Positions 1-64,000 of a stretch of DNA of 64,000 nt are shown here, one piece after another (within the stretch, counting starts at the first letter, position 1; each line of letters opens with the position of its first letter). Location of the stretch: contig OZ076412.1 in assembly GCA_964187785.1 (NCBI GenBank), positions 72,478,001-72,542,000 of the forward strand, in the 5' to 3' direction. The DNA is from Amphiscolops sp. MND2022 (lineage: Eukaryota). Under the pieces are notes generated by a model. The model made no database searches. It saw nothing but the letters and a program-made list of their open reading frames with translations, and was not told where the DNA came from. A program made the translations under genes and the position numbers.

Positions 1-125
1 GGAAGAAAAAAACGACACGGATTTCAAAATTTCTTTCCGCCTCCTAAAGACAAATTAGAAAAAAGTCACATGGAAAAAACGCCGGTCTTAAACAAAATTC
101 GGGTATAGCGTGGTGAGAAAGCCTA

Positions 126-638
126 TTTTTAGTCGGCGCGTTTTCCTTTTAAGGAAAAATGCCCGACTATAGCAGTGACCTTTTTTTTTCTTCAGCCTCA
201 CACTGATCGGTCCACTTTTTAGAAACAATCCTGAAACCACCCAAGGCGCCCAGTCCGGCAAAGAGGCTAAGGCAAATTTAGTGCAAACCTTTTTCAAGGT
301 AACCTACAAAACCGGACGGGACTACAGAGTCCCCTTTCGATTTTTTCCGGCACTGTGCGACTTTTTTTTCGAAAATTTTTTTGTCTCCAAAGGGTCCCCC
401 CTTTCATTTTGTACTTTTTTAACGTAATCTACAAAACCGTCCGAGGCTGAAGGGTCCCCCCTTTTGATTTTTTTCTGCACTGTGCGACATTTTCCTTGAA
501 AATTTTTTTTTCGAAAATTTCAAGTTTTTTTCGAAAATTTCAAGTTTTTTTCGAAAATTTCAAGTTTTTTTCGAAAAAAATTTTTTGCGCTTTTTAAGCC
601 TTAGATATAGCGCCAACTTTAGACGTTCTCGTCTTGTT
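126..638 (+). mobile_element. Helentron/DINE-1-like non-autonomous element (HINE-like), copy 1
   Basis: 5' T-run plus subterminal repeat AGTCGGCGC (131-139); internal repeats of the CACTGTGCGAC/GGGTCCCCC type; 3' inverted subterminal repeat AGCGCCAACT (609-618), then hairpin AGACG-ttct-CGTCT (621-634) and TGTT. The same ends recur at 2270, 10693 and 54268. Confidence 0.6.
505..577. repeat. 20-bp tandem repeat (TCGAAAATTTCAAGTTTTTT) x~3.5
   Basis: Identical units start at 511, 531 and 551, with a partial unit at 571. Confidence 0.9.
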
Positions 639-1289
639 AAGACGAAAAATAATTTTGAAAAATCTCACAATGCCGCCGCAAATTAAAAAAGGGAAACCTT
701 TTGGGCCTTTTGAAAATCCAGTTTGTTGCAAAATAGCAGAAACATTGAAGGGGAACTTTAAGCTAATAAAGAGGTTGTGGACACGTTTCCAAAAAGTCGG
801 AAATGTTTGAAGTCAGCGCCTCGTCTCAAAAAGCGCTCGTTTTTCATATACGATCGGGGGAAGCTCCTATTTAAAAGTTCTAGAAAATCTCAGTGGAACT
901 CTTCCGAAAAGGGTCCTTCAGGCTCAAAAAAACGCCTTCTCATAACTTGAAACAATAAAAAAATGAAAAATGTTTTCTTTAGTATAAAACATTTCATACA
1001 GTGCCGTCTGTGTGGTTTTTCGAAAACGTTCTAGAAAAGTTCTTCAGCGCAAATTCTATCCCAAAACAGCTCTCCACGCTCAGAAGAACACGAAACAATG
1101 AAAAATACAAAATACTGGAGACAGTTTTTTTCAAAAATTGAGAATTGGACCCCCAATGCTAAAAATGCTTTTTCCCTACTGAAATCATCGAAAAGTTCAA
1201 AAATACCTTTTACCGAAATTGAAAATATTTCGGAAAAAGTCGCACCTTTCCGAAAAACTTTCGTCTACCTTTGAACATACAAAACTTCA

Positions 1290-1362
1290 GACTAGTATGG
1301 GATTCGAACCCACAAACTCCTGTTTTATGAGTCCCACGCGCTACCCACTATACTATTAACGG
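1290..1362 (-). pseudogene. tRNA-derived (Met-like) Pol III cassette embedded in a repeat
   Basis: Minus strand shows A-box TAGTATAGTGG, anticodon-loop-like CTCATAA and B-box GGTTCGAATCC. Acceptor and anticodon stems pair poorly, so it is not a functional tRNA. Confidence 0.55.
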
Positions 1363-2269
1363 TAACAACTGTGCAGACGAGAGTGTTTGAGAAGTAGACA
1401 GATCTGTGTAAGGCTCGAGATAAAAACTAGTCACTGTATTAGTATCTTTTTCAAAAAGTGTCCACTGGAAATCCATTCATTAAAATCATTTCTTTCGTAG
1501 TGAATCATGTCTAATTTTTCAGCAGATTAGAAAGCAATTGCATGTATTACATCGCAGATACGTTTCAGCAACCCTTTTCATCAAAAATAGGCCATGGAAG
1601 CACAAACAGAAGCTTCGTGCAACACCGTAGTTTTTCGTGAAAACTTTCGACCTAAAATGTAGAACGAAATTGTAAATTCCGAGTGTGGGAAGCGTCTCAG
1701 CTTCATTGAAATAGTTTCTTTTAAATTACCATAACCATGGAATGTAGGTGAAACTATTTTGAACTAGTTCAAAAATGATCATCATCGAATGTACCGTACC
1801 GTTCAATGTTCCAGCTATGATTGGCTTAGGTGCAGCTATTTTTAAAATTTGACTCGTAGCACTCAATGGTGATGTATTGAACTATTTCAATAAAGAATAT
1901 ATATTGCAGATACACAAGACCAATGAGCCCCGAAGATTTACCGGCTGATTTTTATTCATTCATCGCTTCCGCGAGATCGGTAAAGAGATTTGACGGTGGC
2001 CGAACTCAGCAGCAGACTTACAACAGCGAATCCACGGGGCAGAGGTACCCAGTGCAAACCAGGAGCGCCGACGTGCCAGGCAGTGAATTACTTGAACGCT
2101 TTGCTTTCTGTACATCAATCATCCAGAAATACGTGTCATAAAGACACAATATTCAGTTTTTGCAAAATCTTTCGCAAGTTTTCAAGATAATTTTTCTCAC
2201 TAAAATGCAAGTGAATTCGAAGAAAGAATCAAACATCAATTCATTTCAAAAAGATGAAACAATGGTAGT

Positions 2270-2749
2270 AACAAGCCGGGAACGACCAAAGTCGGCGCTA
2301 TATCTAAGGCTCAAACAGCGCAACGTTTTTAAAATTGTAAAAGGGGGACCCTTGGGAGACTGTAAAAAATTTCAGAAAAAAAACTTTTAAAAAAGTTTTT
2401 AAGTGTCACAGAGCCGAAAATGTAAAAGGGGGTCCTTTTGGGATTTTTTCACATCCATTGTGTTTTGGCAAAATATCGAAATAAACGAAGGGGAGAACCT
2501 TTGATGCAATCCAAAAAATTTTTAAAAAAATCGCATAGTGCCGGAAAAAAATCCGAGTGAAAAACACCAAAGGGGGATCCTTAGTATGTTTTCGAGGGTG
2601 TGGACGTCGATGTTTTTGTTTTGGACGAGGTTCTGGCGTTTCGAGTATGTTTTGGACGTCCGTAGTTCAAGTTGAACAAATGAACAAAGAAAGTGGACAT
2701 TACGCGTCTAAAAAAACTACCCATAGTCTCCAAAAGCGCCGACTAAAAA
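2270..2749 (-). mobile_element. Helentron/DINE-1-like element, copy 2
   Basis: AACAAGCCGGGAACGACCAAAGTCGGCGCTATATCTAAGGC at the left end; AGCGCCGACTAAAAA at 2735-2749; internal CATAGTGCCG/GGGGGACCCTT repeats. Confidence 0.6.
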
Positions 2750-4219
2750 TCAGTTAATTTCGAAATAGAGAAGGATTTCCAAAAACACGATCATAAATAA
2801 AGGTCACTAGATACGCGATACATGAATTACTCTTCTGATTGTAGAAAACAATTTACTGCCACCAGGTCAATCTTGGTTTAAATACGGGAAATGAGAACAC
2901 TCCACGTCAGTGTCAAACAAAGCGACATGGACAACCCCCAACTTAATTCTCCAGAAGTGTTCATGAACCAAACGTTTCCTGTCTCATTTGAATTAATTCA
3001 CTTTTCGCAAATTAAATATTCACTCCCATTCAGTTTTTGCAGTCGACATTAGAATTTATATTCACCGAGTATCTTCAAGCTCCAAGACAAAGCCCAGAAA
3101 CTCGAAACGCTACTTCTCAAAACTTCGAGACGGAGCGCAACTTTCTCACTGGAAAAATAACAGGAAAAGTTGATATTGCTTGAACAATGAAGTGAGAAAA
3201 CACAATAAACGTGAACACTACCAGTCGCCTAGCAGTACAGCCACAGGGAAAGCGTCTTGTTGGCATTCGAATTCGTGGTGTTTTCGTGTTGATTTAGATT
3301 ACAGAAAGAAATCTACACAACTTCCTGTTAGAACAGTTGATCCCGCCAATGTAAAAAACCTTCGATTTTTCCACCATATCAGAAAAATTCATTTTCGGCA
3401 ACTCAAACATGTTTACACAAGAAGTGCTTTGCTCAAACATGCGCAAGGCTCACGAGTTGCGAGGCCAACAATAGACCAAAGATTCGAAAAGTCAGAAACG
3501 CGAAATATTCCACAACTAAAACTACCACACAAAATCAAAAAAATATCAATGGATTACCATACGAGCTCTCTTCGAACTGTTGAGAAGTGGGGAGTCCAAT
3601 GACAATTGGAGGGGTGCGTCATTATACTCTGAGGGGAATCTAATTTGTGGACTATCGTAACGCGCCTAGTCTTATCAACCCCGTTCAAATGCCAAAACGG
3701 AAGAAATCCATCGTATTTTCGTATCTATCCATCTCCCGAAAAATCGAACAGTCGAAAGGTTTCGAAAACCCTTCCGCTAGACAAGAAGCCCGTAAATTGC
3801 GGTGATACGCAATGAGTCTCGAAACTCTTGTTCAATTGTTTGGAACAACTGGCATTGGAAAAATATTAGGCAATTTTTAACCTTTTGTAGGCAATTCCGA
3901 CAACCAAGAAGCCCAGAATCCAACAAATGGGAGCCTAAATGTAGCGACCGAGTCCCCGGAAACTTTGAAAACAATGCCATTGAAGATCAAAATATCAAGG
4001 TGTCACGTTTTTCGTCACACCAAAAAAGGTTCGACCAGAGTTCATACCGGCTTAGGTATCATTGCGACAGTCTGTCAGGTCAAAATACGCGAATACACAG
4101 TCGAACCATTGCATACATCATGGTTACATCAACGTATTACACGAAATGGAAAGATTGGTTGAAAATGGATTTTTCGGTAAGTTGTTTTCCGACTGATGAG
4201 GCAAGCTGAAAAAGACAGC

Positions 4220-4699
4220 CAGATCCGGGCAGTGAATTGATTCGTGTACTGGAAACAGTGGATCTTTTTCGTATATTTTCCTATAAAGCATAGGTATCGT
4301 GTACAACAAATCTTCGTGTACGGTACCGTGTATCGACTGTAAAAAAATCAAGTTTTTCAAATTCATTCATAAAACGCATTTTAACAATCTTTTCCAAATT
4401 CATAAATGAAAGTCTGTTTCATTCGTCATCACATCTCAAATTACGACAAGAGAACATCCTTTCCACTGATCCGGATTTCTGATCAGACCCTGTACCAGTC
4501 CCTTTTCTCGCCAGAATTTCAGGGTTTTATCACTCCTTTCCGTTATTTTCGTGTCCGAGCGAACGCCGAATAACTTGCTTCATTTTCTCGTGTAAATCGT
4601 GTATTTTGAGTAAATCGGTACTTCGTGTTACGGTACAAGAAAATTCGTGTATTCCGGTACGGTACATGTACCGACGTCAATTCATTCCAGCCGGGTCTG
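4220..4699. mobile_element. MITE-like element with imperfect TIRs and CGTGTA/CGGTAC subterminal repeats
   Basis: The left end CAGATCCGGGCAGTGAATTGA resembles the reverse complement of the right end TCAATTCATTCCAGCCGGGTCTG. No TSD was recognised. Confidence 0.4.
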
Positions 4700-5199
4700 A
4701 GTCGGTTCGTTCTATGTTACAAAATTTTTTACAAATTTACAAAACTCAATTTTCTGAGAGAAATCTTCTATAAAAGCCTTTTATGATAGAACCATTTTGA
4801 AGCAAGAAAAATTAAGAATTTTTACTATTCACGCTCCCCTTGAAGTACTCAAAAAATAACCACGACTAGACCCTCCATTTTGCAAAATGTATGCGACGAG
4901 CACTCAGAACTATATTTGTCCTAAAAAGTTCCATGTTAATCTAACTTACCCACCAATCATCCGTTAGTCAACGGCATTGACATGTCACTGTACAAAAACT
5001 GTCCGACATTGACCCAAATCGAGACCGATGTTACATTTCTCCCAGTAGATTCCAAACACAGGGGAATCAGAGCTTTTCTAGACACAGAGGCGAAGCCGTG
5101 CTTCGCAAACACTTGCGAAGAAAGTTGTGAACTTTTCAAAAGAAAACCAAATAAGCAGTATCATACGGACAACCAAGGGTAAAAGGACAATAATGTTAA

Positions 5200-6200
5200 A
5201 ATTTCATGAATTTTACAGCCCCAAAAAAACCCGAAGGGATACGCATAAGTCTCGAAAACCATTCGCCCCCAACTGGAAACAGCAAAACCCATCTTTCTCA
5301 ACGGAAAACCTTTAAAGAAAACAGAAAATTGAGAAAAAAAATTCGAAAATTTTCCGAAAAAAGTTTTTGATGAAGGTCTCCGGTAAGTCGCATAGTGCCG
5401 AAAACGTCGAGTCCTTTACGCTCGCAAAACGTTTCGTTTCTTATAAAAATTGAAGGGGGGCTTCGATGAAAACGAATTAAAAAAAGTCGCATAGAAAAAA
5501 CACCGAGCTTTTAAAAAAACGAAAATCGGATATAGCGTGCTGGGCCTGAGAAAACCTAATTTTAAGACAAAAATTATTCCTTTTGAAAAATCTCACAATG
5601 CCGAAAACTGTAGAAGGGAGGTCCTTTGATATTTTCAACATCCATTCTGTTGCAAAATTTCAAAAAAACTGAAGAGAGACCGTCTGGAGTCTTTCGAAAA
5701 ATTTTCGAAACAAAAAATTCAACAGTCTCATAGTGCCGAAAAATCTGAAAAAAGGGACTCTCTGGGATTTTCTAACATTCATACTGTTGCAAAATATCAA
5801 CAAATTGAAGGAAGGACACTTTGGGGACCTTGAAAAATTTTCGAAAAAAGTCTCACAAAGCCGAAAAAAAGGGGGGGAGTCTCATAGTGCCGAAAAAAGT
5901 GAGAACCTCTGCTTCGGAATACTTGTAAAAAAATTAGCGCATACACACGAGTTCAAACACGATACCTCTGGGTTGAAAAGCTAGCATCTTACCACAAGAC
6001 AACGAACGCGTGAACTTACCGCGTGAAACGAATTGTCGCCCGGAAAAAGCGCCCGAACTTTCCTAAAACATTTCGTATCGCAAGTGTAATGAATAACTTC
6101 AGTTCGAAAACTTACAAAATAATTTTGTAATGCATCAGTGCCTCGGGCCAATTTTTTCCCAAAAAACGGTGATTTCTCGTTTATACATCCAGTATATTAA
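5200..6200. repeat. Dispersed repeat related to the HINE-like family, with a degenerate tRNA-like segment at ~5941-6012 (minus)
   Basis: Repeated AGTCTCATAGTGCCGAAAA and GGGACTCT/GGGGACC blocks shared with copies 1-2; minus-strand B-box-like GTGTTTGAACTC. Boundaries are approximate. Confidence 0.5.
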
Positions 6201-6308
6201 TTCTGTCGTAGTTACTTCTACATAGTGAACGTCATCATTTGAGCATAGAATGGGCTATATGAAAGCATTTTTAGTCAGACGCTGATCACTCTAATTGGCT
6301 GTTAATAC

Positions 6309-7627
6309 CAGGGATGGACGATATCTATCCAAGATATATATCATTGATATATATCACGATATCTATCCGATATTTATTTATTAAATATCATGATATATAT
6401 CAGAATTAACCGTTACAGAATATTTTCAGGTAGAAATGGGACGAAAACAGGCTGATGTTTGGGAAAAATTTGAATGAACTCAAAAACAAGGCAACAGTGG
6501 GACTTGGGATGTTTGCGAAACTTGCAGAGCAGGAATGCAGGGTATTCCCGAAAGAATGTCAAAGCACATTGACGCATGCGAAAGTGAATGTCCTCCAAAG
6601 GTGACCACCTAATCGCAAGTATCTTTCAAATGAGTTATTAAACGAAGTTCATGCCAAATGCCAAGAAAAAGCTTAAAAAATTGCTAGAAAAGGAGCAGGT
6701 GACTATGAGTTGAGATGGATGGTCTAACACACATAACGAACCTATCGTGTGTGTTGCTGCAACAACATCAAATGGAGACATTTCCCATCGATTTTATTAA
6801 AACCGCGGATGAGCCGCATACCGCCGAAAACTTGCAAAAAATAGCCGAAAATGCAATCAATAAGGGTGTGAGGGACTTTGGGTTTAAAGTTGTGGGCTTT
6901 GTGACCGACAACCCGGAAATGTTGCTATATTGCGAAGAAATTTGAGTATGGAAGAAAATTACAAAGACGTGCACATGTTTGGATGTGGAGCACATGTATT
7001 GAACCTTCTGGCCAAAGATTTCAAAAATTGTCAGTGGACAAGCAAAAAATGCTTGCGGGTAGGAGAAAAATGAATTTAACTCCTGCGCATCTCCTAAGTT
7101 TTTATTTGGACCCAAAGTATTTTGATGAAAAAGTCTTAGATGTTGATGAACGAAATTCGGCACTTGAATTGGCCCGCGATGCCGATCCTCGCCTTCTGAC
7201 AGTGATTGCACAATACAGGGGCAAGGCAGCTCCTTTCTTGAAGCCATTCTATGATACTGCAAAAAGTGTTTCTGCGAAAGACTGGTGGAATATCGTGGAC
7301 ATTGACCAGGATTTGAAGATTATTCTAGGTTTTCTGACATGCAATCCATCGACAGCACCATTGGAGAGACTATTTTCAACTTACGGATGGATCCACGACG
7401 AACATCGAAATCGAATGGGCAACGAAAAGGCGTCCAAACTATTGTTTTGTTTTAAGACATTGAATAAAACGATTGATTGAATCATTACTGAAAAAAAAAT
7501 AATTCATTTTTGAAATGAAACACTCTTTTTCAAAAATATCATAAATATCAAAAATATCAAGCAAAAAAAAGGAAAATATCCGATATTTTTGATATTTATA
7601 TAAATATCGGATATTTTTCCATCCCTG
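6309..7627 (+). mobile_element. hAT DNA transposon, internally deleted (1319 bp)
   Basis: TIRs CAGGGATGG (6309-6317) and CCATCCCTG (7619-7627); perfect 8-bp TSD GTTAATAC (6301-6308 and 7628-7635); GATAT/ATATC subterminal repeats at both ends. Confidence 0.95.
6436..7480 (+). pseudogene. hAT transposase remnant
   Basis: BED-finger-like DVWEKF..CETC..RMSKHIDAC from ATG 6436; catalytic DGWSN at ~6717; VTDN; CxxH motif GCGAHVLNLLAKD; C-terminal dimerisation motif STAPLERLFSTYGWIHDEHRNRM. Contains stops and frameshifts, and the central region is missing. Confidence 0.9.
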
Positions 7628-7897
7628 GTTAATACCCTAATTTTTCAGGCTCGACAGTGAATGATGTTGGTTTTACTGTACCATGCATGGCTGAGATTTG
7701 AAGCAACATACCGTGTTTCTACTGTTAGTTAAAGACATTTCGCTCAATGCACCAAATTACGTCATATATGCAATGTGTGAACGCCAACGGGAGCAGGGAA
7801 CTTTTGCCGTTAAAAATGTCAATAAACATGTTGTTAGAATAACAACAATTGTCGGCATATCCACCCGATTAATGAGGAAAAATGAATAAAACGAATT

Positions 7898-8230
7898 TTA
7901 TTGCGAGAAACTTTTCAGCTCATTAAGAAAACCAATAAACAAGGAGTGTTCATAGTTCATAGCCCAGTCATGTAAATTATTGAAAAACTCTTCAGTGAGA
8001 CCTAATTCTTGTAAGTAATTGAAGAAAGCATCCTGCAAAGATTCACTCAACACTGCAAACTCAACTTCGTATGTCTCGTAATCGTCAGAGCCAATCTTGT
8101 TGTCGCTCTTGGACTCGAAGGCCAAAGTGCTGATTATCGGTCCTTCACTGTCAATGTCAGCCTCCACATACAACACTTTGTTGGATCGGGAGATCTCGAT
8201 GGAGATTGAGTTTGGCACCAGCGATTCCAT
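7898..8230 (-). CDS. C1QBP: C1QBP/MAM33 mitochondrial matrix glycoprotein family, exon 3 (last)
   Basis: Acidic MAM33-type C-terminus (LSESLQDAFFNYLQELGLTEEFFNNLHDWAMNYEHSLFIGFLNELKSF); acceptor TTTGTTTTAG immediately upstream; phase 0. Confidence 0.85.
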   Translation of the reverse strand: MESLVPNSISIEISRSNKVLYVEADIDSEGPIISTLAFESKSDNKIGSDDYETYEVEFAVLSESLQDAFFNYLQELGLTEEFFNNLHDWAMNYEHSLFIGFLNELKSFSQ

Positions 8231-10692
8231 CTAAAACAAACTCACAGTGACTATGGATCTAAAAGTTAAGATCAAATATTGAATGCAGCAGATTCTGTTA
8301 CTTCCGAACTTTTCGCAAAACTTCAATCAGAAGAAAAGCAATGACTAAAGCGCAATACGCCGATGAACAAACTTTGTAGAATCCCATCGGCCACCCATCA
8401 AAACTACATCGAATGGCCTTCCACATCGAAAAATTGGCCCATTAAATCCAAATTTCAATCATAAAAACACATCTGAAAAGGCTATGAAGTACTGTGATTA
8501 AGAAATCATCCCTTATGCTTTGAGCGTAGTCATCAACCAATTATCAAACCGGGAACGGGCCAAGTCGGTCCTCCGTTCAAGGTTCAAACAGAGTAAACAG
8601 TGCCAAACATTAGATCGACAGCGCCAAATAACCCAGAAGACTCTCGAAAACCGCTTTTTCTTCAATTCTAAACTTAAAAAAAAAACAATTTTGAAAACAT
8701 TTTTGGAGTTTTCGAATTCAGGCGAAGCTCTCGGCGTACCAATAATTACCACTCGTTCGCTTTATCTCAATATAAACTCTGTCTCGCTGCTACGAGAAGT
8801 GAATAAAATAGCTAAAGAGTTGGAGCAGCGCTGCCTCGCGGCTACCAGAAATGGCGACGAAAACAGTTCGATAGAAGTCTGGAAAACAAGTGCGGACGTT
8901 TTTGTAACATTACAGCTCAAGTAGAAATAGAACTTTGAAACTTGACAATGACGCATTTTCTGTCAATGGGAATCCACCAAATTTCACTCAATGTGGAATT
9001 CTAGAGCGGCGCTATGTTTAAGATACGACTATTTTTATTGATCGATTCACTTAATGTGTGAAGTTTCTTCACTTAAAGTGACACTGGTGAAATTCAAAGT
9101 CATTTCCGCCGTACGGCAAGGGTGGTTAAAACTAGTGTTATGGTTCATCAGGCTTCGCTGCGTCCTGCATTGTTTATTCAGGTTTCAGGATAAACCCACA
9201 ACAAGTATTGTGACCGAGCGTCTACTCTCCTCCTGAAAAGGTCACAGGATTTTGCAGTGATGAATTTTTAACATTTTTCTTTTTCCTGTTTTCATTTGAA
9301 AATTGAAGTCATTTGAAAATCATTCAAATATTTCAATTCAAAAATCAATCGGTATCTTGTTGCAATTCATTGCAACGCCATTTTTAGTAGGCACTTTTCA
9401 AAAAAATGCCGATTATTAATTACAGTGGTGAGTTGTTCTTTCTCCAGGCCTCAGAATGAATTTGAAAGCTCCACTTTTTGCCAGACTTTGTTCACGCCGC
9501 TTGGCCTAGAGGTTAGCGTATGTGGTATATTTCAATTGGGAAGCAAGAGTTCGCGGCCTCGAATCCCGAGCTGGTCTTAACTTTTTGAGTGTTTGGAAAG
9601 ATAGACGAAACCAAAGTCTTACCCCTCCCAATTGTTTTCGGTAATGTTCGATTTTTCAAAAAAAAACTATTTTGGGTTTTCAGAGAGACGCATGTTTGAA
9701 GGGCCCCTGGTATAATTCCCGTTTTCGGAGACTTTCAAGAAGTTTTTAAAACCATACCTGAGCATATTCAAAAGACTTTTTTTAGTCTTAAGCGGCCGTC
9801 GACTTTCGACAGTCCGTCTAATTTATTCTTCTTTTGGATTAAGTCGATTCTTTGCTGTCGAATAAATAAGCCCACAGTTAGAAATATACATTTTAGTACA
9901 GCTAACTTGGAATCAGCACTTTCAACACAAGTCCTATTGGTCAACAAAGCCATTTCTAACAAGTATTTCTAACATTGATTCACAACACATTTCAAGACGC
10001 ATATTAAAAATGGTTTCATAGCTTCAGCAAGATAAGTTCAGTGGTTGAGCGGCAGCTGTTCTCACGGGAAAAATAGAATACGAAAGTCGCGAGATGACAG
10101 TTTTAAAACAGAAGTGTAGCGATGGCGAACAAGGATTCTTCAATAAACCAGAAATCGACATTCTAAGCTTCCGCGACAGCTAGAAATTAAAGAGGCCCAA
10201 GAGGATGCACTAAATATCCAGTTCCGAGAGCTGGAATAGCAGTAATGAAACGCAGCGGAATTCGATGTGCCAAGAAAACTTTACAGTGTAGAACGCTGAA
10301 AATTTGCAAAACGACATTCAAAATTCCCGAACCAATCAGATGAAAGATTAAATTTTCTAAATAGACATCCAAAATTCCAAATTCAATTTTAGTAATCCCT
10401 CAGCAGACCACTGCTCGCATACCGCTGGTAATTAAGATTGAAAGTTTGCGCCGCTATGCGAAGCAGCATTTTCATTCTTCCTACCTCTCTAGTAGCATGA
10501 TAGTAGCGTATGCTAATTTTGAATGTCTATTTTGTTAAAATTGATTGCCTAATTTTTGGAATTAGCCAATTGGAATCAAGATTGGTAAAACTGATATTGG
10601 AAAACAAAATTGAATGTAGTTTTGCCAATTTTCAACGTCCTAGACTGTATTAACATCACGCGCATCCAAAACAATTCACTCAGATGTAGTGT

Positions 10693-11238
10693 AACAAGAC
10701 GGGAACGTCTAAAGTCGGCGCTATATCTAAGGCTCAAAAAGCGCAAAAAACTTTTTTAAAAAAACTTGAAATTTTTGAATTTTTTTCAGAAAATGTCGCA
10801 TAGTGCCGAAAATGTAAAAGGGGGACCTTTTGGGCTTTATTAACATATGTTCTGTTGCAAAATATAAAAAAAACTCGAAAGGGGAACTCTTTTGAGACAT
10901 TAAAAAAAGTTTCGAAAAAAGTCGCACAATGCCAAAAAAATCGAAAGGGGGACCCTTTAGTCTCGTCCGGTTTTGTAGGTTACGTTAAAAAAGTAAAAAA
11001 TGAATGGTGGGACCTTTTTGCACTAATTTCCGCTGACCGGACTTGGCCTTATGGTAGTAGTTTTGGTAGTTTCGATTGTAAGAAAAGTGGCCTAATCAGA
11101 GTGAGATTATAGTCTGACGAAAAAAAAGAAAAAAACTAGCCACTGTAAGAGTCGGGCACTTTTCACTAGAAAAGCGCCGACTAAAAACTAGACACTGTAA
11201 TAGTCGGGCTCTTTTCACTAAAAAAGCGCCGACTAAAA
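10693..11238 (-). mobile_element. Helentron/DINE-1-like element, copy 3 (in C1QBP intron 2)
   Basis: Hairpin AGACG-ggaa-CGTCT (10697-10710), AGTCGGCGCT (10713-10722); far end AGCGCCGACTAAAAA duplicated in a ~52-bp tandem (11120-11238). Confidence 0.65.
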
Positions 11239-12718
11239 AGACCGATCAAAAGCAAACCAGTCGTTGAGGAAACTAAGATTAGACCAGCTAATGATTAAAA
11301 CATTGCGTGGCGTTGCTCATAGGTATTGGAACCGGTGCCTTCGGCACCTCCACGTCGTATGTTCCGTTCCACCCGTTATGCGGACGCCATATACGCTCCT
11401 CCGCTCGAGGATACTCAAGATGCGCAAGCGACATTTTCACACCATGTCATCACCAGGGGGGAGGGCAAAAGTTACTAGGTTACATACGGTTACAATTAGG
11501 TCACAATTCACTCGTTAGATTACATAAAATTACAATCGTAGAGTTTGCTTTTTGTGGTTTCCTGAGCGGGAAAATTCTCATTTCAGCTGTAAAGTCTGAC
11601 AATTTTTCTGATCTTTGATCTGCGATGTCCTAAAAAACAGGCAAATTTTGACAAAATGTCTAAACGTGGAGTCTCTTGCCCATATTGCGAAAATTCAATG
11701 TGAACAGTGAACGCTTTGTCGATTGATCCTTCAAAAACTTGATACTAAGCCAATCTTGGTCCTGATGCGGTAAATAAGACATTCAAGAAAAATGGAAAGA
11801 TATCGATAACGCTAAGCTAATGTTCGAATGCTGACTTTGCCAAAGAAGGTGACGTTTTCCGCGTCGTTTCTGTTCTCTTGCAACTGAAGAATCAATGATA
11901 TTCATGTGATAACATTCAGTAGTCTTTCCATAGAGTACATATAAGTAACTCCAAGCTCCGGGATCGTGGCAACAGCGAGTTAACAATCATGCTATTTTTA
12001 TTCGGCTTTTTTGCAAAAAAAGACTCGTACCAGTTTTTTTTATCCAGCTCACCTAGAAACGCCCAATTCTATAAATAAGATGGAATTCAGGAGTTCCCGG
12101 GTTCGAAACTCGCGCTGGCCTACAAATTTTTCAAGTTTATTTTGATAGACACGATCAAAGGGTCCTCTTTGGTGGATTTTTTCGGCACTGTGCAACTTAT
12201 TCCATTTTAAATTCCATCAAAGCGTCCCCATTAGATTTTTACAATGTTTTCACTTACGGAATTGCGTTTCTAGAACGTAAAGGGTTCTCTTTGGTTTTTC
12301 GGCACTGTGCAATTTATTTGAAAAAAAAATGTTTTTGATAATTTCAGTTAAGAAAAAGCGTTTTTCGAGTCTCAAGGATGACCTCTTCGGTTATTCATGG
12401 TACTGTGAGACGAGAGTTTTCTCCATAATTGTCCTCGAGCATGCTTGAAAGATTTCCCTTTTTTGGGAGCCTTAATCTAGGGCCGTTCCCGACTGTCATC
12501 TTATTTCAAAATCTCGAGCAGTTTCAGCAAATCGTGGAGCATGATTAAATATGCTTCGTTTTGCTATCTATTGGGCATTAATGTTTCCTAGTACCTGAAT
12601 ATGCCTTTTCATTTCAATTGCAGCTTGTTTTAGAAACCCTTCAATATGCTGGACTTCCCCACAAACTACTCATTCAAAAATTGGAAACTAAATTGAACCA
12701 TTTGAATAGTAATCTCAC

Positions 12719-12850
12719 CGAGTTTTCAGCATAATCTTCGGCCTCGGTTTTTGATTGCTGATCCGCCATTCCATCGTCGCCGAACTCAGTATTCTCCTCG
12801 TAGTTGGATGGCGAATTCACTGAGAAGGATACCTTGACGCTAGCTCCATT
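12719..12850 (-). CDS. C1QBP: C1QBP/MAM33 family, exon 2
   Basis: 132 bp, phase 0/0, acceptor TGTTTGCAG and donor GTGAG. Encodes NGASVKVSFSVNSPSNYEENTEFGDDGMADQQSKTEAEDYAENS, joining exons 1 and 3 in frame. Confidence 0.8.
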
Positions 12851-13185
12851 CTGCAAACACATTATTTCATGTGAAACATTGAAACACTTTTTTCCTAAGA
12901 AAATGACTAATATTAGTTCTAGAAGTTATTTTTTTCGGACTATTTCTGTCTGAAACTACTAGACAGTTGAAAAACAGTTTGCCAGTTGTTTCAGTGGTTA
13001 AAGGCGATCAGGCAAAAAATTTCATTTCTCCAAATTGAACTAAGCCGATATCGTTTTTTGATATGGCGTTTAAAACAAAATTGCACTAATTCTCAATTGG
13101 TTATTTCCGAATTAAAATACGTTTCATTGGAATGAAGTTGAAGATTCGAATATAACCACATTTTCAAATTGAAGTTTAAAAAAAC

Positions 13186-15993
13186 AGGCGCAACCGCCAT
13201 TGCGCGACAGCTCCGAGCAGACGATCTCTTCGAGGCTTCAAATTATTCAGCAAGGAAAATTAGATCCCAGCTCGTGTCCAGGGATCATATGATCTTTCAT
13301 TGTATTATGCCCAAGCATATACAAATAGGAATGTCAGAATACGTGTAGTTTTTTTGCAAAAACACCCAAAAAAATTCCAACTTTAATCGCTATTTTTCAA
13401 CGCCCAGTAATAAAACTTTCAGCCACTGAAATGAGGGGTCCTGATACGTCAGCTGACACGTATGTTTGACCGGTTTGATGTGGTTTGTCAATCGAAAATA
13501 GGCACAATCGGCAAAAACTTTTAAATTTATCAGATTTTTCACGTTTCCGAAGCTTAAAAAAATCGCGCCAGCTTAAAAATCTTGGAAAAACTCCGAGAGG
13601 GCCCAGGGGAAATGGGTTCTACGGAAGTGTGCCCAAGCACACCCCATTGCATGGGGTACGTCAAAATACACTTTTTTCCGCGAAATTTATTTTCGCAAAA
13701 AAACGCTGAAAATTTCCGATTTTTCGCCATTTTCTCAACGACCAATGATCGTAGGATAATGAAACTTTCATGAGCTTAGAGAAGACATCCTCTTGCGTCG
13801 GTCGGTACTAATTATGAGCCGGTTCGATGTTCAAGTAGTAAAATTGAGCAAAATCTACATTTAGAATTTTTTTCGCAAAAAAACTCCGAATTTTAATCGC
13901 CATTTTCTCAACGCCCAACAATTGTAAGATAATGAAACTTTCACGACCTTAAGGAAGACTTCATCTTGCGTCAATTGGTACCTATTTTGAGACGGTTCGA
14001 TATGGTTCAAGTGGTAAAATTACGCAAAATCGAAAAAAAAAACAAAATGTTCGCAAAAATCGTGTTTTCGAAGCTAATAAAATCGCCCCGGCGGAAAATT
14101 TTCGGAACTATCTGACATGGACAGAAAGAGCATTCAGTTGCGGTTCTGTTTTTAAAATTTTGAATTGTCTCGAAGAAATTGGCTCGGAGAAAAATAGCCG
14201 AAACTTTTACTAATGCAGAGGGATGTCACGTTTTGGCGAAAAAACACCAAACGCTAACAAGGCATCTCGCTTCGCATTCTTAAAAATGAGGATATAACGT
14301 TTATATCGATGAAAATTGTGCAATATCCGAATTATCGACATTATTACCGAACTTAATTAGGTTTACCCAGGAAGAAGGCCAGAGAAACATTCGTTTAAAC
14401 GGCGCCATATCAAATGACTTTTCGGAGCTTTTTGTCGTTTTTAAGGCGACGAGCGAAGCGAGATGCCTTATTGTTTGCGTCGGTTTTTTTCGTCAAAACG
14501 TTTCAAAAACAGAACAGCAACTGAATGCCCTTTCTGGCCATGTAAGAAGGTTCCGAAAACTTTCCGCCTGGGCGATTTTATTAGCTTCGAAAACGAAATT
14601 TTTGCGAAAATTTTTTTTAGGTTTTTGCGATTTTGCGTAATTTTACCACTTGAACCATATCGAACCGCTTCAAAATAGGTAGCAACTGGCGCAAGAGGAT
14701 GTCTACTTTAAGGTTGTGAAAGTTTCATTATCCTACGATCATTGGTCGTTGAAAAAATGGCGAATAGAAATCGGAAAATTTTTGGGTTTGTTCCGAAAAA
14801 AATCGTTTTGCGAAAAAAGTTTATTTTGACGTACTCCATGCAATTTGGGGTGCTTGGGTGCACCTCCGTAGAACCCATTTCCCCTGGGCCCTCTCGGAGA
14901 TTTTCCAAGATTTTTAGGCTGGCGCGATTTTTTCAAGCTTCGGAAACGTGAAAATTCTGATAAATTTAAAAGTTTTTGCCGATTGTGCCTATTTTCGGTT
15001 GATAAACCACATCAAACCGGCCAAGCATAGGCGTCAGCTGACGTATCAGGACCCCTGATTTCAGTGGCTGAAGGTTTTATTACTGGGCGTTGAAAAATGG
15101 CGATTAAAATTGGAATTTTTTGGGTGTTTTTGCGAAAAAACATTTACGCGTATTTTGACATTCCTATTTGTAAATGTTTGGGCCATTTTCCGACAAACCA
15201 TTGCTCCGAAGCTATCCGAATTATCCGAAAAAAACTACTACCATTGATTACTTTTCTGACAATGTAAAATTTCCACGGAAATTTTCTATCGGCGCGATTT
15301 CATTAGCTTCGGATGAACTTTCCGATTACTTTACGGTTTTCGTTGATTTTGCTAATTTCACTAATTGAACCACATCAAACCGGCCCAATATAAGGAACAA
15401 CGGACACTCGCGGATGTTATATTCAATTTGGTGAAAGTTTAATTCTAAGATTATTCCTCATTGCGAAAATGGTTGTTGCAAATCGGAAATTTTTAGGGTT
15501 TTTTAAAAATTCCTGAGCATGTTCTCGCTTGTCACTTCTGATGTATCAGCGGTATTTCCGCCTGATATCACACCTGAGTAGGTGTCCAAATTTGAAAATT
15601 AAAAAGTCTCGACATTTTGATGAGAAAGGTAAAGACCAAGAACTTCTTCAAAAATTCTCAATTTTTTTGATCAATTGTAAATTTGTTGTTTTTCCGTACT
15701 TCCAAATGGTAATCGTGTCAAAAGCACCTATTCTTATTTGGACTTGACAGTTCACTTGTGTAGCTGCAAAATTTCGGTTTTTATTGAACGCTTTAGCTAG
15801 CGTCTACTGCCGCAGAGATTACTGTAAATCACATCGTCCTGTACAAGTGACCTAGCCAACGTTCTTTGACATAATACAATGAAAGATCATATGATCCCTG
15901 GACACGAGCTGGAATCTAATTTTCCTTGCTGAATAATTTGAAGCCTCGAAGATATCGTCTGCTTGGAGCCGTTGCGCAATGGCAGTTGCGCCT
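13186..15993. mobile_element. Foldback-like element with ~1.1-kb inverted arms (in C1QBP intron 1)
   Basis: 13186-13325 is inverted at 15865-15993; 13325-14275 is inverted at 14453-15185; spacer 14276-14452; internal subrepeats in the arms. Confidence 0.75.
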
Positions 15994-18053
15994 ATGTTTT
16001 GTTCTATTTTCTTTCAATCCGGCCGAAAAGATCGAAAAACTTCTAAAGCTTACTATGTAATTTCAAACAACCAAAACGTTTCAAACCAAACACGCAGAAG
16101 TGTCTTCCTTCCGAGAGTCGCACATTTTTACATTATGTAAGGAACTATATGAGACCAAATGATTCTCCATGGGAGTTTCTTGACTGTGCGACTTTTTTTT
16201 CTAATTCACGAAAGGATCTGGATTTTTTCGAAAAGGGATTAGCCATTTGTGTTTTCTTCGGAATCGTTCACGCTGTTTTCATGTCTTCAGAATGAAAAGG
16301 CCGTTCCACAGACTGAGTATGAGTTTCACAGACGTAAATCAAAGGCCAGCTGATTTAGCATGACGGGTATAATAGATAGAAAACCATGGGCTCGATTCTG
16401 ACCAATTTCGATTTTTTTTACGATATGGCGTCGGGTTCAGAGCGCGAGGTTTGTAGGCAGAGAACAGAGACAAAACGGGTTTTTTGAAAACTTTTAATGA
16501 ATTGAACTATACTACTAAAAAAATTTTCATATTCCATTTGTTCATTTGTCGTGGAATTTTAAGAGGAGTACGATTTCTCTCGAAGGCATCTTGTAACAGC
16601 ATTTCCGGCATTATATCTTCCAACTCGTCAAAGTTCTCAAAACAATCTTATTTTTGAATTTTCCAAAAGTGCACAGCTCGTAAATTTTACTGAAATCATC
16701 CAATTCTTGGACTAAAAGCTTAGTTACTCGAATGAAAAAGAATAAATGTTTTTCGAAAAAAACAATGGTGAGCGATAATTAATTTTTGCTTTCACTGCTT
16801 TAAATGCAGTCAAAGCTCTCAGGAGAACGACCACTCAGTTATCATTATTATTACTATTGAACGTTTCTCCAATCACCAGATTAGTATAAATTGAACGATA
16901 GCAGCTAGAGAGTATCTCAAGTATTTCAAGCTTCAGAGCTTTTGTATGTTATTTTTAGCATGACAAAACTGATTTACTAAAAAAAATTATATGGAATTTG
17001 TGGACAAAATTTCAATTTTAAAATGGCTAGATTGAGGTTTTTGATTTCCTGTTTAGCGTTACCTTACTCCAGTCCACTTCCGCGGTTGAAGGGAGACCGT
17101 AGACCAATTCAAAAATCATAAAAGTACAAAAACAGAAAACTCCTGAAAAACTCGTATTTCAGACCCCTGTTGTAAAAATCTTAATGTAAAAAAAACTCGG
17201 ATAAAAACTCATTGGGCGGTGAGTAAAGAGTTTCTTTTATTCATAGTTTCTTCTATCCTATTAACGTAGCAAGTTTGTCTTGCATAAAATCGGAGGAGAG
17301 AAAACGCTTCGTATATCCGTGTTTCTTTTCTCCGAGTTCGACTGTAATACGATAGCTTAGCCTCGAACTGAAGATTGACTTTGCGACTGATCAAAAAGTT
17401 TGCTGCTCTAAAAAGCAAATGAAAATGATTCGAATCACGACACTTGCAAAGGTTTTCAGTTTCTTAGGTGACAGTTATTGACATGTATAAGGAGGCTCTG
17501 CAGGTTGACACCCTAATGGTGCCAGGACATTTTATCCTATATACTTTCAACCTTCAGCAATTTCGACCTGAATTAACTTTGGCTATTCATTCCTAATTCG
17601 TTATATAATTACATTAGGTGGTTTTCATACATTTCTGAATTCAAATGTGCTAATTTTTATGCCAATTTTGATACCTTTGGACGTCATCAATAATTACCAT
17701 TAATTAACGCTGTTTGATTTATTACTATCTTGTGTAACCAAAAATTAGTTTAGGTCGAGGTTCACTGCAACATGGGCTCCTCGACGGTTTTTTCCAATTT
17801 GAATTCAGTAGTTACGGTCCTTTTTAGTCCATCAGGGCAAATTACGACAGTAAGTCGACAGACCTGTTTCAATGAAAGACATGGGTAATTTAAATCACGA
17901 CGTCAAAAATGAGCCATCAAGTCAGACTTTTTCCAGAACTACCGTTATCGCACCGAAAAATGTTGAGTTTCAACTTTAGTTCTTTTTCCAACAAATTTAA
18001 ACTTCCACATATGACTAGAATGGGCGCTTCGAAGCAATCGATTGAAGACTAAC

Positions 18054-18467
18054 TTTTGTGGTTGGTTTTTTCATCATCGTCACATGTGCGCCCATTTTCT
18101 GAATAGACCAATTTCCTGGAAATGATATTTCGCTGTCTTGGTGGCCCTCTTGCGAGCTAATAAACTTCAACTCTTCCAGTGCCGCTTCGGACAGAGATTT
18201 GGCAGAGTCCCCTCCCGACGACATGTTACTATTAAACTGATTTCTGTTCATGCCGCCGTCAAATTTATTTCGAGATAGAAACATTACGGAGTTCCTCAAA
18301 GTACTGCGCTGATAAACTAAGGGGGATACACTGTATGAATACTGTCGGTTCAGATTCACATTCAGCTTCTGAGCGACAGAATTCACTATTCGAACGCCTG
18401 GTACGTTAGATTGTATTCTAGTGGAAGCTACCAGCACAGACGCAAGTTTAGGCAAGCACCGATCCAT
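18054..18467 (-). CDS. C1QBP: C1QBP/MAM33 family, exon 1 (mitochondrial presequence plus start of the mature domain)
   Basis: ATG at 18467; R/S/L-rich, acid-poor N-terminus; LSEAALEELKF..FPGNWSIQKMGAHVTMMKK; donor GTTAGT at 18053. The spliced ORF is 292 aa. Confidence 0.8.
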
Positions 18468-18852
18468 TTCCCAACACCTGAAAGACACGACACGCTTCTT
18501 ATCTACATTCGATACATTCTTTAATATTATGGATACTTATAGGCCCGGTGACTAAATTTTTAGTTGCTGTTTAATGGCTTAGATGTCTTACAGATAGATG
18601 ATCGACTTCTTCGACTTTAACCCACTTTGAACTTACAAACTGCAAATGATAAACTGGACATTACTTCGTATAACGTACGCTCCATAATTCAAGAGTCTCC
18701 TCTGACATTCTACAAAAAAAAACACTGTAGCCTTGAACAAGATTAGTTACAATCAGGACCGAAAACTTGGAGCATACTGCATTGAAGTTCAGTTTTTGTT
18801 TTCAAATACGTTGAGATCCTAATATCAACGTTGTTACCATTGAAACACTAGA
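18468..18852. promoter_or_regulatory. Probable bidirectional promoter / 5'UTR region
   Basis: 385 bp between two divergent ATGs; inferred from the gene arrangement only. Confidence 0.45.
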
Positions 18853-19455
18853 ATGACGTGCAAAGCCACACTAGCATCTGACGTGCTTGAAGCAATAGAA
18901 AGCGGGAATTGGCGGACAGTACTTGCAGCCTTGGAAATTTCACATGATGAAGGAACGAGTGATTTACATTGGGTAAAACCGGATTACGCCACTCTGCGTA
19001 TCACCTGCGAAAAATTTCATCAGTTGGGTATATCTAGCATTATGAGCATCGGAAGCGGTTCGGGGGTTTTCGAATGGTTGCTATCTCGAATTGATCCCAA
19101 TATTCAGGTTAGGGGAGTTGAGATAGACGAACCTTGGTGGAATTCCAATTACTCGTTCGGTCCAGTAATACCCACTACCTTCACACCACTATACGATACC
19201 CCTGCCTCAAAAACTGACTGGACAAACATGACACTCTTATTTTGTTACTTCAACGATTCTGACGAATTCTCGAAGTACGTTGATTGGTTCAAAGGAAAAT
19301 GGATTGTCATCATTGGTCCAACAAAAGCTTCGGGTAGACATTGCAGCCCTATGCCATCTGATGGAATGAGATTTTCAGAACAATTAAATTTAAATTCATT
19401 GATTAAATTTGAAAGCAACTTGGACGAAATAGCCTTTTATTCATGTAAAAATTGA
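18853..19455 (+). CDS. Uncharacterised class I SAM-dependent methyltransferase-like protein (200 aa, single exon)
   Basis: Glycine-rich motif I (IMSIGSGSGVFEWLL), acidic post-beta2 motif (RGVEID), LLFCYF and WIVIIGP strands; intact ORF. Confidence 0.7.
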   Translation: MTCKATLASDVLEAIESGNWRTVLAALEISHDEGTSDLHWVKPDYATLRITCEKFHQLGISSIMSIGSGSGVFEWLLSRIDPNIQVRGVEIDEPWWNSNYSFGPVIPTTFTPLYDTPASKTDWTNMTLLFCYFNDSDEFSKYVDWFKGKWIVIIGPTKASGRHCSPMPSDGMRFSEQLNLNSLIKFESNLDEIAFYSCKN

Positions 19456-19919
19456 TAACATTAAACATCAAATAGTAGAAAACTAATTACAAACACGGTT
19501 TCGATGAATTCATTATTTACAAGAGCGTCAAATTGACATAAGAGTCTAGAAAACACTGTTTCTCCGAGAATGAAAGACTTGAGCGATAAGATTTCATATT
19601 TGAACCACTCTAGACACATTATAATAGCATTTTTTGCGAAACACATTGCTGAACCGATCTATTGGTTTCTAGACTCCGATATATTGAAATCGATATGTGG
19701 GAACGATAGAAAGAAGGGACATTTTGATATGGATTCAATTTTTAAGAAATGATCAAACTGGACTTAGCAACGAAGGTACACAAAAAGTACAACACGGATT
19801 CTATTGATTTTTAAAAAGTAGCAAAAGTGATATTCTATCCGGACAATGACTTCAGCAATCACAAATGTTGTCTCCAAACAAATACAATATTCAATTATTG
19901 TACTGGGCACCATTGTTGA

Positions 19920-20789
19920 TTACAAATCTATCTCAGCAGCATCACCGTTGCTTCCGTGATCCAAAGGTTCATCACTTTTCTTGTATGGTCGAGGAATAGG
20001 CTTGAAACTTGCAATGGCGGAGCTCGGAGGCGCAGGTTCATATTCCGGTGCGACGTCGTCTTCATAATAATCAAACTCTTTGATCAGCAAAACAGATAAA
20101 ACGATGACCACAATTTGGCAAACAAAAATTGCGATAGAAAGTCCACCCACGACGCCCATGTATGACCATATGTATTCTTTCGTCACTGTCAGGCAACCTT
20201 TGGGATAGAACAAACTCGTGTCATTTCGCTGCATACATTTGGGTTTGACACCTTCTTCAGACATGAACGAAACGCAACACGACGGAGGAATCAGAACTGG
20301 ATAGAACTCCTGCTGAACATAAGCGCTGAAACTCCAATCTTCTGCTTTGTAGCTACCGCAACACTTCCAGCTAGTTTGAAAGTCATCCCACATCGCAGTT
20401 AGATAAGGATAAGCATCCTGGCCATATTTATCCATCAGAGAGAAGATCTGATCGTTGAATTTGTCCTCCCATCGTCGGCGCATTCCAAAAGGTGTAACCA
20501 TTGCGCTGATTTCGATGAAAAGACAGACCACAACCAAAGCCACGAATATTTTGAGAATTGGAGCACTTTCGGTATGAGTCCCCAAAAAGCCGATTGTTGC
20601 CACAACAATGATTACCACAGAAAGAGCACATACGAAAGCACATATGGCTGTAACAGTTTCAGTTTCCAAAACGGTCATGACGGTAGACGGGTTAGCCATT
20701 ATGTAGATGGTAACAGCAAACAGAACGAGGCCAATAATTATGGCACCCAAATGAATCATTGTAGCAAGGATCTTCACAATGTTCGCCAT
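19920..20789 (-). CDS. Tetraspanin (289 aa, intronless CDS)
   Basis: Four hydrophobic TM segments; large loop with CCG (WKCCG), PxSCC (IPPSCC) and KGC motifs; first ATG at 20789. Confidence 0.92.
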   Translation of the reverse strand: MANIVKILATMIHLGAIIIGLVLFAVTIYIMANPSTVMTVLETETVTAICAFVCALSVVIIVVATIGFLGTHTESAPILKIFVALVVVCLFIEISAMVTPFGMRRRWEDKFNDQIFSLMDKYGQDAYPYLTAMWDDFQTSWKCCGSYKAEDWSFSAYVQQEFYPVLIPPSCCVSFMSEEGVKPKCMQRNDTSLFYPKGCLTVTKEYIWSYMGVVGGLSIAIFVCQIVVIVLSVLLIKEFDYYEDDVAPEYEPAPPSSAIASFKPIPRPYKKSDEPLDHGSNGDAAEIDL

Positions 20790-20963
20790 TTTGTCTGAAA
20801 AGGACAATCATTTAATGATTCGTGGATAATATTCAAATTTCCCTCCATGTGTTATAAATTGCGTCTGTGAGGCATAAAATCATATTCTTATCCGAAGAAT
20901 CATTACCGAGCAATCATTCCGATGCAACTTCGCAAATTCGGTCAAAACATATTGGTAAAAAAA

Positions 20964-21348
20964 TAGAGATGTACCGGACAACAAGTCCGGTCAGGTATCC
21001 GGCCGGATTTCAGGAAAATGTCCTGTCTGGTATCCGGCCGGACTTTTTACCACGTCCGGCCGGATATTATCTTGAAATAATAATCTTAACGAATCGGAAT
21101 ATCTAACTTAGAAAAAGTGTATGTGCATCGAAAACTTGAATTTGTGAGTGAGTCAAAATGGCGGAGGGAAAATAGTTTTTCACAGCTCTGTGGTAAAAGC
21201 CTGGTTCGTTTTTCGTAATCCTCATTGCCCAATTCTGAAAACAGCCCTTCATCGCCTACAATTGAGGATGTCCGGCCGGAATCAGGCTTCAATCAGTCCT
21301 GTCCGGTTATCCGACCGGACGGAAATTTTCATGTCCGGTGCACGTCTA
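20964..21348. mobile_element. hAT-type MITE (385 bp)
   Basis: TIRs TAGAGATGTACCGGAC and GTCCGGTGCACGTCTA; flanking TTGGTAAA on both sides (20952-20959 plus 4 extra A, and 21349-21356); CCGG-rich subterminal repeats. Confidence 0.75.
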
Positions 21349-21859
21349 TTGGTAAAATGAAATTGTTTTGAAAACAAGAACTTACTTTTAACAGAACATG
21401 GCAACACGTGGTGGGAAGTACATGTGCAAAAACACCGAAAAAAAATCAATATTTCCGTCGTTTTTTTCTTCTATCAGCTATCATGGATCTTCGTCATCAA
21501 TCAAGTGCCACGTGTTGAAGCGGGGCACACACCCGTGGTCTGCAACAGATGGAAGCCCCATACTACCCACTGTCCAGTATGCCAGTAGTAACAAAAAACC
21601 AACAAATTACTCATAATTTTAAGCCAAGTGACCACAAAATTAAGCCAACTCCATTCCAACTCACGGAATGAATAGGTCAACTCACGGAAATATCAATGTG
21701 GGGCATATGCGATGTATGCAGGCTCGCCCTCACCGTCGCAAAGACCAGCTCCAACTACGATCGCTTCGCGATCTCCGTTCCCGCTAGGTCTTTGCTCCTG
21801 TTCGACCTCGCTTAGCAAGATGGGAATATAAGCGGCCCCAAGGGGCCGCGGGGCACTAT

Positions 21860-24200
21860 TTTTTAAGAATAGATGTTTCACAATCTAAGGCCGAAGCCTT
21901 TGGTGATTGGCTCATTGCTGTTTGGGTTCCCCTTCCATCGTCATTTCGTATTTCAAATTTCTCCAGGCGTTGTCCAATTTCGCTTTAAAAACGTCAAGGG
22001 TTCCTGCCGACGTGACATCATCTGGCAGGCTATTCGTCATTGGCTGCTCTTACGGAGAAAAAATTTCCTCTTGTTGATGTTCTCGATGACAGCACCACAA
22101 GTTTTCTTTGATTTCCTCTTTCTGTCATTTTCCATCAGCATCCCTCCAGTGACTCTCTTATCATACACTCCATTGAGTATCTTGTAAACTTCAATCATCC
22201 TACCCCGTTTCCTCCTGAAGTCCAGGGTGGGTACGTCTAGTTTCTTTAATATTTGTTCATAAGGGAGAGATGTGAGAGAAGGGATGAGTCTTGTCGCTCG
22301 TCTCTGGGCATTTTCGAGGTTACTTCTGTGTTTTTGGAAATGTGAATGCCATGCTTGGTTACAATATTCCAAGTGGGGTCTGACAAGCGTCTTAATTAGT
22401 ACACTCAGTGACTGGCAGTTCATTTTCATGAAACAATTTTTGATAATAGCAAGCATTGAGTTCGTCTTCTTTATTTTTTCAGCAAAATGCAAGTCAAAAT
22501 TTGGTTTGTGATCAGTTAGTACACCCAAGTCTTCTTCACATCTAACATTTTCCAACATCTTTGTTGTGTTCATAAAGTAATGTCTCTCAGTGGAGTCTTT
22601 CTTTGTTGTGAGGGTCAATTTCACGCATTTTTTCTCATTGAATTGAAGTAAACTGCTACTCGACGAGCTTCCCAGCTTCCGGAGGTCATATTGGAGTATT
22701 TTCTGATCTGCGTCTGAGTGTATTTCCCTGTAGAGCTTCGCGTCATCGGCAAACAGGTGAAGTTCTGACTCCACAGCTTCCGGCATAGAATTTATGTAGA
22801 TCGTGAACAACACTGGACCTAATACTGATCCTTGAGGTATCCCGCTTGTAACATTCTGCCAGGTTGAGAACGTGCCATTGACTACTACCCTCTGTTGTCA
22901 CCTCTGGAGGGGAACGCTTTTATCCAGTTCAGAGTTTTTCCAATAACCCCATTTTGTTCGAGAATAGCTATGAGTCTTCTGTGTGGGACGCTGTCAAACG
23001 CTTTCCGAAAATCGAGGTACACTACATCTACTTCAACCTTATTGTCCAATGCCAAGGTCCACTGATCAAATATTTTCAGAAGTTGGAGAAGCGTTGATCT
23101 TTTTGACAAGAAGCCACATTGTTTATCACTCAAGATGTCATTATCTGTAAGAAATGTCATTATTCTCTTTCTGATAATTCTTTCCATTAGTTTGCAGGGG
23201 ATTGAGGTCAGGCTCACTGGACGATAGTTGGTTGCCTCTGATTTATTCCCTGATTTGAAAATTGGCACTATGTTAGCCCGCAACCAGTCATTGGGTAGTA
23301 TTGCAGTATTCCAGGATTCCGTCATGATTTGAGATAGGAGCGGTGCTATTTCAGACCCTAACTCTTTCAGTATCCTTTGGGAGATGTTGTCCACTCCAGC
23401 AGATTTTGCTGTATTAAGGGCATTTATTTCTTCAAGCACCTCTTTTTCAGTGAAAGTTATGTTATCTTCCATACATTTGTGCGTGGTGTTTATTTGCCAG
23501 AGTCCGGGTCCTTCATTTACAAAAACGGATTTGAAAAACAACGAGAGTTCTTCTGCTTTCTCCAAATCCATTTGTGTGAAGCTTCCATCTTCTCGTCTGA
23601 TTGCTGGAATCGTCTCTCTTCGTTTTGTTTTTTGGCTAACATAACTCCAAAATTTTTTGGGATTGGACTTTAGGTTATTTGGTATTTCCTGTTCCATTTC
23701 TTGGGCTAGATTTCTGGTTTCTTTCCTCAACAAATTCCTGCTTGCTTTGTAATTTTTGTGATCGTCGGGGGATTTGCTATTAACAAAATTCTTCCGGAGT
23801 CGTTTTTTCTTTCTCACTAGCTCCAGGATGTCCCTGTTAGCGGTATATCGTCTATTTTTGTTCGACTTAATGCTCACTTCCGGGATGAAGTTTTTTACAG
23901 CTTCAGTGATTTTGCTTTTTAGGAAAATCCGTTTCTCATTGACATCTAGCTCATCCGGGAAGGTTGTTCCTCTCAAGAATAATCTCATCGCGTCGAAGTT
24001 TGCTTTTCTGAAGTTGAGACGATTCTTCACATAGGAGACTACCTCGAACGAGACTTTCACCTGTAGTAGTGCATGATCACTATCACCAAGTGGCGGTAAG
24101 TGTTCAATCTCTTCCACAGGTGTTGATGTGTCTGAGATGACTAAATCAACTAGTGATGGTTTATCTGGCCCTAGAGGAAAAGGGGACATATCCGAGGGGT
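21860..24200 (-). mobile_element. CR1-group LINE, 5'-truncated, frameshifted
   Basis: End of the APE domain (LVDLVISD..PPLGDSDH); RT motifs NYRPVSLTSIPCKLMERII, YLDFRKAFDSVPH, GIPQGSVLGP, FADD; CR1-type C-terminus in a shifted frame (LPDDVTSAGTLDVFKAKLD); frameshift near 22880. Confidence 0.9.
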
Positions 24201-24703
24201 GCTTGATATGACATGTTTTAATAATACGCTGACTACGTTATATTAATAAATTCGACAAAATCTGCAACGTATTTTCAACTAAGTGATTTTAAGCCAATAC
24301 CCGAGACACTTGGTTTAAAAAAATTAGGCAAAGTGACCAACGTCATTAAGCCAAATGACTTTAAGCCAAATGGCATTAGGCCAAGTGACCCTTTACCACC
24401 CCAGTCGACCGATAGAAACAAGTTTCAAAGTAATATAAAAGGGTACAATTTCTGTCAAGGTTTGCCATCCGCGTCGCAAGGCGGGAACGATCAAATGATG
24501 AGCCACGACCCCTAAGGTTCAAGTACCTGCCAAACACGGAAAACTATTTAATAAGTCAACTTCAGATTCAATGTTATAATACCTGGATCACTGGAACATC
24601 ACTGGGCACTGGACAAATGAACTGGATCCTTGCTCTCTGACAGTCGAGACCAGGAAACCATCAATCGGCAAACTGTTAGTTCGTTCCATGTATCATTTAC
24701 ACT

Positions 24704-25288
24704 ATGGTTTATCTACTAGGAGCAAGTTCACTCTATCGAGCCTTTAATTCTTCACCTTACTCTCTCAGATCTACAATTTATAAAAAAATCTACAGCCATC
24801 CCTGGATTATCCCTGAACCCAATTTCAAATAATAGACTTAAAGATCTTGGTTTCTTACTGGAAAGAGGCCAGTTGAGAGATAGAAGCGATCTTGTTTGTT
24901 GGCACGACGTTATTAATAACAGTATTACCGAACATAAATCAAACGGAAAAAAGCCCTCACTGTTGAACAGCTTTTGCAGATCCTGCAAAAACATTTCCAT
25001 AAAATTGCTGCTATCATCTACTGCCAGAGATTCAGCACTCCCAACATTCTCGAAGTACTGCGAACGCTAAACATCCTTATCATCGACGTCAAGAAAAAAC
25101 TTCTGTCCAAGCGCAAGCAGAAAACACCAAAACTTACCTCTGAACTACAAAAAGTTCACACATGGCCCGAAATGGAGCGCAACTTTATCACCACTATCCT
25201 CAAGAAATCCACAGATCTCTACAGCCTAGTTCTACAGAAACGATCCAAAACAAGAAAGAGAAAACCCAGAAAAAAGAAGAAAGCCTAG
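24704..25288 (+). pseudogene. LINE upstream ORF0, SGNH-hydrolase-like with basic C-terminal tail
   Basis: Reconstructed across two frameshifts in A-runs (~24785, ~24950): MVYLLGASSL..AIPGLSL..WHDVINNSI..LQKVH..RKRKPRKKKKA. Confidence 0.45.
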
Positions 25289-25387
25289 TTGAAAAGTTAG
25301 AACTTCTTCCTTAATTCTCACTTAAGAGTACGGCAACAGCTTTTGAGGTTTAGTTACCTTGGAGCAGTCGTCGTGCAATTAGGTAAG

Positions 25388-26716
25388 ATGCCAATCAAAA
25401 ACAAAAAAGACCGCACAGTATCAGCAGCAGATCAAAACCCGGACGACTGCGGAACTTGTAACAATGCAGTTCTATCTGGAACAAGTGCCATCGAATGTGC
25501 TTCTTGCGTACGCTGGTTTCATCAGAAATGCACCGACCTCGCTGAAGAAACTATTAAAGCGATAGATAGTTACAAATCGATTCAGTGGTTCTGTAATGAT
25601 TGCCTGCACTCCGTTAGAAAATTTCTACGGCCTAAAGGACTGGAAGCAATGGACCAAAACCTGGATACACTCATTAAGTCAAACCGACAACACCAAAAAT
25701 TTCACTGGAACAATAACAAAAGTTGACAACGCAGCAATTGTTACCACTGTTTCAACAGAGAGTATCACGAAACTTCCCAATGACCTGTCTGCATTATTAC
25801 CAGCAATAAACAAAGTTGCACACGGACTTGCACCCAAAATTAGCTCTGTCAAAGACGCTGTTGAGAAAATGTCGTCAACGTATGCCACAGCCACAAATAA
25901 AGGAGCAGCAATACAAACAGAAACGTGCACCATAACAACCAAACCCAGAGATGTCAACGGAGTTCTCATTATCGAGAATGCAGATCCTACCTTCAGAAAC
26001 AGCTCTGATATAAAAAGAAGCTTCTCCAAAGCCTTCCCCTAAAAGAGACTACTATATGCCTTCAGAACCACCAGAGGGCATATCCACCTGGAATTTGAAA
26101 CACACGATGAATCCAAAGAGATTGAAGATGCATGGCGGTCAAACTTCTGGGGTAAGGACACGGTCTGTCGCAGGCCAAGAACGCTTCAGAAAAACTTCTC
26201 AGTCATAATAAAAGATGCCCCGAAAGAAGACGATTTTACAGACACAAACATAACTTCTTCACTACAAGCAAACTTCCCTGAAGTAAAAGCCAGAAGATTC
26301 ATTAAGAAGACAGCACCATTCTGAACACAGTGGAAATAGACTTCAGGAGCCATAAAGACATGGAAGCCGCACTTAGAGACGGTCTGTTTCTAAATGATGA
26401 GTTCTTTCTTGCATATGAATTTAAAGAAGAAGTGAAAATCCCAATTGTCCGATGTTATAACTGCCAGAATTTTGGACACATAGCTAAAACTTGCAGAAGC
26501 CCCCCAAAATTCTCTAACTGGTCTGGACCACACAGCTCAAGTGAGTGCGACAACACGAAAGATAGAAAATGTGCGAATTGTCAATCAAATCACTATGCTA
26601 ATGACCCCAACTGTGAAGCATATCTGAATCATGCATCAAAAGTGTACAATCAAAGAAACATTCCGATACCAAACTACCTTCAAGACAAATTAGACTCGCT
26701 CAAGTGGAATGGCTAA
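25388..26716 (+). pseudogene. LINE ORF1 with PHD finger and CCHC zinc knuckles
   Basis: PHD pattern CGTC..IECASCVRWFHQKC..WFCNDC; later RCYNCQNFGHIAKTC and KCANCQSNHYANDPNC; frameshifts or stops near 25700, 26040 and 26320. Confidence 0.85.
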
Positions 26717-29700
26717 CAAAAGTTACGCTAACATCCTGCAGCTTAACGTAACCGGCATGTCATCTGCCAAACAAGTACTTCTAAACAAATACATAGACGA
26801 CGCCGGGGCAGATTTCATTGCACTGAATGAAACAAAAAAGGAATTACTTGAAGATTTTTTCATTAACCATCGAACTTTCTCACAACAACAAACACACAAT
26901 CAAGAAGGAGTCTCTCTCTCACTACCAAAAGAAACAAGCTGCTTTGAGATACACGATCTCCAGAGTAAGAATTTCGACTCCGTCTGGTGCGCAGTAAATT
27001 TTCACAACCTGTCTTTTCTGCTCGCAACTGCTTACATCCCTCCCATCGCAGACACCAAAATGAAAGAATTCCTCAGCATTCTTGACAAAGCGAGATCCTA
27101 CGCAAAATTGAATAACACGAAAGGGGTTCTTTTTGTTGGGGATCTGAACGCCAGGAACCTACTGTGGGGAGACATCCGAAACAACTCCAGTGGTTCATTT
27201 CTGGAACAGTACATCGAGGAGGAGAGTGTTGAAATCCTGAATGATGGGCAACCAACGTTTTACTCAATCAACGGAAGTTCAGTAATCGATCTATTCATGA
27301 CAACGGAAGAACTTTGCGGATGGAAAACAACAATGTACACGGATCTCGACACTGGACTTCTCACTGGCTATCCGAACAGGGGACATTTCCCAGTGTTTGC
27401 TAAATGGGAACTCAACTACTCATCACAGGACGGAAAAGTCACCAAAAATTGATCTCGAAAATACTGACTGGCAAAATTGGCAGAGTATATTGGAAGAGAA
27501 AATGAACAGCTTTACGGACCCAAACAACCTGTTGTACAAAGACCCGAACGTCGCTTGGCGGAAAATGAGATACATTCTTGAAGAAGTGAATTAGTTATGT
27601 CTCAATACAAAAGTCATCAGTTAGCACAGCAAGCCATTTTGGACAGATGTCCTGAAACAGCTTAGCGACGAGGTCAGAGCACTCAACAAGACCTTCAAAA
27701 GAACTTCGACACTGCAAAATCATGCCGCATTAACATCAGCTAGACTTCGATCCAAACAAGAACTCAGCACAGCGGCATCTAACTGGACTTCTTCCAAACT
27801 CAAAAAAAACAATGCAAAACATGGTAATTCATTTTGGTGAAACATTCAGAAGGTATTCCCAAACAAAAAAGACCAGATGGTAGCCCCTTTGAGATCACAA
27901 TCCGGACTGTGATTCGATGAGCCAGATAAAGCAAAATTACTGCTCAACACGTTTTTAGCGGTAGCCATCTGAAAGAAGAAGAATTTGACGGAGAGTTTGA
28001 AAACCTTGTGGATGAGCAAATGCGATATATTGATTTTTTAGAATTTACAGACAGTAATGCGTACTCCAGCTTATGGTTCAATGAAGTTGTTGAAAGACAT
28101 GAACACGACGAGATCATTGAAAAACTACGAAACCTGAAATGTAACAGCGACGATAACAACATCCACCCGAAGATGGTCATCATGTCTGGAAATAATTTCA
28201 GAACCTGCCTAATCAACCTCTTCAACTCTTGTCTCAGATCTGGAGCCTGGCCTTGGACAGACACTCGCGTTTTATTCATTAAGAAACCCATGAAAGCTGA
28301 CTACAGCGAACCATCTACCTACAGGCCAATTTCAATCAGCAGCCATAAAGGAAAATTCTTCGAAAAAATAATCAACCGACGTCTAATGCGCTACTACTCT
28401 CTGAAACACTTATTGATATTGAACAAGAAGGATTTCTCCCAAAGAAGAACACTGTCAGATCACTCTTCAGACTGAAACTCGAATGCGACCTCCTCAAGAA
28501 GAGCAAACTATGTGCACCTCTCATAAATGTAGACTTAGAGAAGGCTTTCGATAGCGTGTGGCACAATGGCCTGCTGCTGAAGCTATGGACAGCAGGAAAA
28601 CGAGGATCACTCTTTAATCTCCTTCGGAATTTTCTCAAATGCCGACTGATACGAACAAAACTGGATGGAGTGTTAAGCTCGCCCATTAAGCCAAAACAGG
28701 GAGTTCCGCAAGGAAGCGTACTCTCACCATTGCTTTTCATATTTTTCATCGCAGAATTGTTGAAGAATACTAATGGGACTAAATTCAAATATGCGGACGA
28801 TTCTCAGATCCTTGTGTCTGCAGAAACACAAGCCTCCCTCTGCGAAAAAATTCAGAAAAACCTCAATTCGGTGAAAACATGGTGCAACACATGGCGAACT
28901 AAAATAAACGGATTGAAAACCGAGATAGTGCCCATTCACCCACTGGATTTCTGAGACCAAAAGTTTCATCTGAAAGATCAAAGAAATGTGAAGTCAAATA
29001 CCAAACGAAAATTCTCGTTTTGATCGTAGACAACGAATGTTCATTTAAACAACACACAGATTCAACAACAGTACGTTGCTGAACAAGTGGAGAGAACTGA
29101 GATATCATTGCCCAGGCAAATAGGATCTATCGAGACACACCCTCACAGTTATGTACAAAACCTTGATCCTACCGGCCTTACTATACTGCACACCTGTATG
29201 GGCGAGTCAAAACATCACTAAATTACCTAAATTTCAACATACGATTACCCGCAATATAATGGAAATCAGATACAATGCAAACTCGGCAGCAGCTGAAGTT
29301 CTTTTGGGTATTCCACCCATAGACATACTGTGCCAAAACATATCATCGAAATTTTCAACTAAAGTCCTACAAAGTAATGATCATATGACAAATCAAATAA
29401 TAGAAAATGAGTCAGATTTAGCGTTTCTTATGGGCCATAGAAATACGTTGAGACAATTTTACGGCAGAAAGACATTAAACCAACGCGACAAGTTAAGCTA
29501 CGATGAAAAAACGAGTAGAAATCACATTCCTAGGCAATGGAATTCTAGATGGCAATATCCGGACTTCGATACAAATCTCAAACATCTTGTCCCTCTATTA
29601 GAAAACGACCCCGTTTTGACCAAGATATCCACAACCAAAGAGCTCATGAGGCATGTCAAAGAAGTACTCCTGGACATCAACCCCTCACTGAAAAAATTTG

Positions 29701-29891
29701 CCTACAACAGAAGCCTAACAGCCAGTCCTCTATGCTCATGTAAAAGAACCGAAGAAACTGCAATTCACTTTTTATTCAGTTGCAAAATATGGGAACCGGG
29801 AAATCTTCCGACCGAGAACTTCAATCTCTATGACATGACATACTGCGCGAAGCTTGTAGAATTCATCAGAAACTGCGGAAGATTTGAATAA
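26709..29891 (+). pseudogene. LINE ORF2: APE endonuclease + reverse transcriptase + C-terminal CCHC
   Basis: LQLNV, LNETK, GDLNA, TF..SVIDL (APE); YRPISISS, GVPQGSVLSP, KYADD (RT); CSCKRTEETAIHFLFSC. Several stops and frameshifts; no RNase H recognised. Confidence 0.9.
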
Positions 29892-29941
29892 CTAACAAAC
29901 ACGATATAAATCAGCGGTATTATTCACCCATAAATGGTTTT

Positions 29942-30141
29942 NNNNNNNNNNNNNNNNNNNNNNNNNNNNNNNNNNNNNNNNNNNNNNNNNNNNNNNNNNN
30001 NNNNNNNNNNNNNNNNNNNNNNNNNNNNNNNNNNNNNNNNNNNNNNNNNNNNNNNNNNNNNNNNNNNNNNNNNNNNNNNNNNNNNNNNNNNNNNNNNNNN
30101 NNNNNNNNNNNNNNNNNNNNNNNNNNNNNNNNNNNNNNNNN
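29942..30141. other. Assembly gap (200 N)
   Basis: Run of N; the round length suggests a scaffolding gap of unknown true size. Confidence 0.99.
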
Positions 30142-30305
30142 GACAGGTACCTGTCGCGGTGCTATATATACCCGATGCTGAACCACTTCTATCATCAATT
30201 GCAATTGTAAATACATAAACCAAGTCTGATCATAACTAATCAATCTCAATTCAGTTCTTCTATCCTACCCAACCTGTTTTAAAAGTTTCTTCAAAAGCAC
30301 CTCTG

Positions 30306-32849
30306 TCACTGACAGTTCCCAAAACACAGGCCGCATTGTCGATTTGAAGATTCATTAGGATCCGTTGCTACAAAATACGGATACGAGACAATTTGCAAAT
30401 TGGAAAGATCTGGTTTTTCACCAAAGAACATTTCGAAGGGCGTTTTACTTTTAAGTAAACTAACTATGAGGCAACGGTTTGAAATGTAAAAAGCAGTCTC
30501 TAAGGCCCGAACCCAAAAACTGAGTTTGGCTGTTTCTAGCATGCAGCGAGCCATTTCGACTGTAGTTCGCCAGCGACGTTCACTCACACCATTTTGATGC
30601 AGCGAACAATGGGCAGCATGCTCACGTTTGATTCGGTTTGATATACAAAAACTTCGAAAGGACTTGGAAATGTACTCTTTCCCATTATCAGAACGGATTG
30701 CTCTGGGTGTTCCCACTTGCGCAGAAAAAATCTTGAATTTATCTTGGCACTCCTCCTACGATTTGAGGAAATATACCGGGGAGTACCTGCTGTAGCTATC
30801 CGTAAAAGAAACACCGTAGCGATTGCCACCAAGCGAAGTATTTGGCGTCGGTCCCAAAATGTCAGTGAAAACCAGATCAAGTAGCGAAAATTTTCTTTTT
30901 TCCATTTTTCGCGATACTGGTTGCCGTCGTGACTTAGAAATCTTGCAAACTTCACAACAACAAAGTTTATCAAAAGCACTGTGTTTCAAGCTCATTCCCG
31001 AAACAAGACGAGCCAAACGTTTCACATTTTGAAAATGTTGTGACCAAGGCGATGATGCCACAGCACCGCTTCTTCGTTCTCGACGGAAAGAGATCAAAGA
31101 TCAAACGTCTTTCCTTTCAAAACGTAAAGATTAGCGTGCTCTTCAAAAAGAATAGTCGCTCTTCCATTGACGAAAATGCTCAGAGATTGTCCGAAGTTCT
31201 TTTGAGCCCCGTTTTAACTCCAATTGCTAACGCTGAACAAATTATGAGAATGATCAGGAAGAAAAAGACAGTCGGAAAACGTCACACAACGTTCGATCCC
31301 TTCTTTGTCCAAAAGGAGAAGAGAAAGTTTTCCAACACCCTCAACTTGCGAAAAAGTCCCATTCGCCTTTTTTACTTTGCGTTGTTTTTCTTCGCTAAAG
31401 TCGAAGAACAGAGAACAGTCAAAAACATGCGAGACAGCACCAGAGTCGATGACCGAGGTGTGTTCCTTCACTTCGCATTTTTGGCTAGTAAGTGCAGTCT
31501 CACTACCATCGCAAAATACAACTAAGTCCTCAGCTAGGTTTGACTTTCCTGTCTCAGCACTTGACTTAGGGTTCAAAAGAGGGTTTTTTGTGAAACATTT
31601 GTACTCTTCATGGCCAAAACGCCTGCAAAAGTTGCACTGGGATACTCTATAAGTGGCTTGTTTATGTCCATTTTTATCGCAACGCCTACATTTACCAGTG
31701 AACTTTTCAGGTTTACGCACGGAACTTTTTGCAACAGTTTCTTTGGATAACAATACAACATTTTCATCGCTAGCTGTCGCAGTTTGTAGGTTACGAGAAC
31801 TTTCGAAAGTTTTTAAATGCTTTCTTTACTTCCGCAGAAGACTCCTTATCTTTCAAAAAACCGTGCACAGTTTTGAAATAGTCATATTCGGAAGGCAAAC
31901 CCTTAAGAACTATCGAAGTTAACATGTTTTCAGAAACTCTCTCACCAGCGAGCTCCAACTGCTAACTCACATACTCCGCTCGAGTGAGGTAGTCAACCAT
32001 GCTCTCCGTGGGCTCAAACCGCAGGGTTGTGAAGTTCCCCAATAGGTCCATCAACCTCGGTGTTTCAGTGCTGTTGATGTGGTCCCGCAGTAGTTGCCAT
32101 GCCTTCGGACCATCACTTTTGCAGTCATTCGTCAGCATCAAGATACTGCGGCTGTCGAGACACTGTACCAAGTACGCCCAAATTTTGTACTTCTTGTCAT
32201 TCGTGCCAGCATCTGTAACATTCAGCACGTTCAGCAGCTTCTTCGTGAAACAGAACCCCTCGAATCGCTCCTGTCACATAGCGAAGTCTTCTTTCATGCC
32301 AGAGAACTGGAGATACTGCAAAGGTCGATCCATCCCTCACAAACTCCAACAAAGGCCCGAAACAGGCGGAAAGAAGTAACTGAAATGAAAATGGGGGCAG
32401 CAAAACAAGAATTCCCATGAAGATAAGTTAAAAAGTTAACGGAAGCGAAACAGCGGTAACAGACGGCATAAATAGCAAAAATTCTGTATATCCGAGACGC
32501 AAAAAGCAAAAAATGGACAGCGAAAAATAAGATCAGACGAGAATGGTGAGAATAAGGTGAAAAAGGACTTTTTTCAAAAAAAAACAAACGAACTAACCAA
32601 ATTGCTGGGTCCAAAACTTTTTAGGGCCTGAGCTCCTTCTGGTTGTAGCTGGGTTGTCGGATTGATGAAGATTGGTTATTGGTAATACTTTATTTTGAGA
32701 TGTATGTTGAGAAAGAGATTCAGTCAAGTGAAGATAAAAATATCAGGTACATGTTTACAAACAACAATATTAAATTAAATTAGTTCAGTCTGGTATAGTC
32801 TGAGTTGGTTGACCTTTAATGGTCCTTTGATCTTCATTGGTCTCTAACA
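30306..32849 (-). mobile_element. Ty1/Copia LTR retrotransposon, 3'-truncated (LTR, gag, protease, integrase; no RT seen)
   Basis: gag (KIWAYLVQCLD..DGPKAWQLL); CCHC knuckles; protease VIDSGAVSHV; integrase LVFTDILGP, TDSYSRY, IRSDNGKEY, QNGVSER. Many frameshifts. Confidence 0.92.
32619..32849 (-). repeat. Putative 5' LTR of the Copia element
   Basis: Minus strand starts TGTTAG, contains AATAAA, ends CTAAAA (degenerate CTAACA), followed by AGTTTTGGACCCAG resembling the Copia post-LTR GGTTATGGGCCCAG. Confidence 0.55.
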
Positions 32850-33104
32850 GTCTATCAATTCATGGGGTGACACAAATCGGGTCGGAAACTTTCGGTCGAA
32901 ATTCAAGCGATAAGCTGGTGTCAAAATAACGCTTTTATTGTGAAACAAGCAATTGATTATAAAACGTTTTTTACCCTAAACAACAATTCTAAACTAACAA
33001 GGAAACGACTCTATGAGCGTTGAAACCTGTAAACCAAGTTCCTATACTCCTACGAGCTTCCATACTATTTAAATGATCTTTTAAATGTTTTATTTAAAAA
33101 ATCT

Positions 33105-33993
33105 TTACACCCCAAACGATTTTTCTATACTAGCAATGTAACGACTCCAAGAGCGTAAATTCCTTTCAATGATTTTTCCATACAAACAACGACGGTAATA
33201 TTTTGTTTCATATTCATTCCAAACAACAGAGAAGTATTTAAAGACAAAACGAACCCCGGAAAAAAGTTTCGAGAACAGTTTACTGCAGTACAAAATGAAC
33301 TACAGACAGTTTTTCTCCAGATCTGCAGCTAAATAATGTCGAATCATCTGAATGTATGTCTTGACCGGGTAAACACCGCTGATTACTACAATAAGACATT
33401 TTATTAACGATACAGCAAACGTTTTTTTGATAATAAACCTCATCGACTTGAGGAATCTGTCTGTCTGACTAAAAAAGCCAGCCTTCCTGTCCCACAGTTT
33501 GCCCAATACTGTGTCCCAAGACTAATGACACCCTTTTTCGTCTACGGGAATGGATCTCTGGAATGCCACATCTTTATTGTTTTCAATTCCCAGGGTTGTT
33601 GTGGAAGAGTCATCTGCAACACATAAGATCCCTGCACAGCCAGACCGCGACAACAGGGCGATTCCAACAGCATTTTTCACGACTGCAAACAATGAGCACA
33701 CCTTCCCAATAGGGTGTTCGACGTTCCCATTTAAATTTTCATGAGTTGTATTGCTTAGGAAATTCTCTTCTTGGAACACAACTTTTGTCGACAGCATTTT
33801 AATCGAAATGTCCTCGCATTGCTCCGAAACCATTGTCACGAGAACAAGATTGTTCTTTCCTCCATACCAGCTTTAGGCTGCGAATGATGATTGATTTGCC
33901 ACAGTGGTCCAGGACTTTGCCACTTTCATGCAAAATTCCATTCACACATGGAAATAAGATGAGCGGAACTTCGTCAGTAGTTTTCTTAAACAA
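33105..33993 (-). pseudogene. Unassigned decayed coding sequence
   Basis: Successive minus-strand ORFs (33799-33993, 33522-33839, 33300-33506, 33105-33293), the last three in one frame separated by stops. No family recognised. Confidence 0.3.
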
Positions 33994-34231
33994 ATTCTAG
34001 TAATTACTTTCTTTAAACCGGTAACATTAAAATTTCTATGTTAACGTCGTACCCCAGGAATCTCTTGTTCTGAAAAAGTCAGTATCTAGTTTTACACTAT
34101 TTCTATACGTCTTTTTATAGTAACCACGTAGCGACTCCACGAGCTTCTAGAAAAAAAACAAAATGTTGCTATGTTTTGATTAAAAATCAAATATTTGACA
34201 TCAGTTTTTCAATATTTCAGACTTACAGGTA

Positions 34232-34819
34232 TCATGGAGAACATATCGACCGGCTTTTTCTTCTCGCATGCCGCGACTTTTGTCTGCTTTTTTGGCTGAT
34301 TGATCTGATTACTTTCAGCATCACTTTCGTCTGAGGCGCAACCAATTTCCGCAGGTCATAGTTTCTTCTTCGGAGTGTTCTAAAACTACTTATCAGTTTA
34401 GCGAACTCAATCGATTCCACTCATTTTCTGTATTCGTTTTCCTCAAGTACTTCCATTTCTTGAGGTACCGTGTCATTGATGAAGACGAACCCTTTTCGGA
34501 CAGAATCAGCTTGGGGAAACTTTATTGTGTCACCACGGGATTGGAATTTGGCTGCATAATCCAGCTGAAGTTTGTTATCGCGTCTTCTTTTACAGGGTGA
34601 AGTTTGGGAGATGACTTTTGTTTTCCTGATATTTCACTTCTGCGGTGTATTCCGGACAGTGTTGGCGATGTTTATTGTCGATTTGTTCTTTCCAAATTCT
34701 ATCCAGCGAACAACTACTTCCCTCTTCCCATTAAATCTGTTTACTTCAGCTTGCCACCAGATAAAACATTCGTCTATAGCATCGACAACTTCATTCAACT
34801 TGAACTGTTTCCACAACAT
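34232..34819 (-). pseudogene. Tudor/MBT (Royal family)-like domain protein, two in-frame stops
   Basis: One frame reads FKLNEVVDAIDECFIWWQAEV..EVVVRWIEF..K*NIRK..SRGDTIKF..GFVFINDT..RK*VES, matching the Royal-family beta-barrel pattern by eye. Confidence 0.5.
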
Positions 34820-35314
34820 TGTGAAAATTCAACTCTGATTTGTAATGGAGGATACTGGTTTGTTAATAGTGGATACTAGACAAATTCGAAGTCAAGTGAT
34901 AAACATTCAGGTGTTTGAACTACTAGTTGTAAACCTTGTGTCTTACACAGAAAGCAAAATTGAGTCTCACAGTCGAAGTGAACTCGATGATAACCTCAAA
35001 CATAACAATAAGGTGTCAATGTGGGACTCAAATTTAACACGCATTCCTAACTAAAAATATTTGAATACTCGTTAATATCAGTGTCTGCCAGGTAAAAGGG
35101 TGTCAATGAAAAAATTGCTCGCTAAAACACGCTACTTTCAAGCCCATTTTGTCCTCACTTTTATATAACTGAGCAACTTTGCAAATCGAACAAAATAGAG
35201 CTTTGGAACGAGAATTCAATAGTAACATTCTGGTCATTCAATACCATTGATTATCCCCTTTTAGATAAAATTTCCTTAGCCAATGAAACTAACAAATATC
35301 AAGAAGCTTCAAAA

Positions 35315-37479
35315 TTGACAAATCATGTCAATTGTGGAACCTCGTTGAATCCCGAAGATCTGATCATTAAATGGAAAAAAGATAGCCAGAAAAAACACTC
35401 GCTTCATATCGAGGCACATACAATGAAACTGATGGTTCTGAGGGGTGTGCGAAACATCCCATGGACAAATGCTCAAAGGGAACTCATCATTGAACTGCTG
35501 GGCCTAGATTTGTATCCGACTTGCAACCAAGAGGTGAAATCAACACCACTAAAAGACGTGGTACACAGAACAGTTGGCACACAAACCCGAGCAGATGAGT
35601 CACTTGACCCGGAAACAAACAGTCAACTACATACACAGCTCCGCGAGTAAAGAGAGCTGTGGGATTTCGGAAAAGCCATTTACTCATTAGAAGTATGTTC
35701 TGCTTCCCGCAAAAAGAAACAACGTTGAGTTCGACTCTCTAACGTACGTCGTTCTTCAGTATTCCAAAAGCAAAACAACCAGAGTACCTAAAGTCTGTTA
35801 TTAGAAAACTATTTCCAAACTTACAATTGCGAGAAGCAATAATTTTCAATATTGCAATTTCCCCCAAATCAGGCGAAGCAAAAGATTTGTTGTTCACCAT
35901 CTCTTCGAATTTGAAAATCAATAAAAAAAGGAAAACTCCGAAACATCTTGCCATAATAACGTTCAGTCCAGACATACCAGAGTCAGATCATGGAAAACTT
36001 CATTTCGGTGTGTGAGCCTGAAGCCACCTCTAGTAGTTTTTCTTGAAGCATCCACGAAAACATGTGATGAAATTAGTTTTAATTCATGGACCACTGCCTT
36101 CACTATAATTTTTCACATGTCTTATCATTCAAGCATAGATTCATCACAGCATGCATAGTAATTTGTCCTTCGATTCTACGGCTTAATTCTACGTATGATT
36201 TGAAATCATTTCAATGTATATTTATAAGTCAAATAAACTTATTGCTTCTAGACAGAATTCAGAACGATCCCTTGAGCACTTCGTAACGACATTTCTGTAA
36301 TGTAATACTATCTAATTCAATACTAGCAGTTCGTGGAAAAGATAGCCTATTCGATCTGGAGCAAAATAAGGGGGCAGAGACAGCTGGAAAACAGGAGACG
36401 GTTTTGCTGTACATGCAAACAAAAGAGTTGAGCACAAAAGGGGCGGTGGTTACATGTTCCGGCGACAACCCTTTTCTGTGCCGTCTCATATTGGCTATAG
36501 ACAGCGATGCATCGAACTTGTACTCGTCTCATTTGGCTTTATAAGAGGGATCCAAAAGGTTTTTGCCTACAGATGTGGATAAAAATACTGGATTGCGCCA
36601 CGATCACAACGCGCTCTTCAGAAAAAAGTTCCACAAACCTCACTCGTGTATCTTGAGGATATAAGATGTGTCGTGCCAGATGTTACGCACATGATCACAA
36701 GGCAGCACAGAAAATAGTAAACGAGAAACCGATATACAAAGTGGCACTACAGCAGTTGGAAGAAATCTGCACTCGGAGGGCGATGAAAAAACAGAAATTC
36801 GAGTTTGACCTGCAAGTGAAAGGCTCTGATTTGAGAAGAGGGGCTGTTGAACCTGTATCAAAATCCGGAACATCAACGCCAGTTGCTATAGCTGAAAATG
36901 ATGAATTTGAACAAGATGTTCCGAACCTTTTTGAGAACGCGTGGGGAAAGGAAGTTCTTTTTGAGAACCGAGGCTGCAACACAAACAAAGAAATGGCACG
37001 TGCCGCCACCAACGCTTTTGCAGTTCTCAAATCAATGCACCCGCATCTAAAGAAGTCTGACAATTTTACAACAAACGATTGCGGGAATCTTTTGCACGGA
37101 AGTCTAATCAAACGCATCATTCTTTTGCGGTCATCCAAATACGGACTGGACGTGGATCAATTTTAATTTTGGTCTGAGGCATAGTATCAGTCAAGTCATC
37201 GCTGCTGCTTTTTTCCGGAAACGAAAGTCGGACCCCCTATAAAAATTGCTGAAACCTAAAATAAAGCACGCAGGCTTTGTTCATAGTCCCTTGCATCACA
37301 TGTGTGAAGCCATGGAAAAATCAAACCATCATGCGCACAAGGATTTTCAAACAAAAACGATGCGAGGCGTACGAAAACTGTATAACACTGATCCTTCAAT
37401 TCACGAAGGTTTTTTTGTACTTCCCTTACCTCGACATAGTTTAGAAACACAAGAAAATAGCAGTGAGCGATTTATTTAA
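35315..37479 (+). pseudogene. RAG1/Transib-like DDE transposase, decayed and probably spliced
   Basis: SGDNPFL (D at 36464), VVPDVTHMITR (36679-36690), TPYK (37232), HMCEAMEKSNH (E at 37315), in the order seen in RAG1/Transib (GxD..DxLH..TxY..SExxExxNK). Frameshifts between blocks; the 5' part (35315-36015) is less certain. Confidence 0.6.
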
Positions 37480-37579
37480 CCATCTTCGGAAACAATACGA
37501 TACAACAACACCTTTTTTCGTTATCTGCAAAAAGTTGTCAGGCCTGCGATTATAGATAAAGGTGCCACTAGAGATTCAA

Positions 37580-38165
37580 GCATGTTGTTGAGTCGATTTT
37601 GATTTCACGTTGTTGGATTTATCTGGAAATACTGCAAAAGCTCTAGAGGATACAATACCCCGTTTGGGGGGAGGCGTTGAGTAAAGAAAAAGCTCTTGGT
37701 CTATCCAAGCGTCATTATAGAACCCCGAATTGCTTTGTTGTTTCGAAGAACGACACTGAATTGCTGAGGGCAACGCAGTGTTAGGAATGCTCGGCTTCTG
37801 GATCGGACAGCGACATATGTACGTCGACCACTGAAAGGAAATCAGCTGCATCGAAAACAAAAGCAGCAGCTCAAGGAACAGCCAGGATATGCAGACAATT
37901 AGCTGCCACTGATTTCAATTTTATAAACGTAATTATAAAAACATACATTGAAGATGTTGAGAAAAATGGCTGTGTTTTGGATCCTTCCGAATACGTGTTG
38001 TCAGGTAGTGGAACAATTGAGCGAGCCTGTGTCAAAGATCAACGCCCACTGTTCGAAAGACAAAAAAATGCCGAAAGATCAGAGAGTGATTACTTCCTTG
38101 AAACGTTTGCGCATGAGATCAAGATCGAAAGTAGAAGCACACGATACATTTGCGGCTGTTTTTAA
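37580..38165 (+). pseudogene. BRCT-like domain downstream of the transposase
   Basis: FTLLDLSG..LEDTIPRLGGGV, then NCFVV, then FNFINV..YIEDVEKNGCVLDPSEYVL, across a frameshift and stops. Confidence 0.45.
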
Positions 38166-39990
38166 GCAACGAACGATCAAAAAAACAACAAGATTATACT
38201 TTTTCGGCACGAGACATGTAATTTCAATCAGTAATAATTTGATTTGTTCCAGTTTGAATCATTTCCATTCAAGCTAGTCAGCTTCACCAGTTTGCAATGT
38301 AGGAATTCTCCAGCATGCACGAATTGAACAAGTTGTGTAGTCAGTTTTGTGGATTCTTCAAACTACATTGGCTTAGCTGGCGTTTTAAATAATCGCGAAG
38401 AATTGCGAAAGTAACTTTGAAGCATGGTTTGAAGAATCTAGATATCAATGTTAAACCATTGTGAATTGTTAATTAAAAGTAGTAGTGCACTGATTTTGAA
38501 CAATTGCTGAAAGCAAATTTATTGGTTCTTCAAATAGCAATAGCTCAGCCCTCGTTTAAGAAGCGCTGAAGTATTGAGAAAGTAACTTTTGCCCAAAAAA
38601 ATCATCAATAATTGTTGTAGTCGAACTAATGTCTTGATAAAATTCCAATACCAGCTTTCAGAGTCTTTACAATTTTTTAAAGAATTTCATGAGCATTTCA
38701 AAAATGAGTTGTTCAAGGAATGTAGCTGAAATTTAAAGGGGTGTTCAAGGTTACTCGTGTTTGATACAGTAAAAGATTTAACGACACTAGGAGCGTTCAA
38801 GTAATAAATTTTAATCAAGTTGAATTACCAATCACAAAATAATACAGAAGACGAAAAACAGAACGATATTTCTTTTTTAAATGCGAAATATGTGGCCCAG
38901 AGAGGAGATTCTTTCATAAGAGATGGACAACTAAAAAAGAGGACGAAAAAAGGATGCAGTGGCTCAGTGATCTTACAATGTGGGCTCTTCCTATCAAGGT
39001 GAAGAGGAACAAGACAGATGTCTTTCGAGGCATCAATTTAGAATCGTCTGTTTCGAGTGCGATGTCGACGGGCAGACAACGCAATCAGCTTCGCTTTTTT
39101 CTCACGGAAATTATCAACTGCACCACCAACCCCAATTTGCAGTTGCATTGGACACACATGAACTGTCGTATAAGTCATTGTTTTCAAGATTCATCAGTTT
39201 TTTGGGATTTTCATTTATGATTTTCGCAATGACTGCCAGGTGTCTTTTTTGTTAACATTCCCCACATTAGGCGCGAAATCTTTAATTGCCCCCAGTATCA
39301 TTACAATCTTTCGGATTTTTACTTTCAGATGATAATTATGTCAGTGAACAATTACTATTTTACAACAAAATGTGCTTACGTGTAGGGACTAACAGAACAG
39401 ATCCGAATTTCCCAGCAAAACAATTGTTTTTGCAACATCACATTCGAGTGTCATGACTTTACGCGCTGTGAATTACCCACCATTTCAATTCACAAAAGAT
39501 GTGAGTGTGTTTGGTGACCCGTTTTGTTGAACATTCATATCGGCGAAAAATATTAGAGTATTCAAAGCGTCGAAAGAATTCGAAAAATTTTAAAGGAATT
39601 TGAATGAAGGGTTTGTCACGTGACCATGACGCGCAGAAATTACTGCGTCATGTAAACAAACTTCAAGTTCCATCGCTTTATCCAACAAGGTTTTATGTTT
39701 ACTTGGATGAATTTTCTGTCACGTGACCATGACGAGCAGAATTTACTGAGTCGTATGAACATACCTCACGTTCCCTCTCTTTATTCAAAAACGTTATTTA
39801 ACAACCTATGCGTGCTGACAATCAGTCCTGCCCCCTGCTGAAAGATTTGATCCAAATCGAAATTTCCAATTTGAAGATTCCGAACCAAAAATCATCACTG
39901 AGAACCAATTCAATCTTCATATTCAAATAAAGTAAGTCAAATTTCATTTTTTCGGTACAATTTGAGCTTTGCTGTCCCAAAAATTTACAT

Positions 39991-40296
39991 GTAACGGTTC
40001 CATGAGCGCGATTAATGCAAGATATGAAACAAACATTGAGACAGATGTAACGACCACATGAGCGCGTAAAATAAAGGACATGAAATTATTGTTTTGCCAG
40101 ATGAAAGTAACGGCTACATGAGCGCGATAAACAGATGATAAAATAAACAATTATATAGATGTAACGACTCCATGAGCATGATTCATGTAAGATATAGAAC
40201 AAACGTTTAGACAGGTGTAACTACTCCATGGGCGCAAAAAGCATAGGGCAAGAAAATAATGTTTAGCCATGTGATTGTAACGGCTCCATGAGCGTT
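39991..40296 (+). repeat. Higher-order minisatellite: six copies of GTAACG(G/A)CTCCATGAGCG
   Basis: Starts at 39991, 40047, 40107, 40161, 40217 and 40277; periods 56/60/54/56/60, i.e. a duplicated 170-bp trimer. Confidence 0.85.
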
Positions 40297-40414
40297 GAGA
40301 CAGATGAGTAAACGAGATAAAGCCATAAACATCACTCTCTTTAAAACCAGAATACTCCAGTGAGAACAACAGATGAAGTGTTCCAAGTACCCTTACGAAT
40401 CGACCAGGTTGTTT

Positions 40415-43400
40415 AATTACAACAGACACGTCTAAAAATGCAAAAGACGCAAGGCAGTGATTGATGTGGCACCCGGAAGTGGTACCTTCATTTGCAACCT
40501 GTGTCTACAACCTGTGTCTGCAACCTGTGTCGACGAAAGATACCCTCAGACGCCATCAGCAAACCCAGAGCTGTGCCAAGAGAGCAAATGAGCTGGCTCA
40601 ATGTCACTCCCCACCCATTAAGAAATACAGTAAGTTACTGATCCCAATGAAAAACATGGAGAAACGGGCTTGTTACAATTGATTAACAGTATCTTTTATA
40701 CTTTTGGCAAAACATTATAGCAGGACAAAATAATATGATAAACTGATGAATGTTCTTGCAAAATAGAATTAGAATTGTACCGCCCATCTTTTAGGTTGGT
40801 TTCAGATTTAGTTCAGAGACTGTAACGGGGAAACTCAAGCCGACGAGTTGTTGTGGGTATGAGCAGCGTTTTTTCTCACGGAGCAATTTGCTGCGTCATC
40901 TGGAGCGAGTTCCCAATCACAGGTTCAAAGACATGAACTTCTCGCGGTTCTCAAGAAAGTCGGCGAAGGATGGCACTAGCAGGTTTGTGACATTCGATCT
41001 CAAAGTTTACAGAAAACAACAGATGTCAGAATAAAAAATTCTCATGCCTAGGAATGGTTTGAAAGTAAATTTTTCTTCCGAATTGGTTAGCTTTGCAAGG
41101 AAAACAAAGACCCTTTACTGTACTGATAAATATAGGTAGTTGTTCTTTTCTTCTTAGGTGCTACGAGCATATCGAGGGAACGAGTCAGAGTACCATCCCA
41201 AAGTGCGTTGTATGGCATGGGGCCGTAGAACACCAGACGAAGAAGGTCTTTTATTATTTGTCCCAAGGTTTCCCCACCCTGTGCAGAGGCGCCAGTGACA
41301 ACGCAGAAGGCCTCGTAATCCCACATATTCCCGGTTACCAGGCAACTCAGTTTCTGACTCTAGCAGAACATCTGTTGCAGCATGCTGTCAACCCGGATGT
41401 CCCCATTTCTGCAAAGTCAGCAAAACGAGGTGAGATTTTAAAGTATAAACTGGTGTTGTCTTGCAGAACAACTCCTGAATTTGAAGAGCAAGCACACAAA
41501 CTCCTATTTTTATCGCTTTGAAGAATCCACAAAATAGAATCTTTGTTTCGTTGTGAAATCATGGACCACTGCCTTTAACTTAAAGTTTCAATGATTTATT
41601 ATCCAGTGGTAGATTCGTTACAAGGTGCTTCGTCTTCTTTGTCCCAGTTCGACTGCGTTCACGCAGCCAAAACAAAATAGTAAAATCACACTTTCTGTGG
41701 AGAATCCAAAAAATTGTAAATTTTGTGTTGTTCTGAAATCATGGACCACAACTTTTAAACTAACGTTCCAATAGTTTATTATCCACTGTTAGTTTCTTCA
41801 CAACATCTTCAATCACTATAATCTCAATTTTACTGCGTTCACGCAGTCAATAAAAATTTGTTAAAACCATCCGAACTAGATTACAAAATGTTTTTGCAGA
41901 TACGAAGTTTGACCAAAGAGCAATACCTGGCGGAGCAGCGTGCCGGCCCAAAAGCAACTCGCAAAGGACTCTTTCACGTCCTAGATTTCACCCTTCAACA
42001 CGCGGTTATTAGATGTTAAGATGAAATCAAAGCTAAATAAACAAAAAAATGAAGAAATAATACCCTCAATATAAACCTTGATTTGCTAAATTAGGCTCTG
42101 TAGTTTGCTTTAGAGTGGGGGCCATATAAGTGATTATGATTGGAAAACAACATCTTCGTTGCGATTTCTCTTCCACAAATATAAGAATGCACATTCAACC
42201 TTATTATTAGATCATGAAAACTGGTTACGTTTCAAAAATTTTCACCACCTACTTCCGTCCAAAAGGTCGCAGTCGACTGCTTTGTTGAGTCGAAACTGAC
42301 AGCCTTACAGAGCAATGGGAACTACCTTTTGCTTTCCAACGACAAATGTGTCACCCCTGGCTCATTGATTTCGCGACTACGTCAGTTTTTTATGTGGTGC
42401 TGCTTGGCGAGAAAATTTTCTGGCTTGTTGAGCCAACAAAGAAGATTATACAACTCTTCCAGCAGTACAGTGAGAAAGATCCTTGCCGCCTGTAAGAATA
42501 AACAACATACTTTACGTCTATTCTCTAAATTTATGTTATTCGATTAAACTTTGGAGGTATAGACAATCCTTTCAGAACATAAATGTCATTATTCACATAA
42601 ACCGAAAGATAACCCAGCAACTAATTTTTATCCATATAAAGTCCCCATATATGTTTTTATGTGTGTCTTTTAAAACAACATCATTTTGGGACCTGGAGCA
42701 GTTGGAGGGAGAGGCTGTCAAAGGATTCACGCGAGGGCAGGAGATGCCATTTTTGTGCCTACAAAGTGGATTCACTGTGTCCTAACCAACAGCGATTCAG
42801 TGGCACTCCGTGCCAATTTTCTGAGTTCTGGGCACAGTAGTCAATTGTGCATGCCCAATTCGACGTTGAAGAAGATACACGGTAAAGTTTTATACTTACT
42901 AAGTACACAACATCATTTTACCTCTTTTGCCATCACTTTAACTGAAACGAGAAATTGAAAAAATCTTCTGAAAAAAATACATATAGCAGAAAGCACCCCA
43001 AATATTATGTAACGAGTCCAGGAGCAAGTTCGGTTATCATTTCATTTTGTTATAAAAACACAACCATCCCATTACTACTTTGTAACGACGCCGGGAGCAT
43101 CATTGGGGATCAATTCAAAACAGAAACCTGTCTCCCAACAGAAATTTGTAACGATTCCGGGGGCAAATTTTTAGGAATCATTAGCCTACATCTCAAACTA
43201 ATGTTATATCTCATTAGCACCTTACAATTGTCTCAACTAACACCCCTTCCCAACTGTTCCTGTTTCCCTTGTTTTGGTTGTTACCTTAAGTATAAATATT
43301 TTTTCCAGATATCCCGGTTTGACGACATTGCTGGAGTGTCTTGCTGTACAACTTCCGCAAGCTGCGCCCGAACTACTTAAGTGATCACTACAAGCACCTC

Positions 43401-43452
43401 TTTCAAAAAGTAGCAGAACACATGAAGGATGAAGAAGCCTCCACTTCACAAG
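40415..43452 (+). pseudogene. Spliced 2x C2H2 zinc finger + JmjC (KDM2/KDM7-like) gene, inactivated
   Basis: ZnF1 FICNLCLQPVSTKDTLRRHQQTQSC (donor 40630); ZnF2 CCGYEQRFFSRSNLLRHLERVPNH; EGLVIP (donor GTGAG ~41429); LFHVLDF; YLLLS..TPW(L)IDFATTSVFYVVLLGEKIFWLVEPT; GDAIFVPTKWIHCVLTNSDSVALRANFL; RYPGL. Frameshifts at ~40500 and ~42356. Confidence 0.8.
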
Positions 43453-44404
43453 TAAGTACATTAGGAACCATGCTCGGAAAACAGAAAAGTCTGTATGGGG
43501 TCGCCTGGCAGTGTATATGAAGGGATCGATCAACAATTGATTTGTCTATATTCTCATCAAAAGGGACGCAGTCTCCTTGTTCCTCTCATCAGAAAGGAAT
43601 GCAGTAGCGCAGTGGATCTCCAATTGTGCCTTCCTATCACTGTGAAGTGGAATACAACGATGTCGTTTACCCAATCGATATGGGGAACACAGTGTCGTCT
43701 GTATAGAGTCGCCCACCAGCGTATATTTGAGGGGATTGATCCAATGGTAGACAACGCTACTAGTTTTGCTACATACCCAAGGGAAATATCAACTGCGCCA
43801 ACATCCCCAATAAGCCGCTGCATTGCAAACATACTTAAACTCACACAAATTTCATCGTTCGTTTTTCTGGTCGTTCAATTTCTCTGAATTGTAATTTTTT
43901 GAATTGATTCGATTTTTAACAGATCTAAGTAATGGTTGAATTTCAAACTGGAGAACAATTTAATAAACCAAATAAGTTTATCTCGATTGATAACTTTCCA
44001 AAACCTATTTGCCAACAAAACCTAACTGCATCTTTGAATTTCATGAGAAATTCATATAAAAACAGAATCTTCCGCCCCTCCCCGAAAACTTAGTAATATG
44101 AGTAATAACTCATTTATAATTCAAATAAATACAGAAGTTTAGACCCTCCTTCCCCCCCGAAGTACTTTAGCATTGAAACTAACTAAAAACTAATTCAATT
44201 GAAACAACTTCCGTTTTCCCCGGTAGTATGGTGAAATCAAACAAAACCACGAGACATCCACAAAAATTTATTATTGGTATACGGTGAATTCAGGCAAAAC
44301 GACGTATACACAAAATTGTAGTAGATCTAATGCGTGACCTAATTAGTGAAGAATCCACGCAAACTAATACTTGCCTAAAGAAGAATCCACACAATTTCAA
44401 GAAT

Positions 44405-47400
44405 TTAAATAAACAGTGAGAATTTTGTTTCGCTGATTCTTCGCAGGTTACACACGGTATTGGATTGGTGCAAAAATCCAGGAAAGTGTTCCACTTCCTT
44501 TTCCTGATTCCTTGAAAACTCACGTATTGTAATCGATGTGAAGAATTCATACCACACTGCAACAGATCTGTTGCAGTCGAAATTTTCCCGTCTGGCGTCG
44601 TATTGTTGCCTGCCCAGGAATAAACCCTGTGGAAAGTGTCCTTCTAAGAGGACAATTGCCTCAAACTTCAAATCGACACCGTCGACGTTGATTGCTACGG
44701 GGACTGGTGCAATTGTCTTAACCTTTTGTATTTTCGCAAATTCTACCTATTCCTCGTAAAGTGTGGTTACGGTCTTGATGTTACTTTAACCCGTATTCCG
44801 ACACAATTCTTCTTTTAATTGGTGCGAAGTTAAGTTGGGACGTGTTTTTTGCTCTGCAGAGAGTAGTAAGTGAATCGAGATCAGTGTCTCACTCGTACGG
44901 CCGCAGTTGATGCACAACGTCACCGTTCCTTGCATTGGTAGTGCCGCAGGAAAGGTGTCGTTGTTTATGCATTGTTGGGTTAGACGGACATCTATTCGCC
45001 GGCGAGATTTTTGTGACACGAGTTGACTTGCTGTTGCACTGGTTTTCCTGCTCGATCCTTCAACGTACAATCAGCTAAAAAGTTTTGATTTGGACAATTT
45101 GCGGGGCCGCCGGATGGCGGAGCTGCGCATTCGCAAGTTTTGATGTACCGTGAATAACAATGCTTCTAACGTAGGCGGTTCCTCAAGGTGTTTTTTTGTG
45201 CGTACATCAAGGCTAAGTTGCGTGTCGGTTCAATGCTACACACTCCGTCGAAGACTTTTTGCATTGCTTCATTTTCCGTACGGTGTGTATTTCGTTCGGG
45301 AAGCCCTGGCTAGTCAGCCCTTCCAATACATCTAAATACGGCATGTGGTCCCCATCACCCGTTTGATTGCGCGTACGGAATTGTTGTTGTATGTAGATCT
45401 TATTAGAACCCGTTCCGCATCGGAGCGCTAGTAGCGCGAAGACCTTCTTATCTGTATCTCGCTCAGCCTCAGACTTATTCGTGATGTAGTCTCTTGCTTC
45501 ATTCTTTAGAAACTCCACTGTAGTCCATGCTTTGTCTAAAGGTGTGACTTTCGCGTGTGCTTTTTCTAGGTAGCGTTTCATCAGCATCATCCAACCCTCA
45601 ACCAACCGTGTGTCATGGTACTTGGTTGGCTTATTCTTTGTTTCTTTAGCCGTTAGTAGCGGTTCCAGACTTTTAGAGACTGCAGTACCTATAGCCTCAG
45701 CTAGTGTTTGCCTTTGCATTGTGCTTGGTGTGTCACCTTGTGATTCTTCTTCCGCCACACTCAAGATCCTCTCCGTAGTGGTTTTTTTGTGTTTTGAAGA
45801 CTAACAGCCTCGGTGAGTTATCCCCAAAAGATGAGATCGGCGAGATAGCTGGGAGCGTGGTCATCGTCGAGTTTCCCGTTTGATTTTCCATGCGTTCCGG
45901 TGCCATTTGGTAATCTGTGTTGCCACTCGCCGTTTGAAATTCTGTGTCATTACAGTGCATCTGCCAGCTAAACCGTCAGACATTTTTCTGTGCGTGTATG
46001 TCCTCCGATTCCGCAGACATGCCTTGAAACGTATAAAATCGGCAATTTAGCACTGATTTTGCGGGATCCACGCCACGAAAATCAGCGTTTTTAGGAATCC
46101 GAGGGCATGGGTTAATACGTTAGCCGGTTTCAAACTGCGGAAACTGGGACCAAAAATATGCCAACAAATGCCGAGAAGATGCCGCCAAATTCGTGTCTTG
46201 GATTCCACGAAATGCATTATAACCAATCAGAAGGCTGTAAATGTTAGCGACTTAGTTTGCACTTACGTTTTAATTAGCTGAAATCAGTTTTAAAAAGCAA
46301 GCAGAGAGTAAATACAAAGTCAATTACCACAAACAAGTTACAATCAATGTCTCCCTTTCCGTAAAACTGTCGGCTTCTCTTCCTTTCATCTTTATATTGG
46401 TGATAATATTATTGCCAGACTCTACTATACTATGGTACTACAAGTATACCAACTGCATTTGAATTTGAAAAAATTAAATTTGAAAAATATTTCAATACTT
46501 CACTATACTATGGTGGAACATACTATGACAATGAAAATTGGATTGAAAAAGTCAACTAGAATGCACTAGAAACGACTCTGGTTACATTTACTATACCCTA
46601 TTTATTCTTAAGACAAAAGCTTTTTTTCTACCAACTGTAGTGAAACTGAAAAAAAATGAAAATTTTAATGAAATAATTGGTGTGGACTTGGAGATATTTT
46701 GGTTCCAATTGTGGGTCAAAACGTGAAGCTTCATTGAAAAGAAGTGTGTTTCCGAACATTATCTTTTTTAGCAATTTTCATCTAATTTCAAGAGATTAAA
46801 TGCCGAATCATAATATAATTGTTCCGGAATGTAGGTGCACGAATTTCTCTACTGAATGAAATTCTGGAATCTGAGCACTATTTGCTTTCTACGTAATTGG
46901 CCCCATTGAGGCCTGGCATAAGTGGCAATTTATTGGCCCCATTAACTTGCCAAGACACAAAAATAAGGAAAGTAAAATTTCAACTTCAGAGGAAGCTAAG
47001 GCAGTCGACATCAAAGGGGAATGAATTCAGTGTACGCGTCCCGGTTTCCAAGAATTCCAAAAACGCTCAGAAAAAGCTTGCCTATGCACTGTAATGGTTG
47101 CCATTTGACGTTCGGAATTGCATGTTGCCACTCCTCAGGCCACTGGCTGTTGACTAAAAGTCTCCAGTCGTCGAAGCACCTCTGGCATAGGGGTCAAACG
47201 ATGGCGGCCAGACACATCATGGTACTTCAATTCATTTTGACTGGCTCTTGGAATTTGAATTCTCCTCTCTGGCATTTTTTTGAACATTGCTGTTGGTTTT
47301 AACTTGGTCTGTTTGATATGCTCGGCCGATGGTCCAGTCTTGGATTGCGAGGCTACTTTCCCGAGTCCTAGCCCTTGCGGAGGAAAAGCACTTGTTGATG

Positions 47401-48500
47401 GAGCATTCTCATGGACAGATGTAGAGGAGGTAAGGGGAGGGAAGTCAGGTGTCACCACAAGTTGGGTTAGAACAGCTTTCACCCCAAGGGCGAGGTCCTT
47501 GATGATTGCCACCAATTCCATCATTCGATTGTTGACGTCAGCATCTCTTCGTTGCATCAAATCCGAAACAGATTTCATGCGATCGTCAGCTTGATGGTCT
47601 AGCTCTTCCATGAATCATGTCATTTCTGCCAAGCGGCTATCAGTCAACGTCTCTCGGTGTCTGATCAGATCGTGGATGCGTCTTTCCTTTTTCATCTCTA
47701 TGAGACGCATCTCGTCTATTTCTGTTACTAAGACTTCAGCTCGCTGGGCATGGTCATTATTCTCTTGTCTCAACGTAGTCTGTACTTGCTTCACTTGTGC
47801 CAAGGTCTGAGCGAAGTCTCCCCTCATCGCCTCTAATTCCTTGCTACTTTTCGTGATGGTCGAATCCGCAGCACTATCTAACCTGGAGTCACAATCTCCT
47901 ACCGAGCGTTTTAGTAGGTTTACCCTACGAGCTAGTAGTCGTGTAACATTTGAAGTAAAAGTCAAGGGAATCAATTCCTTCCTTGTAATTCGCTTTCCCG
48001 ACTGATTTCCAAAACATGAAGCCGTGGGGCCGTTCGTTTTTGCCAGCACTGATCACTGGAACTCCGGAACCCACCGGGTCCGTGCCTATAGTCAATTTTT
48101 GTGTGATTCTCCCTAAAGTTGCACCTGAACAGATGTAATTTACCCACTCATTGATGTTCGAGTTAGGATGTCGAGGGTTCCGGCGTAGTTGCTTGCGCGA
48201 TTCCAGCCTTCAAGATTCAATACGTTGTCTGACATGGCGTCTGAACATATATCGGCAAAGAAGTCTACGACGTTTTCATTTTGTCCGCGCAGCTCCATGT
48301 GGTTCACGAATGAATTGGTGGCATGGGAATTGTCCAGTTCTAACGTTGCCTCATCTAAGGATTTGATGGATTATCTGGTGTGCGACCTCATTGTTTTTCG
48401 AACTCGATCCTTACTCTCAAAGATCATATGAGTTTTCGTCTGCTTTCACACTCACGCACTTTTTCCCTTGCGAAACTTTGAACTCTGGACAAATGAAGTG
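44405..48500 (-). mobile_element. Ty3/Gypsy-like LTR retrotransposon remnant (coiled-coil, gag, aspartic-protease-like region)
   Basis: Retrotransposon gag pattern at 45213-45764 (W..LMKRYL..KAW..FLKNEA..VFALL.RCG); protease-like KFEAIVLLEGHFPQGLFLGRQ at ~44600-44670; upstream coiled-coil ORFs at 47135-48049; interrupted by AT-rich DNA at ~46200-46900. Confidence 0.7.
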
Positions 48501-48661
48501 GAAGTTTTAGAAGAACCTCCTCTGCACGACGCTAACTAAACTAAGGTACGATTACGGTTTCGAGCTGACAGTTTGTGATTGCGTCCTACGTTCTGAATCG
48601 AGAGTAGTTGGCGTACAAGCTATAGTTTCTAAACTACATGCAGTGGTGCTGACCATCGTTA

Positions 48662-49065
48662 AACGAAAAAAAAATTTCTCCACTTAACAAAACGGTTTTG
48701 GCAGGTTGAATAGGTTTAACAGTGATTGGTTAAGTAATCACTGCTTTTTGCGCCGTAAACGTCTTCTACGTTAATCGCAAAGCACTTTAGTTAGAGCGCA
48801 CAAGTGGGTTTTGTGCGGAGAGGGGAGCTGGGAAAAAACTTTGGGGTGGGTAGATGCTATGACGCTTACTAGAGAGAGATCACTGCTATTCCGATTGTAT
48901 TACGATCAAAGGAATATCAATTTTTAACACGCAGAGATGCTACTGTAGTTGATGTTCTGATTCGAGACGCACTGCGTATCATGTCTACATCTCCACAAAT
49001 GCTCTTATACGCGTGCTGACTCTTGCACGGCGCCCTTAGGTAAGGATATGCGTGATCTCCACTAA
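48662..49065 (-). repeat. Possible 5' LTR of the Gypsy-like element
   Basis: Minus strand begins T(A)GTGGAGAT or TGTGGAGAT and is followed by TGGTCAGCACC (PBS-like). No second copy in the window to confirm it. Confidence 0.35.
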
Positions 49066-52000
49066 AAGTTGGCATTTAAACGACATTGACAGCAGTTGAG
49101 AAGAAAACATACAATTTCACGATTTTCACTACTGCGTCTCAGAAGGCAGTTTTTCAACAATCCCAAGATCTTAGGGTTGAATTAACTCTTCCAAGAGTGC
49201 TTTAAACGGACGTGCCATTGGTGAATAGTGTAGTACTAGGGTCGTTTGAGCCCTTACTTGAAACTCTACCTGCAAAAATCGTAAATTTTTGTGCAAAAGC
49301 CCACAAAATAATTTTTTCGTCAAAATGCACGTCTGGGAATGGTGAAAATCTTTTTCAGAGCTACAAGTGACCTGAAAAGTTCACACAGTATACTATGCTG
49401 GTTGAATAGTGGTATGATCACCACTGATTGCGCTGAAATAGAATCCACCTGATTTGCGGTCGCTTGACAATTTTGTACGGAAAACCGACTTTGTTGTGAA
49501 ATTCACACAAGTTTGTCATACTCGCCTTCCAGATTTCCTAGCAGTCTGAATTTTTCTGTGCGAGACTGTTCAGGAAGTTCACAAGACTGTGCAGGGGTGT
49601 GAGTAGAAGAAAACAGCTAAATTCACCGGCAAAACGGTGAAAAGTTTTTTGTTCGGTTTCGGAACTAATAAGTATGAAATACTGATGAGTGCCGCTACTG
49701 CAACAGACCTTTTCCCAGTAAAATATATCTCTTCAATCAGCAAAACACGCGCTGCTGCATTCGATGAACTTCCTTTTACTTCAAGTGGAATACATTGTTC
49801 CGAAAAGTCACTTTTTGTAACGACATCCTATTGTCAACGAAATTTTGACAACACTTCTGAATTCGTTCAAAACTGACCTGGCACCCAAGCATGATTTTGG
49901 CGAAGTACCTGTCAGCAGAAAGTGTTGAAAGACGGTAGAAGAAGCCGCCCCAGCGAAAGAACGCGAGACGATCGCAAGTGAAGACAGCGAAACTAGCAAA
50001 AACTAGCCAAAACAACGGTGCTTGCCCGCAGAAATCCAAGTTTTTGCAGTGTCGAATCCGGAAACATCATGACAGCGTGAGGACTGTACCCGAGCCCGGT
50101 ATCCACGCTGGTGCAATGCCGCCCCGTCATCCACAGCTTTCGCCGGACTGGACTCAGTTATTATAAGTTGTGTACTTTTTGTGTGTGAATAATAATATGC
50201 TCGAGGGCTTATTTCTTGTTTGTTGCATTTACTCAGATTCCCACTGGAGAAACTCAGTTATTTACGACCTTGCTGTTTTTACAAGCTATCTACGCGGTGG
50301 CTGTGAGGAAAAAACAATGCCCGTGATTCTTAGTAATTACAGACTGGTAAGAGGCCAAAGAGCGTCCTTAGAGACGGTTCCCCTCCTCGGGACCGGCTAT
50401 CCTCAGGGGGCAAAGTGAGCTGATATCATGGTGATTTGTCCCGGACCATATCCATGGTACCAGTTCCTCCACTCTATTGTCACGACACAATCGCTTAGCG
50501 CTTGCCATTAAATCTTTTATCCAACTAACAGTGATGGGATTATTTTTAGTTTAAGAAACCTTAAGAACCATAAATCACAAGGCTCCATCCAATTGACTGA
50601 CAGCAGGAATAATTAAATGTAGCTCGGAAACATAGGAGTCCGAGGGGCTCCATCCATCTTTCCAGTTTTTTTTCAAAACAAAAGCGAGAAATAAACATTT
50701 TTAAGCGATGAAAGCGCAATGGTCTTTTTGAAATTTTCTTGCAAAAAACTGCATTCACAAACTTTGACGTAACTCAAAATTTGACTAAAGAAAATTGAAA
50801 TGCTGCCCAAACTTAATTCATTATGATGGTTACCATTTCCAGCGTTTTTACGTGTTTACGTCACGTATCTCAAGTTCGATAGAGTTCTCCGAATCTTCGA
50901 AAACATGCATTTATATAAATTGGGACAAAAATAGACAAAACATCGATTTTTATTCAAAGTAATTTGTTCAATGCCTTGGGTCTTGGGCTTTTGGTGAGCA
51001 GTTTTCTGTGCCTGCATTCGATGTTGAGTCTAATGAGGGTACTACCAGTCCGATTTTAGGAGCACTCGTCAATTCCAACTCATAGAAAACATTTCGCCGA
51101 AAACAACTGGTGGACATACTAGGCGGAAAACTTGTCGAAAAGCAAATGAACGAAAGTTCCCGGGCGGAAAACTCGTCGCAAGAACAGAAAACAATCTCAG
51201 GCAAATATAGTGGTAACTTTGTAATCGTACTGTAATCGTACGTAAATTATCATAAAGTATTACATTGTAAACTATAAAAGTGAAACATTTCAAGGAAAAA
51301 TCTAAGTAAAAAAATTTCACGCATCAAATAAGGGGAATTAATCCATAATTAGCACTGGATAATCCCCGGTGGTAATCTGTAATTAATCGACCCTCAATTA
51401 TTATTCGACGAGTTTTCCTACCTTTAATTTCGACGGGTTGTTTTCGACGAGTTTTCCGCATACCTGTCAGTCCTGTTAAGACGCCAAGCACTAGTCGGGT
51501 TTTGAAGTGAGCACTATCGACCTCCGGAGGACTTCGAGTGTTACGAGGAGGACAAATCGAAGGAAGGTATTTTGACATCTTGGCAGTTCATTCCCCATCA
51601 CCTCTGTTCATTATGCTTCCTCCTATAACGTGTGTAGACAGTTTTTCTGATGTCCCTTCTAGGATTCGAAGTCCTGTCAGCTCTTTAGGTAATGAGACAT
51701 TGAGATTCAGAGGAGGGTTAACTCTCATCGTCATCGGAATGTTTTCGAAATCTCATAGAATTTTTTCTACTAAACGGATTTTCTAGCTAAAGAAAAGCAG
51801 TATAATAACTTCGCCATAACGTTCTTTTTTGCGTAAGTTCGGAGGTTTGATTGTTGTTTTTTAGTAAATTCGTACCCATTGCAGATCAGGGTATCTTTTC
51901 TTTGTTGGAGCGACCGATTTCAAAATTCATTTTGCACACAAATGTTTATCGAAATAGCAAGATTGTTGGTAATTTCGGTATTGTCAATTACGTTTTCGTC

Positions 52001-52145
52001 ACGTTACTTTAATCGCGTAAATGAGAACGACGTGGTGGTCGTTTTAATTACCTTCACTCTTTAGTCAATTATGTAACAAGCTTTCAATGATTGTCTCAGC
52101 TAATAATGCTTAATCAAAGTTACTTTCACACTATGAAATTCAATT

Positions 52146-52235
52146 TAGGAGACTATAACCTAGGCGATTTAGGTCTAGGATATTTTAGCTTAGGAGATTT
52201 AGGTCTAGGAGATTTTAACTAAAGAGATTTTGACC
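52146..52235. repeat. 15-bp tandem repeat (TAGGAGATTTxxxxx) x6
   Basis: Units start at 52146, 52161, 52176, 52191, 52206 and ~52221. Confidence 0.85.
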
Positions 52236-52329
52236 CAAAACCCAATTAAACAATTTGGGACGAATTGTCGCTTTTTACAAGTGGGACTAAGGTGACTCTT
52301 CAAACGGTGACGAAACGCCGCTTGGAACG

Positions 52330-52435
52330 AAATGTCACTTTTTGGAATTTGGACGTGTTGTCACTTTTTGGAATTTGGACCAGTTGTCACTTTTTGGAAG
52401 TTGGGACGAATGGTCGCTTTTTGGAACTTAGGTGC
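52330..52435. repeat. ~26-bp tandem repeat (GTCACTTTTTGGAATTTGGAC) x4
   Basis: Units start at 52334, 52360, 52386 and 52413. Confidence 0.85.
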
Positions 52436-53024
52436 TTTGGTCGGCGCTTTTATGAGAAAATGTGCTAGTTACAGCAGAAATCACATTGACTAGTTTATTT
52501 TACTCCCAGGACTGACCAGAACTCACACTGAAAGGACCATATTTTTCCAGACTTTACGCTCAAGGTCTAAGGTCAAAAGTTACTTCTTTTGAGTTATTCA
52601 AAATTCTACTGTGTCCTCGACCCAAAGACCCATTTAAGATGTTTTTCGGCACTGGGCAACATTCTTGACAAATTTCCTTGTTTCCGCAAAAGGATCCCCT
52701 CCGGCTTTTTCAAGTTTTATCTTCAAGTGGTTAAACTGTTTCAAGTGGCTAAAGGGTCTCCTCTTCAAACTTTTCGGCATTGTGCAACTTTTTTCGAAAC
52801 CCAAATGACATTCTTGTTTCTGCATTTTCAGATCAACTATTCCGAGCACGAAAAGCTCGATTGCCAAATTTATTGGCTTCCGTATCTTCGTGAGATTTTA
52901 ATTGGAAACGATCCGAGGTTTTTTCAAAAGATTGGTGTTTTTGAGCATTTAGTTGGGCACCCACCATAGAAGTTATCGTTTTGTTTTCTGTTGATGTGAC
53001 TCTACTGCTTCACTTGCCTGATTT

Positions 53025-54028
53025 CCCGTACTGAGACTCCATTCAATCCCATCGATGGGCCCATCGAAGCCCATCGATGGGCCATCGATGGTCCATCGAT
53101 GGGCCATCGATGGCCATCGCAACTTTTTCCGATGGGCATCGATGGACCATCGATGGCCATCGATGGGATTTGAATTATCGCCCAGCGCATGGGGGCAGTT
53201 GTGGAGCATTTTTGGGTTAAATATATCTAATTTTAACCTTCTTTCATTTCCTTTTGAGCCTGAGCAAGCTTTCTCGAGCCTGAAAATCACTTATATCGGA
53301 GCCTTGTCCTTGAATTGTTTGAAAAAGTTGAAAAACCTGGCAAAATTGCAATTGTTCGCATAAAAATGCGACGGAATCGAGCTTCCATTGCTGAGAAAAC
53401 CATCTGCTTGTAAGAAGAAAACATATCTGAAATATGCAGAAAATTGACTCTGAAAATACGTTTTTGTATCGAAAAATTTGGACGTTTTATCTGGAAAATC
53501 AGAAAAAACCTGGCAGAATTGCAATTATACGCATGAAAATGCGACGGAATCAAGCTTCCATTGCTGAGAAAACCATCTGCTTGTAAGAAGAAAACATCTG
53601 AAATATGCAGAAAATTGACTCTGAAAATACGTTTTTGTATCAAAAAATTTGGGGTTTTTCTCTTGGAAAATCAACAGAATCCGGTTTTTCACAAAGGTAA
53701 ATAATATGGATAACTATGTATAACTTCATTTCTGAATAAAATGTTTGGGCACCCTCGAAATCCCAAACAAAGTTTAAATAGACTGAATGAAAAACTTAAA
53801 TGGCCAGAGTTTTGTTGAAATTTTGAACACGGCCAAGTCGAACGAATTTTTGTGATCGAAAATTTCGATTTCCATCGATGGGTCATCGATGGTCCATCGA
53901 TGACCCATCGATGGGATCAACGTTAGAAAAACCTCATCGATGCCCATCGATGGACCATTGATGGCCATCGATGGGCCCCATGGGACTGCGATGGCCATCG
54001 ATGAACTGCGATGGGATCTCAGTACGGG
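53025..54028. mobile_element. Non-autonomous TIR element, CMC/EnSpm-like (1004 bp)
   Basis: Perfect 12-bp TIR CCCGTACTGAGA / TCTCAGTACGGG; TTT on both flanks; arrays of the CCATCGATGG palindrome at both ends; internal ~173-bp tandem duplication (53331 and 53504). Confidence 0.75.
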
Positions 54029-54267
54029 TTTGCTATTCTTGTTCGATCGTGAAGAGCTGATGATATGTTGTGTATCCCGAAGACCGAAAGACCCAACAAG
54101 CATATCGCCAAATCGTCCCAAATATTGCGAAAAAGCAGAAGTGGCAATGTTTGCTTGCTGGCAAAAGAACACTTATTCAGACAGATGAAGGGGTAGATTC
54201 ATTGCTGCAAAATGATGTGAAACGTCATTGTGGCTGGTTTAAATCGAACAAAAAGACAGTTACTACT

Positions 54268-54703
54268 AACAAGCCGGGATCGGTATAAGTCGGCGCCATA
54301 TCTAATGCTCAAAAATAGCAAAGAACTTCAATGTGTCGAGTATTTTTTACAGTACAAAAGTTGGGCCAAATTGGCACGCCTCTCGGATTTTTTTTAACTT
54401 CCATTGTTGTCAAATATCAAAAAAATGAAGGGGACCCTTTGGGTTTGAAAAAATTTTCGAAACAAAATTCTCACAATGCCGGAAAAACTGAAAGGGGGAT
54501 CCTTTAGTCTCTCTCGGTATTTTGTGTTACGCGGAAAAAGAGGAAAAACCTTTTTGGTTCAGTTCGCTAGGCCAAATGATTCAATTTAGGACCATAAAAT
54601 TTTGTAGAACTTTTAGGAACTATTTTGGTCAGTTCGTGTGGATTGAAAAAAAAACGAGTCACTATAATAGCCACATTGCACTTCATGAAGCGCCGACTAA
54701 AAA
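54268..54703 (-). mobile_element. Helentron/DINE-1-like element, copy 4
   Basis: AACAAGCCGGGATCGGTATAAGTCGGCGCC at the left end; AGCGCCGACTAAAAA at 54689-54703. Confidence 0.6.
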
Positions 54704-55698
54704 GTGTGAAGCAATTTTTTCTCGGATGTGGAATGCGTAGAAATCTTGAGTTTTCCGAAAAAAAACTTTTTATCAAAGAGCTTGCATGTATTTTTGTAAT
54801 AAATTAACGTAAAACTTCCCTTTCGGGAAAATAATGAGTATGTTGTTATAAAATTCAAGTTTTATTGTTTCAATTCACAGAGTGTCACATTTCTATCAAC
54901 CAAAGTGTCTGACATTGTTCCACAACTCTTTTGAGAAATCAAACATTACATGTGGTCCCTCATATATGGTGATACGGCAAAAAGAAACTTACAGAAAAAT
55001 GAAAGTGCAAAGACCAAATATACGACACATTTTTTTCCGAAGCAAATTAGACTCCCTGGCACCTTGAGACATCAGTTTTCAACTATATCAAATATAGTAA
55101 AATTGTTGTCAAGCTATGTCACTATTCTATTCCTTATTTAAAATCTAAATTGGTTATAGGAGTGGAGTCTAACAATAGATTTAGAAGAATCAACCGGAAA
55201 ACGGTTGATCGAAACTTAGCTAACAAGGAACTTTTCAGCATTTTTTGAGGTGCTCAATTGTGCTCAAAATGAAAAAAATCACAAGTGAGGGCGCAAAAGC
55301 GAAGAGCACTGCGGCTCATTTTGCGTCCTTGCAGTATTAATTTCATACAGATATTAATTACTTTCATGATATTTTTAATATTATCAAATGAAATCAGCTG
55401 TTGTTTTAATTTCATTCAGATTCAAATGTACACCAAATCCAAATTGTACGCTCATTATGAGAAGAAGCTTGAGAAGAAACAGACTGAGCGTCATGTTTCA
55501 CTGGCAAAACATCCCATCCCTGTTATTTGCGACCCGCTAAAATAGAAGAACTCCAATGGGCTCAATTGTGCGCAAGGTTTTTATTGATCGCCTGATGAAC
55601 CCAAGATTCGAGGTCACACAGCAAGTTTTTTAGGGGGTTTAGGTTTTTTAGATTTTTGGGTCGTCGGTATCGTCTTGACCACGAACAGGCTTAAGGTG

Positions 55699-56674
55699 CG
55701 GGTCGACCCTCCATGGGTATCTTAGTAAGATCTTGGCAAGATCTTGCCAAGATCTTGGAAAAATCTTAGCTAAAATTGCAAGATGTCATGGTAAGATCTT
55801 ATCAAGAGAGCCATGTTTCCAAGAAAACTTTTATTGTAAAATCCTATTTGGAAAGAAAAAATCTGAAAGGAAGTCAACAAAAATCAACTTTCCTGCAGAT
55901 TTATATTGTTAGACATTAAAACTTCTGTTAGCAATGTATAAAATTTGGTTGAAGAGATATTTATTTATGAAGGCTGGTTAAATTGTTCTTTCAATTGCAA
56001 AACTGTCGCCAACAACGGCGTCAGAAAAACCTTGAGCTGAATCATTACCCAAATTAGCGCAATGACCGCCGTTTCTAGCAGTAATACAGTTGCTGAAACA
56101 GGCTCAAAGAAAGCTGCAAAAATGCTTTTAACAAAAATTTCCGGATTTTAAGGTCTTTCCTTTGTAACTTTCCGATAGTGGGTCTGGACGTTTGAGAGCA
56201 TATTTCTCCGTCTCTGGAATCGACAGGAGTGATAAATTACAAGTTTTGGAAAGCCCTTGAAATGAGCTTTCATTTGGAACATTCGCATTTCCCAGCCTTA
56301 AACAGGTGAGCAGTTATTAGGATTCTCGTCAAAATTTCGGAAGCCAGAATACGTTATCGTAATTTTTCACGCATTTGTGCATGCAAAATTTTTTCAGCAG
56401 TTTTAAGCATTTTGATAATGAAAACGAGTAGAAATAGTCGTTGTTGGGTGAAATGAGCCTTTAGATTGAGTCTCGGCTGCTTGTACCGAAGGTATAGTGT
56501 TTTTTTATAATCTTAAAATTTTGTCCATCGTGATAAGATACAATCTTGGAATAAGAATTATCTTAGTAAGATCTTAATAAGAATCTTGCCATGGGATCCA
56601 TGGCTGCCAAGATGTAGTAAGATTTGGCAAGATCTTGCCAAGACAGCCAAGATGCTAATAAGAGGGTCAACCCG
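55699..56674. mobile_element. MITE-like element with AAGATCTT subterminal repeats
   Basis: TIR CGGGTCGACCCTC (55699-55711) versus GAGGGTCAACCCG (56662-56674), one mismatch; clusters of AAGATCTT(G)GC at both ends. No clear TSD. Confidence 0.6.
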
Positions 56675-57307
56675 GGTTTCTATAATTCCCGATTCGACAA
56701 AGTGGACGTGTCTACCATTTCGGTTGGGCTACGTGCAGAAATTGAGCAGGCGCCTTTCATTTGTAGGCAAGAAAAATCCATTTGCTTTTATTGCAGGATT
56801 GATATTGCTTCGATTTTTTTCCTGTATTGTAATCCAAAAGCCCGTTTTGACTCCTTGAAAAACTCTGAATTTAGGTTAAATACAACCGTTTCGGATAAAA
56901 CATTGAAACATCGCTTGTTTGCTTCCAAAAATGCCCGATTGTTCCTCTGAGAGAAGCTCGGTGTGATAATCTCCAAACCCGAACTAGAAAAAAACTGGAA
57001 GCATCCGGCAACAGCACATAGAATGAAACACAGTTTCCAGAAGATTAATTTCAAGATATCACTGGTGGAGCAAAACCGAAATCAATGTACCAAAAACCCA
57101 AAAAATAAGAAAGTTAGTGAAAAAACCCAAAGATATCTGCTCAAGCCAAAGGAAAAACATCTCTGATAACAACACTGACGTCAAGTCCGCCAGAATAAAC
57201 AGCGCGAATGTCCAACCAGCTGATGTAAGGACATGTAAATACACAGTTGCATGAAAGTTAGCACGCACCTCACTAGCATACGACGATCATTTCGTTTACG
57301 CCCAGAC

Positions 57308-60099
57308 CAGGGCTTTAAAAAATATTGTATCGGAACATATTGACAATGAATAAATGAATATATATTTTTTTGGTTTGATAAAACACAAAATGACTATTTT
57401 TTGTTCCAATGTATTTGTTTTTAGGCCATAATGTTTGTTATACAACTTGAAGTTGGCAAGTATCAACACAAATGATGTAGTTACACGAAAACGTTATTTA
57501 GGAAGTGTTACCTTCACAATTTGGTATTGTTGATGGGTGGATAGTTCTATTTGGTGACTATCAAAGTAGAGCTCTGCCTCTTTGTATTGAAAAGTTGCTT
57601 TCTTGTTGGTATAAAAAATCAATGGAATGTAAAACAGTCGAAGTGTACAAATGTTTCACCGATGGACCACCGATAATTTCACCGGTGGTCATGCAGAGTT
57701 CCATCTGTAATTCCGGCGAAAAACAGTATCAAGCCCTGGTTGGTATCCAATCACTCTCCGAATTTAGGTGTTTTTCCATCAGAATACAGTGATTTTAGGT
57801 CCTCCCAACAGAATAGTGGTTATTAGTAGGTGAGAGAAAATCCTATTCGAGGGCTTGGAGATAGTTTTACCTTCAATTGGAAGCTTAGCAGAAAAATGTT
57901 GTTCTGGTGAGTTAGCCGATTCTTCTGTAGTTAATGTCAATTTCTTTTTACAGTTGTTGGTATCAGCTCATGACTATCAAACCACGAGAAAGCAGATTAC
58001 AATAATTCAGTTTAGTATGAACATGAAAGGTGAAAAATCCATTCGAATACGTTCAATAAATGCAATCTCCAGTTCCAAGTAATGGACCCGACCACAATCG
58101 AATCCGCGATTCAGCCAGCACGTTAAGCGCATCTCGATTTTGTTAAAGCTCCAATTTCAACCAATTCATAAGTCCCGGATTTGTCCGTAAATCTACTCCG
58201 AGCTAGAAATAACGCAATCTACTAGAAACTACCTTGTCTCAGCGAAAATCAACTTGCTTCTCACTCTCAAGCTCTGTTGTGTCTATTCAAATCTCTTTCG
58301 ATTCCGCAGGGAAAAATGTATTTTTGTTGGGCGTCGGTCTCTTAAACTGGCATTCATTAACCTTCATGTTCTTTTCTTTTCATAAACCTTATTCCTTTAT
58401 AGCTTGGAAAACGCTACTGGTTATACTTCAACTAAACATTTTTTGCCTCCAATGACAAACTTGTTCGAAGTTCACATTCCACGATAATTCAAGTCTCCCA
58501 AGATACTTCGAATGTCGAAAGAAACGCCCATGACCTTCAATTAGATGATTTACATGCTCGCTACCTGTAAGGGTACATTCCCGTCATTCAGAGAGCGATT
58601 CACCGAGAATACTCTTGGCTAACTGAAGCACAAATTGTGACGCAAACGACGCTGATGTACGTGTTTCAACGTACGTTTTTCATTACTTCATGGGTCACAT
58701 CCAGAGATGATCGTATGGATCGCCCGTGACCTTGAAGATATTTTATAGTCATCCAATGTTGCTACATGCTAAGTTATATAATTTGAGGGTCAATGGTTTC
58801 CTGATTGTATGATAAGCGTATCGTTTGTTTACTTAAGGTGGTTTGTAGTAACAATTTCATTCACGCTAGTGTTCGACTACTTTCGTTATTGCGGTTTGTT
58901 TGAGGTATTCCAAGTCAGGGTCAAATGTTTCTTCTCTGTCAGGTCCGCGCGTCCGGTCCCGCAAACCTTAAATAAACATTTCTTCACCCGCATTGGACTG
59001 ATTAATCATGTATTTTACTTCGGGTTGGTAGGTGAACACCTTGGGCAAGTTTCATAATCTTCGGGTCAACAGGTGGCGATTTGTATAACATTCGGGTTTT
59101 GTTTACATAAGGCCAATTCCCCCCTTCGCGTGCAGGAGGATTCTCAAAAATGTACGCAAACGTTTAAAAGTTCTATCGGCTATCAATTCCGTATATAATA
59201 TTACTTATTTCGAGCTCCGCGGACGTCACTTTCGGTGCACAAACGAGTAGCTTAACAGCTCAGGTCTTCGTTTGTCAAATTGCAGATCTCTACGAATGAT
59301 AGTTTTTGAGAACAACCGTTTGGAGGGGTTTCCCTGATTGTCGACGCTTGGTGTTCTCATGGTGGATCTGAGAATATTTTTCCGAAAAGTGAAACCGTAA
59401 AATTCGGTCTACGAGTTCAACTCTAACTTAGCGGATTCGAACAATTTCATCATTGACGTCAATTATATTTTATATTTGAGGGGTGAAAAGTATCGTCTAA
59501 GGAATAAACACCCATTTTGCCAAATCAGCCTTAACAAAACACGTTGTAGTTAGCCTTTTCAGCTCTCTTACTAATCCGGCGATCTAGAAACGTGACAAAC
59601 ATAGTTCTGTCTATCGTCTGGGCTTCACGCAAAATCAATGTGATTGTTATGAAAACCCCAAAATCTAAACATTCCAGAGTAGGCGAAATGAGATCTTCCA
59701 AATCTGGGTCATTTTCATCTAGAAATCATGACAATCTAACCCAAAATTCATGAAATCCAACCTATTAAGCGGGTTTCAGTAAACGCTGTGCCTAATGCTA
59801 CCCCAATTAAGGCAACCATCTGAAATAACTATTAATTAATTATTCGAAACGGGAGCAAACATGCATTTTGAATGCATGTAACCGAAAATGATGACAAGCA
59901 AAATTCACGTTGTCAAACATGTCCGAGTCACGTGATTTCATTTCAAGTAGACTTTTAGAATTTTTCGAAATTTTCTCGACCGGTGGCGTACGATGGAGTA
60001 CCAGTACGGGCGATCATTACATATGTATTGCTGGACAGGAGCAAAGTAGCTCCTTATTTTTCTCGAGAAAAATCTTTAAATGCATTTTTCACATCCCTG
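57308..60099 (-). mobile_element. Old degenerate hAT-like element
   Basis: Ends CAGGGCTTTAAAAAAT and ATTTTTCACATCCCTG match at 13 of 16 positions; flanks GCCCAGAC/TCTCAGGC match at 5 of 8; weak minus-strand TRW-like and ERxFS-like remnants; a second copy of the left end starts at 60460. Confidence 0.45.
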
Positions 60100-63000
60100 T
60101 CTCAGGCCTCCGTTCAGACTTAACGCATATTTCAATCTGAAGAAAGATTTCCCGGGTTTTCTGTCTTCATGAAGGAAGATTCTGTCTTCAACAACTTCCT
60201 GGAAGCATGCTTGCTGCTCGCAAACCCCGCCAAATTCTACAAGAAATAATAAAATTAGGTGATTTTTAGCATGAATGATTCTCCCAAAATCATGCTAAAA
60301 ATGGTTGGCAGTCTATGAATTCATGTAAAACTTTCGGGATCTTGTTTGTCAATGCAACTTCTGGAAAACTGGTCACGACGTTACCTGATTTACTTAGTTG
60401 TTCGTTCTTTGATTTTGTAAAAGGTCTCTGTCTAAAATGAACATGAGCAAACTCGTGACCAGGGATGTAAAAAACATATTGTATTTGAATATACTGACAA
60501 TAAATAAATATAATTTTGTACTTCAAAATATGTTAATTTTTGTTCCAATGTGTTTGTGTTTTAGACCAATATATTTTGATATTTATTTTAATGTCTGCAA
60601 GTATGAAAACAAAAGTATTATTTTGATTTTTACGCGAAATACACGAAACTCAATTCAATTTCTTGGCCAACTAGTTACAGCTGTCATAAAGGATTTGGAT
60701 TTAGTTACTGGTTGTGTAGAAAAATCGATTCAGTAAGTTTGGAAAAAAATAATGATGGTTATAAATACAGTCCTAGAGGTGTACAAACGAAATCTTTGTT
60801 CGAACAATATATTTTTCTCCTCACACAATTTTGGACAATTCATTTAATATATTTATTGCTAGCCAGCAACAAATAAATAAATTTACTTTTTAAAAAATAA
60901 CATTTAAATACAATATTGTACATATAAAACTCGTAACTATAACAAAACTTAAAATATGGGGAGTCAATACATTTTCTGACAGTAGGCTGGGGGGGGGGGG
61001 GTTTGGGGGCATTAGCAAACAAGATCTGAGTTTCGATCTGTTTCAGCAAAGGAAGATATACAAATTAAGGGAAGTTTCGATGAATCATAAAAGCTTCGTA
61101 ACATTGATTTTCGAACTTCGGAGCTTATTCGACGACAGTCTCGGAGCTTCCAATAACCGAAAGGACTTAGTTTTCCAACTAAATCTTGTTGTCCTGCGAG
61201 AAAATAATAAAAACAAGGTATTTTTCCCACGAGCTAGTGTGACTACTTTTGAGTTTGTCGGCTGCATTTTAGTACCGCATTTTACCTCATTCATCCTTTG
61301 TTTGAAGTGGCATAATGCATTATACTAATGCAATTGAAGTGCCGGTACCGGTTGACTTTTCAGTTCCAGGGCGAGAAGGAGGCTTAGTCATGAAATAGTA
61401 ACTGAGTAACAACTGATAGCGCATTACTATCTTAGATGATACATCGATTAATCAGACAAAACAAATTTTCATAACGTCCAATTTGTTGTTCTGTTTTTGC
61501 ACTCGAGTGCAAAAGATGTGTGTCATCTGTGTAGGGGCCTGGTTATTACTGTAATAAAAATTACAGGTTAATTGGGATTGAACTTGTTTGGAGGTAAAAG
61601 AATCAGGTTTAGCAAATATATGTTACGCAGTTACCGTACTTTAAAATGAGTATTCATTAGTCATTTCTTGTGAATTCTGGATTATCAAAGTCGGGGTCGG
61701 TTTGTAGTACAATACATGTACATTAGTAATTCTGAATGAAGACTAATTCAAACAGCCAATCAGAATTGTTTGCTTACATTCGGATTTATTACTATGTCAC
61801 AACGACTAGACCGATAGCCTGAACTCTTTTCGGGAGGCCACGAGACAGCTTCATGATAACAGTCGGTTTTGGAAAGAAACATGAACGTCACAAAGAAAGC
61901 TTTTAATTGGCCACGAAAATTTTAGAACAAGACGTCTGCCTTGCGTCATCCGTTCTAAAAGAATGACAGTCGCTTCAAGGTGATCAAATCTCCGAAACAA
62001 TTTTTTTGTACTTTGCGGTTTTTAAAAATAAAAATTATTTATTCTTTAAAATAACGTGGGAAGTATAGAGGACGCGTAAAATTCACACCATCTAAAAATT
62101 CCTTACTCTTTACGGAGAAACATGCATTCGTTGGTGGTATTATTGTTGGTGACTGTTTAACAGCAGCTGAAGAGACGAAGCATACCAATTTGAACCACGC
62201 GTGTTACTAATATTGCTGGTTGCAAACAATAGTTGGTGCGTTCTAGAATGAGTCACCGCATTGCCACTATTCCTAACGCTGCATGCACGGTGTTGCAGCT
62301 ATAGTACGTGCCACCACCGTACCATTCGGTACTTACTTTGTTTGCTTGTTTGAAATTTCCACAATCAGAAATATTTTCCCTCTCCTCTCGTTTCCAACGT
62401 TCTTACCATCGGTGGTGAACTTGGTATTATTGATAAGCCTTACGGGCTGAGGTTCAACGCTTTCGTTCCCGTGGCACTCCTTAGATCCCGATAACTACCT
62501 CGAGATTATTACATATTACATATTAAATAAAGAAAATGATTGTTTGCGATATGATTAATCATGACTGCTTTAACTAGTTAACTTCCAACAATCACATCCT
62601 TATCTAATCGAACAAAGCTACAGTGATACTGAATCAACACAGGAATAAACAACAGTGATCGTGATAAATAGGAACTAGCCCTAATTTTCCCAGATTCGTC
62701 ATACTGGATGAATCAATACTTATTGATACCCAACATCGAATTATCTACTGTTTGTTACCCACTAGCTATCACTCATATATTTGAACCCCTGCACCATGAG
62801 TACAACATGTAGGTATATATAGAAGCACATATTTGAAACTTAGTTGAATGACATCATTCTGTGACAACTTTGAATCACTCTCTGCTGAATCGTAGTTTAC
62901 CACCCTGATCAGACAGACGCATTTTAATAGATATCATCATGTTTCTACCTCTCTCTTCGCCACCCAACACATCTAGCCACACCAACCAACACCCGGAATC

Positions 63001-63294
63001 ATTCTTTCATTGTAAGTCCTATGGTGTTTTTCAACAATCTTGACTCTTACTTTCACTCGAACTTTCTTGAAAGAACTTTTCTTCCGGAATATTCTAGAAC
63101 ATTCTTTTTTTTTCAAGAAAAAATATATAAATTGCCTTTTTTCATTTTGTCAGTTCATTTTTACCCGACGATGCATGTAAGTGCAGAAACGTTTGTAATT
63201 TAATTGTTTTCATGGTTGGAAAATGTATGTTTTTTTTAAAAAAAAATAAACTAATTTATCGAAAAAACTGTTGATGTTGGAAATGTTTTTTATT

Positions 63295-63961
63295 TCAACA
63301 AATCAAATTCAACAAGTCTTCATTGAGAAGACAATTGTCTGAAAACAAATGGTAGCTTTCCGGCCTTCTCCACTCCCAGTTGACATCACAGCTTCTCATA
63401 AGTGAAACCTTGTGTTGAAACACCCAGTGTTGAACATCTCTCCAATCCGGGTAAGAACCAACGATCCTTGTAGCTGTAGGGACCATATTGATATTGAAAC
63501 CCACTTTCATTCCAGCAACCCACCAATCTGCTGTTGATATCTCAGCAAAGTCCGTGAACAGGTAACAGGAATATGGCGCTAATTTCGCGATGTACGAGGA
63601 TATCGTACAAATGACTTTGCTTGCTGCATTGGGTGATGAACTCTATGCCTTTACGAACTTCGGCTGTATCCATTTTCACTCCATGATACCTGCGATCCAG
63701 TAAATTTGCAGCGTGAAAAAGGCAGCAGTCCGGACGGTTGGCAATTTTGAAACGCCGGGCATTTTGTACGCAGATCGAGCCAAGTTGCGAATACATCGCC
63801 AAAGAATACTTTCTCGGATTGAAGTTTATCTTGTGCAACTGTAATCGGTTAAAAACTTGCCAGTAACTCTCGGAAACTTCTTTTTCAGGAATTCGTTCCA
63901 TCGTTCGGTACAAGGAATCTTGAGTCTTGAGAGTTTTCCGAAAATCATTATGTTCAACCAA
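63295..63961 (-). pseudogene. Decayed coding remnant resembling the C-terminal zinc-binding tail of a LINE ORF2
   Basis: Adjacent ORFs 63542-63961 and 63295-63510; RFKIANRPDCCLFH..YH resembles a degenerate post-RT C-x2-C..H region. Continues beyond the window. Confidence 0.3.
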
Positions 63962-64000
63962 TGTGTCTTGTCTCTAGCCTGCTGGCAGAACACTAGATGA

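Follow-up and report, generated by a model that had tools for sequence, protein, structure and literature searches.

A relic of a large inverted-repeat transposon with a transposase of predicted RAG1/Transib architecture and putative histone-methylation genes in Amphiscolops sp.

The locus and its genes

The window analyzed is a 64-kb stretch of contig OZ076412.1 (64,000 nucleotides, positions 72,478,001 to 72,542,000 of the forward strand) from Amphiscolops sp. MND2022. A relic in plus orientation occupies 32931..44605, an extent defined by the onset of similarity to another copy (C10), by a right terminal inverted repeat (TIR) and by collinearity with four other copies. The left limit at 32931 is where the C10 similarity begins in the homology comparison, and the right limit at 44605 is the end of the TIR, which was matched and read directly in the sequence. 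A first-pass annotation had placed a large unit at 32850-44300 and reported that its termini were not found. The large unit stands with corrected limits; the left terminus is truly missing, about 640 bp including the left TIR having been lost relative to other family copies, but a right TIR lies at 44584-44605.

The leftmost gene lies on the minus strand (33303-34885, tblastn). Its N-terminal exon (34212..34885), traced with L013:4636-5358:- at 66-70% identity, contains one frameshift and encodes a putative Royal/Tudor-like domain with a coiled coil after it. The C-terminal exon (33303..34035), traced with L013:3751-4494:- at 74-77% identity, has one break and encodes a domain of unknown fold that weakly matches a gene on a distant contig, L036 (E 2e-4). 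Neither the window protein nor that of the intact copy matched Pfam, the AF2 model was poor (pLDDT 36.5), and the nearest named language-model clusters were all Royal-family with scores of only 0.76-0.83. The gene had been annotated as a minus-strand Tudor-like ORF; gene and strand hold, whereas a Royal-family (Tudor/PWWP-like) domain at the N-terminus is a possibility at which these data faintly hint.

The transposase gene follows on the plus strand (35183-38165, tblastn) with at least four frame changes and several stops. Exon 1 (35183..36040, traced with L013:5750-6850:+) spans the N-terminal region to the first catalytic strand, 'WGDG', and is interrupted by frameshifts and stops. Exon 2 (36323..38165, tblastn) encodes the rest of the RAG1-like core and then a BRCT tail at ~37668-38165, again with several frameshifts and stops. 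The tail, first described as BRCT-like, is recognized by Pfam in the intact copy (L013:7015-8805), where PF00533 scores 22.1 bits (cutoff 21.3); BRCT_2 matches three distant homologues at ~3e-4, under the Pfam cutoff. Downstream, at 38304..38589 on the plus strand, blastn against subfamilies A and B revealed a ~1.5-unit remnant of a 171-bp tandem array, which comes after the transposase gene in full elements.

A C2H2 and JmjC (PHF8/KDM2/KDM7-like) gene occupies 40319..43378 on the plus strand. Alignment with the intact L018 exons by tblastn delineated exons at 40319-40706, 40801-40983, 41147-41437, 41813-42034, 42239-42492, 42561-42838 and 43243-43378; those that encode the fingers, the HxD motif and the C-terminus are frameshifted. 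The JmjC domain is detected by Pfam in the window at 9.7e-5, and the best PDB matches of the intact JmjC exon are PHF8, KDM2A and KDM7A (2e-10 to 3e-9). Intact copies read 'TPWHIDFASTSV...GEKIF' and 'WIHCVLT', so that the HxD...H iron ligands are kept. These matches support assignment of the predicted protein to the PHF8/KDM2/KDM7 type, as initially proposed. Two fingers had been counted, but the protein of the intact copies begins with three (C2H2 by Pfam), in place of the PHD or CXXC reader domains of KDM2/KDM7 host enzymes, for which no match was found in this protein.

The 18-bp motif TGTAACGACTCCRKGAGC occurs 13 times (≤4 mismatches), always on the plus strand and within 33001-43147; the scan found none elsewhere in the 64-kb window, which bears out the earlier remark that the genes share non-coding motifs not noticed outside the unit. 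Six of these motifs, spaced ~55-60 bp apart, form an array just upstream of the JmjC gene (39990..40293, plus strand), and an equivalent array precedes that gene in both subfamily A and subfamily B. The motif and the TIR have a T.ACGAC.CCA core in common.

By blastn orientation, the segment at 39595..43477 runs opposite to its counterpart in full-length members of subfamilies A and B, and the junction at 43476/43477 is common to all window-type copies. Blastn also located, at 43584..43880 on the minus strand, an internal family repeat of which full elements contain two or three occurrences. The right subterminal region (44269..44605, plus strand) contains a conserved palindrome, CTGCAACAGATCTGTTGCAG, in addition to the TIR; its identity to the right ends of subfamilies A and B is 84% and 76%, respectively (blastn). 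A SET gene carried by intact elements is missing, its region having been deleted. The point of the missing left end adjoins a Copia element, as first annotated, with a Pol_BBD match at E 9.6e-11 (Pfam). On the right, the annotated Gypsy remnant is an ORF that resembles a retroviral/Gypsy protease by eye only and has no Pfam match; its frame is broken off exactly at the end of the relic. Frameshifts or stops interrupt every gene in the window copy, confirming the damage originally noted. The copy is an old, 5'-truncated, internally rearranged fossil of a TIR DNA transposon family, belonging to an old rearranged subtype in which the JmjC segment is inverted and the SET region deleted.

Family copies, termini and target sites

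Ends of the family (CATTACGACGCCAAWCRGGGAA) occur ~970 times in the 1.07-Gb genome; the TIR pattern gave 471 forward and 497 reverse matches, compared with 0 for a reversed control pattern. The TIRs are 22-26 bp long and read 5'-CATTACGACGCCAA...TTGGCGTCGTAATG-3'. Intact, autonomous members are 20.4-20.6 kb long, for example those at C9:496207-516803 and C8:19039532-19059976. Complete elements with both TIRs include B_C9 (20,597 bp), B_C8 (20,445 bp) and A_C4 (14,993 bp). Copies at different loci are 98-99.8% identical and their flanks are unrelated. Short TIR pairs 0.4-2 kb apart are also present, which suggests deletion derivatives. The internal layout of three subfamily-A copies is partly uncertain because they contain assembly gaps.

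Of the four complete elements, three are flanked on both sides by the same 2 bp (TC/TC, GG/GG and GT/GT), a coincidence with a probability of ~0.001 by our own binomial estimate. These flanks appear to be target-site duplications (TSDs), in a sample of four elements with one misfit; no 5-bp flanking repeat was found in the same small sample. The TIRs sought by the first-pass annotation thus exist, with an apparent TSD of 2 bp, but they are not of the anticipated CAC type. With CATTACG instead of CAC at the termini, and apparently 2 bp instead of 5 bp duplicated, membership of the family in Transib proper is not supported.

Each of the three blocks (Tudor-like, transposase and JmjC) is present in multiple copies. 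Their order in the window is repeated at at least four other loci (C10, C5:2437xxxx, C11:3642xxxx and C9:5990xxxx), and the TIR-bounded 20-kb full-length elements also unite all three in another internal layout. JmjC and transposase segments lie ≤15 kb apart at at least 18 loci among the 40 candidates scored per search, a linkage demonstrated within this one genome. The alternative that the first-pass annotation named as refuting its reading, namely unrelated relics brought together by chance or a host segmental duplication in decay, might be read from the missing left terminus, the surrounding nested retroelements (Copia on the left, the protease-like ORF on the right) and the broken genes, but it is refuted by the comparison of copies and retains a negligible probability given the repeated order, the TIR-bounded elements, the common junction and right TIR, and the abundance of ends across the genome. 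The single mobile unit first suspected is accordingly supported, and the interval 32931-44605 is very probably a dead copy of a large cut-and-paste transposon with a transposase and three accessory genes that have a predicted chromatin role.

Accessory genes and selection

The SET gene of intact elements matches Pfam SET at 7e-13, has SETD8/KMT5A as its best PDB matches (2e-9) and retains the NH...N and ELxFDY motifs; by these features its product is a predicted SETD8/KMT5A-like methyltransferase. Between two diverged subfamilies, dN/dS is 0.11-0.19 for all four genes at dS of 0.8-2, values that are approximate because dS is near saturation. The transposase and the three accessory genes, all of the latter with introns, evolve under purifying selection between the subfamilies. 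Several young copies have every exon in an open frame and preserve the catalytic motifs (HxD...H; NH...FDY).

The SET, JmjC and reader-like genes might instead be host genes captured passively, in the manner of Pack-MULE or CACTA elements, and have no role in the transposon. Large CACTA-like elements often pick up host fragments, at least five window-type copies exist despite loss of SET and inversion of JmjC, and a search for RNA data returned none. Nonetheless, the cargo dN/dS equals that of the transposase at dS ≥0.8, the young copies keep their reading frames and catalytic motifs, and a SET gene adjoins transposases of 33-37% identity on two contigs from other samples. Passive capture is for these reasons improbable. 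Purifying selection on the cargo fits a function for the element, which, as its genes are kept by selection, probably acts on chromatin to its own advantage.

Affinity of the transposase, proposed function and known systems

The transposase was modeled from a full-length homologue (P0002:200-860) that is 44% identical to the family's enzyme. The AF2 model has a pLDDT of 88.4 and is closest to RAG1: VIA-align gave a Z score of 19.5 and an RMSD of 4.0 over 416 aligned residues (RAG1 residues 459-1008), followed by Z scores of 17.6 to HzTransib and 16.6 to BbRAGL, and of 10.7 to P element and 7 to Hermes. The top 48 Foldseek matches were all RAG1, Transib or BbRAGL, and an independent wide structure search left the VIA-align ranking unchanged. 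The BRCT tail aside, the transposase has no match at the HMM level; by sequence profile, no link to RAG1/Transib was found with Pfam, phmmer or two profile searches (hmmsearch against a PDB set that includes RAG1, HzTransib and BbRAGL), and no Pfam model or name was found for the lineage. The initial RAG1/Transib-like label is thus upheld by structure but not by sequence profiles. The conserved Cys/His columns in alignment A1 are C523, H528, H741 and H751 only, and no CxxC or HxxxH pair is conserved in that alignment. The model supports an RNase-H-fold DDE core of RAG1/Transib architecture, to which the BRCT domain is joined at the C-terminus.

There is about an even chance that the enzyme belongs outside the Transib/RAG lineage, in another CACTA-Mirage-Chapaev-Transib branch (e.g. 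Mirage-like), in which case RAG1 would top the PDB matches because, to our knowledge, CMC transposases have no solved structure. Mirage-like transposons make 2-bp TSDs, as this family appears to do. The absence of an HMM link to RAG1 is in keeping with such a placement, as are AFDB cluster matches of the model to DUF4218 (CACTA-type) and CxC1 (KDZ-type) at ~1e-6 and to a C. elegans PHD protein at 6e-7. However, the Z scores to RAG1, Transib and BbRAGL over ~415 residues lie far above those to P element and hAT, and the conserved C-terminal 'E..E.SNH' motif looks like RAG1 'E..E.GNK' around E962. The termini and TSD fit the CMCT clade, which has 5'-CA...TG-3' ends and TSDs of 2-5 bp (PMC12730594), and not canonical Transib.

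In the proposed mechanism, the transposase would bind the TIRs, and perhaps the internal 18-bp motifs, and would excise and reinsert the element. The accessory proteins may act on histone lysine methylation, with H4K20me1, H3K9me or H3K36me as candidate marks by analogy with the nearest solved relatives. They could do so on the element's own copies, and thereby resist heterochromatin silencing, or at the break or target, and thereby steer repair or target choice. A more ambitious proposal is that the family carries a self-contained histone-methylation system, in which the SET8-like protein would write marks, the PHF8/KDM7-like protein erase them and a Royal-type domain read them, together with the transposase BRCT domain. 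Directed to the 18-bp motifs and TIRs by the transposase or the C2H2 fingers, this system would keep copies out of heterochromatin, or would link excision and integration to double-strand-break repair that depends on H4K20 or to the choice of target, and the SET-reader pairing would date back to the ancestor of a RAG1-shaped lineage, hitherto without a name, that extends across eukaryotes. This proposal is tentative and, taken as a whole, rather doubtful. If true, the system would be functionally analogous to the RAG2 PHD finger, which reads H3K4me3, in guiding RAG1.

The window copy is only a fossil, of value because it leads to intact copies; the family would be a natural system for testing host-chromatin manipulation by a genome parasite. 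A RAG1-shaped enzyme that sequence methods miss, with ends and TSD unlike Transib, offers a wider set of relatives from which to work out how the RAG recombinase fold came about and how it came to depend on a partner that reads chromatin.

With Transib and RAGL (ProtoRAG) the family shares the RAG1-architecture transposase core and the organization of a TIR cut-and-paste element, and with RAGL also a transposase accompanied by an accessory gene that may read chromatin (RAG2 in RAGL). It differs in the lack of detectable sequence-profile similarity of the transposase, in ends that begin CATTACG (CATTACGACGCC) rather than the RSS heptamer-like CAC, in a TSD of apparently 2 bp rather than 5 bp, in the BRCT domain at the transposase C-terminus and in a 20-kb element with genes of SET, JmjC and reader-like type. 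A RAG2-like kelch gene was not seen in the family's elements. The family resembles the CMCT clade in 5'-CA...TG-3' termini (here CATTACG...CGTAATG), in an apparent TSD (here 2 bp) that falls within the clade's range, in a RAG1-like relationship visible at the structure level only, in large elements with extra genes, and in internal repeats akin to the termini, like the subterminal repeats of CACTA elements. It departs from that clade in the Cys/His columns of the transposase, where no CxxC or HxxxH pair is conserved.

Transposon-encoded enzymes for DNA-methylation marks are known (TET/JBP in fungi, VANC in plants), and a lone SET gene is on record for oomycete elements. No description was found of an element that combines a writer, an eraser and a possible reader of histone methylation and is both under selection and recently active. 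A transposon-borne SET gene does have precedent (cited in PMC12730594). Fungal TET/JBP transposons (KDZ, Plavaka, ESTA and others), plant VANDAL/VANC and Phytophthora HarbingerS/MuDR elements with SET are alike in carrying epigenetic-mark cargo, presumably for anti-silencing. The present family differs from them in its transposase lineage and in a predicted cargo that brings together a writer and an eraser of histone lysine methylation and a reader-like gene.

Copies, termini and gene order of the element

The reader-like, transposase and JmjC blocks of the relic at window positions 32931-44605 each gave at least 40 scored matches, at 70–84% identity, in the 1.07-Gb Amphiscolops genome. Their order in the window is repeated at four other loci (C10:10.33 Mb, C5:24.37 Mb, C11:36.42 Mb and C9:59.90 Mb), which share the internal junction seen at window position 43476/7. 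Among the 40 scored candidates per list, JmjC and transposase segments lie no more than 15 kb apart at 18 loci or more, and at no fewer than 24 loci a reader-like segment adjoins a transposase segment. Since the blocks are multicopy and linked to the transposase, they are not a chance pile-up of independent relics, and the first-pass annotation's claim that they form one unit survives.

Full-length elements were examined from two younger subfamilies, A and B. Copies of B on C9, C8 and C6 are 98–98.6% identical over ~19.6 kb, and those of A on C5, C1 and C4 are 97.5–99.8% identical, the C5 and C1 copies reaching 99.8% over ~20 kb. The flanking DNA is unrelated between copies of either subfamily, thus the near-identical copies are insertions rather than segmental duplicates. 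Subfamilies A and B share one terminal inverted repeat (TIR), CATTACGACGCCAA(A/T)C(A/G)GGGAA, 22–26 bp in length. Complete elements include two of subfamily B (C9:496207-516803, 20,597 bp; C8:19039532-19059976, 20,445 bp) and a deleted subfamily-A copy on C4 (14,993 bp). Of the four complete elements, three have identical 2-bp flanks (TC/TC, GG/GG and GT/GT), for which our binomial estimate gives a chance of ~0.001 with n = 4. The fourth, a subfamily-A copy on C5 (L013), carries no 2-bp flank repeat. Its left terminus is tandemly duplicated over 329 bp (L013:2096-2425, C5:18745095-18745424), and the inner copy starts with GATTACG, not CATTACG.

Scanning the genome for the TIR 22-mer with up to two mismatches yielded 471 forward and 497 reverse occurrences, compared with 0 for the reversed control pattern. 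Among the first 100 ends listed, 15 forward/reverse pairs are spaced 0.4–29 kb apart. Pairs separated by only 0.4–2 kb (C2:25723170-25723661, C2:61420236-61420648, C1:50773241-50774215 and others) are probably short non-autonomous deletion derivatives of the family.

The gap-free B element begins with the left TIR, the reader-like gene (minus strand), the transposase gene (plus strand), a tandem array and a two-exon SET gene (minus strand), followed by an extra ORF, ~5 kb of repeats, the C2H2-JmjC gene (minus strand) and the right TIR. The gene order of subfamily A is the same. The extra ORF, of 236 amino acids, occurs in subfamily B only, with the SET gene on one side and the repeats on the other (L017:8549-9256, minus strand, in the B copy L017); its sole Pfam match is a weak, sub-threshold one to Rua1_C (7e-4), and the corresponding region of subfamily A contains no ORF of 110 amino acids or longer. 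All three subfamily-A copies that were fetched contain 200-N gaps (joined coordinates C5 22401-22600, C1 22611-22810 and C4 14924-15123). The C5 gap covers the JmjC gene's zinc-finger exon, and past position 22317 the C1 copy has no counterpart in any other copy; these elements are evidently difficult to assemble.

The rearranged copy in the window

Three broken genes were located between 33.3 and 43.4 kb of the window from its stop-free pieces and from tblastn matches to intact relatives. The reader-like gene occupies two exons on the minus strand (34885-34212 and 34035-33303). The transposase gene lies on the plus strand (35183-36040 and 36323-38165) and is disrupted by several stops and at least four changes of frame; on its 3' side is a 171-bp tandem repeat array (38304-38589). 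Such an array occurs twice in subfamily-A elements, at element coordinates 6910-7324 and 12086-12945. The C2H2-JmjC gene comprises seven exons on the plus strand (40319-43378) and is frameshifted in the finger exon, the HxD exon and the last JmjC exon. No SET gene was found across the window. Compared with the full-length layout, the window type is a rearranged derivative: it has lost the SET region, and its segment 39595-43477, which contains the JmjC gene, is inverted. The window copy is a fossil. Pfam searches with its own decayed pieces returned nothing beyond a marginal JmjC match, so that intact copies were required for domain calls.

The first-pass annotation had also noted non-coding motifs shared by these genes. 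The 18-bp motif TGTAACGACTCCRKGAGC occurs 13 times at up to four mismatches, always on the plus strand and confined to 33001-43147, and a motif scan of the other 52 kb of the window found none, in agreement with that observation. Where the segment is inverted, the motifs switch strand with it, and an array of them stands immediately upstream of the JmjC gene in the A, B and window types. The motif and the TIR have the core T.ACGAC.CCA in common.

The termini, which the first reading had not found, are both present in complete elements, and the window retains the right TIR (44584-44605) with two mismatches, preceded by a conserved subterminal palindrome. This palindrome, CTGCAACAGATCTGTTGCAG, lies at 44553-44575, ~30 bp inside the right TIR. 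It is also found at the right ends of A and B, subfamilies that otherwise share ~75% identity, and is absent from the left end. The left ~640 bp of the window copy are missing and were not found elsewhere in the window. The truncated left edge adjoins a minus-strand Copia element (29942-32930; gag, protease and integrase ORFs; Pol_BBD 9.6e-11) with a 200-N gap inside it at 29942-30141. On the right side, a retroviral/Gypsy protease-like ORF (44606-44746, minus strand, 'VDGVDLKFEAIVLLEG...'), identified by eye and with no Pfam hit, has a reading frame that ends exactly at 44605/44606, the right end of the transposon. This suggests that the target of the insertion was a retroelement older than the transposon.

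Fold and classification of the transposase

The transposase core was recognized neither by Pfam nor by PDB sequence searches, and phmmer and two HMM profiles, one of the whole family and one of the C-terminal motif, found no RAG1 in the PDB. An exhaustive HMMER search with a threshold of E ≤ 1e-3 collected 262 cluster representatives, none of which has a name and the longest of which has 1,301 amino acids. AF2 gave a confident model (pLDDT 88.4, pTM 0.85, 47-sequence alignment) for residues 200-860 of P0002, a full-length homologue that shares 44% identity with the transposase of the element. The top 48 Foldseek matches of this model in the PDB are all RAG1, HzTransib or BbRAGL, with E values from 2e-6, and the P element transposase appears at rank 49. 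VIA-align superposed 416 residues on RAG1 459-1008 with a Z score of 19.5 and an rmsd of 4.0; the Z scores for HzTransib, BbRAGL, P element, ISCth4 and Hermes are 17.6, 16.6, 10.7, 8.9 and 7, respectively. The ranking was the same when 48,161 representative chains were searched by a method independent of Foldseek. The conserved acidic positions (P0002 numbering), D370/D374 in strand 1, D454 right after strand 4 and E744/E747 in 'E..E.SNH', would fit a DDE triad.

KDZ, P element, hAT and MULE identities were rejected, as Pfam matches none of them and the structural Z scores of P element and Hermes are much lower than those of RAG1, Transib and BbRAGL. AFDB clusters from many eukaryotes outscore every PDB chain (1e-13 to 1e-6), and the matches at ~1e-6 include clusters with a CACTA-type (DUF4218) or KDZ-type (CxC1) annotation. 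We know of no CMC transposase with a solved structure, and for this reason the enzyme may instead belong elsewhere in the CACTA-Mirage-Chapaev-Transib assemblage. The termini and 2-bp flank repeats of the element agree with the CA...TG termini and 2-5-bp TSDs described for that assemblage, in which RAG1 similarity is sometimes detected only by HHpred (PMC12730594), whereas the transposase alignment shows no conservation of the canonical C(2)C/H(3-4)H motifs. The first-pass RAG1/Transib-like call thus holds for the fold (Z 16.6–19.5) but not at the level of profiles, and the element departs from the Transib hallmarks, CAC termini and a 5-bp TSD. The BRCT-like tail proposed with it passes the Pfam BRCT cutoff narrowly and recurs below the cutoff in distant homologues.

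Chromatin genes and comparison with known systems

The nearest solved proteins to the JmjC protein are PHF8, KDM2A and KDM7A, in accord with its first-pass assignment to the KDM2/KDM7 type. Intact copies read 'TPWHIDFASTSV..GEKIF' and 'WIHCVLT', and have three C2H2 fingers, rather than the two first counted, in place of the PHD or CXXC modules of host KDM2/KDM7-type enzymes. The SET gene matches Pfam at 7e-13, with SETD8/KMT5A as its nearest solved proteins. The reader-like gene, called Tudor-like at first, has no Pfam match. Its N-terminal exon gave an AF2 model too poor for structure search (pLDDT 36.5), and its nearest named language-model clusters (PWWP, Tudor, PHF20L1, Agenet, MSL3-chromo and SAWADEE) are all Royal-family with scores of only 0.76–0.83; a language-model search with the C-terminal exon gave no result. 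A Royal-family identity is no more than a lead. Between A and B, dN/dS is 0.11–0.19 for every gene at dS of 0.8 to ~2, the cargo values matching that of the transposase, and the cargo chromatin genes are under selection. Contigs from four sequencing runs, none recorded as RNA, cover introns and resemble collapsed genomic repeats, and are therefore silent on expression or splicing.

On a Logan contig of another sample (L036), a transposase 33% identical to that of the element has as its neighbours a SET gene (33.5% identity, E 1e-28) and a gene weakly matching the reader-like C-terminus. On a second contig (ENA), a SET gene adjoins a 37%-identical transposase, and four further contigs with distant transposases are too short to show neighbouring genes. 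These two associations show that the SET-transposase partnership is old; JmjC linkage was seen only within the Amphiscolops genome. In L036:1-10457 (ERR15087781), the gene of the 419-aa SET protein is divergent from that of the 1,301-aa transposase, both apparently intronless, and downstream ORFs start Tudor-like by eye and end in the weak reader-like match.

Members of the family are bounded by TIRs, have moved recently, and encode a RAG1-shaped DDE enzyme together with chromatin genes under selection. The transposase of the family would recognize the TIRs and perhaps also the 18-bp internal motifs related to them, and the SET, JmjC and reader proteins would change or read methylation of histone lysines at copies of the element, the break or the target. 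Because the nearest solved relatives are writers and erasers of H4K20me1, and BRCT domains have a role in break signalling, a function in repair or targeting is as conceivable as one in anti-silencing. Full-text literature searches did not turn up an account of such a transposase together with such a cargo, and single epigenetic cargo genes in transposons have precedents (PMC12730594). The family is a DNA transposon with epigenetic cargo, a kind already known, and the combination found here is a new variant on an unnamed RAG1-like transposase lineage.
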